This document shows, in pieces, positions 1 to 64,000 of a DNA stretch of 64,000 nt. The position numbers were made by a program, and so were the translations under genes. The DNA is taken from assembly GCA_021781555.1 (NCBI GenBank), contig JAJXWQ010000006.1, forward strand, positions 1,560 through 65,559. The letters run 5' to 3'. Position 1 is the stretch's first letter; each line of letters begins with the position of its first letter. Under the pieces are notes generated by a model, which made no database searches, had not been told where the DNA came from, and saw nothing but the letters and a program-made list of their open reading frames with translations. Origin of the DNA: a bacterium. GTDB lineage: Bacteria; Cyanobacteriota; Sericytochromatia; S15B-MN24; VGJW01.

Positions 1-249
1 CATCCGCCGGATCGCGCGAGCTCGACCTCGAGCGCGATCGCGAGCCTGGTGCGAGTTCGGCGTTGACCCGCCCACGACGCGGTGGTAGCCTTGTTAGGCT
101 CGATTGCCGGGTCCGCCGGACTGGCGCACGGCATGCAGCGAGCGCGCCATACGGGAGCTGGCGAAGCCTGCCTTCATGCCCATCTTCAAGGGGGCGGTCG
201 GTTCCCGCTGCTGGTTCTAGCTGACGATCCCTAGTCGAGGAGTTTTTGA

Positions 250-1275
<1,026 letters not shown>

Positions 1276-1357
1276 CCCGAAAGCTGACCGTGCATCCAGG
1301 CGTTCACTTCCGGGACCTCCCGGAGGTGAACCGCCGCTTTGAGCGAGGGACTTGTTG

Positions 1358-2593
1358 ATGGTGTCCTTTCGTCGGCTCGATTCCTTGACGGACTCGGACC
1401 TCCGCGGCAAGCGGGTCCTGGTGCGGGAGGATCTCAACGTGCCCCTGGCGGTGCCAGCCGAGGGAGTGGGCGCGGGGACGCCGTTCATCACGGACGACAC
1501 GCGCATCCGGGCGGCGCTGCCGACCCTGCGCTACCTGCGGGATCACGGGGCCCGCGTGATCGTTGCTTCTCACCTCGGACGTCCCAAGGGGGCGGATCCC
1601 AAGCTCTCGCTGGCTCCGATCGCCGCTCGGCTCTCGGAGTTGCTCGGAGTGGCGGTGCGCCTGGCTCCGGATTCGGTCGGACCCGAGGTCCTCGGGCTGG
1701 CAAGCGCACTGTCGGACGGCAGCGTGCTGCTGCTGGAGAACATTCGCTTCCACCCCGAAGAGGAGAAGAACGATCCTGCGTTCGCCCGTCAACTGGCGGA
1801 GCTGGCGGATCTCTACGTCAACGACGCCTTCGGAACCGCGCACCGTGCCCACGCTTCGACCGAGGGGGTGGCGCACTGCCTTCCTGCGGTGGCCGGGTTC
1901 TTGATGAGCCGGGAACTCGAGGCCCTGGGGCAGATCCTGGAGCAACCCCGGCGCCCGTTCTGGGCGATCATCGGCGGCGCCAAGGTCTCGACCAAGATCG
2001 GCGTCATTCGCCACCTCGGGGCCAAGGTCGATGGCCTGGTCATCGGCGGGGCCATGGCATTCACCTTTCTCAAGGCCCAGGGCCACGCCACGGGCAAGTC
2101 GCTGGTCGAGGCGGACCAGATCCCGGTGGCCCGGGAAATCCTGGCTGACCTCGAACGGCGGGGCGTGCCGCTGCTGCTCCCGGTGGATAGTGTCGTGGCG
2201 CCCAGTCTGGATGGTCCGGTCGCGGGCGTGGTGGGGCTGGATATCCCGGACGATTTGATCGGGGTCGACATCGGTCCCGCATCGATCGAGGCCATCCGCC
2301 AGGCCCTGGCATCCGCACGGGCGATTCTCTGGAACGGACCGATGGGGGTTTTCGAGCACCCCGATTTCGCCAAGGGGACGCTCGCGGTGGCGAGGATGCT
2401 GTCGGAGTACACCCGCGCCGGAGCCACGACGGCGGTGGGCGGCGGCGATTCGGTGGCGGCCCTCGAGCAGTCGGGTGAGGCCGAGCACGTCACGCACGTG
2501 TCGACCGGCGGCGGGGCCTCGCTGGAGTTCCTCGAAGGCCGCGTGCTGCCCGGCGTGGCGGCGCTTTCCCAGCAGGAAGCCCGGCGTTCGTGA
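1358..2593 (+). CDS. pgk: phosphoglycerate kinase
   Basis: Motifs KRVLVREDLNVP, SHLGRPKG, WNGPMGVFE and STGGGASLEFLEG. ATG 1358 is preferred (GAGGGA ~8 nt upstream) over the TTG 1352 track start. Confidence 0.95.
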   Translation: MVSFRRLDSLTDSDLRGKRVLVREDLNVPLAVPAEGVGAGTPFITDDTRIRAALPTLRYLRDHGARVIVASHLGRPKGADPKLSLAPIAARLSELLGVAVRLAPDSVGPEVLGLASALSDGSVLLLENIRFHPEEEKNDPAFARQLAELADLYVNDAFGTAHRAHASTEGVAHCLPAVAGFLMSRELEALGQILEQPRRPFWAIIGGAKVSTKIGVIRHLGAKVDGLVIGGAMAFTFLKAQGHATGKSLVEADQIPVAREILADLERRGVPLLLPVDSVVAPSLDGPVAGVVGLDIPDDLIGVDIGPASIEAIRQALASARAILWNGPMGVFEHPDFAKGTLAVARMLSEYTRAGATTAVGGGDSVAALEQSGEAEHVTHVSTGGGASLEFLEGRVLPGVAALSQQEARRS

Positions 2594-2677
2594 TCGAGAC
2601 CCCATGCGCGAACGCCCGGTGACTGCATCCATTCCTCGGCGACCGGAACCTGCCGGCGCCGTGACGAGGTCGTGACA

Positions 2678-3445
2678 TTGAGAGTCCCAATCATTGCCGG
2701 CAACTGGAAGATGAACAAGACCATCGGCCAGGCCCGGGAGTTCGTCCGCCGCTTGCCCGCCTCGGTCAAGTCCCGACGGGATCCGGTCGTCGTCCTCTGC
2801 CCGCCGTTCACGGCCATCGCCGCGCTGCGGGAGGATCTGGGCGGCACCGCGGTCCACGTGGGCGGACAGAACCTCGATTTCCACGAGTCGGGAGCCTTCA
2901 CCGGCGAGGTCGCTCCGGGAATGCTGGCCGACGCGGGCTGCAGCTACGTCCTCATTGGCCACTCCGAACGGCGGCAGTATTACGGCGAGAGCGACGGGAG
3001 CATCAACAAGAAGTTGCATGCCGCGCTCTCTCACGGACTCATCCCCATCGTCTGCGTGGGAGAGCGGGCCGAGGAGCGCGAGGTGCAGCTCACCGATAAC
3101 GTCATCATCGTCCAGGTCCAGCGCGCCCTCCTCAACGTGCCGCCCGAGCAGGCCGGAACTCTCTGCTTCGCCTACGAGCCGATCTGGGCCATCGGCACGG
3201 GCAAGACCTGTGATGCCAAGGAGGCCAACCGCGTGTGCGGCATCATCCGCGAGACCGTGGCGCGGCAGATGGGCCCCGGGCCGGCCGACGACGTGCGCAT
3301 CCTGTACGGTGGCTCGGTCAAGCCCGACACGATCGCCGAGCAGATGGCCCAGCCACACATCGACGGCGCCCTGGTGGGCGGGGCCTCCCTGGATCCCGTG
3401 TCCTTCACCCAGCTCGTCGAGTTCCGCGGCGCCGGGGCTGCCTAG
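2678..3445 (+). CDS. tpiA: triosephosphate isomerase
   Basis: Motifs IIAGNWKMN, IGHSERR, AYEPIWAIGTG and GGASL. TTG 2678 gives the canonical MRVPIIAGNWKMN N-terminus with GAGG 8 nt upstream; GTG 2672 (track start) is also possible. The stop TAG 3443-3445 lies inside the CTAG end of a repeat element. Confidence 0.93.
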   Translation: MRVPIIAGNWKMNKTIGQAREFVRRLPASVKSRRDPVVVLCPPFTAIAALREDLGGTAVHVGGQNLDFHESGAFTGEVAPGMLADAGCSYVLIGHSERRQYYGESDGSINKKLHAALSHGLIPIVCVGERAEEREVQLTDNVIIVQVQRALLNVPPEQAGTLCFAYEPIWAIGTGKTCDAKEANRVCGIIRETVARQMGPGPADDVRILYGGSVKPDTIAEQMAQPHIDGALVGGASLDPVSFTQLVEFRGAGAA

Positions 3446-3547
3446 GGTGCTCCTGGTTTGAAGCGATCGGCCCGAGGCGGCGAACGGGGCTCGGTTGCGC
3501 CGCGCAGCGACCGCGCCGGGGATTCCTTCCAAGTGAAGAAGATCTGG
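3442..3547 (-). repeat. CTAG-bounded hairpin repeat (MITE/REP-like), single diverged copy filling the tpiA-gpmI spacer
   Basis: ctagggtgctcctggtttgaagcgatcggcccgaggcggcgaacggggctcggttgcgccgcgcagcgaccgcgc... aligns by eye over ~75 nt with the copy at 12489-12596. It is the reverse complement of the 48000-48210 copies. Confidence 0.7.
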
Positions 3548-3599
3548 ACATCCCGGTGCATCGAGTGGATTCCGGAGCTCCGATCTGCCTGAGGTGAGC

Positions 3600-5141
3600 A
3601 TGAACAAGTCTCCCATCGTCCTGATCATCCTCGACGGTTTCGGCATCAATCCCGATCCCGATGCGCCGGCCAACGCGATCAAGCTGGCGCGCAAGCCCCA
3701 CCTGGACCGGTTGATCGCCACCTATCCGCACGGCCAGATCCCGACCTCGGGAGAGTCGGTCGGTCTGCCGCCCGGGCAGATGGGCAATTCGGAGGTCGGC
3801 CACCTCAACATGGGTGCCGGCCGGATCGTCTACCAGGACCTGACGCGGATCGACAAGGCCATCCACGATGGGGATTTCTTCGACAACCCGGTCCTGCTCG
3901 AGGCGATGATCCACGCCCGTGCCCGGGGTACGGCTCTGCACCTGATGGGCCTGGTATCGGATGGCGGTGTCCACAGCCACATCGAGCACCTGATCGCCAT
4001 CCTCGAGATGGCCCGGCGCAGCGAGGTCTCCACGGTCTGGATCCACGCGTTCACGGACGGCCGCGATCGCCCGCCCACGTCCGGCGCAGGCTACCTCGCG
4101 ACCCTCGAGGCGGCCTGTGCGCGCATCGGCGTCGGGCAGGTCGCCACGGTGTCGGGGCGTTACCACGCCATGGACCGCGACAAGCGCTGGGATCGCGTCG
4201 AGAGGGCCTGGCGCGCGATGGTGCTGGGGGACTCGCCGTACCACGCGCCCAGCGGAGCCCGGGCCGTGGAGATGGCTTACGAGCGCGGCGAGACGGACGA
4301 GTTCATCCTGCCGACCGTCTGTGCCGAGGCCGGGCGCATCGCCGCTGGCGACAGCATCATCTTCTTCAACTTTCGGGCGGATCGAGCCCGCCAGATCACC
4401 CGGGCGATCGCCCTGGATGACTTCGACGGCTTCGAGCGGCCGGTTCGCCCTCACGTGCACTTTGCCTGCATGACCGAGTACGACGTCACGTTTGGCCTGC
4501 CGGTCGCCTTCGCGAAGCAATCCCTCGATCGCATCCTCTCGCCGGTCGTGGCGGATGCGGGCCTGCGCCAGCTCCGGTGCGCGGAGACCGAGAAGTACGC
4601 CCACGTCACCTTCTTTTTCAACGGCGGCATCGAGAAACCCTACGCGGGCGAGGAACGCGTCCTGATCCCCTCGCCCAAGGTGGCTACCTACGACCTCCAG
4701 CCCGAGATGAGCGCGTTCCAGGTCGCCGACACCGCCGTCGAGTGGATCCTGGCGCGCCGCGCCGACCTCATCGTGATGAACTTCGCCAACGCCGACATGG
4801 TCGGCCACACCGGAAAGCTGGAGCCTGCGATCCGGGCGATCGAGGTCGTTGACGAGTGCGTCGGTCGCGTGGTGCGGGCGGTCGAGCAGGTGGGGGGAGC
4901 GGCCCTCATCACGGCCGACCATGGCAATGCCGAGATGATGCTGGATCCCCGGACCGGCCAGCCGCACACCGAGCACACCCTGTTCCCGGTTCCCACGCTG
5001 CTGGTCGGATATCCGGCTGGTTTGCGCGAGGGGCTGCTCTGTGATGTCGCTCCGACGCTGCTCGAGTTGCTGCGGCTCGACAAGCCGCCCCAGATGACGG
5101 CCAGCAGCCTGCTGGTCCCGCAGGGCGCCGCGATCCGCTGA
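3600..5141 (+). CDS. gpmI: 2,3-bisphosphoglycerate-independent phosphoglycerate mutase
   Basis: About 513 aa. Motifs [42 protein letters not shown] and [12 protein letters not shown] 3600 (track start is GTG 3594). Confidence 0.95.
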
Positions 5142-5284
5142 GGCTTTGCCGGGGCGGATCGGGCCAACGGGCGCAACATAACGCATGGTCCCCGGCCAGA
5201 TCGGTCGGTCGGCAGGGAATAAGATTTCATGGCGGGAACGGGATCTCGCCGTATTTCCCCGCTCAAGGCAAGGAGGTCTCGAAC

Positions 5285-5449
5285 ATGGGGGTTTCCGCAG
5301 TCGGAGTCAGCCCAGCCCTGGTGGCTTCGAGCCAGACGGGCATCGCGGTCCAGGTCAAGGCCCAGGATGCGGCCAAGATCGAAGGCGAGGGCATCCTCAA
5401 GATGATCTCGCCGCCCGGGACCGGGCAGAACGTGAACGCCCTGGCGTAA
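5285..5449 (+). CDS. small YjfB-like putative motility protein (54 aa)
   Basis: Below the ORF-track length cutoff. Translation: MGVSAVGVSPALVASSQTGIAVQVKAQDAAKIEGEGILKMISPPGTGQNVNALA. AAGGAGG lies ~8 nt upstream of the ATG and GC3 is strong. Length and pattern (central Gln/Val/Lys-rich helix, C-terminal G-x-N-[VI]-x-x-x-A) resemble the YjfB_motility family. Convergent with fliR. Confidence 0.45.
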   Translation: MGVSAVGVSPALVASSQTGIAVQVKAQDAAKIEGEGILKMISPPGTGQNVNALA

Positions 5450-5461
5450 GGCTTCGTTTGA

Positions 5462-5524
5462 GGCCCGAGCCGGCATCGAGCCGGGCTCGGGCCTCAATTC
5501 GAGAGAGGGGCAGCGGCCCCTCTC
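5462..5524. terminator. two GC-rich hairpins between convergent genes (putative bidirectional terminator)
   Basis: ggcccgagccgg/ccgggctcgggcc (5462-5493, one bulge) and a perfect 9-bp stem gagaggggc-agcg-gcccctctc (5503-5524). No clear U-tract. Confidence 0.4.
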
Positions 5525-5564
5525 AAGTCACAGCCCGAGCTTTGCGAGGGAGCCTACCCCCCGG

Positions 5565-6410
5565 TCACGGCCCCGGCGGCGGGCTGGGGGTGGGCGTCGG
5601 AGCCGGGGTCGGCTGGACCTGCGCCAGCACGAGCGCCTGGGTTTCCAGGAGGAGCCGGTCGGACCACTGACCGACCGCCGAGACGACATTCGGGACCATC
5701 AAGGCCATGAGGACGAAGCCCACCGTGGGCTTGACGTTCATGACGATCTGCAAGATGTTCGAAACCGACGGGGCGGCCCGGTTGATGATCCCGAGGCCGA
5801 AGTCCACCAGGAACATGACGACGATCGCCGGCATGGCCAGCTGGATCGCGATGTAGAAGAAGTCCAGGACGATGTTGCCCGCGTGATTCCAGACGTCGAG
5901 GTTCAGCTGGAACCCGCCCAGGGGCACGAGCTGGAAAGTCTGGTAATAGGCTGAAAGAAACCATAGCTCGCCCCCGATGGCCAGGAACGCCGTCTGGGAC
6001 AGGTAGAAGAAGAGGTTGCCGACCGCCGTCGTCTGCATGTGCATGCTGGGGTTGAGGGTCGTCATCATCGAGAGTCCGGTGGCTGTCGCAACCATCTCTC
6101 CGGCGGCCTGGAAGGCGTAGAAGAGGATCATCGCGGCCATTCCGAAGAGGTAGCCCGTCCCGAACTCGACCAGAGCCGCCAGCACGAAGGCCAGCAGCTG
6201 GTGCGGAACGGCCGGGGCGGTCTTGAGGGTCCAGAAGTACACGAGCGACAGTGCCAGGGCCAGGCCGGCGCGCACCATCCCCGGGACCGTCTTCGCCCCG
6301 ATGATGGGCGCCTGCTGCAACACGCCGATCGTCCGAACCATGATGAGCGCGAAGACCGGTGCCGCCTGGCCGAGCAGGGCCAGCGCAGATTGCTCCCAAG
6401 CCTCGCTCAA
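5565..6410 (-). CDS. fliR: flagellar export apparatus protein FliR
   Basis: 281-aa polytopic membrane protein 4 nt downstream of fliQ. FliR-like pattern (APVFALIMVRTIGVLQQAPIIG...). Pro/Thr-rich C-terminal tail. Confidence 0.85.
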   Translation of the reverse strand: MSEAWEQSALALLGQAAPVFALIMVRTIGVLQQAPIIGAKTVPGMVRAGLALALSLVYFWTLKTAPAVPHQLLAFVLAALVEFGTGYLFGMAAMILFYAFQAAGEMVATATGLSMMTTLNPSMHMQTTAVGNLFFYLSQTAFLAIGGELWFLSAYYQTFQLVPLGGFQLNLDVWNHAGNIVLDFFYIAIQLAMPAIVVMFLVDFGLGIINRAAPSVSNILQIVMNVKPTVGFVLMALMVPNVVSAVGQWSDRLLLETQALVLAQVQPTPAPTPTPSPPPGP

Positions 6411-6413
6411 GGT

Positions 6414-6686
6414 CTAGTGCCCCAGCAGGCTGGGAATGGACCCGTAGAGTTCCTTGACGAAGCCCACCAGCGTCGCCAGCAGCCACGGTCCGGTGGCCAG
6501 CAGGACCCCGAAAACCGCCAGGGTCTTGGGCACGAAGGAGAGGGTCTGCTCCTGGATACTCGTCACCGTCATGATGAGGGCGACGATGAAGCCGACCAGC
6601 AAGCTGGTGAAGATGACCGGCGCACTCATGACGATGATCATGATGATGGCCTGCTGGGCAATGTGAATGACGGTTACGTCGCTCAT
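6414..6686 (-). CDS. fliQ: flagellar export apparatus protein FliQ
   Basis: 90 aa, two TM segments, canonical SIQEQTLSFVPK motif. Confidence 0.9.
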   Translation of the reverse strand: MSDVTVIHIAQQAIIMIIVMSAPVIFTSLLVGFIVALIMTVTSIQEQTLSFVPKTLAVFGVLLATGPWLLATLVGFVKELYGSIPSLLGH

Positions 6687-6737
6687 CTGGCGTCCCTTCG
6701 CGGTGCTCGGGCAGTTCGTGGCTGGGCCATCAGATCG

Positions 6738-7448
6738 TCACCGGAACGAGGACACGACGGCCTGTGCGATCAGGTGCCAGCCGTTGGCCAGTGTAAAGAT
6801 GAGGATCTTGACCGAGGTCGAGATCATCTGCGGCGGGAGCATGCTCATTCCCAGCGCCATCAGGACGTTGGCGACGACCAGGTCGATCACGAGGAAGGGA
6901 ATGTAGATGACGAAACCGATCTTGAACGAGGTCGTCAGTTCGCTGATCATGAACGCCGGGATGGCGACCTGCATCGGAACGTCCGCCGGGGTTCTGGGGT
7001 CGGGTTCGTGCGTCAGCCTCACGAAGAAGGCCAGCTCGTGTTCGTCGGTCTGGCGGATCATGAAGTCCCGCAGGGGGTTGACCGCGTCGGAGATCGCCGT
7101 GGCCTGATCGATCTGGCGGTGCAGGTAGGGCTGGATGGCGTTGTGGTCGATGGACGTCCAGACCGGGTTCATCGTGTAGATCGCCAGGAACAGGGCCAGA
7201 CCGATCATCACCGGATTGGGCGGGATCGTCTGGGTTCCCATGGCCTGCCTCAGGAAGCTGAAGACGATGACCGTGCGGACGAAGCTCGTGGTCATGATCA
7301 AGAGGAATGGCAGGATCGTGAGCATGGCCATGAAGATGATGAGCTGCATCGGGGTCGTCAGGCCCGGATGGTCGATCGGTGCCCGCAGGTCGATCTGGTT
7401 CAGCAGAGCTGCGGCCGCGGCGGACATCGGTGCCAGGAGTGCCGTCAC
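6738..7448 (-). CDS. fliP: flagellar export apparatus protein FliP
   Basis: Motifs TSFVRTVIVFSFLRQAMGTQTIPPN and PAFMISELTTSFKIGFVIYIPFLVIDLVVANVLMALGM. Confidence 0.93.
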   Translation of the reverse strand: MTALLAPMSAAAAALLNQIDLRAPIDHPGLTTPMQLIIFMAMLTILPFLLIMTTSFVRTVIVFSFLRQAMGTQTIPPNPVMIGLALFLAIYTMNPVWTSIDHNAIQPYLHRQIDQATAISDAVNPLRDFMIRQTDEHELAFFVRLTHEPDPRTPADVPMQVAIPAFMISELTTSFKIGFVIYIPFLVIDLVVANVLMALGMSMLPPQMISTSVKILIFTLANGWHLIAQAVVSSFR

Positions 7449-7488
7449 CTTGCGACCTCCCGGGCGAGCGGGCGTTCCAGGGTAGCCA

Positions 7489-7905
7489 TCATCCGCGCAC
7501 CTCCTGCTGCAACGACTGCTCGAAGTCTGGGCCCGGATCGAGCTCGGCCAGGGTGTTGATCGAATAGTTCGTCATGCCGACCAGGAATCTCCGCTTTCCG
7601 TGGCTCACGACGATGATCGACCGCTGGGGATCCACCGGCAGGCGTTCGTCGATCCGCAGGTCGCGCGCTCGCAATCCAAGACCCCCCGGCAGCGCCAGGC
7701 GTCCCTTGCCGAGTCGGGCGGCGACATAGGCCAGCAGCCCGAGCACGACCACGACCCCGAGGAGGTTGAGCGTGTACTGCCCCAGCCCGATATCGGGAAT
7801 GCCCGAGTTCAGTGGGCTGGAACTGGCCGCAGAAAGCCACGAGCCCTGGCGCGTGCCGGCTGCCGCGGCCAGGAGGCCCGACGCTGCGGCGGCGAAGGCG
7901 ATCAA
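7489..7905 (-). CDS. fliO: FliO-like flagellar protein
   Basis: 138 aa with a single TM segment (LLGVVVVLGLLAYVAARL), followed by LPVDPQRSIIVVSHGKRRFLVGMTNYSINTLAEL, typical of FliO. Lies between fliN and fliP. The TTG start overlaps the fliN stop (TTGA). Confidence 0.6.
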   Translation of the reverse strand: MIAFAAAASGLLAAAAGTRQGSWLSAASSSPLNSGIPDIGLGQYTLNLLGVVVVLGLLAYVAARLGKGRLALPGGLGLRARDLRIDERLPVDPQRSIIVVSHGKRRFLVGMTNYSINTLAELDPGPDFEQSLQQEVRG

Positions 7906-8240
7906 CTGAGGGCTCCCGACAGCTCGGACTGGTAGATCCGCGTGATCTTGATGCCGAAGTTGGCGCCGAGCACGACGACCTCCCCGTCGGCCACCACCTT
8001 CCCGGCGACGTAGACGTGCACGGGATCGCCGGCCAGCTGATCGAGCTCGATCACGCTACCCTCGACCAGCTTCATGACCTCGCGCAGCGGCAGGCTGGTG
8101 CGGCCGAGTTCGACCGTGACCGTCAGCCGGATGTCGCGCAGCAGGTCGAGATTGGAGCGAACGGGATCTCCACCACCGGCCGCACCGCCCAGCGGGCCAA
8201 AGCGGACCGAGCTGTAGGCTTGCTTTTCGAGGTCGGTCAC
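7902..8240 (-). CDS. fliN: flagellar motor switch protein FliN (SpoA domain)
   Basis: 112 aa. C-terminal IRLTVTVELGRTSLPLREVMKLVEGSVIELDQLAGDPVHVYVAGKVVADGEVVVLGANFGIKITRI. ATGA overlap with the upstream gene. Confidence 0.85.
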   Translation of the reverse strand: MTDLEKQAYSSVRFGPLGGAAGGGDPVRSNLDLLRDIRLTVTVELGRTSLPLREVMKLVEGSVIELDQLAGDPVHVYVAGKVVADGEVVVLGANFGIKITRIYQSELSGALS

Positions 8241-9631
8241 GAGGCGCCTCCCTTCAGGGCTTCAACCGTCCCGGACTCGAGCTTCACGACCTTGACGGCG
8301 ACGTGGTTTTCGTAGGCTGCCGGTCTCGACCGGCCGACGGTCCGGCCGTTGATGCAGAGGGCGACCGAGCCATCGGGATTCCTCGGCATCTCGAGCAAGG
8401 AGCCCTCTTCGAGCGTCAGCCAGTCCGCCAGCGATATCTCGAGCTGACCCAGCCGGGCGCTGATCTGCACGTAGACGCTCGAGAGCTGGCCCAGGGCCTG
8501 GTCGAAGGACAGATCGAAGTCGGGCTTGCGAGCCGAGAGCAGGTTGACCGCCTCGACCTCGGGCTCTTCGTCGTCGTTCGCAACCGCTGTCGGCGGGGTG
8601 AAGGCCGGCGGCGGAGCGTCCGTCAGGCCCATCTTCTGGACGAGGGCCTGGAGATCCCGCCCGAACGAGGACGCCAGCTGCTCGGTTTCCGCCACGAGGG
8701 CGCCGAAGTCGAGTTCGGGCATCTCGTTCTTGGGCAGCGGCGGGATCGTGACCTTCATCGGCGGTTCTTTCTCCGCCGGCTTGGGATCGGTGAACGCGAC
8801 GGTCACGTCGCCGCGCCCGAGAAAGACCATCGCACCCGCCAGTAGCCAGGAGCCCGAGACCAGCCCCATCGTGAAGGCGTGGTTGGGATCCGGGAGCGCG
8901 CCCAGGGCGTAGCGCAGGGCCAGGATCGTCTCGGGAGGGCTCGCGCTGCCGCTTGCGGCGGCAGAGACCGCCCAGATGATGACGAACCCGAAGCCGAAAC
9001 CCAGTGCCCAGCCGTAGTAGTAGCCGATGAGCGTCCGCAGCAGGGGCCAGAAACTGGCCGTACCGAATGGCTCCTGGCGCGGATCGAAGGCCTCCTTGCG
9101 CAGGGCCGACGCCAGCCCGGCACCGATGGCGAAGGCCGTGGCGTATCCCAGCGCGCCCCAGAGGGCTCCCCCGAAGAAGTTGGGGGCCAGGACCCACGGA
9201 CTGAAGGCCGCGACGGATGCAGTGCCGACCACCGGTTCGTGCAGGGCGAGCTTGGCCGCCAGTTGCAGCCAGCGCTGCGGGTGCTCCATCGCGTTGGGCG
9301 TGAGCTGGAGTGCCCAGCCCCCCGGCGTGCCCCAGAGGTTGAGCAGGCCGAAGAGAAAGAGTCCGGTCGCCACCGGCAGCGTCTTCCAGATGGAGGGTGC
9401 CGAGATGACGCTCTTGGGCACGGAACGGCGGTACATCAGGTGGTAGGCCAGGCTGGCCAGGAAGCCGGCGATCGCCACGAACCAGAGTCCGAGCACCACG
9501 ACGTGGAGCCCGGCTCCGCCGCGGGTGAGCATTGCCATGACCAGCAGCAGCGGCGCGATGCCGAGGATCAGCCCGAAGAGCTGCCCGCCCAGCCCCGGGC
9601 GGGGTCGACGGCGCGTTCTCTCCTCGGCCAT
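8237..9631 (-). CDS. polytopic membrane protein with a C-terminal SpoA (FliN/FliY-like) domain
   Basis: 464 aa. At least 6 hydrophobic segments in residues ~15-275, then a Pro/Glu-rich linker. The C-terminal VYVQISARLGQLEISLADWLTLEEGSLLEMPRNPDGSVALCINGRTVGRSRPAAYENHVAVKVVKL aligns with the FliN and FliM SpoA domains. Tightly packed between fliM and fliN. Confidence 0.7.
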   Translation of the reverse strand: MAEERTRRRPRPGLGGQLFGLILGIAPLLLVMAMLTRGGAGLHVVVLGLWFVAIAGFLASLAYHLMYRRSVPKSVISAPSIWKTLPVATGLFLFGLLNLWGTPGGWALQLTPNAMEHPQRWLQLAAKLALHEPVVGTASVAAFSPWVLAPNFFGGALWGALGYATAFAIGAGLASALRKEAFDPRQEPFGTASFWPLLRTLIGYYYGWALGFGFGFVIIWAVSAAASGSASPPETILALRYALGALPDPNHAFTMGLVSGSWLLAGAMVFLGRGDVTVAFTDPKPAEKEPPMKVTIPPLPKNEMPELDFGALVAETEQLASSFGRDLQALVQKMGLTDAPPPAFTPPTAVANDDEEPEVEAVNLLSARKPDFDLSFDQALGQLSSVYVQISARLGQLEISLADWLTLEEGSLLEMPRNPDGSVALCINGRTVGRSRPAAYENHVAVKVVKLESGTVEALKGGAS

Positions 9632-9634
9632 CGG

Positions 9635-10534
9635 CTAGCCCTCGGGCCCCAGGCGCACGATCTGGACGGCCCGGCGCATGCCATCCGGGGACGTCCCCGC
9701 CTTGCCCAGCACCTTGGCGCCGCCGAGCGAGATCTCGAGAGGCGTGGTGACCAGCTGGTCGAGGAGGATCACGTCGGCCTCCTCGAGGTTCTGGAGCTCC
9801 GACAGCGTCATCTCCGTGCTGCCCAGCGAGACCTGGATCGGGACCGGCACGTCACCGAGGAAGTCGAGCCGTTCCTCGATGGCATCATCCTTGCCGTTGA
9901 GGAAGGTCATCTCGGCCGCGGCCTCGAGCGATTGCTGCAGGGGGATGAGATAGGGCTGCGGGATGGTCAGCACGAGGCGCCCGAGGGCCTGGCCGGGAAT
10001 GGCGACGCGGAAGGTGGTGCTGGCCATCGGCGTGGCCCCCGAGAGGCCGGTGAAGATCTCCTGCAGGTCCTGCAGCGAGGGTGCCTCCTCGAAGAGGCCG
10101 AGCTGGGGTTCGAGGGTCGCGATGTCCGACCAGGCCTGGCCGAAGAGGTCGGTCACGCGGGCCAGCACGGTGTCCAGCAAGGCCAGGCGATCGCCCGATA
10201 CGGCCTGGTTCGGCAACGCCCCGACCAGCAGGCGCGCGGTGTCTTCGAGCAGCAGCAAGAAGGCGCCGCCGGCTTGCTCGGTGTACTGGAGCACGCCCCA
10301 GAAGGCGCCCTCGGCGAAGCGTTCGGCAACCTGAGCGAAGGGCCAGAGCTCGATGCCCGAGACGGACCACGTGGCCCTCGGGGCGACGTGGTCCTCGTCC
10401 TCGAACTCGGTAAGGGCCTGCGCGATCTGGTTTCCCAGATAGTAAAGGGCCCGAAACTGCGTCGAGTTGCTGCCTGACGACAGCTCGTCCATGCGGTGGA
10501 TGTACCCCGGGTACCGGCGGTCGACGCCGGGCAA
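9635..10534 (-). CDS. fliM: flagellar motor switch protein FliM-like
   Basis: 299 aa. The middle region resembles the FliM/CheC fold. C-terminal SpoA segment VPVPIQVSLGSTEMTLSELQNLEEADVILLDQLVTTPLEISLGGAKVLGKA. TTG 10534 has GAGG 5 nt upstream; ATG 10492 is an alternative start. Confidence 0.7.
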   Translation of the reverse strand: MPGVDRRYPGYIHRMDELSSGSNSTQFRALYYLGNQIAQALTEFEDEDHVAPRATWSVSGIELWPFAQVAERFAEGAFWGVLQYTEQAGGAFLLLLEDTARLLVGALPNQAVSGDRLALLDTVLARVTDLFGQAWSDIATLEPQLGLFEEAPSLQDLQEIFTGLSGATPMASTTFRVAIPGQALGRLVLTIPQPYLIPLQQSLEAAAEMTFLNGKDDAIEERLDFLGDVPVPIQVSLGSTEMTLSELQNLEEADVILLDQLVTTPLEISLGGAKVLGKAGTSPDGMRRAVQIVRLGPEG

Positions 10535-10643
10535 GGAGGCCTCGGATGGCGGCGCCGCGCGCCGCCCGTCTCTCCAGGAGCGTACGGCCCTAGCCTACTC
10601 CAAACCCAAGGTCCGCGCCGTGATTGGGGTTACGGCTCCGGGA

Positions 10644-11786
10644 CTACTTCACGAGGTTGTTGATGTCGTCGATCATCTCGTTGCCGATCTGCACGATCTT
10701 GACGTCCGCGCTGAACGACTTCTGGGCGATCGTGAGCTCGGGCAGCGTCGTGTTGACCGAGGCGTTCGAGACCTCGATGGTGCCGGGGTTGATCGTGTTG
10801 GTCGCGCCCACGTTGGTCGGAACCTGGGCCGAATTGGGATCGGTGGGGGTGGTGAAGGCGTCCGCATGCCCGGCTACTCCGAGGAAGAACTGCCCGGCCA
10901 CGGGATTCCAGTCGAAGTTGGTGCTGCCGCCATCCTTGATCAGGCCCTGGGGATCCGCGAACTTGGCGATCGCCACGAAGGCCACGCGATGCACGGGATT
11001 GGCCGCCGTCGAAGTCGGCGCGGCCGGGGCGTCCGAGTTCTCCGAGCTGTTGGTGACCCAGCCCGATGCGTCGAACTTGGGCGTGAAATCGGTGTTCAGG
11101 GAGGTCTCCCCCTGGTTGTTGGGACTCTGGAACGGGATCTCGATGGGCCGGAACTGGAAGCCGGTGCCAAACATGCCCTGGACGTTGCTGGCTTGGGAGA
11201 CCGGGTTGTTGAGGGGCGTATTGTCGCTGAAGGCGCCCTCCTTCGGGTAGACGGGCGTCCCGGGCAGGTTGGCGGCGGCGTTGGACTTGTAGGCCGAGTT
11301 CCAATCGCTCTGCATCCCCATCACGAAGAGGCCGTCCTGGTTGACCAGTCGGTAGGTCCCGACGGTCCCGGGGCTCCCGTCCGGCATGGTGGTTCCGGTC
11401 GTGAGGAAGTCGAAGTGGAAGCTCCCGTTGCGCGTGAACACGAGATCCTTGAGGCTGGTGGGGTGCGCGACCTTGGACAGGACGAACATCCCGTCGCCCG
11501 AAATGCCGAGGTCCGTGGGCTGGTTGGTCGTCTGCAGGGAGCCCTGCGAGAAATCGGTCTCCACGGCCGCCAGCGTGGCGCCGCTATCCGAGACCTGCAT
11601 CGGCGGGATGGCGCTGCCACCGTTCTGGAGCGCGGGGGAGCCCGCGGAGATCTGCTGTGCGAGGACATCCTTGAACTCGACGTCCTGAGCGCGGAAACCG
11701 TTGACGTTGGATCCGGTCAGGTTCCCGGCCAGCACTCCGAGCCACTGGTCGACCCCTGACAGCGCGTTGATCGCGCCCGTACGCAT
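10644..11786 (-). CDS. flgE: flagellar hook protein FlgE
   Basis: ATG 11786 with AAGGAGA upstream; the track ORF is extended to 12086. N-terminal rod/hook domain (LAGNLTGSNVNGFRAQ), DLGISGDGMFVL, FTRNGSFHFD, and C-terminal IEVSNASVNTTLPELTIAQKSFSADVKIVQIGNEMIDDINNL. Follows flgD. Confidence 0.75.
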   Translation of the reverse strand: MRTGAINALSGVDQWLGVLAGNLTGSNVNGFRAQDVEFKDVLAQQISAGSPALQNGGSAIPPMQVSDSGATLAAVETDFSQGSLQTTNQPTDLGISGDGMFVLSKVAHPTSLKDLVFTRNGSFHFDFLTTGTTMPDGSPGTVGTYRLVNQDGLFVMGMQSDWNSAYKSNAAANLPGTPVYPKEGAFSDNTPLNNPVSQASNVQGMFGTGFQFRPIEIPFQSPNNQGETSLNTDFTPKFDASGWVTNSSENSDAPAAPTSTAANPVHRVAFVAIAKFADPQGLIKDGGSTNFDWNPVAGQFFLGVAGHADAFTTPTDPNSAQVPTNVGATNTINPGTIEVSNASVNTTLPELTIAQKSFSADVKIVQIGNEMIDDINNLVK

Positions 11787-11853
11787 TCCCACGATCGTCT
11801 CCTTCGAAGTCCCGAGCGGCCCGGCCTGCGAGCCGCGAGAATCGTCCCTTGCC

Positions 11854-12276
11854 CTACTGCCCGACCTGGGTGACCGACGACAGGGGATACAGCGTGCCGT
11901 CGACGTTGACCTCCGGTGTGCTGCCGGAGTAGTTGAGTCCTGCGACCTTGCCGGTGACCGTGGCGCCAGGATTGGTCGCGCTCGAATCCGATACCGTGAC
12001 GGTCTGGCCGAGGAGGTCGGAGGCCGTCTGCATCTCCTGGTAGGTCTGGGACATCTGGGCCAGCTGGTCCATCCCGACCGCCGCATTGATCTGGGCGTAC
12101 TGCGAGACCATGTCGGTGGAGCTGACCGGGTTGTCGGGATCTTCGTTCGTGATCTCCGACGCCAGCAGGGTGGTGAAATCCTGGAGCGGACTGCTGCTGG
12201 GGTCGCTCATCCCGCCAGACTGGACGGTGCCGGCCGGCGGTGAATACAGAATGCTCTGAATGTTGCGGACCGTCAT
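11854..12276 (-). CDS. flgD: flagellar hook assembly/capping protein FlgD
   Basis: ATG 12276 with GGAGGAGA upstream; the track ORF is extended to 12531. 140 aa. Motif NEDPDNPVSSTDMVSQYAQINAAVGMDQL matches the FlgD N-terminal signature. Confidence 0.75.
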   Translation of the reverse strand: MTVRNIQSILYSPPAGTVQSGGMSDPSSSPLQDFTTLLASEITNEDPDNPVSSTDMVSQYAQINAAVGMDQLAQMSQTYQEMQTASDLLGQTVTVSDSSATNPGATVTGKVAGLNYSGSTPEVNVDGTLYPLSSVTQVGQ

Positions 12277-12394
12277 TTGAGAACTCTCCTCCGGATGGTC
12301 GCCGGATGCGCCTTCCCGTCCATGCCGGTCCCCATGTACCCAGCGGGTTACCGACCTATCCCAACAGCGACCTAACCAGGCGTTCAAGAGTGTT

Positions 12395-12421
12395 AAATCG
12401 GCAACCCGTCCTTCCGGTTTG
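12395..12421 (-). promoter_or_regulatory. candidate sigma-28 (FliA)-type promoter upstream of flgD
   Basis: The minus strand reads CAAA-N15-GCCGATTT (consensus TAAA-N15-GCCGATAA), ~120 nt upstream of the flgD ATG. Confidence 0.3.
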
Positions 12422-12488
12422 TTAAATGCGGAGGTAGGTTCACGCTGGAGAGGTCGGAATGTCCCGTCACGACGCGCTCTCGGCGCTT

Positions 12489-12596
12489 TTAGAGTGCTCG
12501 CGGTTTGAATGGATCGAGCCCGAGGAGTCAAACGGGGCCCGGTTGCGCAGCGAAGCGACCGCGCAGAGGGACCCGTTCAAACTGCAAAAGGCCTAG
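12489..12596 (-). repeat. CTAG-bounded hairpin repeat (MITE/REP-like), full copy
   Basis: 108 bp. Its reverse complement is near-identical to the 48104-48210 copy. Ends are TTAG...CTAG. Confidence 0.85.
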
Positions 12597-12647
12597 GGCC
12601 GCAAGCGCGGAGGTGACTGGAATCAAGGCGAGAAAGGCTGGCGGGCG

Positions 12648-12908
12648 ATGACCTGGTTGGCATGGGCGGGGGTCGGGCTGGTCTCCGGATGGCTGGCCGG
12701 ACTGGCTACGCGTTCCGATCTGGGAATCCTGGGAGACCTCGCCGCGGGGCTCATCGGTGCGTTCATCGGCGGGATCCTCTTCAACTTGACCGGAAGGGTC
12801 GGCGTCACGGGCTTCAATCCCTGGAGCATTCTGGTCGCGTTCGTCGGCGCCGTGGTGCTCCTGTTGATCATCCGCGGCATCCGCAGCGGCGTCCGACACG
12901 CGCCATAG
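12648..12908 (+). CDS. GlsB/YeaQ/YmgE family stress-response membrane protein
   Basis: 86 aa with three Gly-rich TM segments (GVGLVSGWLAG..., GDLAAGLIGAFIGGILF, SILVAFVGAVVLLLIIRGI), typical of transglycosylase-associated proteins. Confidence 0.8.
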   Translation: MTWLAWAGVGLVSGWLAGLATRSDLGILGDLAAGLIGAFIGGILFNLTGRVGVTGFNPWSILVAFVGAVVLLLIIRGIRSGVRHAP

Positions 12909-13071
12909 ACCTGCGGGCCCCGTTCGGCTTTTCGGGCCCGGTCCTGTCCGGGTGAGACCGCTGTGGGTGCTCCGGGTCGGGCACGCTCCTGCTGCGTTTA
13001 ACAATCGGGGCCCCCGAGGGCGAGAAGGGCCAAAAATTTAATGAAAGCGGGCACCCGGTTAAGTCGGCCGG

Positions 13072-15609
13072 GTGGCTTGGTATAGATCGGGCGTGCAATC
13101 AAGGGCTCCGGGAGCCGCAGTCAGCTTCGTGCTGGCGGCGCTGGTCCTCCTGGCCTCGCCGGCCTTTTGCCCCCCTGCGTCGGGGGCGCGAAAGGCCGGG
13201 GTTCGGGCTCGGGGTCCCGAGCTTGCGTCTGCCGCAGGGTACCGGATTCGCCTGCACAGGGGAAAGCGGCCGGTCCCGGCCGGAATCCCGGGGATCCTCC
13301 GCCTGGAACGGCTCGCCGGCCGGGACGATCGTGCCGAGGATGCCCTTGCCGATCGAATCTCCGGCCGGATCTGGCCAGTGCCCGTGTGGGAGCGACTCTC
13401 GCGGGCCGGAGCGCAGGCCCTGCGCGTCGACCCGGAGTTCCTGGCGCTTCTGGACCTCGGTCCGGGGGGAGCCGCGGATCCCCTCTCCCTGGCGGATCCC
13501 ATCCTCTTCGCCGCAGCTCGCCGCTTCGGCCAGGACGCATCCGGGCTCTCGGCGCCCGCCTTGCGGCTGTGCACCCGGTCTTCGGACGCGGGGCTGCGCG
13601 CCCAAGCTGCGCTGGCGCTCGGCTTTGCCCGGGACCCCGGGGGCGAGCCTTTCCTCGCCGCGTTGGTGCGCGATGTCGAGCCGACGGTGCGGGTGCGGGC
13701 CGTCCAGGCGCTCGGGCTGATCGGCGATCCCGCCGCCTTGGCGGTGCTCGAGGCCGCCCTTTCGGATCGCCAGGAGGAGGTCCGCGTCGCCGCCGCCCAT
13801 GCGCTCGGGGAGCTCCGGGATCCCGCGGCGAGTGAGGCACTGTGGCAGGTCACGGCATCCGGGGATTCCGTCTTGCGCAGGGCGGCCTTCGAGTCCATCG
13901 CGGAGATCGGCGGCGCGACGAGCAGTCCGGTCCTGCGCCGCGCTCTGGCCGATCCCGCCTTCGTCGGGGGCGGGGCCTCGAACGTCGATGCGCTCTATGA
14001 CCTGGCGCGGGCCGCAGGGCGGGCCAGCGACGCGGCGACACTGGCGCAGTGGTCCCGCGACGTGAGCGATCCGGATCCGGTGCTGCGCCGGGCCACCGTC
14101 GTGGCGCTCGGAGCGTCCCGCGATCCGCTTGCCGTGCCCGCTCTCGTTCGCGCCCTGGCCGATCCGGACGGCCAGGTGCGAGGACTGGCGGCCGATGCCC
14201 TGGGTGAGGTCGGCGATCCGTCGGCAGCCGGGCCGCTGCTGAAAGCTCTGGCGGGAAAGCAGGCGCTGCTGGCCGGTCAGGATCGTGCCGCTCCGGCGTT
14301 GGTGGCGATCGGGGCCTTTGCCATGCGAGATCGTCTGCGCCAGCTAGCGGCCAGCCCCGATCCCGCGGTTGCGAGTGCGGCGCTGGCGGCGCTCGGCAAG
14401 CTGGGAACGGCGGCGGATGTGCCGATCGCCGTGCAGGACCTGGCTGCTTCGGATTCCTTGGAGCGAGCGGCTGCTGCCGGGGCCCTGGCCGATCTCGCGG
14501 TCTCGCCTTCGGCCAGGGCCGCCGAAACCTCCTGTGGCGCGTGGGGTCGGGTGGGCGTGCTTACGGATGCCGACCTGGCGGCCAGGACCTCGCGAGCGCG
14601 TCCGCCGATCGATTGTGCCCTGCGGGGCCTCCTGAAGGCGGCCAGGGATCGGGATCCGCTGGTCCGGGCCGCGGTGGCCGAGGCCCTGGGGGCCCTGGCC
14701 GACGGACGCGCATCCGGCGAGCTCTTCGCGCTTTCGCGGGACGCCGATCCCTCTGTCGCTCAGGCTGCGCGGGTGGCGCTGGGGCGCTCGGGCGTACCGT
14801 GGGCCGATCGCTCGCTCGAGCACGATGTCGAGGCCGGATCGACCGGAGCTGCACTGGGTCTTGCCGAGCTCGGGGGGGCGACCAGCGCGAGCCACATCGC
14901 GATGCTGCTCGAGTCGCAGGATCCGGGCAAGCGCGGGCCGGCCGCAACCGCCCTGTCACGCCTGGTCGGGCGGGGCCCGGTGTCCCCTGCCGCCATCGCG
15001 GCGCTGCTGCGCTCGATCCGCGATCCCGACCGCGACGTCCGGATCCAGGCTGCGGTGTCGCTGTCCGCCGTGCCCGGAGCGGAGGTCGGGTTGGCCCTGC
15101 AGCGCGCGGCGCTCACGGCCAATCCGGAGGTCCGCCCCTGGTTCGCGGCCAGCGCCATCCGTCAGGCGACGCTTTCCGGGTCAAGAACAGGGGCACGAGG
15201 TGACCTGGTTCGGCGTGACGCGGGCCGGCCCGGGTTGGCCCGCGACTGGGCCCTGCTGGCCGACGGTGCTGGCGACGCGGATCCGGAGTTCCGACTGGCG
15301 GCGCTGTCGGCCCTCGGCTGGCTGGCCCGGCCGCGCGGGTTGCAGCTGGCCGTGCCAGCTTTGGTATCCCGGTGGCCTGCCGTGCGCGACGCGGCAGTGG
15401 ACGTGCTCGTCCGCACTCCGGCAAGCGCGTCGGGCCGTCTGCTCGATGCCATCGTCGAACGGGGCCACTGGTCCGAGGCCGTGCGGGCTCTGGACGAGGT
15501 CTCGGGCCGGGATCCGCGGGTCCCTGGCCTCCTGGGTTCGGCCCTGGCGGCACGCGACATCCGGACCCGCTGGGCGGGCGAGCGGCTGGCCGCGAGAGCC
15601 AGGCGCTGA
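13072..15609 (+). CDS. HEAT-repeat (PBS-lyase HEAT-like) protein with an N-terminal hydrophobic leader
   Basis: More than 15 repeats of the type VRVRAVQALGLIGDPAALAVLEAALSDRQEEVRVAAAHALGELRDP. N-terminus ...AVSFVLAALVLLASPAFCPPASGA. Start uncertain (GTG 13072 or GTG 13093). Confidence 0.8.
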   Translation: MAWYRSGVQSRAPGAAVSFVLAALVLLASPAFCPPASGARKAGVRARGPELASAAGYRIRLHRGKRPVPAGIPGILRLERLAGRDDRAEDALADRISGRIWPVPVWERLSRAGAQALRVDPEFLALLDLGPGGAADPLSLADPILFAAARRFGQDASGLSAPALRLCTRSSDAGLRAQAALALGFARDPGGEPFLAALVRDVEPTVRVRAVQALGLIGDPAALAVLEAALSDRQEEVRVAAAHALGELRDPAASEALWQVTASGDSVLRRAAFESIAEIGGATSSPVLRRALADPAFVGGGASNVDALYDLARAAGRASDAATLAQWSRDVSDPDPVLRRATVVALGASRDPLAVPALVRALADPDGQVRGLAADALGEVGDPSAAGPLLKALAGKQALLAGQDRAAPALVAIGAFAMRDRLRQLAASPDPAVASAALAALGKLGTAADVPIAVQDLAASDSLERAAAAGALADLAVSPSARAAETSCGAWGRVGVLTDADLAARTSRARPPIDCALRGLLKAARDRDPLVRAAVAEALGALADGRASGELFALSRDADPSVAQAARVALGRSGVPWADRSLEHDVEAGSTGAALGLAELGGATSASHIAMLLESQDPGKRGPAATALSRLVGRGPVSPAAIAALLRSIRDPDRDVRIQAAVSLSAVPGAEVGLALQRAALTANPEVRPWFAASAIRQATLSGSRTGARGDLVRRDAGRPGLARDWALLADGAGDADPEFRLAALSALGWLARPRGLQLAVPALVSRWPAVRDAAVDVLVRTPASASGRLLDAIVERGHWSEAVRALDEVSGRDPRVPGLLGSALAARDIRTRWAGERLAARARR

Positions 15610-15695
15610 GATTCTGGCGTCGGCGCACGCCATGACGCCTTTGGCGCTTTCCCTGTAAACTGGGCTCGAAACCGCCCTGCGTGAGGCTCGTACCG

Positions 15696-16097
15696 ATGAA
15701 GGCCTTTTCGATCTCCTGGATTTCCCCTTGGGTCCTCGCCCTCGTGGTCGCGGGGACCGGGTGTCAGAAAGCGTCCGCCGTGTCCGAACAGCCCCTTTAC
15801 CTCGACTCGGTCGCCGGTCCGGCCACGGTCTCGGTCGGCCAGCTCGCGGTGTACACGATTCACGGGCACAAGCCCGATCCGGCCTGGGTGGTGGACGCGC
15901 CAGCGATCCAGCGCAGCGGTTCGGTGGTGACCGTGGACGTCATCGGGCACCGGGCCAACAAGCGCATGGCGATCCAGATGCTGACGCCCTTCACGACCAC
16001 TGCAACCCTTTCGGAGCTGCCATTCGGCTCTTTCACGGTCCGCTTCAAGGGGCGCCAGCAGACGCTCGAGCGGAGCTTGAGCGTGCTCGCCGAATAG
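15696..16097 (+). CDS. hypothetical lipoprotein
   Basis: ATG 15696. Signal peptide plus lipobox VVAGTGC. Good GC3. No family recognised. Confidence 0.55.
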   Translation: MKAFSISWISPWVLALVVAGTGCQKASAVSEQPLYLDSVAGPATVSVGQLAVYTIHGHKPDPAWVVDAPAIQRSGSVVTVDVIGHRANKRMAIQMLTPFTTTATLSELPFGSFTVRFKGRQQTLERSLSVLAE

Positions 16098-16207
16098 AAT
16101 TTAGACCGTCCTTAACCTCTAGCCGGAAATTCCGCGTCCCCTCGGGCCGATGACCCCCTCGCGGGACGACGGGTCCTGGCAGGGAGAGTCGGAGGAGAGG
16201 GCGTCGG

Positions 16208-18460
16208 ATGGCTATCGATCCGAGCAGGCATCAGGCTGCGCGCGTCGGCGTGCCTGCGAAGCCAAGGCGGTCACCCACGGCTTCGGCGAGCCAGGCGAGA
16301 AGGGCCAAGGCCTCGAGAGCCGGGAGCGTTCCGGCCAGCGACGCGGGGCGAGTCGCGTACGTTCTGGGTCATGGAGTCCTGCACGCTCCCGAGGGCGTCG
16401 CGCACAGCCTGGAGAAGATGGCCGGGGCGATCGTCCACCACCCGCTGGCCTCGGGAGCCGTGCTCGTGGGTACGATGCTGGCTCCGGCTCCCGTGGCCAC
16501 CGTGCTGATCGGCGCGGGTACGGCCATGGCCGGATACGGAATCGGCCGCTCGATCTACCGGGCGATCGAGACGGCTTCCTCGGCCAGTGATCCGGCGGCG
16601 CTTCGCAAGGCCGTGGATCAGGCCGGCGACGCGTACGGGGACACCCTGGTGAACGCGGCCATGATCGGACTCCCGCTGCTGGCAGGCAATCGTGTCTCCG
16701 CTCGGGCCGGAGCCCTCATCGAGCGCGCACTTTCGGATGCCAAGGCGGCTCCGGCGCCTGCCGCGACGCCGTCCGTGCCGACCGGTGCGGTTTTCGGGTG
16801 GCTGAAGCAGGCGATCCAGGGGCCAATCGACGATCTCCCGGCGGATCTCCGCGGCATGGTCGAGGAGCTCGGACCCGAAAAGCAAAAGTCGCTGCTGGGC
16901 CTGGTCATGAAGCCGGATCTGCTCGCTGGGTCGAAGGTCGATGCGGCCGCGCTGGCAGCCCGGTCTACCGGGGCCGACGCAGGGACGACCGCCGTGGGCC
17001 AACTCTTTACCAACGAACGGTTCCTTGCGGCCTCAGCCGAGGGGCGCGTGGCCATGCTGCTCGATGCCATGGGCCCGGGATTCACGAAGCTGGCGCAGGT
17101 TTACGGCTCGGCCGACACGCTTCCTCCGGGCCTCTCGGACGTGCTCAAGGTCAGCCGGAGCCAGATGCCGGAGATGCCGCGGGAGGCGCTCGACGCGTTG
17201 CTGTCCCAGGAGCCGCAAACCCCCGAGGACGTGGCCCGCGGGATCTACCGGATCGGGGGAGTGCGCTATCAGCTGGGCAAGGTCCTCGGCGTCGCGTCCA
17301 TCGGCGAGGTGCGCCAGGCCACGGATCTCGAAACCGGCCGGACCGTCGTCATCAAGCTTCGCAAGCCATCGGCAACCCCGGCCTCGGTCGAGCAGGAGTT
17401 CCGCTTCATGCGCAGCCTCGTCGACAACTACGCCAAGTACTCCGGGCTCTCGGCCGACGAGAAGCTCCAGACCGAGCAGTATCTCGACAATTTCCGCAAG
17501 GGTGTCCTGGAAGAGCTCGATCTCCGCGGTGAAGCCAGCAATGCCGCACGGTTCGCCAAGACTTACGAGCACGCCGGCTTCAGTGGCGTCGACGTGCGCC
17601 ATGTAAGCCCGAACGGTGACGTCCTGGTGATGAACCAGGCCGAAGGCATCCCGCTCACCAAGATCGACAGCCTTCCGGTCGCCGAGCAGCAGGAGGCGCG
17701 CATGGCTTACCTGCGCTCGATGTTCCGGCAGATCTTCGGAGGGTATTTCCACGCGGATCCTCATCCCGGGAACGTCTTCTGGAATCCGAGCACCAAGCGG
17801 ATCCAGTACATCGACATGGGCGCCATGGGCGAGTTCACCGGTCCCCAGCAGCTCGAGATGAGCGAGCTGCTGCTCTCCTTGCTCAGCTGCAACCCCGATG
17901 CGGTGGCCCAGCTCATGATCCGGAACGCCGATCGCATCACCTCCACCGTGCCGCCCGCCGAGTTGCAGGCAAGGCTCTCGCAGGCTCTTTCCTCCTACTT
18001 CGCGCAGGCGGGGAAGGGTTCGACCTTGACCAAGCAAGCCGTCGACGTCTTCAAGATCTGTCAGGACCTGGGGGTGTGGCCCAAGGACAACGGGTTCTGG
18101 TTTAACAAGACGATGTTCACGGTCGCGAGCAATCTGGATCCCGTGACGAGCCAGCGCTACATGGCCGAGCTCATGCCTTACCTGGGCTCGAGCGTGGTCA
18201 GCAACCTCACCAGCCACCCCGGCCAGACCCTGGAGACCGTGGTGAACGTCGCCAGGGCCGCCCGGAAGAATCCCGGCGACTTCCTTGGCTCGGTGGCCGT
18301 GATGGCCAACGCGACCCCCGAGTCCGTCTCGGGGTTCGGTCTGTCGTGGGCTCGCCTGGTCAACGGCCTGGCCACGCCAGCCCGCATCGTCCGTCAGGCG
18401 GGCGCTGCGATCGACAGGCTGGTGTCCGTGCCGGGCCAACCAGGGCGCTCCCGGAGCTAG
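16208..18460 (+). CDS. ABC1/UbiB (AarF) atypical kinase family protein with a ~280-aa N-terminal extension
   Basis: Motifs GPGFTKLAQVYGS, IGEVRQA, VVIKLRKP, FHADPHPGNVFW and YIDMGAMGEF. Confidence 0.85.
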   Translation: MAIDPSRHQAARVGVPAKPRRSPTASASQARRAKASRAGSVPASDAGRVAYVLGHGVLHAPEGVAHSLEKMAGAIVHHPLASGAVLVGTMLAPAPVATVLIGAGTAMAGYGIGRSIYRAIETASSASDPAALRKAVDQAGDAYGDTLVNAAMIGLPLLAGNRVSARAGALIERALSDAKAAPAPAATPSVPTGAVFGWLKQAIQGPIDDLPADLRGMVEELGPEKQKSLLGLVMKPDLLAGSKVDAAALAARSTGADAGTTAVGQLFTNERFLAASAEGRVAMLLDAMGPGFTKLAQVYGSADTLPPGLSDVLKVSRSQMPEMPREALDALLSQEPQTPEDVARGIYRIGGVRYQLGKVLGVASIGEVRQATDLETGRTVVIKLRKPSATPASVEQEFRFMRSLVDNYAKYSGLSADEKLQTEQYLDNFRKGVLEELDLRGEASNAARFAKTYEHAGFSGVDVRHVSPNGDVLVMNQAEGIPLTKIDSLPVAEQQEARMAYLRSMFRQIFGGYFHADPHPGNVFWNPSTKRIQYIDMGAMGEFTGPQQLEMSELLLSLLSCNPDAVAQLMIRNADRITSTVPPAELQARLSQALSSYFAQAGKGSTLTKQAVDVFKICQDLGVWPKDNGFWFNKTMFTVASNLDPVTSQRYMAELMPYLGSSVVSNLTSHPGQTLETVVNVARAARKNPGDFLGSVAVMANATPESVSGFGLSWARLVNGLATPARIVRQAGAAIDRLVSVPGQPGRSRS

Positions 18461-18566
18461 GGCGGTTTCGGGCTGAGACCCCGCTTGGGCGATGCTTACT
18501 CGGATTTTAACGTCAGATTTCTGTGCTCAAAACCTATAGGTCCATGCAGGAGGTAGAGAGCCACCC

Positions 18567-20111
18567 ATGAGGATCCCGAGGAGCTATCTGGCAGGCGCCG
18601 TCGCCGCCACCATGCTCCTTTCCGCGTGCGGAGAGGCGCCAGGGGCTGCCATCCCTGACGGGACGACCGGAGCCTCGACGTCCAACTACCCGACCACGCC
18701 GGTCCACCACCTGCCTCCTGGCGTCGGAGTCGAGAGCCTGATGCTCTCCCCCGCCTCGGTCTCGATCTCGGTCGGATCGACCCAGCAGTTCACCCCCACG
18801 GTCAAGCTGACCAATGGCCAGACCGTCTACGATCCGCAGCTGGTGCAATGGTCGGTCGGGGATCCGGCTGCAGGGACGGTCGACTACACGGGTGTATTCA
18901 CTCCCACGGCGCCGCGGACGACCAACGTCAGCATCGCTCTCGACGGCAAGTCCGCCGAGGCCGCGGTCACGATCACGCCCGCCGTCTATTCGTGGCAGCA
19001 GGTCGCATCGCCGACCAACGCCGATCTTTACGCCGGCAAGGTGATCAGCCATAACGAGGCCTGGGCGGTGGGTGCCCAGGGCACCGTGCTGCACTACCTG
19101 GGCGGCCAGTGGCAGATCTATCAGGGGCAGGGCTTCGATCAGGGCACGACCCTTCGGGCCATCAACTTCTCCGATCCCTCGACCGGCTGGATGGTCGGCT
19201 CCGAGGCGCCTCCCGGCAAGACCGGAGTGTGCGTCGCCTATGCCTATTCCAATGGCGTCTGGGTTCCGATGCCCATCCAGGCGACGGGCGAGCTCCGAGG
19301 CGTGGCCGTGGCCGATCGGTCCGACGCCTGGGCGGTCGGCGACGATGCTAGCGGCAAGATTCTCATCATGCACTGGGCCGGCCAGGGCTGGCAGCGCGAT
19401 ACCTCGGTCGAGGACAGCGGGCGCCTCAACGCGGTGCAGATGATGGGTAACGAGGTCTGGGCCGTCGGCGAAGACGACAACGAGCCCGTCATCCTGCACT
19501 ACGACGGCAGTTCCTGGTCCAAGAACCGGTTGCCCGTCACCACCGGGCTCTTCGAGACCGGGGAGTTGCGTGCCATCTGCATGCTCAACCAGCAGCAGGG
19601 TTACGCGGTCGGCGAGTACGAGAGCCCGGTTGGCAGCAATGGCTTCGACGTTCCCAAGGGCCTCGTCATGAAGTACGACTCCCGTGGCCAGAATCTCTTC
19701 ACCTGGAGCAACTGGACGCGGATGTCAGCTGCCGACAGCCAGGTCAAGTACCTCGCTCAGGTTCCGCTCAACGGTGTCGCGATGCTGGGGGGTGGCCAGG
19801 GCTGGATCGTCGGTCAGACGGTCAATCCCCAGGTCTGGCTCCCGCTGTCGCCGATCAACGCCGTGTATGGCAACTTCCTCGATTTCGACGGGACGACCTA
19901 CACCATCGACAACTCGTACTTCAAGTACAACCTCAGCCCCACCTTCAACGGCATCGACGTGCTGCCGCAGGGTGATGGCCTGGTCGTCGGATCGCAGGGC
20001 TACATCATGCAGCGCTCCTACGACTGGCGTCAGCAGACGACGCTTCCGAGCTACTCGAGCACCGGTACGGCGGCCGTCCCGGGCACGGTTACCGGCAGTA
20101 CCCAGTACTAG
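18567..20111 (+). CDS. secreted lipoprotein with a Big_2 Ig-like domain and a Ycf48/BNR-like beta-propeller
   Basis: Lipobox LLSAC. Big_2-like segment LSPASVSISVGSTQQFTPTVKLTNGQTV...WSVGDPAAGTVD. Repeated blades of the form AWAVGxxGxxLHY..G.W. The stop TAG is part of a repeat-end CTAG. Confidence 0.7.
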   Translation: MRIPRSYLAGAVAATMLLSACGEAPGAAIPDGTTGASTSNYPTTPVHHLPPGVGVESLMLSPASVSISVGSTQQFTPTVKLTNGQTVYDPQLVQWSVGDPAAGTVDYTGVFTPTAPRTTNVSIALDGKSAEAAVTITPAVYSWQQVASPTNADLYAGKVISHNEAWAVGAQGTVLHYLGGQWQIYQGQGFDQGTTLRAINFSDPSTGWMVGSEAPPGKTGVCVAYAYSNGVWVPMPIQATGELRGVAVADRSDAWAVGDDASGKILIMHWAGQGWQRDTSVEDSGRLNAVQMMGNEVWAVGEDDNEPVILHYDGSSWSKNRLPVTTGLFETGELRAICMLNQQQGYAVGEYESPVGSNGFDVPKGLVMKYDSRGQNLFTWSNWTRMSAADSQVKYLAQVPLNGVAMLGGGQGWIVGQTVNPQVWLPLSPINAVYGNFLDFDGTTYTIDNSYFKYNLSPTFNGIDVLPQGDGLVVGSQGYIMQRSYDWRQQTTLPSYSSTGTAAVPGTVTGSTQY

Positions 20112-20235
20112 GGTCTGCCCGGTTTGACGGGAGCGGGCTCGCGGAGTCAAACGGGCCCCGGTTTTCTCCGCTCGGGAGACTTCCGAGTGGCCGTCTCTCG
20201 GGGATCCTCCTGCGGGCGGGCGAAGCTTCGCTATA
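20108..20235 (-). repeat. degenerate copy of the hairpin repeat
   Basis: ctagggtctgcccggtttgacgggagcgggctcgcggagtcaaacgggccccggtt... matches the left half of the 12489 copy. The right half is diverged, and the end at ~20235 (ctatag) is approximate. Confidence 0.4.
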
Positions 20236-20278
20236 GTTGAAGCCGGAAAGACCCGCCAACTCTTCGAGGAGGACTCCC

Positions 20279-20683
20279 GTGGCCGAAACCACGACTCGCG
20301 CCGGAATCTCGCACGTCGGCTTCATCTCGATCCACGTCAACGACCTGGATCGCGCCATCGAGTTCTACGTGAACCAGCTCGGATTTGCCAAGACCACGGA
20401 CGCACAGATGGGCCCTGGTGCCCGCTGGGTCGAGCTCACCCCGCCGGGTGGAAAGACCCGCGTCACCCTCATCTCCAGGGGCAACCCGGCCTGGATGCCC
20501 GAACTGATCGGCAAGGGCATCGCGGCCCCCTTCGAGGTGGCAGGTGACTTCGAGAAGGTCTGTGCCGACCTCGAGGCCCGCGGCGTCCGGTTCAACAAAG
20601 CCCCCAAGCAGGAGTTCTACGGCTGGTGGGCCGAGATCCTCGACGCGGACGACAACATCCTGGGCCTGCACGCGGGCGCCTGA
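20279..20683 (+). CDS. VOC/glyoxalase family protein
   Basis: ISHVGFISIHVNDLDRAIEFYVNQLGF. GTG 20279 with GAGGAGG 6 nt upstream (track start is TTG 20237). Confidence 0.8.
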   Translation: MAETTTRAGISHVGFISIHVNDLDRAIEFYVNQLGFAKTTDAQMGPGARWVELTPPGGKTRVTLISRGNPAWMPELIGKGIAAPFEVAGDFEKVCADLEARGVRFNKAPKQEFYGWWAEILDADDNILGLHAGA

Positions 20684-20770
20684 CCGGTGGTCGCTTGACG
20701 CCACGGGGAGACCCTGAGACCGGCGGACCCGCTGGCGCTACGGAGGCGCTTGCATGCCACCGGTGGTAAA

Positions 20771-20872
20771 CTCGAGGGTGCTCCCGGTTTGCAGGGGGCG
20801 GGCCCGAGAAGTCAAACGGGACGCGGTTGCGCAGCACGGCGGTCGCGCACGGGGGCTCGTTTCAGGAGGTAG
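20771..20872 (-). repeat. diverged copy of the hairpin repeat
   Basis: ctcgagggtgctcccggtttgcagggggcgggcccgagaagtcaaacgggacgcggttgcgcagcacggcggtcgcgcac... is collinear with the 12489 copy. Its 3' part contains the AGGAGG upstream of the thiolase start. Confidence 0.6.
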
Positions 20873-20882
20873 TTTGACGACG

Positions 20883-22181
20883 ATGTCGACGACAAATAAT
20901 GGCCGCACGGTCATCGTGAGTGCGGTACGCACTCCTTTCGGCAAGCTCGGGGGCGGGCTTTCTTCCCTGGCTGCGGTGGATCTGGGAGCGCTGGTGATTC
21001 AGGAAGCGATCCGCCGCGCTGGCGTCGAGCCCGATCAGGTAGACAACGTGATCATGGGCCAGGTTCTGCAGGCCAACTCCGGGCAGATCCCGGCGCGCCA
21101 GGCGGCCATCAAGGCGGGGCTGCCGGTCACTGTCCACGGCTTGACCGTCAACAAGGTCTGCGCCTCGGGCATGCGGGCGATCACTCTGGCTGACCAGTTC
21201 GCACGCCTGGGCGACGGCGAGATCTTCGTCGCGGGTGGCATGGAGAGCATGACCAACACCCCGTACTACCTGCCCAAGGCCCGCCAGGGTTACCGGATGG
21301 GCAACGGGGAGTTGGTCGACGGGATGATCCACGACGGCCTCTGGTGCGCCTTCCACGATGTCCACATGGGCGTGCACGGTACGACGGTCTCCCGCGAGTT
21401 CGGCATCACCCGCGAGGAGATGGACGCGTGGTCGGCCCGCAGCCACAAGCTGGCCCACGCGGCCTGGGAGGCCGGGCGCTTCGACCAGGAAGTGCTGCCG
21501 GTCACGATCCCGCAGGGCAAGAAGGATCCGCTGGTCGTCCGGCGCGACGAGAGCATTCGCCCGGAGACTACCCTCGAGACCCTGGCCAAGCTCAAGCCGG
21601 CCTTCGGAGCCGACAGCCTCATCACCGCGGGGAATGCCCCGGGCATCAACGACGGGGCGGGCGCGGTCGTGCTCATGAGCGAGCGCAAGGCCGAGCTGCT
21701 CGGCCTCGAGCCGATCGCCGCCATCGTCAGCTACGGCATGGTGGCGCAGGATCCCCCATACCTGCACATCGTCCCCGCCATGGCCATCCAGGAGGCCCTC
21801 TCTCGGGCCAGTTTGACGGTGGATCAGCTCGATCGCATCGAGATCAACGAGGCCTTTGCCGCCGTCACCCTGACCAGTCTGCGGATTCTCGCCAAGGAGC
21901 GGGTCCTGGTCGGCGCCCACGTCAACGGGGGCTCGTCCCGTCAGGGTGGCAAGGTCGAGCTCGCCGAGGCCTCGGACGCTCGCGTCGCAGCCCTGGCCGA
22001 GCGCACCAACGTCAACGGCGGTGCCGTCGCGATGGGCCATCCGATCGGGGCATCGGGGGCACGCCTCCTCGCCACGCTGGCCTTCGAGCTGGCGCGCACG
22101 GGCGGTCGCTACGGCGCAGCTGGCATCTGCTCGGGCTCGGCCCAGGGCGATGCCGTCATCCTCGAGAATCTTCGCCGTTAA
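20883..22181 (+). CDS. acetyl-CoA acetyltransferase (thiolase II) with a ~30-aa insertion
   Basis: VSAVRTPFGKLGG, active-site VNKVCASGMRA, EINEAFAA, NVNGGAVAMGHPIGASGARLL and CSGSAQG. ATG 20883; the track ORF starts 43 codons upstream inside the repeat. Confidence 0.92.
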   Translation: MSTTNNGRTVIVSAVRTPFGKLGGGLSSLAAVDLGALVIQEAIRRAGVEPDQVDNVIMGQVLQANSGQIPARQAAIKAGLPVTVHGLTVNKVCASGMRAITLADQFARLGDGEIFVAGGMESMTNTPYYLPKARQGYRMGNGELVDGMIHDGLWCAFHDVHMGVHGTTVSREFGITREEMDAWSARSHKLAHAAWEAGRFDQEVLPVTIPQGKKDPLVVRRDESIRPETTLETLAKLKPAFGADSLITAGNAPGINDGAGAVVLMSERKAELLGLEPIAAIVSYGMVAQDPPYLHIVPAMAIQEALSRASLTVDQLDRIEINEAFAAVTLTSLRILAKERVLVGAHVNGGSSRQGGKVELAEASDARVAALAERTNVNGGAVAMGHPIGASGARLLATLAFELARTGGRYGAAGICSGSAQGDAVILENLRR

Positions 22182-22204
22182 GCTCCTTTCCGCTTCGTCG
22201 TCCG

Positions 22205-22226
22205 CCGGGAACCTCGAGGTTCCCGG
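22205..22226. terminator. perfect 22-bp palindrome (intercistronic hairpin)
   Basis: ccgggaacctcgaggttcccgg, 24 nt after the thiolase stop. A second hairpin aaccggag-N9-ctccggtt lies at 22294-22318. Confidence 0.35.
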
Positions 22227-22339
22227 CCGCTGGACGGAGTGCCCCTTTCGACGGGTAGGGCCTGCCTGGGTGCGGGTCTTGCCTTCGGGACAGAACCGGA
22301 GGCCGGCAGGCTCCGGTTGCCCTCATCAAGGAGTCCAAG

Positions 22340-23218
22340 ATGCAAGTTCACAACATAGCCGTCATCGGCGCTGGCCAGATGGGTTCCGGGATTGCACAGG
22401 CCTTCGCGCAGTCCGGCTACCAGACGGTCGTCTACGACGTCGTGCAGCCCCAGCTCGATCGGGCCAAGAGCGGTATCACTAAGTCGCTCGACAAGTTTGT
22501 TGACAAAGGCAAGCTCGCCGCCGCGGAGCGCGAGGCCACGCTCGGGCGGCTGCTCTTCACCGCCGATCTCACCAAGGTTGCCAGTGCCGATCTCGTGATC
22601 GAGGCGATCGTCGAGAAGCTCGAATCCAAGCAGCAGACCTGGCGCCAGATCGACGAGATCTGCAAGGCCGATGCCATCTTCGCCACCAACACCAGCAGCG
22701 TGCCCATCACCCAGCTCGCGGGCGTCGTGAGCCACCCCGAGCGCTTCATCGGGATGCATTTCATGAATCCCGTCCCGCTCATGGCGCTGGTCGAGGTCAT
22801 CCGTGGCCTTTTGACCCGCGACGACGTGCACGAGACGGTGATGGAGACCGCCCGGGCCCTCGGCAAGACGCCGGTCACGGTCAACGACGCGCCCGGTTTC
22901 ATTTCCAACCGCATCTTGATGCCGATGATCAACGAGGCGGTGGTCTGCTTGCAGGAGGGGATCGCCACCCGCGACGACATCGACACCGTGATGAAGCTCG
23001 GCATGAACCACCCGATGGGTCCGCTCACGCTGGCCGATTTCATCGGCCTGGATACCTGCCTCTTCATCATGGAGATTCTCCACCGCGACCTGGGCGAGGA
23101 CAAGTACCGGCCGTCGCCCCTGCTGCGCAAGATGGTCCAGGCCGGGCTCCTGGGCAAGAAGTCGGGCCGCGGCTTCTACGACTACACCGCCGAGAGGACT
23201 CCTGCCGCCGCCCGGTAG
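22340..23218 (+). CDS. hbd: 3-hydroxybutyryl-CoA dehydrogenase
   Basis: [40 protein letters not shown] and [24 protein letters not shown]. Confidence 0.92.
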
Positions 23219-23348
23219 GACGCCTTCGCCCGGAGCACCTCGCGCGTCAGCGATCCTGGCGTGGGAGAGTCCGGTCGGAATCACACGGGGAGGGTGCTGG
23301 CCAGCTGCCGGCACCGCTCCTCGGTCGCAACCAGAGGGACCGATCGCC

Positions 23349-24521
23349 TTGGACTTCGAGCTGACCCCCGACCAGCAGGAACTCGTGGATATGGTGCGCG
23401 ACTTTTGCAGCCGCGAGATCGATCCGCACGCATCCCAGTGGGATCAGGCCGAGCACTTCCCGCTCGACGTCTTCCGCAAGATGGGCGAACTTGGCCTGCT
23501 TGGCATCCCGCTTCCCGAGCAGTACGGCGGCGGGGGGGGATCGTTCGTCGACTACATCCTGGCGATCGAGGAGCTGGCCAGGCACGACGCGGGCCTGGCC
23601 ACGGCCTACTCGGTCCACCTCTCGGCCCACGCCTCCACCATCGCCGCCTGGGGCACCCCCGAGCAGAAGTCCCGGTACCTGCCCAAGCTGGCGAGCGGAC
23701 AATGGCTGGGCTGCTTCGCCCTGACCGAGCCACACTGTGGATCGGATGCCGCGGCCCTGCGCACCCGGGCCGATCGGGATGGCGAGGCTTACGTGCTCAA
23801 CGGGACCAAGCAGTGGATCACCAACGCCAAGAGCGGCGACCTCTTCCTGCTCTTCGCCCGCACCGATCCCGAGTCCAAAGGCGCCCGGGGGATCACCGCC
23901 TTCTTGATCGAGAAGGGTACCCCGGGCCTGATCGTCGATCGCAAGACCCACAAGCTCGGCATGCGCACGTCCGAGACCTACGACCTCGTGCTCAAGGATT
24001 GCCGGGTTCCCGCGTCGGCCGTCATCGGCGCCGTCGGGGAGGGCTTCAAGGTCGCGATGAGGACCCTCGACTCGGGGCGGATCGGGATCGCCGCGCAGGC
24101 GCTGGGCATCGGCCAGGCGGCGCTGGACGAGGCCAGGAAATTCGCGCTCGAGCGCGAGGCCTTCGGTCAGCCCATCGCCAGGTTCCAGGCGATCCAGTGG
24201 AAGATCGCCGACATGGCCACCCAGCTGGCCGCGGGCCGCATCCTGACCTACCGTGCGGCCTGGCTCAAGGACCAGGGCCTCCCCCACACCAAAGAGGGCG
24301 CCATGGCCAAGCTCCAGGCGAGCCGTGCCGCCCGGGAGGCCGCCCAGGAGTCGCTCCAGATCCACGGGGGCTACGGCTTCTCGCAGGAGTTCCCCATCGA
24401 ACGCCACTACCGCGACGTCAAGGTCACGGAGATCTACGAGGGCACCAGCGAGGTGCAGAAGATCGTCATCTCCCGCGCCGTCCTGTCGGCACGGCGAGCG
24501 CTCGAGCCTGCGGCGCGCTGA
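23349..24521 (+). CDS. acyl-CoA dehydrogenase (short/branched-chain type)
   Basis: 390 aa. CFALTEPHCGSDAAAL, WITNA, RIGIAAQALGI, QIHGGYGF and EIYEGTSEVQ. TTG start giving MDFELTPDQQ. Confidence 0.92.
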   Translation: MDFELTPDQQELVDMVRDFCSREIDPHASQWDQAEHFPLDVFRKMGELGLLGIPLPEQYGGGGGSFVDYILAIEELARHDAGLATAYSVHLSAHASTIAAWGTPEQKSRYLPKLASGQWLGCFALTEPHCGSDAAALRTRADRDGEAYVLNGTKQWITNAKSGDLFLLFARTDPESKGARGITAFLIEKGTPGLIVDRKTHKLGMRTSETYDLVLKDCRVPASAVIGAVGEGFKVAMRTLDSGRIGIAAQALGIGQAALDEARKFALEREAFGQPIARFQAIQWKIADMATQLAAGRILTYRAAWLKDQGLPHTKEGAMAKLQASRAAREAAQESLQIHGGYGFSQEFPIERHYRDVKVTEIYEGTSEVQKIVISRAVLSARRALEPAAR

Positions 24522-24594
24522 ACTTTCCACCTGCGCTCGGCGCAGTTCCCGGTCACCGTCCCCGTTTCCCCGCTTGTCTTAGAGGCCGTCACCC

Positions 24595-25740
<1,146 letters not shown>

Positions 25741-25875
25741 CGTCGGATTCCCGCCATGGCGGACGGCGTCTTTTGCCATGGGAAGGGTTCGGTCGTCGCT
25801 GCGGCCTCGCGCGAAGGCCAGCTTGTGGTCAGCTCGGAAAGAATCGCCGCCTGGCAAGGCTCGGCCCCTGATAGA

Positions 25876-26691
25876 ATGAGCGATATGAAACCCGAGGAAG
25901 TGGCCAGGCGAGTCGCTGGCGGCGATCGCCGGGCCTGCGCGCGCCTCATCACGCAGGTCGAGGAGCGCGATCCGAGCGCGCTGGCGATCCTCGAGCTCTT
26001 GCCGGCCGGCGGCTCGTTCAAGATCGGGATCACCGGGCCCCCGGGTGCCGGCAAGAGCACTCTGGTCGACCTGCTGGTCGAGCAGGCGCGGGCCGAGGGC
26101 GCCACGGTGGGCGTGCTGGCGGTCGATCCGTCGTCTTTGCGAACCGGCGGGGCCCTGCTGGGCGATCGCATCCGCATGCAGGGGCATGCGACGGACCCGG
26201 GTGTCTTCATCCGCTCGATGGGCACCCGTGGGCATTACGGGGGCCTGGCTGCGGCCACCGCCGACGCCGCCCGGGTGCTCGAGGCTTTCGGCTGTTCGGT
26301 GATCCTCCTCGAGACCGTCGGGGTCGGGCAGTCTGAGGTCGAGGTCGCTGACCTCGCCGACGTCACGATACTCGTCCTCGGGCCCAATTCCGGCGACGGC
26401 ATCCAGGCCATGAAGGCCGGCATCATGGAGGTCCCGGATCTCTTCGTCGTCAACAAGGCCGATCTCCCCGGGGCGGACGCCACGCTGCTGGAGATCCGTC
26501 GGATGCTCGCCGAGGCGCTGGATGCCCCGAGGCTACCTGGCGAAACGCCTGCTGCCGGCCCGGCGGATCGCGTCTTGGCGACCAGAGCGCTCGACGATCC
26601 CGCCCGCAACGGGGTCCCGGAACTTTGGCGGGCGATCCGGGATCGCCAGCTGCTCCTTGCCGCACGTGTCCAGTTAGAGGAAGTTCCTTAG
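25876..26691 (+). CDS. meaB: MeaB/ArgK-type G-protein chaperone for B12-dependent mutases
   Basis: P-loop [41 protein letters not shown] and VVNKADL. ATG 25876 is preferred over the track start 25756. The stop abuts the icmF ATG. Confidence 0.85.
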   Translation: MSDMKPEEVARRVAGGDRRACARLITQVEERDPSALAILELLPAGGSFKIGITGPPGAGKSTLVDLLVEQARAEGATVGVLAVDPSSLRTGGALLGDRIRMQGHATDPGVFIRSMGTRGHYGGLAAATADAARVLEAFGCSVILLETVGVGQSEVEVADLADVTILVLGPNSGDGIQAMKAGIMEVPDLFVVNKADLPGADATLLEIRRMLAEALDAPRLPGETPAAGPADRVLATRALDDPARNGVPELWRAIRDRQLLLAARVQLEEVP

Positions 26692-29600
26692 ATGGCCATC
26701 GCCGCTCCAGAACCCACCCAGGCGGGCTACCGGCCCGTCCATCCGACCCGCTTCGTCACGGCCGCCGCGTTGTTCGATGGCCACGACGCCGCCATCAACA
26801 TCATGCGGCGGATCCTCCAGGCCACCGGGGCGGAGGTCGTCCACCTCGGGCACAACCGCTCGGTTGCCGAGATCGTGCAGGCGGCCATCGCCGAGGATGC
26901 GCAGGGCGTTGCCGTCTCGAGCTACCAGGGCGGCCACATGGAGTTCTTCAAGTACCTGGTGGACGAGCTCCGAGCTGCGGGTTTTGGCCACGTCGGCGTC
27001 TATGGCGGGGGGGGCGGGGTCATCGTGCCCGAGGAGATCGCCGAGCTAGAGGCCTACGGAGTCGCCAAGATCTTCAGCCCCGAGGATGGCCGGCTCATGG
27101 GCCTGCAGGGAATGATCGACCGGATGGTGACCGAGTGCGATCGGCCCCTGCCGGCCGCGCCCGATCTGGCGCGGCTGGCCGTCGACCAGCCGGGCGTCGT
27201 CGCCCGGGCGATCACCTACGCCGAGGCGGACCGGCTCGACCCGGGAGCCCTCGGGGAGCGGCGCAGCGCCACGCCGCCCGTGGTGGTGGGATTCACCGGC
27301 ACCGGCGGGGCCGGCAAGAGCAGCCTGGTCGACGAGATCGTGCGGAGATTCCTCGCCGATCAACCCGGCAAGACGGTCGCCATCCTCTCGGTCGACCCGA
27401 CGCAGCGCCGCACGGGAGGCGCCTTGCTCGGAGACCGGATCCGCATGAACGCCATCTACGACCCGCGGGTCTACATGCGCTCGCTGGCCACGCGGGCCGC
27501 CCATGCCACCAGCTCCAGCGCCCTGCCCCAGGCCATCGACATCGCCTGCCGGGCCGGTTTTGACCTCATCATCGTCGAGACGGCCGGCATCGGGCAGTCG
27601 GATTCGCAGATCGCCGATCTGGTGGACGTCTCCACCTACGTCATGACATCCGAGTACGGTGCCGCCAGCCAGCTCGAGAAGATCGACATGCTCAGCTACG
27701 CCGACCTGGTCGTGCTCAACAAGTTCGACAAGCGGGGGGCCGAGGACGCCCTGCGCGACGTCCGCAAGCAGGTCCAGCGGAATACCGGAAGGTTTGAGCG
27801 CGGCCTTGAGGACATGCCCGTCTTCGCCACGATCGCCAGCCAGTTCAACGACGCGGGGACGACCTGGTTCTACGACAACCTCCTGCGGGTCGTCGCCGAA
27901 AGGACCCGCCTGGACTGGAAGCCGCGGAACCCCGCGAGTCCGAAGCAGTCCCGGCGCCAGGTCCTGGTCGGTGCCGACCGTTCCGCCTACCTTTCCGAGA
28001 TTGCCCGCACCGTCCGCAAGTACCACGAGCAGACGCGCCAGCAGGCCGAGACGGCGTCGCTGGCCTACGCCTACTGGAAGGCGCTCCAGGAGCTCGACCC
28101 GGCGGCTCCCGCGGCGGGCCAGCCCTATGCTCCCGAGCTGCTGGTCTCAGGGGATACGGCGATCGCCGTCCTGCGCCAGCGCTACACCGAGGCCCTGGCC
28201 GATCTCGATGCCGACACGCTGGCCCGGATTCGCCAGTGGCCGGAGGTCGTGCAGTCCTACACCCAGCCAGCCCACCACTACACGGTGCGCGGGCAGGTCC
28301 TGGCCGTCGAGAACTACTCGACCACGCTGTCCGGGAGCTCCATCCCCAAGGTCGCGCTGCCGAGCTACCGCGACTGGGGCGATCTGGTCGGCTGGCAGGG
28401 CGCCGAGAACGTGCCCGGGCGCTTCCCCTACACCGCGGGAGTCTTCGAGTATCGCCGCCGCAGCGAGGATCCGACGCGCATGTTCGCGGGCGAGGGCACG
28501 CCGGAGCGCACCAACAAGCGGTTCCACTACCTGGCCCCCGCGGGGGACGATCCGGGCTGCGCCCGTGTCGCCCGCCTGTCGACCGCCTTCGACAGCGTCA
28601 CCTTGTACGGCGAGGATCCGGGCCTGCGGCCGGACGTCTACGGTAAGATCGGCAACTCGGGCGTCTCGATCTGCACCGTCGACGACGCGCGCAAGCTGTA
28701 CAGCGGCTTCGACCTTTCGGCGCCCACCACGAGCGTCTCGATGACGATCAACGGCCCGGCCCCGATCGTCCTGGCGATGTTCTTCAATGCCGCGATCGAT
28801 CAGCAGGTCGAGCGGCACCTGACCGATAGCGGCAAGCTCGACCTGGCCCGGGCGACGATCGCCCGGTGGTGCGCCGAGCGTGGCAGCGAGCCGCCGCGCT
28901 ACGGAGAACCCCTCCCTGCGGGCAACACGGGCCTCGGGCTGGCCACGCTGGGCATCCCCTCGCGGCTCCTGGTCGACGCAGCCACCTACGAGCGCATCAA
29001 GGACCAGACCCTCAAGGTCGTGCGCGGGACCGTCCAGGCCGACATCCTCAAGGAGGATCAGGCGCAGAACACCTGCATCTTCAGCACCGAGTTCGCCCTG
29101 CGGATGATGGGCGACATGCAGGCCTTCTTCATCCGCAACGAGGTCCGCAACTTCTACAGCGTATCGATCTCCGGCTACCACATCGCCGAGGCCGGGGCCA
29201 ATCCGATCACGCAGCTGGCGTTCACCCTGGCCAACGGCTTCACCTACGTCGAGTATTACCGGTCGCGGGGCATGGCGATCGACGAATTCGCCCCCAACTT
29301 GAGCTTCTTCTTCAGCAACGGGCTCGACGCCGAGTACTCCGTGATCGGGCGGGTCGCCCGGCGCATCTGGGCCGTGGCGATGCGCGATCTTTACGGCGGA
29401 AACGAGCGCTCGCAGAAGCTCAAGTACCACATCCAGACCTCAGGTCGCAGCCTTCACGCCCAGGAGATCGATTTCAACGACATCCGCACGACCTTGCAGG
29501 CGCTCTATGCGATCTCCGACAACTGCAACTCGCTGCACACCAATTCCTACGACGAGGCCATCACGACTCCCACCGAGGAGTCCGTGCGCCGGGCTCTGGC

Positions 29601-30120
29601 GATCCAGCTCATCATCAATCGCGAGCTGGGCCTCTCCCGCAACGAAAATCCCCTGCAGGGTGCGTTCATCGTGGAGCAGCTGACGCAGCTGGTCGAGGAC
29701 GCCGTGCTGGCGGAGTTCGATCGCATCTCCGACCGTGGTGGCGTGCTCGGTGCGATGGAGACGATGTACCAGCGCAGCCTGATCCAGGAGGAATCGCTCC
29801 ACTACGAGCGGCTCAAGCATTCGGGCGAGCTGCCCATCGTCGGCGTCAACACCTTCCTCAACCCCGGGGCGCAGCCCCTGGGGGCGCCCGAGCTGATTCG
29901 CTCCACCGAGGCCGAGAAGCGCGAGCAGGTCGACAATCTCGGCGCGTTCCACCGGCGCAACGCGGCCGAGGCTCAAGCGGCGCTGGCTCGTCTGGTGGAG
30001 GTCGCACGTTCGGGCGGCAACCTCTTCGAGGAGCTGATGGAGACCGTGCAGTTCTGCTCGCTGGGCCAGATCACGTCCACGCTGTACGGCGTGGGGGGGC
30101 AGTATCGCAGGGCGATGTGA
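26692..30120 (+). CDS. icmF: fused isobutyryl-CoA mutase (B12 domain - MeaB-like GTPase - mutase catalytic domain)
   Basis: 1142 aa. N-terminus [38 protein letters not shown]...SSYQGGH. Internal P-loop [22 protein letters not shown] and NKFDKRG. The C-terminal ~600 aa is a TIM-barrel mutase domain ([26 protein letters not shown]). Confidence 0.9.
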
Positions 30121-30163
30121 CGGGCCGCAAACTCTCGAGGCGACCATGAATCAGGAGGTTTCG

Positions 30164-30559
30164 ATGAACAATCGCAGGATCCGGGTCCTGATCGGCAAGC
30201 CGGGGCTCGACGGCCACGACCGCGGGGCCAAGGTGGTGGCGCGGGCGTTGCGGGATGCCGGCATGGAGGTCGTTTACACGGGCCTCCACCAGTCCCCCGA
30301 GGAGATCGTCAGCGCCGCCATCCAGGAGGACGTCGACATCGTCGGTCTCTCCTTGCTGTCTGGCGCCCACATGACCCTCGTGCCGGCCGTGATCGAGCAG
30401 CTTGCGCACGAGGGCGCCGGTGACATCAAGGTGATGGTCGGCGGCATCATTCCGGCGGCCGACGCCGAGGCGTTGCGGCAGCTGGGAGTCCTGTGCGTGT
30501 TCGGCCCGGGAACGCCCACCCATGCCATCGTCGAGGCGATCTCGGCGATTCACGTTTGA
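30164..30559 (+). CDS. cobalamin-binding domain protein (methylmalonyl-CoA mutase small subunit-like)
   Basis: [36 protein letters not shown] (DxHxxG motif) and [12 protein letters not shown] 30164 with AGGAGG 5 nt upstream (track start 30146). Confidence 0.85.
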
Positions 30560-30651
30560 GGTCCCATGGCGAGAACTGCAGACCGGACCCGGTTGGAAGG
30601 CGGCGCCGGGACGACCGCGTCAGGGGTCCCGAACCGAGCTGAGCAGGCCTG

Positions 30652-30945
30652 ATGGTCGTCGGTGCGGTCTATCTCCGCCTGCATCTGCCCGGAGCCTCCT
30701 CGCTCAAGGACAAGCGACGTATCCTCCGCTCGGTCATCGAGCGCCTCAAGAACCGCTTCAACATTGCGGTTGCCGAGGTCGAGGACATGGACAAGTGGCA
30801 GGTGGCCGGCATCGGTCTGACCTCGGTCTCCAACGACTCGGGGCATGCCAACGAGATCCTGAGCAAGGCGGTCGACTTCGTCGAGAGCGGTCCCTGGGAG
30901 GCCGAGGTCATCGACTACGAACTCGAGCTGATGCACGTTTTTTGA
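30652..30945 (+). CDS. DUF503 (YlxP-like) protein
   Basis: 97 aa. LHLPGASSLKDKRRILRSVIERLKNRFNIAVAEVEDMDKWQ matches the DUF503 pattern. Confidence 0.75.
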   Translation: MVVGAVYLRLHLPGASSLKDKRRILRSVIERLKNRFNIAVAEVEDMDKWQVAGIGLTSVSNDSGHANEILSKAVDFVESGPWEAEVIDYELELMHVF

Positions 30946-31008
30946 TGCCATCGGAACGAGGATGTACCCGCAGCGCTCGGACCCAAGCAGAAAACGACCC
31001 GAAAGGCC

Positions 31009-31779
31009 TCAGGGTGCGGAATCGGGCGGCGATGCCGCCGCCGGGCAGTACCGAGCCAGCGGGCAGTCGCCGCACCGGGGGGAGACGGGCGCGCAGTGGT
31101 GGTGGCCGACCGCATCGATGAGCGCGTGGTATTCGTTGAAGAGCGCTGTGTCGGCAGGTAGGCGCGTCATGAAGAAGTCCCGCATCTCCTCGTAGCCGAT
31201 CCGCTCGTCGAAGTGGCCGAGGCGCGCGAAGATGCGCCGCGTATAGGCATCGACGGGGAAGCTCGGCAAGTCGCAGGCATAGACCAGGATGCAGTCGGCG
31301 GTCTCGCGGCCGATGCCGCGCACCGAGAGCAGCTCCGAGCGAAGCCTTTCCAGGGCGGTCGGATCCTGGACCAGAAAGGCATCGAGTTCCGGTCCGAAAC
31401 GCTCGGTGATCCAGGCGGCGAAGGCCTTGAGCTTGGCCGTCTTGGCCTTGTAGAACCGCGACGGGCGCACGAGCGGTTCGATGACCTGGGCCGGGGTCCG
31501 GTGCAGTGCGGCAAAATCCAGGAGGTTGGCGTTCTTGAGGTTCAAGAGCGCTTTCTTGACGTTGTGCCAGGAGACGGACTGGGTCAGGATCGCCCCGGCG
31601 ATCATCTCGGTCGGAGTCTCGGCCGGCCACCAGTGGCGCGGGCCGAAATGCGCCAGCATGGCCTCGAACAGGGCCATCAGGTCGGTATTCCCCGCCTCGC
31701 TCAGCACGTGGCGGGTGGCCGGACGCCGCGGTGTCGAGAGGGCGCTCGGGTTCCGAACGGGCGCTCCGGAGCCCTTCAA
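31009..31779 (-). CDS. endonuclease III-like HhH-GPD base-excision repair protein
   Basis: FGPRHWWPAETPTEM, HhH motif LLSVRGIGRETADCILVYA, FPVDAYTRR, and Fe-S loop C-x6-C-x2-C-x5-C (HCAPVSPRCGDCPLARYC). Start is either TTG 31779 (TTGA overlap with the kinase stop) or ATG 31677. Confidence 0.8.
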   Translation of the reverse strand: MKGSGAPVRNPSALSTPRRPATRHVLSEAGNTDLMALFEAMLAHFGPRHWWPAETPTEMIAGAILTQSVSWHNVKKALLNLKNANLLDFAALHRTPAQVIEPLVRPSRFYKAKTAKLKAFAAWITERFGPELDAFLVQDPTALERLRSELLSVRGIGRETADCILVYACDLPSFPVDAYTRRIFARLGHFDERIGYEEMRDFFMTRLPADTALFNEYHALIDAVGHHHCAPVSPRCGDCPLARYCPAAASPPDSAP

Positions 31780-32765
31780 GCTCGGGTTCCCACGCCGGCC
31801 TCGCTGCGACGGGCCCCTCCGCCGAGGCCGTGGCCATCCGAGGACGCTTGTGCGCCAAGGGGTAGGTGGACCGTGAACCTGGAGCCCTTGCCGGGTGAGC
31901 TTTCGACCTCGACGTGGCCGCCGTGGGCCTTGGCCAGGGCCTGGGCGATCGCCAGGCCCAGTCCGTGGCCCGTGGAGGCTCCGGGCTGATCGACGCGGAA
32001 GAACTTGGAGAAGAGCCTTGGCTGTAGCTCCTTGGGGATGCCGATGCCGGTGTCCGAGACGGAGATCTGCACCTCGTTGTCGATGTGGTGCCAGGCCACC
32101 GTGATCCGTCCGCCAGTGGGGGTGAACTTGACGGCGTTCGACAGGAGGTTATTCAAGATCTGGAGGATCCGGCCGGGATCGACGAAGAGGCCGGGGATGT
32201 CCGTGTCGCCAAAGGCTTCGAGGGTCTGCTTCTTGCAGGCGGCCAGCGGCCGGATCCCCTCGACGGCTTCGCGAAGGACCTCGGGGACCGAGATCCACTG
32301 CGGCTCGAGCCGGAATCTTCCGGCCTCCATCCGGGCGAAGTCGAGGAGATCCTCGAGCAGACGCCGCATCCGCTCGGTGGCGGTCAGGATCGCCTCCACC
32401 GAATCGCTCTGTTCGGGGGAAAGATGCCCGTCGGCTCGATCCTCGAGCAGCTCGGCGTGGCCCACGATCGTCGTCAGCGGAATGCGCAGGTCGTGGCTCA
32501 CCGTGTTCAGGAATTCGCCCTTGATGCGATCGGAGCGTTGCAACTCCTCGACCATGGCCTGCAGGCGTTCGTTGGCCAGCCTCAGCTCGGCATGGACGAC
32601 GGCCTCACGAGCTTCCTGGCGGCGGCTCTTGCGACCATAGACCAGACGCCCCAACCCGCACATCGCCGCGGCTGTTGCGAGCGCGACCACGGCTGGCTGG
32701 CGCCACGGCCCCTCTTGAGGCCCACGCGAGTCGCTTCTGGCTGGCAGGATCCGCCTCTCCTTCAT
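31776..32765 (-). CDS. sensor histidine kinase (single TM, no obvious sensor domain)
   Basis: H-box FLNTVSHDLRIPLTTI, N-box LLSNAVKFTP, and G-boxes DTGIGIP and GHGLGLAIA. ATG 32765 is preferred. No response regulator in the window. Confidence 0.88.
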   Translation of the reverse strand: MKERRILPARSDSRGPQEGPWRQPAVVALATAAAMCGLGRLVYGRKSRRQEAREAVVHAELRLANERLQAMVEELQRSDRIKGEFLNTVSHDLRIPLTTIVGHAELLEDRADGHLSPEQSDSVEAILTATERMRRLLEDLLDFARMEAGRFRLEPQWISVPEVLREAVEGIRPLAACKKQTLEAFGDTDIPGLFVDPGRILQILNNLLSNAVKFTPTGGRITVAWHHIDNEVQISVSDTGIGIPKELQPRLFSKFFRVDQPGASTGHGLGLAIAQALAKAHGGHVEVESSPGKGSRFTVHLPLGAQASSDGHGLGGGARRSEAGVGTRA

Positions 32766-32911
32766 CTGGGTGACAGCTTCGGGGCTCAATATAACTCCCG
32801 ACCCTCACCGGGTCAGGCAGGATCCCCCCCGGGGGCTGGCGTGCCACCGTTTTCGCACGCAAACGCCTCCCTGAGCTTCGCGACCGGCCGTCTGCCGAAA
32901 TGGGCCGGCCG

Positions 32912-34030
32912 TCACGGTGCCGGAGCGGACTCGAAGGTCGCCCGGGCGGGATCGTAGAGCAGGGGCACGGCGAGGGGCCCGGGATTCCTGGCCCTGGCGG
33001 AGCGCCGTCCCACGCCCACCAGCGTGAGGTCCACCGGGCCGCCGGACCTGGTGATCGGCCCTAGTTCCATCCGTGCCGGCCCCTCCACGGCCGGACCTAC
33101 CGCCAGGACCGGCACGCCCAGGTCATCTGCCAGGATCGAAAGGCTGCGTACCCACTCGGCGATCGCCTCGCGTTGCATCGGTTCGGCCTCGGGCGGGCCA
33201 GGCGGCTGCCAGCGGCCCACTCGACGCGGCACGGGGTTTGCCTGGCCTGCCGGGCCGGTGGGAGCCCCGGGCGCTGCCGCCGGCACGACCTGGCTGACAC
33301 CCTGTGCCAGTGCGGCCAGGTCATCGAGGACCAGCAGGGCACCGCGGGCGCGGTAGTGCCGGATCGACCCGACGAGGCGGGCGCGGATCTGGGGGACGCC
33401 GGGCGCGGCCTCGGGTGTGACGATGGCCAGGCGCTCGCGGATGGGCCGAAAGCGCTCGGCGACATCGCGAGCCCGGGCGAGGTCGCCCGGAGCGGCGGTC
33501 CCGGCCACACGCGCCAGAGCCTTGAGCACGAGATCCCGAGGATTGCCGACCGTGGCCACGTAAAGTACCGGGTGGCTGGCAGCGACGTGGCAGGCGATCT
33601 GGTGCAAGAGGGCGCGCGCGGGCTCGGGGGCGCCGGTCAGCAGGTAGAGGCGGCCGGTCAGAGGACCGAGGTCCTCGTCCAGCGCCTCGATCCCGGTCGC
33701 GAGCAAGATCTGCTGGGGTTGGTCCTCCTGGAGACGCCGGCGGCTGCGCTCGCGACGCTTGATGAGGACCGCGAAGGGATCGGTGGGCTGGCCCTGGAAA
33801 TCCGAGGCATCGGATCCCAGGTCCATGTCGGGCTCGGGCTCCGAACCGCCGGATCGCCGCCGGCCGGAGCCGCCCTCGCGCTCGGACCACCTGGGGTCGG
33901 AATCCTCGATGCCGAGATTATCCTGGCGTCCGCGGACCCCGTGGCCCAGCTGCGACCCGTAGGCCGTGACGGCGTTGGCCGCTTCCATTCCGGTCTGGCT
34001 GTCCAGTTCCCGGCCGGTTCTTTCGAGCAC
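32912..34030 (-). CDS. DnaB C-terminal/RecA-superfamily-like protein with a degenerate Walker A
   Basis: ATGIEALDEDLGPLTGRLYLLTGAPEPARALLHQIA is collinear with the DnaB_C pattern TGfxxLDxxxGGlxxGdLiiiaarPsmGKTafaL, but GKT is replaced by ARA. Walker-B-like ALLVLDDLAAL. The C-terminus LADDLGVPVLAVGP...GGPVDLTLVGV resembles the DnaB_C end. The first ~110 aa are disordered and charged. Confidence 0.5.
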   Translation of the reverse strand: MLERTGRELDSQTGMEAANAVTAYGSQLGHGVRGRQDNLGIEDSDPRWSEREGGSGRRRSGGSEPEPDMDLGSDASDFQGQPTDPFAVLIKRRERSRRRLQEDQPQQILLATGIEALDEDLGPLTGRLYLLTGAPEPARALLHQIACHVAASHPVLYVATVGNPRDLVLKALARVAGTAAPGDLARARDVAERFRPIRERLAIVTPEAAPGVPQIRARLVGSIRHYRARGALLVLDDLAALAQGVSQVVPAAAPGAPTGPAGQANPVPRRVGRWQPPGPPEAEPMQREAIAEWVRSLSILADDLGVPVLAVGPAVEGPARMELGPITRSGGPVDLTLVGVGRRSARARNPGPLAVPLLYDPARATFESAPAP

Positions 34031-34113
34031 GATCTCCCTTCCGCACGCTGGCTGCCGGCCCCCGACCGGCCAGCTGCATTATTCCCCGATCGCCGGGCGT
34101 CAGGCGAAGCCGG

Positions 34114-34701
34114 TCATAGGGTAAGGTCTCCCGGCCCCATCCGGTCGGGGCGAAATCGCCCTGGCGCCGCGCCACGGCCGGAGACAGCCGGCACCGTGAC
34201 GCCTTCGATTTCGAGCAGCCGGGCCTGGGTCGCGATACCCCCGGAGGCCGAAAATCCGCGCAGCTTGCCTCCGGAGGCGAGCACGCGATGGCACGGGATG
34301 ATGAGGGGAACCGGATTCTTTCCCAGAACCCGGCCGACCGCCCGGGCGGCACCCGGGGCGCCCACGGCAGCCGCCAGATCTCCGTAGGTGACCGTGCAAC
34401 CGCTACGAACGCGGCGCAATTCGCCATAGACCTTGAGGGCGAAGGGCGAGCCATCGTGCAGGTCGACCGGGACCTCCGAGAGATCCTGGCCAGCGCCCTC
34501 GAGGTGGCGCTGGATGGCCCCTACGGCGCTCGAGATCCAGCTGGGCGGCTGGTGGGCAGCAACTCCCTCTGCGTCGGCCAGGAGCGCAGCTAGCAGCCGC
34601 TCCTGGCTTGGCTCCGGGAGCTGCGTGCGGACGACACCGTGGTCTTGCCACAGCATCCCGCAGGTCCCGAAGACCGTTTCGAAGAGCAGGTAATGCTTCA
34701 T
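34114..34701 (-). CDS. ogt: methylated-DNA--protein-cysteine methyltransferase
   Basis: TYGDLAAAVGAPGAARAVGRVLGKNPVPLIIPCHRVL (PCHR active site). Confidence 0.9.
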   Translation of the reverse strand: MKHYLLFETVFGTCGMLWQDHGVVRTQLPEPSQERLLAALLADAEGVAAHQPPSWISSAVGAIQRHLEGAGQDLSEVPVDLHDGSPFALKVYGELRRVRSGCTVTYGDLAAAVGAPGAARAVGRVLGKNPVPLIIPCHRVLASGGKLRGFSASGGIATQARLLEIEGVTVPAVSGRGAAPGRFRPDRMGPGDLTL

Positions 34702-34781
34702 GTCGTCTCGCTTGGGTGGCCGGGGTGGACCGGGACTCGCCTGGCCACCCGGGCCCGATCCTTTCTAGCTGAAAAAGAGAC

Positions 34782-36143
34782 TCAGCGCATGCCTTTTCCG
34801 AGGACCAGCACCGTGCCGCTGGTGGTCGCTGCCACCCGCGCACCGGTCAGCGCCGGTCCGAGCTCCTGCCACTGCCGACGGCTGAGCACGGCTGCTCCCA
34901 CCGAGGGCCACCGTGCCACCAGTTCCTTGGGCCCGACCCGGTCCTCGGGGTGATCGAGGTAGTAGATGAAGGCAGGCCGGACGAGCCGCGCGAGGGTGAG
35001 GATACCCGAACCTGGCACGCGGGCGGCGGCATGGGCCAGCGGACGCAGGTCCGGTGCATAGCGCTCCTCCCAGTTCAAGGTGGTGGCCACGAATCCGAGC
35101 AGGATGGCGAGGGTGGCGCCCACCAGGACCCAGGGCAACCACGGTCGCCGGGCCGCGAGAGGCAGTGCGTCGAGCGCGCCCGCCGTCAGGAGCGCGAGCG
35201 CAGGATAGGCAGGCACGACGTACCACGGAAGCTTGGTCGCGACCACGGAGAAGGGGACGACCACCACCATGGTCCAGCTGACCCCGAGGCGCACCCAGGT
35301 CCGGTGCCGCAGGCGCCAGAGGAGGGGCAGGCTCGCCACGAGCACCAGGAACCACGGTTCGTCGAGCATCGCGATCCGGGCCAGGTAGAACCACCACGGC
35401 CCCCGGTGCCCATCGAGCACGGTAGTTGCGCGAGCCAGGATATGGTATCCGAAATGAGCCGCCAGGAAGGCTTCTCCCTGCCGCTGGAACTCGGCCAGAT
35501 ACCACGGCAGGCAGAGCGCCAGCCCCAGCAGGAATCCGGCCGGGAACCAGGCGGTACGCCAGGTGCCGAAGTCCCGCTCCCAGAGGGCGAAGACGACGAG
35601 GAGCCCGATCGCCAGGATGGCGACGGGGCCCTTGATCATCCAGGCGATTCCGACCGCCAGGCCCACCACGACTCCCCAGCGGCGATCCTTCCGGGCGGCC
35701 AGGTAGGCGGCGACCGCCAGGGTCACGGCTGCCGTGACCGGGACGTCGAGCATGGCCATCCGGCCCGCCTTGACGAAGGGCAGCGATGTTCCGAGGACCA
35801 CGGCGGACAGCAAGGCTGGCCGGATGCGTCCAAAGAGCAGCCAGCCGATCCAGAGCATCAAGAACAGGCAGGCCACCGCTGCGACCACCGAGGGCAGCCG
35901 CGCGGCCCATTCGCTGCGACCGAAGGTGGCGAAGCTCGCGGCGATCGCCCAGATCCCGAGCGGCGGCTTGTCGAAGAAGGGACGGCCACGCCAGTGCAGC
36001 GTGATCCAGTCGCCGCTGCGCAGGAGCTCCTTGGCTACCTGCCCGTACCAGGCCTCGTCCCAGTCATAGAGGTAATCCCGGCCGAGGAAGGGGACGAAGA
36101 CGACCAGCGCGAGCAAGGCCACGGCGAGGATCGCCCGGCTCAC
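34782..36143 (-). CDS. ArnT/PMT-like (GT39/GT83) membrane glycosyltransferase
   Basis: 453 aa, more than 10 TM segments. N-terminal DWDEAWYGQVAKELLRSGDWITLHWRGRPFFDKPPLGIW is typical of the family. GTG start. Confidence 0.8.
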   Translation of the reverse strand: MSRAILAVALLALVVFVPFLGRDYLYDWDEAWYGQVAKELLRSGDWITLHWRGRPFFDKPPLGIWAIAASFATFGRSEWAARLPSVVAAVACLFLMLWIGWLLFGRIRPALLSAVVLGTSLPFVKAGRMAMLDVPVTAAVTLAVAAYLAARKDRRWGVVVGLAVGIAWMIKGPVAILAIGLLVVFALWERDFGTWRTAWFPAGFLLGLALCLPWYLAEFQRQGEAFLAAHFGYHILARATTVLDGHRGPWWFYLARIAMLDEPWFLVLVASLPLLWRLRHRTWVRLGVSWTMVVVVPFSVVATKLPWYVVPAYPALALLTAGALDALPLAARRPWLPWVLVGATLAILLGFVATTLNWEERYAPDLRPLAHAAARVPGSGILTLARLVRPAFIYYLDHPEDRVGPKELVARWPSVGAAVLSRRQWQELGPALTGARVAATTSGTVLVLGKGMR

Positions 36144-36220
36144 ATCGCGCGCAGTACTCGCCGATGCTCGGAGTTGCGGGTCCGCGGGATCCCCGCGCGT
36201 GGCGGAAGGTTGCCCGGATA

Positions 36221-36613
36221 TCAGCTCTGGTGCCGCTTTACGTCCTCGAAGCTGAGGTTGCCGGCAGCGAGCCCGTTGCGAACGTAAGCCATGAGCGCCT
36301 CTTCGTGGGCACCGAGGTTGACGTCGCTGCCCAGGGCGTGCTTGAGGGACTTCTTGACCAGCGTGGCGAGATCCGGCGACTGGCGCACCAGATCGCAGGC
36401 CGTACGCGGCTCGAGTGGATTGGCCGGAGCTCCGGCAAGTTGCGCGAGGCGATCCGCGGCGTTGATGCCTGCGGGCTTGGTGCCGCTGAACCTGGCCGAG
36501 TCGACGGGCTGGCCGCCCTTGGCACCTGCACCCTTGCCCAGGTTTGCCCCGGTGCCGCGATTGGGCTTGGGCCAGAAGCCACCAAGACCACCGTTGCGAG
36601 TAACCGAACTCAT
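36221..36613 (-). CDS. hypothetical Gly-rich protein (possible FlgM-like, speculative)
   Basis: Strong GC3 in this frame, unlike the overlapping ORFs. GGGAG lies 6 nt before ATG 36613. The N-terminal ~45 aa are Gly/Lys/Pro-rich. The C-terminus EEALMAYVRNGLAAGNLSFEDV loosely resembles the FlgM C-terminal helix. Confidence 0.5.
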   Translation of the reverse strand: MSSVTRNGGLGGFWPKPNRGTGANLGKGAGAKGGQPVDSARFSGTKPAGINAADRLAQLAGAPANPLEPRTACDLVRQSPDLATLVKKSLKHALGSDVNLGAHEEALMAYVRNGLAAGNLSFEDVKRHQS

Positions 36614-36716
36614 TCGCATCTCCCAGGACGTCGGCATTGCGGCCAGACGGTTCCAGAGTCTATTCCTCTGGCTCTCCTATCGCATGTATGAGGCTCAGCC
36701 TTGCGAGGTGAAGCCC

Positions 36717-36757
36717 AGATTAAACACGGATTTTACAATTCTTTTAAACTTCAGAAG
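36717..36757 (-). promoter_or_regulatory. AT-rich island, candidate promoter for 36221-36613
   Basis: The minus strand reads gaagTTTAAAagaattgtaaaatccgtgTTTAATct (TTTAAA-N18-TTTAAT), in an otherwise GC-rich context. Confidence 0.3.
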
Positions 36758-36760
36758 CCC

Positions 36761-37930
36761 TTACCAGGTGGCCGAGTGGGCGTCGTCGATGACCTCATGA
36801 ATCTCGCCGGTCCTGACGTTGAGGGCATAGAGGTCGGACTCTTCACCCACCACGCCCCGGTGAACGTTGCTCTCGAAGAGGATCTCGTCCCCCAGCGGGC
36901 TGAAGCATGGATTGCGAGCGTACCCCCCGTCGGGCATCGAGGTGAGCTTACGCGGCTGGGGGGCCTCCAGCGCCGCTTCGTAGAGGTCCCACTGGCCCTC
37001 GCGATTGCTGGAGAACACGAGCTGCTGGCCGTCGGGGCTCCACGCGGGTTCGATGGCGTTGAATCCCGTCAGGAACGGGTGCTGGTCGCCCCCCGTGGGG
37101 CGGGTGAGCCAGAGTTCGGAGGGACGGCTCGGGAAGTGGCGGCTCCAGGCGATCCAGTTGCCGTGCGGAGACCAGGCAGGATCGCTCTCCTGGGCCCCGC
37201 TCACCAGATCCCGCTGCTCGCCCGTGAAGACGTTCAGCCACTCGAGGTCGGTCGTGGTCCCGAGATCCGACGAATTGATCGCCACCGAGAAGATCATCTG
37301 GCGGCCGTCCTCGCACCAGCGCAGCTCGGAGGCGCTGTCGGGGACGTCGGCGAGGAAGCGCCCGCCGCTGCCGTCGCGGTCCCGGGTGTAGATCTTGGTG
37401 CGACCCGGGATGCGATCGATGAAGGCGAACTGGGTGCGGTCGCGATTCCACGTCGGAGAGGCCGCCGTGCCCTCGATGGCGGCGGTGAGATCCTCGGGGT
37501 GGATCCCGGCGGGATCGACGCTCCAGATATGCCCGCCGCGGACGAAGAGGATGGTCTCGTCGGGGAGGCGGTAGCCGGGCGGCACGACGTAGAGGTCGAT
37601 GCCACGGTCCTCACCGGGGGCGAGAACCACGGGACGGGTGAGCAGCTGGTGGCCGGTCGAGCTCACCAGGATCGTGACGTGAGAGGGCAGGCCGGCAAGG
37701 GTGAAGCCGCCCTGCGAGTCGGATAGGGCCTTGCCCACCACGCTCTTTCCGGCCAGGGCCTCGACGCGGGCTCCGCGGACCGGCTCGCCGGTCGCGTAGT
37801 CGTGGACCTCGCCGGACACGGAAGCCGCCGTACGGGTTTCGTGCGGGCAGCCGGCGAGCAGGGCGGTTGCCGCCAGGGTGACAAGGCTCAGGCGGACCCG
37901 GAGCGAGGGCGTGGCAGGGGTGCTATGCAT
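36761..37930 (-). CDS. TolB-like WD40/PD40 beta-propeller lipoprotein with an N-terminal carboxypeptidase-regulatory-like domain
   Basis: ATG 37930 (track ORF is extended). Lipobox LLAGC. SGEVHDYATGEPVRGARVEA...DSQGGFTLAGL. PD40 repeats (PAWSPDGQQLVFSSNREGQWDLY, DPAWSPHGNWIAWS). Confidence 0.75.
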   Translation of the reverse strand: MHSTPATPSLRVRLSLVTLAATALLAGCPHETRTAASVSGEVHDYATGEPVRGARVEALAGKSVVGKALSDSQGGFTLAGLPSHVTILVSSTGHQLLTRPVVLAPGEDRGIDLYVVPPGYRLPDETILFVRGGHIWSVDPAGIHPEDLTAAIEGTAASPTWNRDRTQFAFIDRIPGRTKIYTRDRDGSGGRFLADVPDSASELRWCEDGRQMIFSVAINSSDLGTTTDLEWLNVFTGEQRDLVSGAQESDPAWSPHGNWIAWSRHFPSRPSELWLTRPTGGDQHPFLTGFNAIEPAWSPDGQQLVFSSNREGQWDLYEAALEAPQPRKLTSMPDGGYARNPCFSPLGDEILFESNVHRGVVGEESDLYALNVRTGEIHEVIDDAHSATW

Positions 37931-38016
37931 CGTGTGGCGATCATAGCCCAACCGGGACCGGACGCTAGCGGGGAGGGGGGAGTCTCCCTCTCTCCGGCTG
38001 CGCTCGGGATGGCCGC

Positions 38017-39774
38017 TTATCCGGCCGAGAAGAGCCTCAGGGGCTGTCTGCCATGGGGCGCCAGGGGAATCCAGCGCACGAAGGCGCCTCTGGACACGTC
38101 GTAGAGCCCGATCCGGTTCCCCGCCAGGGCGGCGAGAGTCCGTGGATCTACCCACGCAAGGCTGGTCAGCGGGGCGGGGGCGGGGATCTGTGCGGTGACG
38201 GTCCGCTTGCGGACGTCGATGCAAGCCAGCAAACCCTTGCCATCAGCCCCGGCTTCGGCCACGTAGAGGAGCTTGCCGGGCCGGTTGGCGATCATCGCCA
38301 CGGGGCGGCGAGCGAGGGCGATCGGCATTCCGTCCGCCGCGCTGCCGGTCGGATCGAGGCTCGTCGCCTCGAACTCGAGCTCTCCTCGATCCAGGTCGAA
38401 GACCCCGGCGGGGAGGTAGAGGGTGGTGCCGGTCGTGAAGGGGTAGGGGATCTCGTCAGGGCGATCGAAGCCGATCTCGAAGTCCCAGGTGCGCTCGCCG
38501 AAGTGCGCGATGACGGTGCGGCCAAATCCAAGCAGCACGCGTCCTGCGGCCTGCTCGAAGCCCAGGTCGTAGGCACCGAGCTCGGGCGCGTTGAAGGTCT
38601 TGATGATCTCGAACCGGCGCAGGCTGAAGGGCTTGAGATCCACCAGGTCGACCTCGGAGCGACTCGGAATGTGAACGACCAGGAGATTTTCGCGCGGCAG
38701 GTAGAGCCCTGCGTCGGCGGGCCCCGGGAGCGGCACGGCGCCGTAGGTATCCGGATGGAGGGTGTCCACGACCTCCAGGTGATCGGGATAGGCCACGAGG
38801 ATGGGCCGGGAGAGCCCCCAGGCCGCGGCCCGGGTCGAGCCGAAGAGGAGCAGCGCGCCGACCAGCGCGGCCAGGGGCCCCGTGAGCTTGCGTGCGATCG
38901 CCCCGTCGGGGGCCTGGCTCGCGGCCTGGCTGGCCTCTTCGGCGAGGAACTCCCAGCGGTTGTGCACCCAGAGCCAGTGATCGGGATTGGCGCGGATCCA
39001 GGCCTGGTAGCGGTCCACGATTTGCTGGGCGTTGACCTGGGGATCCGGGTCGAGATCGAGCGCCGGTTCGAGGATGAGGCGATGGCGATCGCCCGGACCT
39101 CGAACCATCCGTGCCGGAACGATGGCTGCGCCAGTCCGCCGCGCCAGGGTGAAGGGCCCCAGCGGAACCCACACGCGCTGGCCGAGAAAGGTTGCGGTCG
39201 CCTCCCGGGCCGGCCCGTGCTGATCGACCAGCAGCATCAGCATCTCCCCGGCTCGCAAAGCGCGCAAGGCAGCCCGAATCGACTGCGGGCCCGTGTTGGA
39301 TATCGTGCGCCCGCCCACCATGGCACGGTACTCGATGAAGAGGCGGGCAAAGGCGTCCTTGCTGGGCGTCTGGACCAGGGCGGAGACCCGCCCGAACTCC
39401 CGGGCCAGGGTCGCGCCCATGAGCTCCCAGTTGCCGAAGTGGGCCGAAACGATGATCGCACCTTGCCCCGCGGCCAGGGCGGCCTCGAGGTGCTCCCGGC
39501 CGGAGATCTCGATGATGCGGCTGCCTTCTTGATCCAGCAGGGGGTAGCGCATGAGCTCCACGATCGACCGCGTCAGCAGGACGAGCGCATCCGAGCCGAG
39601 CTCGTTTGCCTGACGAGCGCTCATCTCCGGCCACGCGGTGCGGATGTTCGTCGAGACGAAATCCCGGTAAGGGGTCAAGCGGTAGATTCGCCAGACGACC
39701 CGCGCAAAGGCCGTCGCGATCCCGAGCGCCAGGCGCCTGGGCAGCGTACAGGCCACGGCCCCGAGAGTCCGCAT
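38017..39774 (-). CDS. LpxL/HtrB-family lipid A acyltransferase fused to a TM segment and a ~290-aa C-terminal beta-rich domain
   Basis: GAIIVSAHFGNWELMG, MLMLLVDQH, GPFTLARRTGAAIVPA and ANPDHWLWVHNRW. These are followed by the TM segment LTGPLAALVGALLLFG and an extracytoplasmic domain. Start uncertain (ATG 39774 chosen). Confidence 0.75.
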   Translation of the reverse strand: MRTLGAVACTLPRRLALGIATAFARVVWRIYRLTPYRDFVSTNIRTAWPEMSARQANELGSDALVLLTRSIVELMRYPLLDQEGSRIIEISGREHLEAALAAGQGAIIVSAHFGNWELMGATLAREFGRVSALVQTPSKDAFARLFIEYRAMVGGRTISNTGPQSIRAALRALRAGEMLMLLVDQHGPAREATATFLGQRVWVPLGPFTLARRTGAAIVPARMVRGPGDRHRLILEPALDLDPDPQVNAQQIVDRYQAWIRANPDHWLWVHNRWEFLAEEASQAASQAPDGAIARKLTGPLAALVGALLLFGSTRAAAWGLSRPILVAYPDHLEVVDTLHPDTYGAVPLPGPADAGLYLPRENLLVVHIPSRSEVDLVDLKPFSLRRFEIIKTFNAPELGAYDLGFEQAAGRVLLGFGRTVIAHFGERTWDFEIGFDRPDEIPYPFTTGTTLYLPAGVFDLDRGELEFEATSLDPTGSAADGMPIALARRPVAMIANRPGKLLYVAEAGADGKGLLACIDVRKRTVTAQIPAPAPLTSLAWVDPRTLAALAGNRIGLYDVSRGAFVRWIPLAPHGRQPLRLFSAG

Positions 39775-39986
39775 CACGAGGTACAAAGCCCGGGTGCCGC
39801 CCGTCACCGCCACGAGTCCTTCGAAACCGTATCCTCGAGAGGCCGGCGCCGTCCGCAGCGAAGCCGCGAGCAACCGCTGTTGAGAGCTTGCACGAAGCAG
39901 GTATACCCGAGCCTGGCCGGTTTGACCGGAGCCGAGGTCGGGTACGGCCCCGATTGACCCTCGAGCCTCTCCCCGAACCCAGGTCC

Positions 39987-42900
39987 ATGCATCCGAAGGC
40001 CCTCGCATCCCATCAGGCCGGGCTGGCCTACGAGCAGCACGGGGACCTTCAGGCTGCCGCGGCGGAGTACGAGAAGGCCCTGGCCCTCGACCCCCGGCTC
40101 GAGCTGACCCGAACGCACCTGGCCGCCGTACGTCACCAGCTCGGCGAATACGAGGCTGCCATCGGGCACTACCGCCAGCTCGTCGAGGCCCAACCGGATG
40201 ACCTCAAGCTCCTTTACAATCTCGGCGCATCCTACTCGGCAGCTGGCAAATCGACCGAGGCTGCCCCGCTGTTCCTGCGCTGCGCCCGCCTCGACCCGAC
40301 CTTCGTGCCCGCGCTGTCGAGTCTGGTGTGGGTCTACCGCCAGCAAGGCGACAGCGACTCCGCGATCGCCGTCCTGGGACAGCTCTCCAAGCTCGAGCCC
40401 GAGAACCTCGAGGTGCAGTACCAGCTAGCCGAGCTGCTGCGCCAACAGGGTCGCCAGCTCGAGGCCATCGCGCAGCTGGAAGGCCTGATCGCGCAAAACT
40501 CCGGCCACTTCGCCGGGAGGCTGCTGCTGGCGGATCTCCTCGCAGAGCGGGATGCCGAATCCGCCTGGCAGCAGCTCTCCAAGGTCTGGGAGAAGGACCC
40601 GGGGTTCGTGGGATCGCGCGATCTGGCCGAGCGGATCGTCCTGCAAGCCCTCGGGCAGGCCGAGGGGGCCCGCGATCGGGGGGCGCAGGCGACCTGGCTT
40701 GACCGCAAGATCTTGATGGGCCAGCGGGATCCCGCGTCTGTCCGCCGCCTGGCCGATCTCTACCGCGACCTCGACCGCACGGCCAAGGCCGCCGCGCTGT
40801 ATCAGGAGCTCCACCTGCTCGATCCGGCCGATCTCGACCTGTCCAGCGTGCTGGCCAGTTGCCTGAAGCGGCTCGGCAAGCGTGACGAGGCCAGGGGCGT
40901 CCTGGAAGGCGTGCTGCAGGCGCGCCCGGATGATCCCGAGGCCCTGCTGATGCAGGCGGACCTGCTCGCCGAGACGGGGCGACCCGCCGAGGCGAAGGAG
41001 CTCCTGGCCCACCTCTTGTCCCTCGACCCGGGCCACCGGGCCGCCAGGATCAAGCTGGCCCACGCCGAGGCCCTCCTGGGCGACGAGGAGGGGGCCTACC
41101 AGATCGTCCACGACCTGGTCCAGGGGGCCCTCACGGACTTCGAGATGCGGCGCGAGGCGGCCAGCTTCTGCCGCAAGATGGCCGCCTCGCACCAGGCCGG
41201 GCGCACGGGCCGCACTGGCGGCGAGACGTCGGCTCCAGCCGATCGACAACGCTCTCTGGAGGCCACGGCCCGGTGGTGGGAGCGCTACCTCGAGTTCGAA
41301 CCCGAGGACGCCAAGGTGCTCGAGACCCTCGGCGGGATCTACCGTCAGAGCCTGGCCCACGCGGATGCCGCCCGGATCTACGAGAGCCTTGCTCGGATCC
41401 GTCCAGACCCGGCCGTCTGGCACCTGCTCGGAAGCTGTCGCATGGCGGCCGGCGATCCGGCCGGGGCCGCCAGCGCGTTCCAGACGGCCCTCGAGCGTAC
41501 GACGGTCAGCCGCCTTGCTTCGGGGGGCAGCGCGGAGTCGCCGTCGATCGGCGGCAAGACCGCCCCGGCTGGCCTGGGGGGGCGGGATCCCTCGGTTGCC
41601 ACGCGGATGGCCCTGGCCGAAGCCCTCCTGGCACAGCAAGACGTCGCGGGCGCCCTCGCTGCCGCCAGGGACGTGCTCGCTCGCGAGCCGGGTCACTCCC
41701 TGGCCGCTCCGATGGCTCGCAAGATCCTGGTGGAACAGGCTCAAGAGGCGACGGCCCAGGGCCGCCACCCGGAGGCTGCGGATCTGTGGCGCGAGGCGAT
41801 CAAGCTCGGCCGCGATGCCGATAGCCTGCGCCAGCTTGCCGATGCGCTCGAACGCGTCGACGACGCGCCGGGAGCTGCCTGGGCTTGCGAGCAGCTCCTG
41901 GCCCTGAATCCGACGGATCGCCACCTCTTGCAGCGCCTGGGGGAGCTCGCCCTGGCCACGCGAAGGACCGACGAGGCCCGGCGCTGGTTCACCGAGCTCC
42001 TGGCGTCCGACCCGCAGAATCTGCGCGCGATGGTTGCCCTGGCTGACCTCGCGTGGGGCTCGGGTGATCGGGCGACTGCCTACGACCTGTACGAACGCGC
42101 GGTAGCCCTCGATCCCGGCCACATCCCCGGAGTCCTGGCCTTCGCCCGAGACGCCCTGGCGTCCGATCAGCCGGGCGAGGCGTGGGAGTATGCCCGCCGC
42201 ATTCTGGCCCAGCACCCGCAACACGCAGAGGCCGTGGCGATCGCCGGCGAAGCCCTCGGCCGTCTGGCGAAGGCCGCGCCCCCCCAGAGCGCGCTGGCGT
42301 GGTGGCAGAGCCTCTGCACCTTGCACCCCGAGGACAAGGAGGCCCTGCGGGGCCTCTGGCGATGCTACCGCGCCCTGGGGGGACTGGCCGAGGCGGCGCA
42401 GGCCGCGCAGCGCATCCTCGCCCTGGATCCCCTCGATGCCGAGGCCGCCCTCTATGCTGCCGAGCAGGAGCGCCGCGCCGGTCGCGTGGATGCCGCCCGT
42501 GCCGCTCTCCGGCCGCCAGCGGAGGCTGGCGATCCCGACTGCCTGCTCGAGCTTTCGGCGATCGAGCGCGCCTCGGCCGACTGGCCGGCCGTCCGCGCCT
42601 GCCTCGGCCGCCTCGTGGCAGCCCGACCCGACGACGTCGATGCGATCGAGGGCCTGGCGGAGGCCGATCTCGCCGAGGGCCACGGGAGCGAGGCCTGGGC
42701 CTCGCTCGAGCCGCTCTTGAAGGATGGCCGTGCCACCTTCTTCGGCCGCAAGATGGCCGGGGAGGCCGCACGAGCGACGGCCAGGGCCGCGCAGGCCGAC
42801 GCGGCCATCGGCTGGTGGCGGCGGGTCCTGGTCGCCCTCGAGAACGATCCCGAGGCCATGCGGGCGCTCATCGGGCTGTATGCCCAGGCGGGCGACCACG

Positions 42901-45900
42901 AGACGGCGAGCCGCGTGGCGAAGGCCCTCCTGGCGCAGGCGCCCGATCGCGACGCGGCCTTCTTCCTTGCCGACTATCACGCCGATCGTGGCGAGTGGGG
43001 CGAGGTGGCCAAGGTCCTCCACCTGGTCGCAGACGATCCCAAGGCCGCCTACCTGCTCGCCAAGATCGCCTGGCAGAACCACGATGCGGCAGCCGCCAGG
43101 GGGCACCTGGAGCAGCTGCACCGCCACGTGCCAAGGCACCGCGGCGGGGCGCTGCTGCTGGCCCAGATCGCCACCGAGCGGGGTGATCTCGAAGAGGCGT
43201 ACTCGGCTCTCACCGAGGTGCTGGCCCTGGATCCCGAGGATCCAGTTGCCGGAGCCGCGCTGCCGGACCTCTGTCGCCAGGCCGCCGCCGCCTGCGAGGA
43301 GCGACCGGATGCAGCGGCGAGCTGGTGTCGGCGCCTGGTCGCCTTTGCCCCGGACGACCTCGAAGCCCGGGCGGATCTCGCCGGGGCGCTGGCCCGGGCT
43401 CGAATGCACGCGGAAGCCGCCGAGGCCTACCACGAGCTCGGAGGAATGGCGCCGGAAGACGCCCGATGGCCGGCTCGCGAGGCCGACTGCCTGCTGCTCG
43501 CGGGCCACCCCAGGGAGGCGGCTGTCGCCCTGGCCCGGGCGCGCGAGCTGGCCCCCGACGACCCGGGCGTCACGCTCACCATTGCCCTGCTGGCCGAGCA
43601 GGCCGAGCGGTTCGAGCAGGCTTATGTCGCCGGATGCGCCGTCCTCGCCCATCTGCCGAGCCCCACGCAGGACCCTCGGGCTGCGCAGGCCACCCGCATC
43701 GCCCTGCACGCCTGCCTCAAGCTGGCCGAACAAGCACGCATCGCGGGGGATCCCGCGGGCATGGCCACGCACCTCGAGCGGGCCGCGGCGCTGGATCCGC
43801 AGAACCTGCAACTGGTGCGAGCCCTGGGCGACGCCTGCCGGATGGGGCAAGACGCTCTCGGTGCGGCCAGGGCCTTCGAGCGGGCTTTCGAGCTGGCGCC
43901 CGCCGATCTCGAGATCGCCTTCCTGGCCGGAGAGATGTACCGCGCCGGCCAGGAGCTGGCGTCAGCTCGCAGGCTTTTCCTCAAGATCCTCGAACGCAAG
44001 CCCGATCACCTGCCGACCTTGCTCGTCCTGGCCGGCTTGCTCTGGCAGGACGGGGATCTCGCGGGGGCACGCTGGTACCTCAAGCGGATCCTCGCTGACC
44101 TCGACGCGGCAGCCGCCACGGGTACGAGCGAATTGCCGAGCGAGCCGCTCGACGGGGCGGCCCTGCGCGAGCAATTCGAGCGGCAGATCGCCGCCGGCAG
44201 GGCTCCTGCGCCGCAAGAAGCCCGCCGGCAGGTGCTCTTGATGCTGGCAGGCGTCGCGCTCGAGGAGAAGGAGCTCGACGATGCGTTCCAGCATGCTGAA
44301 GCTGCGCTCGCGCTGTGCGAGGATAGCTCCGGGCCGAGCGCGGATCAGGCCCGGGCCACGCAGATCAAGATCCTCGGGGCGATCGGCGATCGGGCCCTGG
44401 AAGCCGGGAACCTGGACGCGGCCCGCAGGGCCTGGAAGCAAGCTGTCCACCTCGCTCCGGAGGAGCGCGGCTCGTTCCGCCGGTTGGCCGAGATCGAGCA
44501 GCAGGCCGGCAACCTCGAGGAAGCCGCGCGGATGTTCGGCGTGCTCTGGGAGACCGACCACCGCGACGTCGCGGCGGCTCTGGCGCTGGGCAGCGCCCTG
44601 GCAGGGCAGGGGCTCCGGTCCGAGGCGCGGCGAGCCTACGAGGAGGCCGCTGCCGCGTCTGCGGGTCCCGAGGCGGCCATTGCCCTGGCCGAACTTGCGT
44701 GGGAGGACGGCGATCCCGACGGGACCTGGCGCTGGGCCCAGGCGGCTCGGTCCTGCGATCCGGACTACGCTCGGGCTCGCGACTGGGCCTGCGATGCGGC
44801 CATCGCGCTCGCCACCCGGGCGCGCGACGCAGGGAATAGCGACCAGGAGCGTGCCTGGTGGGAGCTCCTGGCCGAGCTGGCGCCCGTGGGCCGGGAGCGG
44901 CTTCTCGCCCTGGCCCGCGGCCAGGTGCGGATGAATGCTCCCGAACTCGCCGCTGCGACCCTTTTGCAGCTCAAGGAGGAATGCCCGGGCGATCCGGAGG
45001 TTGCCTTCGAGCTGGCCGAGACGCTCAAGCTGGCGGGCGACCTCGAAGGCGCGATGCTCAACTACCGTCGGATCATCCTCGGCGTCGAGGGGGATCGCGA
45101 GGCGCCCGGCGAGGAGGATCCATCCCCTTCGGCTCGGATCCGGACGGCACTGGCGGCGGAGCCCGTCGTCACCGGCCAGGTTCCGATCAGTCGCAAGGAG
45201 CGTGCGCTGCTCGAACTTGCCCGGATCGGCATGGAGCTGGGTCGGGCCGAAGAAGCCTGGGAGTGGAGCCAGGCGCTGCTCTCGATCCGGCCCGATCACG
45301 GCGAGGCCAAGGAGCTGGCCAGCCGCTGCGCCGCGGACCTGGCCGAGGCTGCCGAGCGCGAGGACGATCTCGACAGTGCCCTCCTGTACCGGCAGGTCTT
45401 CCTCGCTCTGCGGCCTCAGGACCAGCAAGGAACCCTGGCACTCGCACGGGTTCACCTGGCTGCCGGGCGATCCGCCGAGGCGATCGCGCTGTATCGCGAC
45501 TTGCTGGGTCGTCATCCGAACGAGGTAGCGGTCAAGCTGGCGCTTGCGGATGCGCTGGTCGCCGCGGACCCGGCAGCGGCGAGCGCCCACTACCAGGAGA
45601 TCCTCGAGATCCACCCCCGCCACCCCGGTGCGCTGTCGGCCCTGGCAGGAATGGCCGAGCGCACCGGCGATCCAGCTCGGGCCTTCGGTCTGTACGGCCA
45701 GGCCGCCGAGGCTTCGGACGATCCGACCCCCTACCAGCTGGCGCAGGCCGAGATCGCCTGGAGGACCGACCGCGCCTTCGAGACCTGGGAGCTTTCCGGC
45801 CAGATTCTGGCTCGCGATCCGGGTCATCCCCGGGCTACCGAGCTGGCAACCCAGTCGTGTCGCCGGCTCGCCGAACAGGCTCACAAGCGCGGGGTGTTGG

Positions 45901-47135
45901 CCCAGGAGCGCGAGCACTGGGAAGCCCTCGTGGAGCTCGTCCCGGACAGCCAGGACGCGCTGCGCGAACTCGGGCGGATCGCCCGGGAGGACCGGGACTT
46001 CACGACCGCCGAACGGCTCCTCGAGAAGGCCCTGGACCAGGATCCAGGCGACCGTGCCGCAGCCTTCGAGCTGGGTCTTCTCAACATGGCGACGGGGAAC
46101 CGTCAGGGGGCTCGGACCGCCTTCATGGATATCCTCGAGCAGGATCCCTACCAGGCGGGGACCCTGCTCGAGATCGCCCAGCTGGACTGGGACGAGGGGG
46201 ATCCCGACGGCGCCTGGTATCACGTGCAGGAGTTGCTGGCACTCGAGCCCACCAACGCCGCTGGGCTGGCCCTGTTCACAAAGCTGGCGCGCCGCTTCGC
46301 CGAGCGCACGGCGGCGACGGGCGATCTCAAGAGCTCTATCGAGTGGTGGCAGCTGGCCGTCAGGCAGTCGCCCAAGGATACCGAACTGCTGCGCGAGCTG
46401 GCCGAGGCCAGGGTCCAGGGCGGAGATTTCGAGGGCGCGGCGGTCGCTTTCGGGCGGCTGCTGGAGCTGTCTCCCGGGGATCTTGACGCCGCGCACCGGG
46501 CCGCCGACACCTATCGACACATGGGCGACTGGGCCCGGGCCGAGGCGGCGTTGCGTCGCGTGGTGGAGCTCGATCCGCACCACGCGGCCTCCCTCCGGTC
46601 GCTCCTGAAGCTCACGCGGGAGCAGGGCAATGCCCCCGAGGTGATGAACTGGGCCTACGCCCTGCTGGATCTCGATCCCAAGGATCCAGACGCCCTGTTC
46701 CAGCTGGCCTGGGCCCACAACACGCTGCTCGAGAAGAAGGCAGCGCTCGTGACCTTCGAGGAACTCCTCAAGCAGCAGCCCCAGCACGCTGCCAGCTGGC
46801 ACCAGGCCGCGATCCTTTACCGGGACCTCGGTGACCTGGATGCGGCGCGCAAGGCGGCTACGAACGCGATCGTCTACGGGCCGAAGCCCGAGTGCCACGT
46901 CACCCTGGGGACCATCTACGGAAGGATGGGCCTGTGGGACGAGGCCGTCGCCGCATTCAGCCAGGCGCTGGTCCTCCAGCCGGACTACGCCGACGCCCTG
47001 GCCCAGCTGGGCTTTGGCTTGTTGCAGCTTCGCCGACCCGACCAGGCGCGGCCTCATCTCGAGCGGGCGATCACCCTCTTGCCCCGCGGCGAGGAGCTCG
47101 CCCTGTCGGTGCGCTGCGCCCTCGACCTGATGTGA
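39987..47135 (+). CDS. giant tetratricopeptide-repeat protein (2382 aa)
   Basis: ATG 39987; the track ORF starts 127 codons upstream, overlapping the divergent gene. Wall-to-wall TPR-type repeats ([10 protein letters not shown]..., A...L..AL.LDP), with no signal peptide or other domain seen. Confidence 0.85.
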
Positions 47136-47211
47136 AGCTCCGCTGGCAAGGCTGCAACCCGCGGTGGCGGGCGAGCCGGCAATCTCGGTCTGGATCTGCT
47201 TTGATAGAGCC

Positions 47212-48018
47212 ATGGCAGTCAAGCTCGGAATCAACATCGACCACGTCGCCACCCTGCGGCAGGCGCGCCTGACCATCGAGCCAGATCCCGTCGCTGCGGC
47301 CGTTCTCGCCGAACTCGGGGGGGGCGACGGCATCACGGTGCACCTGCGAGAGGATCGCCGGCACATCCAGGACCGGGACGTCGAGCTGTTGCGGCAGACG
47401 GTCCGGACCCGGCTCAACCTCGAGATGGCGGCAGCGTCCGAGATCGTCGACATCGCGGTCCGGTTGCGGCCGGATCAGGCCACGCTGGTGCCCGAGCGCC
47501 GCCAGGAGCTCACGACCGAGGGCGGCCTCGACGTGGTCCAGGCGGGGGCGAGGCTCAAGGAGGTGGTTTCGAGGCTCCAGGACGCTGGCATCGCCGTGAG
47601 CCTCTTCATCGACCCGGATCCCGAACAGATCGCGGCGGCCCACGCGGTGGGTGCGGATCAGATCGAGCTTCACACTGGCCCCTACGCCGAGGTCTCCCTG
47701 CGACCAGGCTGGACGCAACCCGCTTCCAGCGACGCTCGCCTGCGGGGTCAGTTCACGCCGGGCGCTGACCGGGTTGCGGCCGAGCTGGCCCGTCTGGAGA
47801 CCGCCGGTCGGCAGGCTCGGTCCCTGGGGCTGATCCTGGCTGCCGGTCATGGCCTGACGTACTGGAACGTGGCCCCGGTCGCGGCGATCGAGGGCATGCA
47901 CGAACTCAACATCGGCCATTCGATCATCGCCAGGGCGGTGCTGGTCGGAATGGAGCGCGCCGTCCGGGAGATGAAGGCGGCGATGGGCCCCCCCCCCGCT
48001 AGACCTTTTGCAGCTTGA
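47212..48018 (+). CDS. pdxJ: pyridoxine 5'-phosphate synthase
   Basis: [50 protein letters not shown] and [15 protein letters not shown] 47212. There is a ~21-aa insertion after HTGPYAE. The last 6 codons and the stop lie inside the repeat. Confidence 0.9.
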
Positions 48019-48210
48019 ACGGGGCCCTCTGCGCGGTCGCTTCGCTGCGCAACCGGGCCCCGTTTGACTCATCGGGCTCGATCCGTTCAAACCGGGAGCA
48101 CTCTAGACCTTTTGCAGCTTGAACGGGGCCCTCTGCGCGGTCGCTTCGCTGCGCAACCGGGCCCCGTTTGACTCCTCGGGCTCGATCCATTCAAACCGGG
48201 AGCACTCTAG
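48000..48210 (+). repeat. two tandem copies of the CTAG-bounded hairpin repeat (period 104 bp, 107-bp units sharing the junction TAG within one CTAG)
   Basis: TAGACCTTTTGCAGCTTGAACGGGGCCCTCTGCGCGGTCGCTTCGCTGCGCAACCGGGCCCCGTTTGACTC[A/C]TCGGGCTCGATCC[G/A]TTCAAACCGGGAGCACTCTAG occurs twice, differing at 2 positions. Confidence 0.9.
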
Positions 48211-48302
48211 ACCGGACCTGCCTGGAAGGGATCGGATCCCTTGCCCCGGCTCCAGGGCGAACGGCCCCGGAGCGAAGCGCGGCCTGAGGGCGACCTTTGC
48301 GG

Positions 48303-49310
48303 TTACTTGACCAGGCCGAGGAGATCGTCCAGGGACTTGTTGTAGTTATCCAGCATGTCCGTCAGGTTCTTGTACACGAAGTTCGCGATGTCGGTGTTCA
48401 TGTTGGCATCCTGCTCGATCGTCGTGAAATCGGCCTGCTCGAGACTCTCGGCGAAAACCTGGATGGGGTCGCCGGATTGCACCCACTGCTTGTAGCTCTT
48501 GCCCATGATCCCGGCTCGGGTCGCCACGTTGGTCTCGTAGATCGTGCCTCCGTAACTGGACTCAGTCAGGAATTCCTGCAGCGGCACCCGCAAGATGGCG
48601 AGGTCCGAGTTGTTGTTGGCCGGATCTTTCTGCTCGGCGGGCGTCAGCTTGGTGGGCTCTCCGGTGAATCCGATGACCCCCTTGACCCGATCGGGGACCC
48701 AGTCGTTCCCCACGGGATTGCCGAGGACGGTCCCGTCGCGCGGCTGGTCGGAGTTGACGACCATGCCCGGCGGGGGGGCGTTCGTCTTGAGCCGCATGAA
48801 CGTGGGAGATGCCGCGTTGAGGTCGATGTCCTGGATCCGCAGCACGTACAGGCCCTGCTGGGTCTCCAGGTGGAACTGCTTGAACGGGGGCTTCTGGTTC
48901 CTCTTGGAGGGGGGGGTCGTGTCCGCCCAGTGGAAGTCGCCCTCGCGTGTGAGGAAGACGCGGGCCCCGGGTTGCAGGCTCTCGGCCACGGCGAAGAATC
49001 CGTTGCCTTTGATGGCCAGATCGGTCATCTGGCCCTGCTCGTCGGAGATGCCACCTTGCTGGAACCGGAAGGTGGACTGAGCGACACGCAGCTCGCTCGG
49101 GCCCGCGGAGATCTGGGGAATCGTGCCGCTGTTGGGGCCGCCCGCCTGGGGTTGACGGAACACGTTGAGCGACGAGAACTGGCCCAGGTTGGTGGCCTTG
49201 GGATTGAATCCCGGGGTGGCCGCGCCCTCGAGGTTGAAGACGATATCGCTACGGAAGGAGTCGATGGCCGCGAAAGTATTGATCAGGCTGTAGCGTAGAT
49301 CGGATCCCAT
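48303..49310 (-). CDS. divergent flagellar rod/hook family protein (FlgF/FlgG/FlgE-like), orphan location
   Basis: 335 aa. N-terminus SLINTFAAIDSFRSDIVFNLEGAATPGFNPK resembles the flg_bb_rod motif. TDLAIKGNGFFAV and FLTREGDFHW are present. The C-terminal helix ...DIANFVYKNLTDMLDNYNKSLDDLLGLVK parallels the flgE C-terminus in this window (...GNEMIDDINNLVK). Confidence 0.65.
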   Translation of the reverse strand: MGSDLRYSLINTFAAIDSFRSDIVFNLEGAATPGFNPKATNLGQFSSLNVFRQPQAGGPNSGTIPQISAGPSELRVAQSTFRFQQGGISDEQGQMTDLAIKGNGFFAVAESLQPGARVFLTREGDFHWADTTPPSKRNQKPPFKQFHLETQQGLYVLRIQDIDLNAASPTFMRLKTNAPPPGMVVNSDQPRDGTVLGNPVGNDWVPDRVKGVIGFTGEPTKLTPAEQKDPANNNSDLAILRVPLQEFLTESSYGGTIYETNVATRAGIMGKSYKQWVQSGDPIQVFAESLEQADFTTIEQDANMNTDIANFVYKNLTDMLDNYNKSLDDLLGLVK

Positions 49311-49374
49311 GCCTCACCTCGCAATTCCCGCCCGATCGGCCCTGGTAGCTGCCTGGCCTGCCCTGGACCGCCAA

Positions 49375-49409
49375 GCATTATTTTACCCTTTAAGGGTCCA
49401 TTTAAACGG
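49375..49409 (-). promoter_or_regulatory. AT-rich island with a palindrome, candidate promoter/operator of the rod-like gene
   Basis: The minus strand reads gTTTAAAtggacccttaaagggTAAAATaatgc. The palindrome acccttTaagggt lies at 49385-49397. The island is ~65 nt upstream of the ATG. Confidence 0.3.
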
Positions 49410-49586
49410 GGAAAGCGGCGTCTTTTGTGCATTTGTAGACTCTTAATCGAGAGCGATCGGCTGAAATCCAAAATCCGGGGTCGAAGACCGGGTGGAAGCC
49501 AGGATATGGCCTGGATTTCGAGCTTTGAACCTCGCGCGTCGCGTCATTTAACAGAGCCGCACCTCCGCGGCCTGCTGCGCGGAAAA

Positions 49587-51566
49587 TCAGAAGCTGGCCC
49601 GCCGGATGCGATCGCTGAATTCGTCGGTGAACAGGACCTGGTCACCGGTGAAGGCCGGCCCCGGGGAGGCGGCCTCGAACATGACCGAGCGGGGCCAGGC
49701 GATGCCGTCGACCGGGTCGGAACCCCCGGGGCAGCTTGCCGACATGCCCACGTTGATGTTGGTCTGCCACAGGATGATCCCGCTCGAGACGTTGTCGGCT
49801 CCGTTGGCGATCGCCAGCAGGGGATTCGAGCCGCCTGCGGATTCCGTCGCCGCGATATCCGAAGGATGGTCGATCTCTTCCTGGCTGTCCAGCAGCTGGA
49901 GTTCCTGCACCGTAAGGTTGGCTCCGGGGGCGTTCACGTCGTCGCCGGTGATCTGGAGCACCCGATCGTTGTCCGTGTCCGCGACAAAAACGACCGGAGG
50001 CTGCCCCCCGAGCTGCGGCAGGGCGGCCACGCCCATCGGGGTATCGACGCTGTCCGAGGCCCCATCCTGGGCACTCGTGTCGGTTCCCGCGACTCCGGTC
50101 CCGATGAGGGTGGTGATCTCCGAGTTGTTCGCACCGAGCAAGATGCGCCGGATCCGGTAGTCGCCCGTGTCGGCCACGTAGATGAGATCGTACCCGCCGC
50201 CCTGGGGGGCCGGGACTACCGCCACGCCGTGCGGATCGGTGAAGCCCGCCGCCAGAGGATCGCCGCCAGAGTTGGTGACCGGGTCAAAGTCGCCCAGGCT
50301 GGACATCCCGACGGTATTGGAGGCATTGTCGCTCGTGACCGGGAGGCCGGTTCCCGCCAGGACGCGCACCTGCCCCAAGGACGGATCCCAGCCCAAGATG
50401 CGGTCCCGACCGGTCTCGGCGATGACGACCATCGGACAGTTGTTGACCGGATCGTTCCCGAGCGCCAGGCCGGTCGGATCGACCAGGAGGGCGTCGCCGG
50501 CCGGAACTCCTTGCGGGGTGGGTTCTTCGCAACCGGCTCCCCCGTTGGTCGTGTCGGCCTTGATGCAGGCGCCAAGCATGGTCTGGATGAGCTTTCCGTC
50601 GTAGGAAACGAACCGGAGCAGTCCGATATCGGAGTCGGAGAACAGGACCCCGTCCTCCGAGCCCACCGAGTAAGGCACCATTCCACCGGGGTTGTTGAGG
50701 TGCGCCTGCAGCGGTCCGTCCGGTTCGGAGAAGGGCGTGGCGTCGGTTGCGCCCTCGGACAGCAGGGGGTAGTCGTTGAGGTAGATCGAGGGCACGCCAT
50801 CTCCTGCCAGGGTCGTGAGCGAGAATCCTGGCTCGCAGCCGAGAGACTGGGCGGTGGGGACCGACTGGACCGTGAACGATTGCACCACGGATCCGGACAC
50901 CGCCTGGATGGTGAAGGTCCCCGCCTGGAGCGGAGTTACCTGGCCATACCCGCTGACTCGCGCTGCGCTCGACGGCACGACCGAAAGCGCCACGTCGGGG
51001 CTCGCGATCTGGCTTCCGCTCGTATCGGTGACGTACAGGCCGATGCTGACCGTGGAACCGATCGTGAGCGCGCGTGGGAGTTCGATCCCGATACTCGCAA
51101 TCACGCGGAACGGTCGGCTCGAGATCGCAGGGGTCGCCGGGCCGGTCGAAACCCCGACCTCGCCGGTCTGTGCCCCTGGCGGCACCGTGGCGATCAGGCT
51201 CGTTGCGGACTGAACGGAGTAGGAGGCGATCTGGTCGCCGAAGCGCACGGTCAGACCGCTCTGAGCGAGGTTCTGGCCCGAGAGCGAGACCTCGGCTCCC
51301 ACGCCGGCGTCGGCGGGCCGGATGGCAGCCAGGTAAGGTGCGCCGGGGCTGGCGGGGCCGAGGTGCCCCTGGCTATCCGCGGCCGAAGGGGTGCCCGTCG
51401 CAGCCACGTGGGCGCCGGAGCTCGTCAGCAGGGGCATGCCTACCTGGCAGCCGACCGCAGCCAGGCCCAGGGCCGCCAGGAAGGCGCCCACGAGCGTCCA
51501 GAGGAACGCGGTGCGCAAGCGGACGATTCGCCCGGCCGATCCGCCAGCTGACGGTGTGGCACTCAT
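49587..51566 (-). CDS. lipoprotein with IPT/TIG and Ig-like domains and an NHL-repeat beta-propeller
   Basis: Lipobox LAAVGC. IPT-like segment IRPADAGVGAEVSLSGQNLAQSGLTVRFGD...ATVPPGAQTGEVGV. NHL-type blades (PHGVAVVP...LIYVADTGDYRIRRI, VVFVADTDNDRVLQI). Confidence 0.75.
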   Translation of the reverse strand: MSATPSAGGSAGRIVRLRTAFLWTLVGAFLAALGLAAVGCQVGMPLLTSSGAHVAATGTPSAADSQGHLGPASPGAPYLAAIRPADAGVGAEVSLSGQNLAQSGLTVRFGDQIASYSVQSATSLIATVPPGAQTGEVGVSTGPATPAISSRPFRVIASIGIELPRALTIGSTVSIGLYVTDTSGSQIASPDVALSVVPSSAARVSGYGQVTPLQAGTFTIQAVSGSVVQSFTVQSVPTAQSLGCEPGFSLTTLAGDGVPSIYLNDYPLLSEGATDATPFSEPDGPLQAHLNNPGGMVPYSVGSEDGVLFSDSDIGLLRFVSYDGKLIQTMLGACIKADTTNGGAGCEEPTPQGVPAGDALLVDPTGLALGNDPVNNCPMVVIAETGRDRILGWDPSLGQVRVLAGTGLPVTSDNASNTVGMSSLGDFDPVTNSGGDPLAAGFTDPHGVAVVPAPQGGGYDLIYVADTGDYRIRRILLGANNSEITTLIGTGVAGTDTSAQDGASDSVDTPMGVAALPQLGGQPPVVFVADTDNDRVLQITGDDVNAPGANLTVQELQLLDSQEEIDHPSDIAATESAGGSNPLLAIANGADNVSSGIILWQTNINVGMSASCPGGSDPVDGIAWPRSVMFEAASPGPAFTGDQVLFTDEFSDRIRRASF

Positions 51567-51660
51567 CACCAAGCATGTACCCATGCCCGGCCGGTACGAT
51601 CCGGCAGCGGTTGCGCCGCGGCACGTCCCTGCGGAGGAAAGCCGTCTCGGGGGGCGCTCG

Positions 51661-53958
51661 TTAGCGCCCGGGGGCCTGCTGCAAGGCCCTCCAGACGCGC
51701 TCTGCCGTGGCCGGGGTCTGGCCGATCTGGACCCCGATGGCGTCGTGAATGGCCCCGAGGATGGCCGGTGGCGTGCCGATGAGGGGCGGCTCCCCGACTC
51801 CTCTGGCCCCGAAGGGACCGATGGGGTCAGGATTCTCCAGGATCACCGGTATGATCTCGGGAACGTCCATCGCCGTGGGCACGATGTAATCCGTGAAGTT
51901 GGGGTTGAGGAGCCGTCCACGCTGCCGGACGACCTCCTCCATGAGCGCCATGCCGATGCCCTGCACGACCCCACCCTCGATCTGGCCTTCGGCTGCCAGG
52001 GGATTGATCGCCTTGCCCAGATCGTGCACGGCGACGATCCTCTGGACCTGGACCTCGCCCGTCTCCACATCCACCAGGACCTCGGCGGCGTGCGAGGCGA
52101 AGAGGTACGTGACGAAGGCCCGCACCGACTGGCCGGCGTCGTCCTGGCAGATCGTGCGGGGCTCGAAGATGGCTTCGGCCTCGAGCGGGTAGCCCCGGCG
52201 GCGGCCCTCTTGCAGGATCGCCGAGAGGGGCACGCGCCGCGTCGGATCGGCGCGCTCGAAGCAAGCGTCGTCGGCCAGGTCGAGCTCGTCGGGATGGACG
52301 GGCAAGAGCGTTCCGACGATGTCGAGCAGCTGGTGGCGGAGTTCCACGCCCGCCTTGCGGACGGCGGAACCGGTGAAGAACGTCTGGCGCGTTGCCGAGG
52401 ACGAGCCCGCCTCGGGCGTGCGGGCGGTGTCTGCCAGGATCACGTCGACGCGATCGATCGTGACCCCGACCGCCTGCGCGGCGACCTGCGCGGCCATCTG
52501 CACGAGGCCCTGGCCCACTTCCACGGCGCCGGTATAGACCTCGAGGCGGTCGCCGTCGGTGAACCGGACGCGGGCTCGGCTCGCATCCGGGAACCCGTCG
52601 CCGTAGCCCAGTCCGAAGCACACCACGGAGAGGCCGTATCCGCGCTTGAGGTGCGGGGCCGGGGTCTCGTAGCTGCGGCCTTCCCAGCCGATGCGTTCGA
52701 GCGCCGCGGACATGCATTCCTGCGCGGATACCACCGGCAGGATCTGGGATGTCGTGACGGCGTCCCCGGGTAGCAGGAGATTGCGGCGGCGCAGCTCGAC
52801 CCGGTCCATGCCGAGGGCCGCGGCGAGCTTGTCCATGGCGCCCTCGTAGGCGATGGCGATCTGGCTCGCGCCGAACCCCCGCATCGCGCCGGTCGGGTTG
52901 TTGTTGGTGAACACGCCGGTGACATCGACGTGCACGTTGGGCACGCGATACGGGCCCGTGGCGTGACTGGCGGCCTTACGCAGGACGGCCTTGCCCGTCG
53001 AGGCGTAGGCCCCCTCGTCCGCCTGGACCTCGACCACGGCAGCCACAAGCGTACCGTCGCGCCGGGCTCCGAAGCGGTAGCGGATGTGGATCGGGTGGCG
53101 CTTGTGACGGGCGATCATGCTCTCGGCGCGACTGTAGGCCAGCTCCACCCGCTGTCCTGTCAGCAGGGCAGCCAGCCCGAGATAGAGCTGGATCCCGAGA
53201 TCCTCGCGGCCGCCGAATGCGCCGCCGGTCGGCGGCTGGATGATCCGGACGCGCTCGAAGGGCAGGCCCAGCGCCAGCGCCAGGAGCCGGGCTTCCTCGT
53301 GCACCCACTGACCGGCGGCCTCGATCGTCAGAACCTCGCCCTCCAGGTAGGCGACCCCCGCCTCGGTGTCGAGGAAGGCGTGATCGACCGACTGGGTGGA
53401 GAACTCGGTCTCGACGACCACATCGGCCTCGGCCATGGCGGCAAGGGCGTCGCCCTTGCGGATCCGCTGGCGCCCGAGGATGTTGCCTTCCGGATGGATG
53501 GCTGCGGCATCGGGAGCCAGGGCTTCGGCGATGGTGAAGACACCCGGCAGCGGCTCGTAATCCACCACCACGAGCTTGCTGGCCCGCTCGGCGGCCTGGC
53601 GGGTGCGGGCGACCACGAGGGCCACCGCGTCGCCGCAGTACCGCACCCTGGACGTGGCAAGCAATTCCTGATCCCTGCGGATCATGCCGTGCAAATTGGT
53701 GCCCGGAACGTCCTTGCCGGTAAAGACGGCGACGACGTCCGGATCGGCCAGCGCGGGCCCCGTCTCGATGCGGCGGACGATCGCGTGCGGATGGGCCGCC
53801 CGCAGCACATGGGCGTGGAGGCACTCCTGCGAGACGGCGCGATCGCCGCCATAGGCCGTCTTGCCCGTCACCTTGTCGCGGGCGTCGCTGCGGGTGGCGC
53901 TGCGGCCGACCGGCGCTCCGCTCGTAGGTGCGGCCTCGCTGACGCGGATGTCGCTCAC
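51661..53958 (-). CDS. xanthine dehydrogenase/aldehyde oxidase family molybdopterin-binding subunit
   Basis: 765 aa from GTG 53958 (GTGA overlap with the upstream stop). Motifs KVTGKTAYGGD, GGAFGGRED, TGAMRGFGASQ and GVGEPPLIG. The track ORF is over-extended to 54327. Confidence 0.88.
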   Translation of the reverse strand: MSDIRVSEAAPTSGAPVGRSATRSDARDKVTGKTAYGGDRAVSQECLHAHVLRAAHPHAIVRRIETGPALADPDVVAVFTGKDVPGTNLHGMIRRDQELLATSRVRYCGDAVALVVARTRQAAERASKLVVVDYEPLPGVFTIAEALAPDAAAIHPEGNILGRQRIRKGDALAAMAEADVVVETEFSTQSVDHAFLDTEAGVAYLEGEVLTIEAAGQWVHEEARLLALALGLPFERVRIIQPPTGGAFGGREDLGIQLYLGLAALLTGQRVELAYSRAESMIARHKRHPIHIRYRFGARRDGTLVAAVVEVQADEGAYASTGKAVLRKAASHATGPYRVPNVHVDVTGVFTNNNPTGAMRGFGASQIAIAYEGAMDKLAAALGMDRVELRRRNLLLPGDAVTTSQILPVVSAQECMSAALERIGWEGRSYETPAPHLKRGYGLSVVCFGLGYGDGFPDASRARVRFTDGDRLEVYTGAVEVGQGLVQMAAQVAAQAVGVTIDRVDVILADTARTPEAGSSSATRQTFFTGSAVRKAGVELRHQLLDIVGTLLPVHPDELDLADDACFERADPTRRVPLSAILQEGRRRGYPLEAEAIFEPRTICQDDAGQSVRAFVTYLFASHAAEVLVDVETGEVQVQRIVAVHDLGKAINPLAAEGQIEGGVVQGIGMALMEEVVRQRGRLLNPNFTDYIVPTAMDVPEIIPVILENPDPIGPFGARGVGEPPLIGTPPAILGAIHDAIGVQIGQTPATAERVWRALQQAPGR

Positions 53959-54500
53959 GGCCGCGGCCTGTCTGCCTGGCCGGAGGCATCGTCTGCAACT
54001 CCGGCCCGCGCGGCCGCCAGCGCTGCGGCCAGGACCTTCATGTAGCCGGTGCAGCGGCAGATGTTGCCCTCCAGGCCGCGGCGCACCTCGTCGTAGGTGG
54101 GGTGCGGGTTGCCGGCGAGCAGGGCCTTCGTGCTCAGGACGACGCCCGGCGTGCAGAAGCCGCATTGCACCGCTCCGTGGTCCACGAAGGCCCGCTGTAC
54201 TGGATCGAGAACCGTGCCGTCGGCCAGGCCCTCGATGGTCACCACCTCGCGACCTTCCATCTGCGGGGCCAGGATGAGGCATGAGTTCTGGGGGACGCCG
54301 TCGACCAGGACGATGCACGACCCGCACTCGCCTTCGAGGCAGGCGCCCTTGGTCCCGGTGAGGTGGAGATCCTCGCGCAAGACCTCGAGGAGCGTGCGCT
54401 CGGGCTGGATCGCGAGCTCGTGGCGCTCTCCGTTGACCGTGAAGGAGAGCGACCAGGAGCGCTCGGCCTGGCCCGCGGCCTCGGGTGTAGAGCCGATCAT
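53955..54500 (-). CDS. (2Fe-2S)-binding subunit of the XDH-family enzyme
   Basis: CLEGECGSCIV and NSC, then the second cluster motif QCGFCTPG...CRCTGY. Confidence 0.9.
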   Translation of the reverse strand: MIGSTPEAAGQAERSWSLSFTVNGERHELAIQPERTLLEVLREDLHLTGTKGACLEGECGSCIVLVDGVPQNSCLILAPQMEGREVVTIEGLADGTVLDPVQRAFVDHGAVQCGFCTPGVVLSTKALLAGNPHPTYDEVRRGLEGNICRCTGYMKVLAAALAAARAGVADDASGQADRPRP

Positions 54501-54540
54501 CGGGTGGCGACGCTCCTTTCGGCTGCGAGCATGGTAGGGG

Positions 54541-55377
54541 TCATGCGCGGGCAGGACTTTCGGGTTTCGAGCTGGCAGCCAGCTGTTCGAGCAGCCGCCG
54601 GACCAGAACTCCGGAGACGGCTCGGCGGTACTCGGCGCTGGCCCGGTGGTCGTCGATGGGCGTGACCTCGGCGCGGACCAGGCTTGCAGCCTCGCCGATG
54701 GCTTCCGGTGCGAGTCCGGCCAGCGCCAGGTGTGCCTCGGCTCTTGCCGCGCGTAGCGGGGTGGGACCCACCGAGCCCAGGGCGATCGCCACCCGACCGT
54801 CGCGCTGCCGCACCACCGCCGCGCTGACGAGCGCGATCGCCACGGACTGCCGCTTGCCCAGCTTGAGGAATGCCGAGTCGGCCGAGCGGCGGATCCGCAC
54901 CTCCTGGATCAGCTCGTCATGGGCGATCCGGGTCTTGCCGGGCCCGACGAAGAAGTCCCGGATCGGTACCGAGCGGCTGCCATGGGACCCGACGAGCGCG
55001 ATCCTGGCGTCGAGCGCCAGGAGGGCCACGCTGACGTCTCCGGCGGGGCTCGCCGTACCCAGGTTGCCGGCGATCGTGCCGCGATTGCGGATGGCCGGAC
55101 CGCCGACCGTGCGAGCCGCCTGCGCAAGCGCAGGCGCGAATGCCGACCGCTCCAGCATGGCGTGCGTAGCCAGCGGCCCGATCGCAAGCTCCTCGCCCTC
55201 CTCGCGCACGTAGGAAAGCCCGGGCACTCCCGACAGATCGATCCAGTGCTCGACCGAGAGGCGGCCCTTGGCGACGCCCACGACGAGATCGGTTCCACCG
55301 GCGAGGAAGACACCCTTGTCTTTCAGACGGCTCTTGAGTTCGAGGGCCTCGGTCAACGTGGACGGTCGATGAAACAC
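54541..55377 (-). CDS. FAD-binding subunit (CoxM/XdhB-like) of the XDH-family enzyme
   Basis: FHRPSTLTEALEL, FLAGGTDLVV, RNRGTIAGNLGTASPAGD and EYRRAVSGVLVRR. GTG 55377 chosen; the track ORF runs into the repeat array. Confidence 0.85.
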   Translation of the reverse strand: MFHRPSTLTEALELKSRLKDKGVFLAGGTDLVVGVAKGRLSVEHWIDLSGVPGLSYVREEGEELAIGPLATHAMLERSAFAPALAQAARTVGGPAIRNRGTIAGNLGTASPAGDVSVALLALDARIALVGSHGSRSVPIRDFFVGPGKTRIAHDELIQEVRIRRSADSAFLKLGKRQSVAIALVSAAVVRQRDGRVAIALGSVGPTPLRAARAEAHLALAGLAPEAIGEAASLVRAEVTPIDDHRASAEYRRAVSGVLVRRLLEQLAASSKPESPARA

Positions 55378-55451
55378 GCCCGATTCCCTTCGCAACACAA
55401 CAGAGACTGCTCGCCATGGTACCACGGCCCGAAGCTGCCTCCGGCCGAGCC

Positions 55452-55678
55452 GAGCGCTGCGCAACCGGGCCCCGTTTGACTCCTTCGGCCCGAACGTTGC
55501 TGGCCCTTTCTCAGCTGGAACGGGTCCCTCTGCGCGGTCGCTGCGCTGCGCAACCGGGCCCCGTTTGACTCCTTCGGCCCGAACGTTGCTGGCCCTTTCT
55601 CAGCTGGAACGGGTCCCTCTGCGCGGTCGCTGCGCTGCGCAACCGGGCCCCGTTTGACTCCTTCGGCCCGAACCCTTC
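55452..55678 (+). repeat. tandem array (~2.6 units, period 89 bp) of a variant of the hairpin repeat
   Basis: The unit GCTGCGCAACCGGGCCCCGTTTGACTCCTTCGGCCCGAACGTTGCTGGCCCTTTCTCAGCTGGAACGGGTCCCTCTGCGCGGTC is repeated with TGCGCAACC at 55458, 55547 and 55636. It shares the core with the 48-kb copies but has different flanks. Confidence 0.85.
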
Positions 55679-55754
55679 CAGTTTGGAATCTCTATAGTGA
55701 CGGCCGACACATCCGAAACCATGGGTGGGGAAACGAGTTTCAAAGGAGTGCCCG

Positions 55755-55949
55755 GTGTTCAAGCCATCTGAATCCCGTTCGAGACATTCGTCGGTCCGTG
55801 ATCTACCCGATCTGGATCGTCAGCTCCTCATGTTCGCCCGCATCAAGGAGCTCTACGACATCGACTTCAAGATGCAGATCCAGGAAATCGAGGGCCGGAT
55901 CTCCGAGCTGCGCCCGCGCAGGCGCAAGGCGGGCCGTAAGGCCGTGTAG
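55755..55949 (+). CDS. hypothetical small protein (64 aa, coiled-coil plus basic tail)
   Basis: GTG 55755 with AAGGAG 6 nt upstream. Translation: ...DLDRQLLMFARIKELYDIDFKMQIQEIEGRISELRPRRRKAGRKAV. No family recognised. Confidence 0.35.
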   Translation: MFKPSESRSRHSSVRDLPDLDRQLLMFARIKELYDIDFKMQIQEIEGRISELRPRRRKAGRKAV

Positions 55950-56015
55950 TGGGCGCCCGGGATGAACCGCGCCCGACCCCGTTCAAGCTGAAGACCACGG
56001 AGCTCGAAATCGCAG

Positions 56016-56471
56016 CTACGTGGGATCGAACGACATGTTGGCTGTCGTGAGGGTTGCAGCCTGCGAGCCTGCGGTGCCGCCGAGGATCGACACGGTCCAG
56101 CTGGTGCCGGTCCGGGCGGCCTGAACGTAGCTGCAGTCGGCGCAGGAGTTGGGATCCAGGGAACTGGGATCCCCCGTATCCAGCAGGTTGTCGTTCTTGA
56201 GATCGTTGAACGGAACCAAGGTGACGGTGTCCTGGTCCGAGGGGATGGAGTAATCATAGAGTCCCGCAGAGGCTGGAACGACGTCGTCCGGCGGCGTTCC
56301 CACCGAGGCGGGTCCGAAGTACACCGCGAGCTTGGTGCTGGCTGAAACGCCCGTGCCCGTGACCGCCCCGCGGATCAGGGCGGAGGGAGTGGTTCCGGGA
56401 AGAACCGAACAGCCCACCAGAACCGAGCCTGCGGCGATGACGGTGAATCGTACGAAGGTCTTGAGACGCAT
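56016..56471 (-). CDS. hypothetical lipoprotein
   Basis: 151 aa. Signal peptide plus lipobox VLVGC. Good GC3. No family recognised. Confidence 0.5.
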   Translation of the reverse strand: MRLKTFVRFTVIAAGSVLVGCSVLPGTTPSALIRGAVTGTGVSASTKLAVYFGPASVGTPPDDVVPASAGLYDYSIPSDQDTVTLVPFNDLKNDNLLDTGDPSSLDPNSCADCSYVQAARTGTSWTVSILGGTAGSQAATLTTANMSFDPT

Positions 56472-56593
56472 TGGATATCCCCTGATCGGAGCAGGCCGGC
56501 GTCAGGAAAGCGGATCCCGGATCCGCGGCCTGGCAGCCCAGCGTGCGAACGCCCGTCGTCAGAGCATCCGCGGGAGCCTGGCACCATGCTAAC

Positions 56594-57076
56594 ATGACGT
56601 CGATGAAGGAGGACGAGGTATCGGGCCAGTTCCGCTTTCGCCTCGGAAGGCGGGACCAGCTGGTGCTGTTCAAGCACAAGGATGAGCCGACCTCGCACCT
56701 CAGGCTCAAGGCGATCGCCTACGCGCTGTACTTCCGGCACGAGAATCTCCAGGTGAGCCCTCGCCTCGGCTACAAGGTGCAACCGGATCTGGCGGCCCTC
56801 AACCTGCAGGGCGAGCCCGAGGTCTGGATTCAGTGCGCCTTCAGCAACCTCGACAAGATCGAGTACATCTGCAAACACGTTCCGGCCCGTCAGGTGGTGC
56901 TGGTGACCGAGGAGGAGTCCACCGACGACGTGGTGGCGCGCCTGCGGAAGCGGCTCCACTACCGGCACACGACCGCCAAGCTCAAGGTGGTCAACTTCCA
57001 TCCGCCCGTCGAGTCCTGGCTCGATCCCGACGACCTCGACGTTCCAGCCGACGCCTACGACGTCGTCGAGTTCTGA
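56594..57076 (+). CDS. YaeQ-like protein (PD-(D/E)XK-fold family), N-terminally short
   Basis: LVLFKHKDEPTSHLRLKAIAYALYFRHENLQVSPRLGYKVQPDLAALNLQGEPEVWIQCAFSNLDKIEYICKHVPARQVVLV is collinear by eye with the YaeQ core (LTLARHPSET.ERMM.RLLAFAL...L.FT.GL...EPDLW......WIE.G.PDE.RI.KAC..A.QV.V). Confidence 0.45.
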   Translation: MTSMKEDEVSGQFRFRLGRRDQLVLFKHKDEPTSHLRLKAIAYALYFRHENLQVSPRLGYKVQPDLAALNLQGEPEVWIQCAFSNLDKIEYICKHVPARQVVLVTEEESTDDVVARLRKRLHYRHTTAKLKVVNFHPPVESWLDPDDLDVPADAYDVVEF

Positions 57077-57133
57077 CGCGGGACGAGTCGTCGCGGCCCG
57101 ATGCCTCGCCTCGCGGCCAGGCCGGCGGGCGGA

Positions 57134-60100
57134 TCAGAACGTCAAGGTGAAATGCCAGACGATGCTGAGGTCGGGGTCGAGCTCGACCACGTGGTTCGAG
57201 CCGGCGTGGTGCACCATCGTGCGCCCGCTGGGCAGCCGCCATGCGACGACCGGCGTGAGCATCTGGATGGCGAAGCGGCCCTTGCGGCCGAGGAACTCGG
57301 GCTCGCCTCCGTATTGCCAGGCGATCTGCTTGTCCGGGGTCACCTCGATGACCCGGTGATTTTGCGTGTCGCAGATGAGCGTGTTGCCGTTCTCGAGGCG
57401 CGACGCATGCTCGGGGTGGAAGAGCTGGTTGGGGCCCTTGCCGTTGTTCCCTAGCTGACCGTACTGCCAGACGGGCACCCCGCGATCGTTCACCTCGAGA
57501 ACCATGTGGGCGGACCAGTCCACGATCAGGACGTTGCCGTTGCCGATGCGAGCGGCGTAGGCGGGCCCCATCAGGCCTTCTTTGCGCCAGATGCACTCCT
57601 GGGCCGCGTTGACCTCGAGGACGCGGCGGTTGCCGAAGTCGGAGATGATGGTGGTGTGGGTGGGAGAGCGCTCGGCGCTGCGCGGGTTGGAGAGTTGCCG
57701 GTTGGAGTTGCCTTCCTCGCCGCGCTTGCCGAACTGCCAGACGACGGCGTTCTCCCGCACCTCGACCACGCGATGGTGATCGGTGTCCGTGACCAGCGTG
57801 TTGGCATTGGCCAGGCGAGCGCCCCAGTGGGGGTGCTCGATGCGGTTTCGCTCTCCGCCGACGAAACCGGTGAACTGCCAGACCACCTGCATGTTGCGGT
57901 CGATCTCGAGGATCCGGCTGCGCATCCGGTCCACCAGCAAGAAGGTTCCCGGGAGGTTGACCGGGAGTTCCTGGGCCACCGCGGACGTGGTGGGCTCGAC
58001 GACCGGGACCACGGCCTCCCGCACCGAGCCCGGAGCCCCGGCGGCAAGCGGCGTCGTATCGCCCTTGCTCGCGAGGTTGAACTCCCAGACGACCCGATGA
58101 TCGCCATCGACCTCGATGATTCCCGTCCGACCGGCGACGAGGGTGCGATTCTCGGGGGTCCGAAAGGCCAGGATCGGGTCACGAACGGCCTGACCGCCCC
58201 TCACGCCACCCGGCCGGTAATGCCATGAGATCTGCTTCATCGCGTCGATCTCGAGCACGCGCTGGTTGCCGGCGTCGACGATGAGCACGCTCTGGTTGTC
58301 GAGTCGCGTCGCCATCGAGGGCTCGGAAAGCTGGTTGATCCCGCTGCCCTGGCCCCCGCCGAGGCGATTGCCGTGGTTGCCGTACTGCCAGACGAGTTCG
58401 CCGGCCTCGTTGACTTCGACCACGCGGTGGTTGCCGGTGTCGGCGATGAGGGTGTTGCCGTTCTTGCCACGCCATGCGGCCTGGGGTTTGAAGAGGGTTC
58501 CGTGCGCGCAGCCGGCCTTGCCGAACTCGCCGTAGGACCAGGCGATCTCGCCCTTGGGCGTGACCACGATGATCCGGTGGTTGCCGGTATCGGCGATCAG
58601 GGTGTCGCCACTGGACAGGCGGCTGGCCCCCTTGGGGCCGCGAAGCTGATGGGTACGGTCGCCGCCGCCGAAGGCCCAGACGGGCTGAGAGGTCTTGGGA
58701 TCGACCTCGACGACCTTGCCGTTGGTCGAATCGACGACCAGGACGGTTCCGCCCGGGAGGTACGTCGCCCCGCCGGCCACGACGTTGCGGAGAGTCCAGC
58801 CCTCGCGCTTCTCGCGCAGAACCTCGACGACCTGACGGCGGATGGCGTCGACCATCAGCACGCGGCCAGCCTGCGGGCCCACCCAGCTGTCCACCGAGGT
58901 CGGGAAGTCCTTGACCTGCGGTCGGGATGCCGGCGGGGCCGCCGCCGGAGCCTGGGTGGCGGGACGAACCGAAGGTGGAATCGGGGCCGGCCTCGGCGCA
59001 GCCGCGGGTGCTTGCTGCTGCGGTTGGGCCGCGGGAGCCGGCGCGGCGGCCTGTGGCGGGGGAGCCGCTGGAGCCGCAGGCAGGGCGGCTCGCAGGGCAT
59101 GGAAGCGTTCCATCAAGATGGGATAGCGATCCGCGAGGAACGCGGCCAGCTCGTCCTCGGGGATCGGGACGACCTTGAGCCTGAGCCCTCCCGCGAGCTG
59201 GGCAGCAAGCTGCAAGGCCGTGGGATCGCGAGGATTGATCATCGCGACCAGAAGTTCCTCGCCCTCCCGGAACATCGGCACGATGCCCATCGTACGCATC
59301 ATCCGCTCGGGAACCTGGCCCAGCACCTGGGGATCGAGGCGCGGATCCATCAGCGGCGGGCCGCCCGGCCCGACCTCGCTGAGCTGCTTGATCTCGGCTG
59401 CGGTCGCAAAGCCCAGGTCGATGATGATCTGCTCGAGCGTGGGTTTGGCCGGGAGCCACTGCCGGGGCGGCGCAAGGCCGATCGTCAAGGGCAGTCTCTC
59501 GAGCGGGAAATCCCGGGCCACCTTCTTGCGCACGAGGTCGATCGCCACCAGTCGGTAGCGGTTGGCGATCTCGCCCTCCTGCACGGCCAGGTAGGCCAGC
59601 TGGCCGTCTGGCATGACGCGGAACGGCTCGAGCGGTGCCGCGGCGATCTTGCGCCCGGGGAGGTTGAGGAGGTGGCGGACCCGCAGGTCAGCCGTCGTCA
59701 CCGTGAGCAGACCGAGCTCGTCGTTGCCCTTGTAGAACACCAAGAAGAGCGTCTGGCCGTCCGAGGTCACGCCGATGGGCCCGAGCGGACCGGTCGGGAA
59801 GGCCTGGTGCCGGGTGCGCATCGTGGTGAGCTCTACGATCGTCAGCCTGGGGGTCAGGCCGTCCGTGATGAAGGCCAGGCGATCGTGGATGGCCACGCCG
59901 AGGGAGCGCTTGGCTCCGGGGGCCCGCAGCGAGAGCGCGCCGATCTGGCTGTTGGTGTTGGGCACCACCACGTGGACCGTCCCGGCGCCGCGGTTGGCCG
60001 CGACAACGAACTCGCCCGTCGGCGAGGCCGTGAGGTCCAACGGGCGGCTGGTGACCGCGCTCGGAGCCGCCAGCGGGCTGGGCAGCCAGGATACGGCTGG

Positions 60101-60562
60101 AGATTGCTCCCGGTCGGGCATGGCGCCCGGATACAGGAAGCTGCCCACCGGGGTGGGAAAGAGACCGAGGGCGGCCTGCGCCGGCGGACTCACGGTGGTC
60201 TGGATGGCTGGCTCCGTGGGGCTCACCACGAGGATCTGGCCACTCGACCAGCCGGGCCACTGGCCCGGATCGCCGATGGCCTCGGCCAGGGGGATCTGGC
60301 CCTCGACCTCGCCGGTCGTCGCGTCCAGCGCCTGCACGAGCACGCCCACGTGGTCGGCGACGAGGGCTCGCGGCACGGCGATGACGCTCCCGGCGTCGGC
60401 CGCCGAGAGTCGTTCCTGGGCTTCTGCCAGCTGTTCGGGGGTGAGGAGTTTGGCGGAAAGGAGGAGTTCAGCCAGGAGCTGGTCGTCGAATCCTGCTACA
60501 TCCTGTCCGGCGGCAGGCTCGACGGGAGGTGCGACCTCCCCGCCCGCCTCGCGGTCGGCCAT
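57134..60562 (-). CDS. 1142-aa cytoplasmic multi-domain protein: YVTN-type propeller, T2SSE_N/MshEN-like domain, Pro/Ala linker, two further beta-propellers
   Basis: ATG 60562 with AAGGAA upstream. No signal peptide. T2SSE_N-like segment VLGQVPERMMRTMGIVPMFREGEELLVAMINPRDPTALQLAAQLAGGLRLKVVPIPEDELAAFLADRY. About 12 blades of the form ...NGNTLIADTGNHRVVEV...G.VWQYG. Confidence 0.8.
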   Translation of the reverse strand: MADREAGGEVAPPVEPAAGQDVAGFDDQLLAELLLSAKLLTPEQLAEAQERLSAADAGSVIAVPRALVADHVGVLVQALDATTGEVEGQIPLAEAIGDPGQWPGWSSGQILVVSPTEPAIQTTVSPPAQAALGLFPTPVGSFLYPGAMPDREQSPAVSWLPSPLAAPSAVTSRPLDLTASPTGEFVVAANRGAGTVHVVVPNTNSQIGALSLRAPGAKRSLGVAIHDRLAFITDGLTPRLTIVELTTMRTRHQAFPTGPLGPIGVTSDGQTLFLVFYKGNDELGLLTVTTADLRVRHLLNLPGRKIAAAPLEPFRVMPDGQLAYLAVQEGEIANRYRLVAIDLVRKKVARDFPLERLPLTIGLAPPRQWLPAKPTLEQIIIDLGFATAAEIKQLSEVGPGGPPLMDPRLDPQVLGQVPERMMRTMGIVPMFREGEELLVAMINPRDPTALQLAAQLAGGLRLKVVPIPEDELAAFLADRYPILMERFHALRAALPAAPAAPPPQAAAPAPAAQPQQQAPAAAPRPAPIPPSVRPATQAPAAAPPASRPQVKDFPTSVDSWVGPQAGRVLMVDAIRRQVVEVLREKREGWTLRNVVAGGATYLPGGTVLVVDSTNGKVVEVDPKTSQPVWAFGGGDRTHQLRGPKGASRLSSGDTLIADTGNHRIIVVTPKGEIAWSYGEFGKAGCAHGTLFKPQAAWRGKNGNTLIADTGNHRVVEVNEAGELVWQYGNHGNRLGGGQGSGINQLSEPSMATRLDNQSVLIVDAGNQRVLEIDAMKQISWHYRPGGVRGGQAVRDPILAFRTPENRTLVAGRTGIIEVDGDHRVVWEFNLASKGDTTPLAAGAPGSVREAVVPVVEPTTSAVAQELPVNLPGTFLLVDRMRSRILEIDRNMQVVWQFTGFVGGERNRIEHPHWGARLANANTLVTDTDHHRVVEVRENAVVWQFGKRGEEGNSNRQLSNPRSAERSPTHTTIISDFGNRRVLEVNAAQECIWRKEGLMGPAYAARIGNGNVLIVDWSAHMVLEVNDRGVPVWQYGQLGNNGKGPNQLFHPEHASRLENGNTLICDTQNHRVIEVTPDKQIAWQYGGEPEFLGRKGRFAIQMLTPVVAWRLPSGRTMVHHAGSNHVVELDPDLSIVWHFTLTF

Positions 60563-60738
60563 CTGTGGTTCCTTTTGACGCGGCGAATGAACGTCCCTAT
60601 CATACCCTAGGAGCGTGCGGCGCGTTCGCGCCCCGCGGTCCAAGGGGTCCGGTTTTCGGTGACCGGGGGCCCACCTCGCGGGAAGTGGCCTTTCACGAGC
60701 CGCCGTGCGCCTCACGACACCCCCTGGCAGGAGAACGA

Positions 60739-60954
60739 ATGGCCGGTAATCCTCAAGCCCAGCAACCTCAACGCTCGCGGCTGCTCTGCCCGGTGATGAG
60801 TACCCAGGAGAAGGCCACGGCGTGCGTCGAACATACCTGCGCGCTGTGGAACACCCGCCATTCGACCTGCGGCCTGGCTGCTTCCGCGGTGGCGGTCGAG
60901 GTGGGGTTCGACGAGCTTTCCGGCATCATCCGCGACATCCGAGGCAAACTCTAG
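60739..60954 (+). CDS. hypothetical small Cys-rich protein (71 aa)
   Basis: ATG 60739 with AGGAGA 4 nt upstream. Cysteine pattern C-x11-C-x4-C-x9-C (LLCPVMSTQEKATACVEHTCALWNTRHSTCGL). Divergent from the propeller gene. Confidence 0.4.
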   Translation: MAGNPQAQQPQRSRLLCPVMSTQEKATACVEHTCALWNTRHSTCGLAASAVAVEVGFDELSGIIRDIRGKL

Positions 60955-61009
60955 ATCAAACGATCTGGCCGCCAGGCTCGGGCGCGTCTTTCGTTGCTTG
61001 CGGAACGGA

Positions 61010-61552
61010 TCAGGCGCGGGCGCCGAAGAACGAGAGGAATCGCTCGACGGCCAGCCGCCGCATGCTGTAGGCCTGTTTGAGCTCCGGCTCCATCTGGCCG
61101 AACGACGCCTCGGCGCCATCGGGGACGAAGATCTTGTCCCATCCGAACCCCCGATCGCCCTGCGGTGCGACGATCTTTCCGGCTACCGCGCCCTCGAAGA
61201 TCGCGACCTGGCCGTCCGGCGCCGCGTAGCCCAGCACGGTTCGAGCCACGGCGCGGTCGTTTCCGAGGGTGCTCGCCAGACGGGCGATTCCGGCATCCCC
61301 GAGGCGTTCGAGAAAGCACTTGATGAACGGTCCGGGCAGGCCGTTGAGTGCGTCCAGGTACAAGGAGGTGTCTTCGACCAGGAAGGCCCCGTCCTGGTGG
61401 CGGCGGGCCTCGGCGAGCTTGGCCGCGACGATCCTCCGGGCATCGAAGTCCTGGATCTCGGCCAGGTCGAGATCCAGCCGCTCGATCTCGGGCACGAGCG
61501 CCTGTACCTCGGCGAACTTGCCGGTGTTGCCGGTGATGAAGTAGAGCGTCAT
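61010..61552 (-). CDS. HAM1/ITPA-type non-canonical purine NTP pyrophosphatase
   Basis: ATG 61552. Motifs YFITGNTGKFAEV, VEDTSLYLDALNGLPGPFIK and RGFGWDKIFVPDG. Confidence 0.88.
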   Translation of the reverse strand: MTLYFITGNTGKFAEVQALVPEIERLDLDLAEIQDFDARRIVAAKLAEARRHQDGAFLVEDTSLYLDALNGLPGPFIKCFLERLGDAGIARLASTLGNDRAVARTVLGYAAPDGQVAIFEGAVAGKIVAPQGDRGFGWDKIFVPDGAEASFGQMEPELKQAYSMRRLAVERFLSFFGARA

Positions 61553-61581
61553 CCGTGGGTCTTTCGTGCGGCGGTGCGCCT

Positions 61582-62448
61582 TCAGGCAAAGGGGTTGTGC
61601 TGGCGCTCCTGGCCCACGGTTGTTTGCGGCCCGTGGCCAGGGCACAGGCGCGTGCTAGGGGCAAGATCGAGGATCCGGCGGATCGTCTCGAGGTGCACCG
61701 GATGATCCACCGGGCCACCGAAGGTGCGGCCGATGCTTCCGGCGAACAAGGTGTCGCCCACGAAGGCGATGCCTCCGGCTGCCGCCCCCGCGTCGCCTCG
61801 GTCGCCGACTGCGTAGATGCGGCCGCCGGCCGTGTGCCCCGGGGCAGCGATCACCGTGAGCTCGTGCCGACCGAAGGGTACGCGATCGTCGCCTGCGACA
61901 GGCCGTAGCGAGGGCGGCCGTCCGGTAGGGGCAAGCAGTTCGATGTCCTCGCTGCCGAGCAGGACCGGAAGATTCCACTTGCGGGCCAGGGCCGCTGCCT
62001 GGCCCACGTGGTCATGGTGGCCGTGCGTGACCGCGATGAGGTGAGGCTTCACGCCGAGGGCTTCGACCTCCATCAGGATCCGCGCGGCGTCGAATCCCGG
62101 ATCCACGACCACGGCCTCGACCTCGCCAGCGTGCCACAGGAGGTAGGTGTTGGAGGTGAATCCACCGGGCCCTGACAGCTGCAGGGAGCGGACCCGCCAG
62201 GGACCGGCGGCCTCGGACAGGGGGGCCGGCGCGTAGCGATTGCCCGCCAGGTCGACAAGGGCGGCACTCCGCAGGCCGAGTGCGTCGGCGAGGGCTGTCA
62301 CCTGGGCCTCGGCCGGGATGAATGCGCAGGCCTCGATCCGCTCGATATCCGGGGCCGGCACACCGCTCGCTGCGGCCAGTTGCCGGATTTCCAGCCCCTG
62401 GCCGCAGCGGGCCTTGGACACGACGTCGCCGAATTCGTCTTCGAGCAC
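61582..62448 (-). CDS. MBL-fold (glyoxalase II-like) hydrolase with an N-terminal XRE-type HTH domain
   Basis: The N-terminal ~65 aa are HTH-like ([27 protein letters not shown]). MBL motifs follow: [29 protein letters not shown] and CPGHGP. GTG start. Confidence 0.8.
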
Positions 62449-62595
62449 GGTCGCCAGCCTACCATGTTAAAATATGATGAAGCGCTGGCCGTCGCAGCCG
62501 CCGCGGGTATCGCCAGCGGGGGACCGGCACCAGCTCCAGAGCGCGGATGCCTTCGAGCGCCGCCCGGATCGATCGCCTATCAATCAGGAGGGACG

Positions 62596-63678
<1,083 letters not shown>

Positions 63679-63878
63679 TCGTCAGCGGCCTCGGCGAGCT
63701 GGCGCTGTGCCGCGCGCCGAGGTATCGAGGCTTCCCCCGCCCGAGGCGGGCTCTCCCACCTGGACGCTCGTGCCGTTGCTCTGCGCGGGACCGCTGGCGG
63801 GGGCGTAGGCGACATCGTAGGGCTGCGAGAGCCCGGTCACCAGCGTCTGGACCTTGAAGGCCGAGACCGTTACGACGG

Positions 63879-64000
63879 CTACTGGCCGTGGCCGTTCCGC
63901 TGGGCCTCGCTCAGGCGGACGAAGATCCCGGGGTTGCGGCGCAGGAACGTGGCCATACCCCTGCGGCTCATCCGGTACACCAGGGCATCCGTCAGGGCCC
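63879..64000 (-). CDS. 3' end of an unidentified gene running off the window
   Basis: Open frame with strong GC3 ending at TAG 63879-63881. Translation: ...ALTDALVYRMSRRGMATFLRRNPGIFVRLSEAQRNGHGQ*. No family recognised. Confidence 0.3.
   Translation of the reverse strand, partial: ALTDALVYRMSRRGMATFLRRNPGIFVRLSEAQRNGHGQ

Follow-up and report, generated by a model that had tools for sequence, protein, structure and literature searches.

A predicted membrane-anchored SpoA protein encoded between fliM and fliN in Sericytochromatia

To our knowledge, the switch complex of every characterized flagellar motor (FliG, FliM, FliN/FliY) is soluble and is hung from the MS ring only via FliG. Natural and engineered FliF-FliG fusions of Salmonella demonstrate that a rotating motor can still work when one of its switch proteins is fused covalently to a membrane protein; these fusions are of laboratory or spontaneous origin and join two known rotor parts at the top of the C-ring. 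The injectisome sorting platform is non-rotating; its SctQ pods connect to SctD, the ring in the inner membrane, by way of SctK, and these distinct proteins are linked non-covalently. FliN, at ~ 100–140 aa, is small and soluble and has a C-terminal SpoA domain of PF01052. FliY, known from Bacillus subtilis, Thermotoga, Campylobacter and Helicobacter, is a large, soluble protein with a CheC-like domain that ends in a SpoA domain and is encoded beside fliM. In epsilon-proteobacteria FliY occurs alongside FliM and FliN and contributes to the C-ring base via SpoA-SpoA contacts (PMC6946799).

Here we describe gene X, found in a window of 64 kb (the whole stretch of DNA that was analyzed), whose product shares the PF01052 SpoA domain with FliN and is, like FliY, large, SpoA-ending and encoded beside fliM. 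Protein X is four times longer than FliN and predicted to be membrane-embedded, and in place of the CheC-like domain of FliY it carries a membrane domain of six helices that belongs to none of the known families. Similar to what is seen in the injectisome, its SpoA domain would be joined to an inner-membrane element; however, the membrane part and the SpoA domain belong to one chain, and the gene context is flagellar (FlgD, FlgE; flagellin in locus L001). Unlike the FliF-FliG fusions, X occurs naturally, is conserved and combines a new membrane domain with a SpoA domain, the kind of domain that occupies the C-ring bottom. An integral-membrane SpoA protein would add a second, different membrane link to the C-ring or the export platform, with bearing on how the C-ring is held and sized, on how the export ATPase docks relative to the membrane, and on the diversification of the flagellar motor in a deep-branching lineage.

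Gene X in its flagellar operon

Gene X and its neighbors comprise the following features.

8237..9631, minus strand: gene X, including the stop codon; a single ORF with an ATG start for a 464-aa predicted membrane-anchored SpoA protein
9635..10534, minus strand: fliM-like gene directly upstream of X, at most 299 aa, PF01052 at aa 226–294
7902..8240, minus strand: fliN, 112 aa, PF01052 with 85 bits, TIGR02480 with 97.4 bits (cut-off 84)
5565..7905, minus strand: export-gate genes fliO, fliP, fliQ and fliR, downstream in the same operon
7489..7905, minus strand: fliO (Pfam FliO)
6738..7448, minus strand: fliP (Pfam FliP)
6414..6686, minus strand: fliQ, an ORF named by the syntenic gene with PF01313 in L001/L018
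5565..6410, minus strand: fliR, an ORF named by the syntenic gene with PF01311 in L001/L018
10644..12531, minus strand: hook genes flgE and flgD, upstream (Pfam Flg_bbr_C, FlgD, FlgD_tudor)
10644..12086, minus strand: flgE, a 480-aa ORF whose NCBIfam FlgE/FlgG matches begin at aa ~ 105
11854..12531, minus strand: flgD ORF (Pfam FlgD, FlgD_tudor)

The TAG stop codon of fliM is followed by 3 nt and the ATG of gene X, with GAGGG upstream of this start, while the stop codon of gene X and the GTG start of fliN overlap by 4 nt (GTGA), with GGGAGG located 7 nt upstream. An earlier note on this DNA had described a 464-aa ORF between fliM and fliN, separated from fliM by 3 nt, and this description holds; its reading of the fliN junction as ATGA does not, because the start codon of fliN is GTG. 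Gene X is translationally coupled to fliM and fliN, and the combination of the 3-nt gap, the 4-nt overlap and a Shine-Dalgarno-like sequence at each junction suggests that FliM, the product of gene X and FliN are co-translated at matched amounts. Third-codon-position GC, taken over the complete ORF, is 0.88 and resembles that of the neighboring genes. As the earlier note had proposed, X occupies the position of fliY in Bacillus-type operons, directly after fliM, both in the window and in the loci of relatives. Existing annotation assigns X-type proteins only to the 'FliM/FliN family' (FliN or FliN/FliY in JGI records), which conceals the membrane domain.

The fliM-like gene matches TIGR01397 with an E-value of 3.6e-13, under the cut-off of that model. 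The true starts of flgE and flgD are probably both internal to their maximal ORFs, since these ORFs overlap; the L001 orthologues measure 395 and 140 aa, respectively. Profile searches of the 64-kb window revealed neither motAB nor fliL.

Membrane domain, linker and SpoA domain

Protein X was divided into the parts below.

8816..9631, minus strand: N-terminal polytopic membrane domain, aa 1–272, with six predicted TM helices
9044..9100, minus strand: TM4–TM5 cytoplasmic loop, aa 178–196 (RKEAFDPRQEPFG...WP), the best-conserved part of the membrane domain
8489..8815, minus strand: cytoplasmic linker of ~ 110 aa, aa 273–381, from alignment A1, region statistics and AlphaFold2 (AF2)
8279..8488, minus strand: SpoA (FliMN_C) domain, aa 382–451, PF01052 with E 4.9e-12 and 46 bits (cut-off 23.8)

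A Kyte-Doolittle scan recovered the same six hydrophobic N-terminal segments that the earlier note had listed, in agreement with the long helices modeled by AF2 at residues 15–37, 44–69, 81–104, 158–176, 195–226 and 249–271. Block pLDDT values were mostly 80–96 over aa 11–270, with 65–68 in two cytoplasmic loops. Across 20 homologues, the mean number of Lys plus Arg residues per sequence was 4.7 in the N-tail and 3.0 in loop 2–3, both basic and on the predicted cytoplasmic side, compared to 0.1 in the periplasmic loop 1–2. This positive-inside bias, together with the helix count, predicts an N-in/C-in topology; the bias puts both termini in the cytoplasm and therefore the SpoA domain as well, the side on which the earlier note had required it to lie. 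The predicted periplasmic part is limited to two loops of ~ 47 and ~ 24 aa. FliL acts through its periplasmic domain, and the suggestion that X substitutes for FliL or a stator scaffold is weak in view of such short loops. A cleaved N-terminal signal or Tat peptide was weighed by eye and rejected: the aligned homologues do not keep the RRRPRP stretch as a Tat motif, and the block pLDDT of 78–95 for TM1 in the AF2 model also counts against this reading. N-terminal cleavage, if any, would leave the C-in orientation unchanged.

When 14 members of the family were scanned, no Pfam model, those for FliO, FliQ, MotA, FlhA and FlhB included, matched the membrane domain at E up to 1, and all NCBIfam matches of X were confined to the SpoA part. 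Foldseek found no matching fold in the PDB: the best hits were bacteriorhodopsin and GPCRs, with rmsd of 15–23 Å and probability ≤ 0.16, which we regard as noise. Derivation from FliR or FliP of the window was rejected based on hhalign probabilities of 0.2% and 1.2%, respectively (alignment A2), and a nearby GlsB-type protein showed no profile similarity. In the TM4–TM5 loop the mean frequency of the major residue in the family alignment is 0.81, with R178, E180, F182, D183, R185, Q186, G190 and W195 invariant; AF2 modeled short strands at 179–182 in this loop and at 74–77 in loop 2–3. The membrane domain defines a family that is new, and its cytoplasmic motifs are invariant.

The acidic and Pro-rich character of the linker, which the earlier note had described as Pro/Glu-rich and ~ 110 aa long, was confirmed. 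It is composed of a conserved Pro-rich stretch after TM6 (273–307), a predicted helix (~ 309–333), a variable acidic stretch (335–362) and a conserved pre-SpoA stretch (363–381). The pLDDT of its secondary structure is low to medium, and the motif of the predicted helix is also found in a longer sister family. Since parts of the linker rank among the best-conserved stretches of the protein, it is more than a spacer.

The C-terminal SpoA domain, previously recognized by eye, scored above the Pfam threshold for PF01052. It is divergent, reaching 36.8 bits on the fliN model TIGR02480 (cut-off 84) versus 97.4 for the adjacent FliN. The highest NCBIfam score belonged to the injectisome SctQ model TIGR02551 (44.9 bits versus a cut-off of 100.8), although the neighboring genes are flagellar. 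The FliM model TIGR01397 (24.3 bits versus 219.6) and the FliY model NF005995 (12.9 bits versus 218) aligned with the SpoA part only. We detected no match to PF02154, the FliM middle domain, and none to CheC-family Pfam models at E up to 0.1. Among PDB sequences, YscQ-C was the best match (3e-6) and H. pylori FliN the second (8.6e-6); Foldseek returned weak matches to FliN and HrcQb. SpoA domains fold only as intertwined dimers, which is consistent with the poor AF2 monomer model of this part (pLDDT < 50).

Conservation and spread of the X family

Counted as 90%-identity clusters, the homologues of X comprise 26 full-length sequences (459–471 aa) and, as a 27th cluster, one 312-aa fragment, with 44–94% identity. 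The architecture is common to 14 species genomes from different projects, and the named records of the family are mostly Sericytochromatia. The possibility that the gene of a membrane protein was joined to a short fliY or fliN by a frameshift or an error of assembly (the frameshift case being one that the earlier note had raised against itself) is hardly credible given that the ORF is uninterrupted in the 26 independent clusters and 14 species genomes, a homologous form of 550–775 aa exists, third-codon-position GC is uniformly high, and the linker, the site of the supposed junction, holds invariant residues; because the architecture recurs in this way, gene X is neither a chance ORF nor a sequencing fusion. 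Wherever a contig spans both sides, fliM, X and fliN adjoin: this applies to both metagenome loci and to 13 of the 14 loci from species genomes (each of the short contigs L003 and L007 shows part of the trio).

When a profile built from the part outside SpoA was compared with 1.84 billion representatives, only the X family and the longer sister family were retrieved; members of the sister family are 550–775 aa long and share the core, and one of them is named as Obscuribacterales. An hhalign comparison (probability 100, E 5e-43) shows the two families to be homologous from end to end. A further homologue search, made with the low-GC alignment of the long family, returned only two proteins. The long form has an insert of 100–300 aa in a predicted periplasmic loop, and at its extreme N-terminus a conserved peptide precedes an acidic run. 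Its gene lies between fliM and fliN in L017 and L018, while in L019 a response-regulator gene directly follows the sister gene, replacing fliN. The profile search also returned shorter matches of 65–294 aa; a Pfam scan of the distant matches at least 338 aa long identified SpoA in nine of ten, and the remaining one, a 437-aa sequence, falls in a cluster with a 673-aa protein. X is best read as belonging to a family specific to non-photosynthetic Cyanobacteriota, represented in Sericytochromatia by X and in Obscuribacterales-type genomes by the longer sister form. In Vampirovibrio chlorellavorus, IMG genes 2600256632 and 2600256633 adjoin a listed spoA-fliO-fliP-fliQ-fliR set (PMC4451040, Table S3); should either be X-like, a culturable flagellated organism would carry the gene. 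In Pfam, NCBIfam, the PDB and the searchable literature, including that on flagella of Sericytochromatia and Melainabacteria and on membrane-anchored SpoA or FliN proteins, we found no description of this architecture, in line with the earlier note, which knew of none.

Possible roles of protein X

We tentatively favor, at slightly less than an even chance, the reading that X adds a third, lineage-specific SpoA protein to the flagellar switch/export platform of non-photosynthetic Cyanobacteriota and ties the base of the C-ring to the membrane. The SpoA score, the six AF2 helices, the charge bias and the conserved fliM-X-fliN order all count in its favor, as do the tight junctions, the position and homology of the sister family, the SpoA domains in its scanned distant matches and the poor monomer model of the SpoA part, and a precedent exists in motors where FliM, FliY and FliN supply three SpoA proteins to one C-ring base (PMC6946799). 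Heterodimerization through SpoA, location in the C-ring, co-rotation and tethering are functions that we infer for X. In such an arrangement the six-helix N-domain would be embedded in the inner membrane, its two ends facing the cytoplasm, and the linker of ~ 110 residues would extend down to the C-ring base, where the SpoA domain would pair with its counterpart in FliN or FliM, in the manner of FliY from Campylobacter and Helicobacter. All or some of the switch protomers would thereby be tethered to the membrane domain, which would sit in the annulus around the MS ring and rotate with the rotor like the transmembrane helices of FliF; the conserved loop and linker motifs may contact a rotor or export part, e.g., FliG, FliF-C or FliH. 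The stronger form of this reading, a new rotor element in which a ring of six-helix domains surrounds the MS ring, each tethered to a SpoA domain of the C-ring base, is in our opinion doubtful. If true, the C-ring would be held by the membrane at its top (FliG-FliF) and at its bottom, and the loop and linker motifs would make up a new contact surface for FliG, FliF or the export apparatus.

Several observations stand against the third-subunit reading. A normal FliN is present, so that X is not needed for the FliN positions, and the SpoA domain of X is the divergent one on the fliN model. A membrane domain attached to the rotor must clear the stators and adds drag; by a rough, purely inferential estimate, at 100 Hz this drag would amount to ~ 1–100 pN nm, compared to a stall torque on the order of 1000 pN nm. 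The periplasmic insert of the long family, if it binds the cell wall, would block co-rotation.

Alternatively, X could be a non-rotating anchor of the export platform whose SpoA domain, alone or with FliN, docks the FliH-FliI complex or the export gate, by analogy with the injectisome SctQ pods and their tie to the membrane ring via SctK and SctD. We consider this unlikely. The operon runs straight on into fliO, fliP, fliQ and fliR, and both the top NCBIfam score (SctQ) and the top PDB match (YscQ-C) of X point to the injectisome, although the NCBIfam scores fall far under the family cut-offs. The known docking sites of FliH are SpoA proteins (PMC6946799); however, genes for FliH and FliI were absent from the window and from the annotated loci L001/L002 and L017–L019. 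Furthermore, the tight coupling to fliM, the switch protein proper, is conserved, and a static anchor that also bound the SpoA domains of the rotor would act as a brake.

It is quite improbable, in our assessment, that X serves as an assembly or control factor, i.e., a membrane-bound SpoA decoy or receptor that either keeps FliM/FliN building blocks at the membrane to nucleate or position C-ring assembly, or operates as a reversible brake or clutch. The conserved short linker motifs with low AF2 confidence are typical of partner-binding peptides, the N-terminal peptide and acidic run of the long family resemble a regulatory docking motif, and the response-regulator gene in L019 directly follows the X-type gene. 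Nevertheless, regulators do not usually sit between two structural genes in a strictly translationally coupled arrangement throughout a phylum-level lineage, and Pfam and NCBIfam searches detected no signaling domain in X. The related idea that the docking peptide for CheY-P had moved from FliM to X also failed as a general claim. What prompted it was the conserved N-terminal peptide seen in the long family, together with FliM alignments that start at position 34–44 of TIGR01397; N-terminal peptides from X gave no match, and many Sericytochromatia FliM proteins keep a FliM-N-like motif, with starts such as DELNTLIMNQ or DVDPLLMG that by eye resemble the canonical FliM N-terminus.

Gene X and its flagellar operon

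Gene X, which encodes a membrane-anchored SpoA protein, lies between the following two flagellar genes:

9635..10534, minus strand: FliM-like gene, upstream of X (Pfam and NCBIfam)
8237..9631, minus strand: X, one ORF of 464 aa with an ATG start
7902..8240, minus strand: canonical fliN, downstream of X (TIGR02480, 97.4 bits, above the cut-off)

The third-position GC of X is 0.88, the same as that of the flanking genes. Preceded by flgE and flgD (Pfam, NCBIfam), the FliM-like gene stops 3 nt before the ATG of X, which has GAGGG upstream, and fliN begins with a GTG that overlaps the stop of X and is preceded, 7 nt away, by GGGAGG. The earlier note described an ATGA junction with fliN; the kind of overlap was right, but the letters are GTGA. 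The operon continues with fliO, fliP, fliQ and fliR. It is bordered upstream by a small GlsB/YeaQ-type membrane protein (12648..12908, plus strand) and an 845-aa HEAT-repeat protein (13072..15609, plus strand; local GC 0.73), and downstream by the glycolysis block gap, pgk, tpi and gpmI; it is thus a small flagellar operon standing on its own, outside any large flagellar island. No further motility genes were found in the 64-kb window, save possibly one sub-threshold FlgE/F/G-like ORF of 335 aa (48303..49310, minus strand), situated 38 kb from the operon. Its match is to TIGR03506 (E 3e-9; 36.9 bits, where the cut-off is 70), a model for the N-terminal part of hook and rod proteins, and the ORF may encode a divergent paralogue of one of these. 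Taken at full length, the flgE ORF (480 aa) and the flgD ORF (225 aa) share 233 nt (10644..12531, minus strand); their true starts are probably internal, because family matches begin ~100 and ~85 residues into them, respectively. The orthologues at L001, a locus of a relative, measure 395 and 140 aa.

The homologues retrieved comprise 26 full-length clusters (459–471 aa, 44–94% identity) and one 312-aa fragment, all containing PF01052; their sources, as named by depositors, are Candidatus Sericytochromatia, Cyanobacteria bacterium REEB65 and UBA8530. When one genome per GTDB species was scanned, X was present at 14 loci: nine named Candidatus Sericytochromatia, one Candidatus Tanganyikabacteria, one Cyanobacteria bacterium UBA8530, two just 'bacterium' and one short contig Stenomitos. 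The order fliM-X-fliN is found in 13 of the 14, i.e., wherever the contig extends to both sides; contig L003 stops just past X. A 45%-identical relative retains flgD-flgE-fliM-X-fliN-fliO/P-fliQ-fliR, followed by flagellin. The reading of X as a single ORF was borne out, with the same-length ORF and gene order recurring in relatives; this recurrence excludes a frameshift, and an artefact is extremely improbable.

The Stenomitos contig (L007, DATNQJ010000027.1) is a 4.4-kb sequence with fliM and X, binned in a Stenomitos sp. MAG; fliM is the sole ORF shown there, though the match to X lies on it. Stenomitos is an oxygenic cyanobacterium; the contig most likely comes from Sericytochromatia and was mis-binned, and would not then mean that a photosynthetic cyanobacterium has a flagellar gene. 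At L001/L002 (11731-12912) and L018 (6603-7880), fliO and fliP form one fused gene (393–425 aa, PF04347 and PF00813); in the window they are separate.

Topology, conservation and a longer sister family

Hydropathy analysis recovered the six hydrophobic segments proposed from the sequence. With 20 homologues as input, AlphaFold2 placed long helices at 15-37, 44-69, 81-104, 158-176, 195-226 and 249-271, with block pLDDT mostly 80–96, falling to 65–68 in two cytoplasmic loops. Loops 3-4 and 5-6 hold shorter helices, each cytoplasmic loop has a short strand (74-77 and 179-182), and the linker contains a helix at 309-333. The SpoA part was poorly modelled, as expected, since this domain normally folds as an intertwined dimer. 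Family-wide charge counts follow the positive-inside rule, with K+R and D+E per sequence of 4.7 and 1.1 in the N-tail, 0.1 and 0.0 in loop 1-2, 3.0 and 0.1 in loop 2-3, and 0.9 and 2.4 in loop 5-6. Six helices and this charge bias lead to a predicted N-in, C-in topology, hence a cytoplasmic SpoA domain. The C-terminal SpoA assignment also stands (aa 382-451, 46 bits against a Pfam threshold of 23.8); the closest solved structures by sequence are YscQ-C and H. pylori FliN.

Conservation along X is uneven. In the most conserved stretches, mean major-residue frequency is 0.82 in the pre-SpoA segment (aa 363-381), 0.81 in cytoplasmic loop 4-5 (aa 178-196, R-x-E-x-F-D-P-R-Q-x-P-F-G), 0.74 in the SpoA domain (aa 382-451) and 0.72 in the Pro-rich segment right after TM6 (aa 273-307). 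Loop 4-5 being among the best conserved stretches, the membrane half is most constrained on its cytoplasmic face. The linker contains invariant short motifs modelled with low confidence, a combination typical of peptides that bind partners.

A profile of X lacking SpoA (aa 1-340), searched against 1.84 billion cluster representatives, gave 19 matches. Two of these, the long repeat proteins P0041 and P0043, align to the Pro-rich linker only; others include a longer sister family of 550–775 aa. C-terminal SpoA was present in nine of ten scanned members, the tenth being a 437-aa sequence in a cluster with a 673-aa protein. Profile-profile comparison of the two families gave a probability of 100 (E 5e-43) over 413 columns, among them those of the TM core and the linker helix. 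The long form was located at three loci (alignment A3):

L017, 10001-12010: long-family X
L018, 4165-6192: long-family X
L019, 8775-10754: long-family X

It directly follows fliM at all three; the next gene is fliN at L017 and L018, and at L019 it encodes a response regulator. Its additional parts are a peptide conserved at the extreme N-terminus (M-Y-Q-x-D-P-x-L-D-x-L-L-R-R-P...), after it an acidic run that ends in LF, and 100–300 aa of low-complexity sequence inserted between TM3 and TM4 in a loop predicted to be periplasmic. Source names include Candidatus Obscuribacterales and Sericytochromatia; the architecture thus seems to occur in two or more non-photosynthetic classes of Cyanobacteriota, Vampirovibrionia membership being based on one source name. 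No Pfam or NCBIfam family and no similar PDB fold were found for the membrane domain, and comparison with FliR, FliP and the nearby GlsB-type protein revealed no relation.

Possible role in the flagellar motor

X qualifies as a SpoA-domain protein. In public annotation its family appears as 'FliM/FliN family flagellar motor switch protein' or, at JGI, as FliN or FliN/FliY. X failed all curated NCBIfam tests for FliN, FliM, FliY and SctQ, and no CheC-like domain was detected by Pfam; it occupies the operon position of FliY, yet falls outside that family. In the textbook picture the switch complex is soluble, which the union of SpoA with a membrane domain contradicts. The suggestion that this architecture was undescribed agrees with full-text literature searches, in which no transmembrane SpoA protein was found; for Melainabacteria flagella these yielded only presence/absence gene lists. 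The SpoA domain and the machine are familiar ones; what is new is the membrane domain attached.

The sequence shows X to be a membrane protein with SpoA at its predicted cytoplasmic end, co-encoded and translationally coupled with both canonical SpoA proteins of the switch, a layout that has been kept throughout a deep lineage. SpoA domains build the C-ring base via FliM-C/FliN and FliN/FliN dimers. The most economical reading, which we hold tentatively, is that X is a third subunit in the FliY position: its SpoA domain would partner FliN or FliM in the C-ring base, and its membrane domain would lie beside the MS ring and turn as the rotor turns. At ~108 residues, of which a helix takes up 25, the linker would be long enough for the height of the C-ring. 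Such co-rotation is physically plausible because FliF helices already turn within the bilayer; drag, roughly estimated, would be 1–100 pN nm at 100 Hz, far below stall torque. SpoA domains also dock FliH-FliI (PMC6946799). That X is instead a static anchor of the export platform is unlikely, although its SctQ-like scores and the fliOPQR neighbourhood favor it, and a membrane-bound assembly or control factor is a rather doubtful proposal. The remaining probability belongs to functions beyond these.

FliM in the window and at L001 and L004-L016 has an N-terminus ~35 aa shorter than canonical FliM. Many orthologues start with DELNTLIMNQ or DVDPLLMG, which are similar to the motif that docks CheY-P, and have a very short linker after this start; the window FliM has a degenerate motif (MDELSSGSNS), and those of L009, L011, L012 and L013 lack it. 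These sequence differences hint at variable chemotactic control. Vampirovibrio chlorellavorus has two flagellar gene sets, a conventional motA-motB-fliL-fliM-fliN and a second, spoA-fliO-fliP-fliQ-fliR, as in the window (PMC4451040 Table S3). IMG genes 2600256632 and 2600256633, which adjoin this spoA and are left off that table, could be X and fliM.

Other genes in the window

A 2509-aa protein composed almost entirely of TPR repeats is encoded at 39606..47135 (plus strand). On the opposite strand, ORFs 40425..43850 and 43962..47453, each exceeding 1100 aa, have no Pfam match and probably represent shadow ORFs of that GC-rich gene. Within a fatty-acid and branched-chain catabolism cluster, a 1142-aa fusion (26692..30120, plus strand) combines a B12-binding domain, a MeaB GTPase and a methylmalonyl-CoA mutase domain in an IcmF-type architecture, with a separate MeaB gene adjoining.
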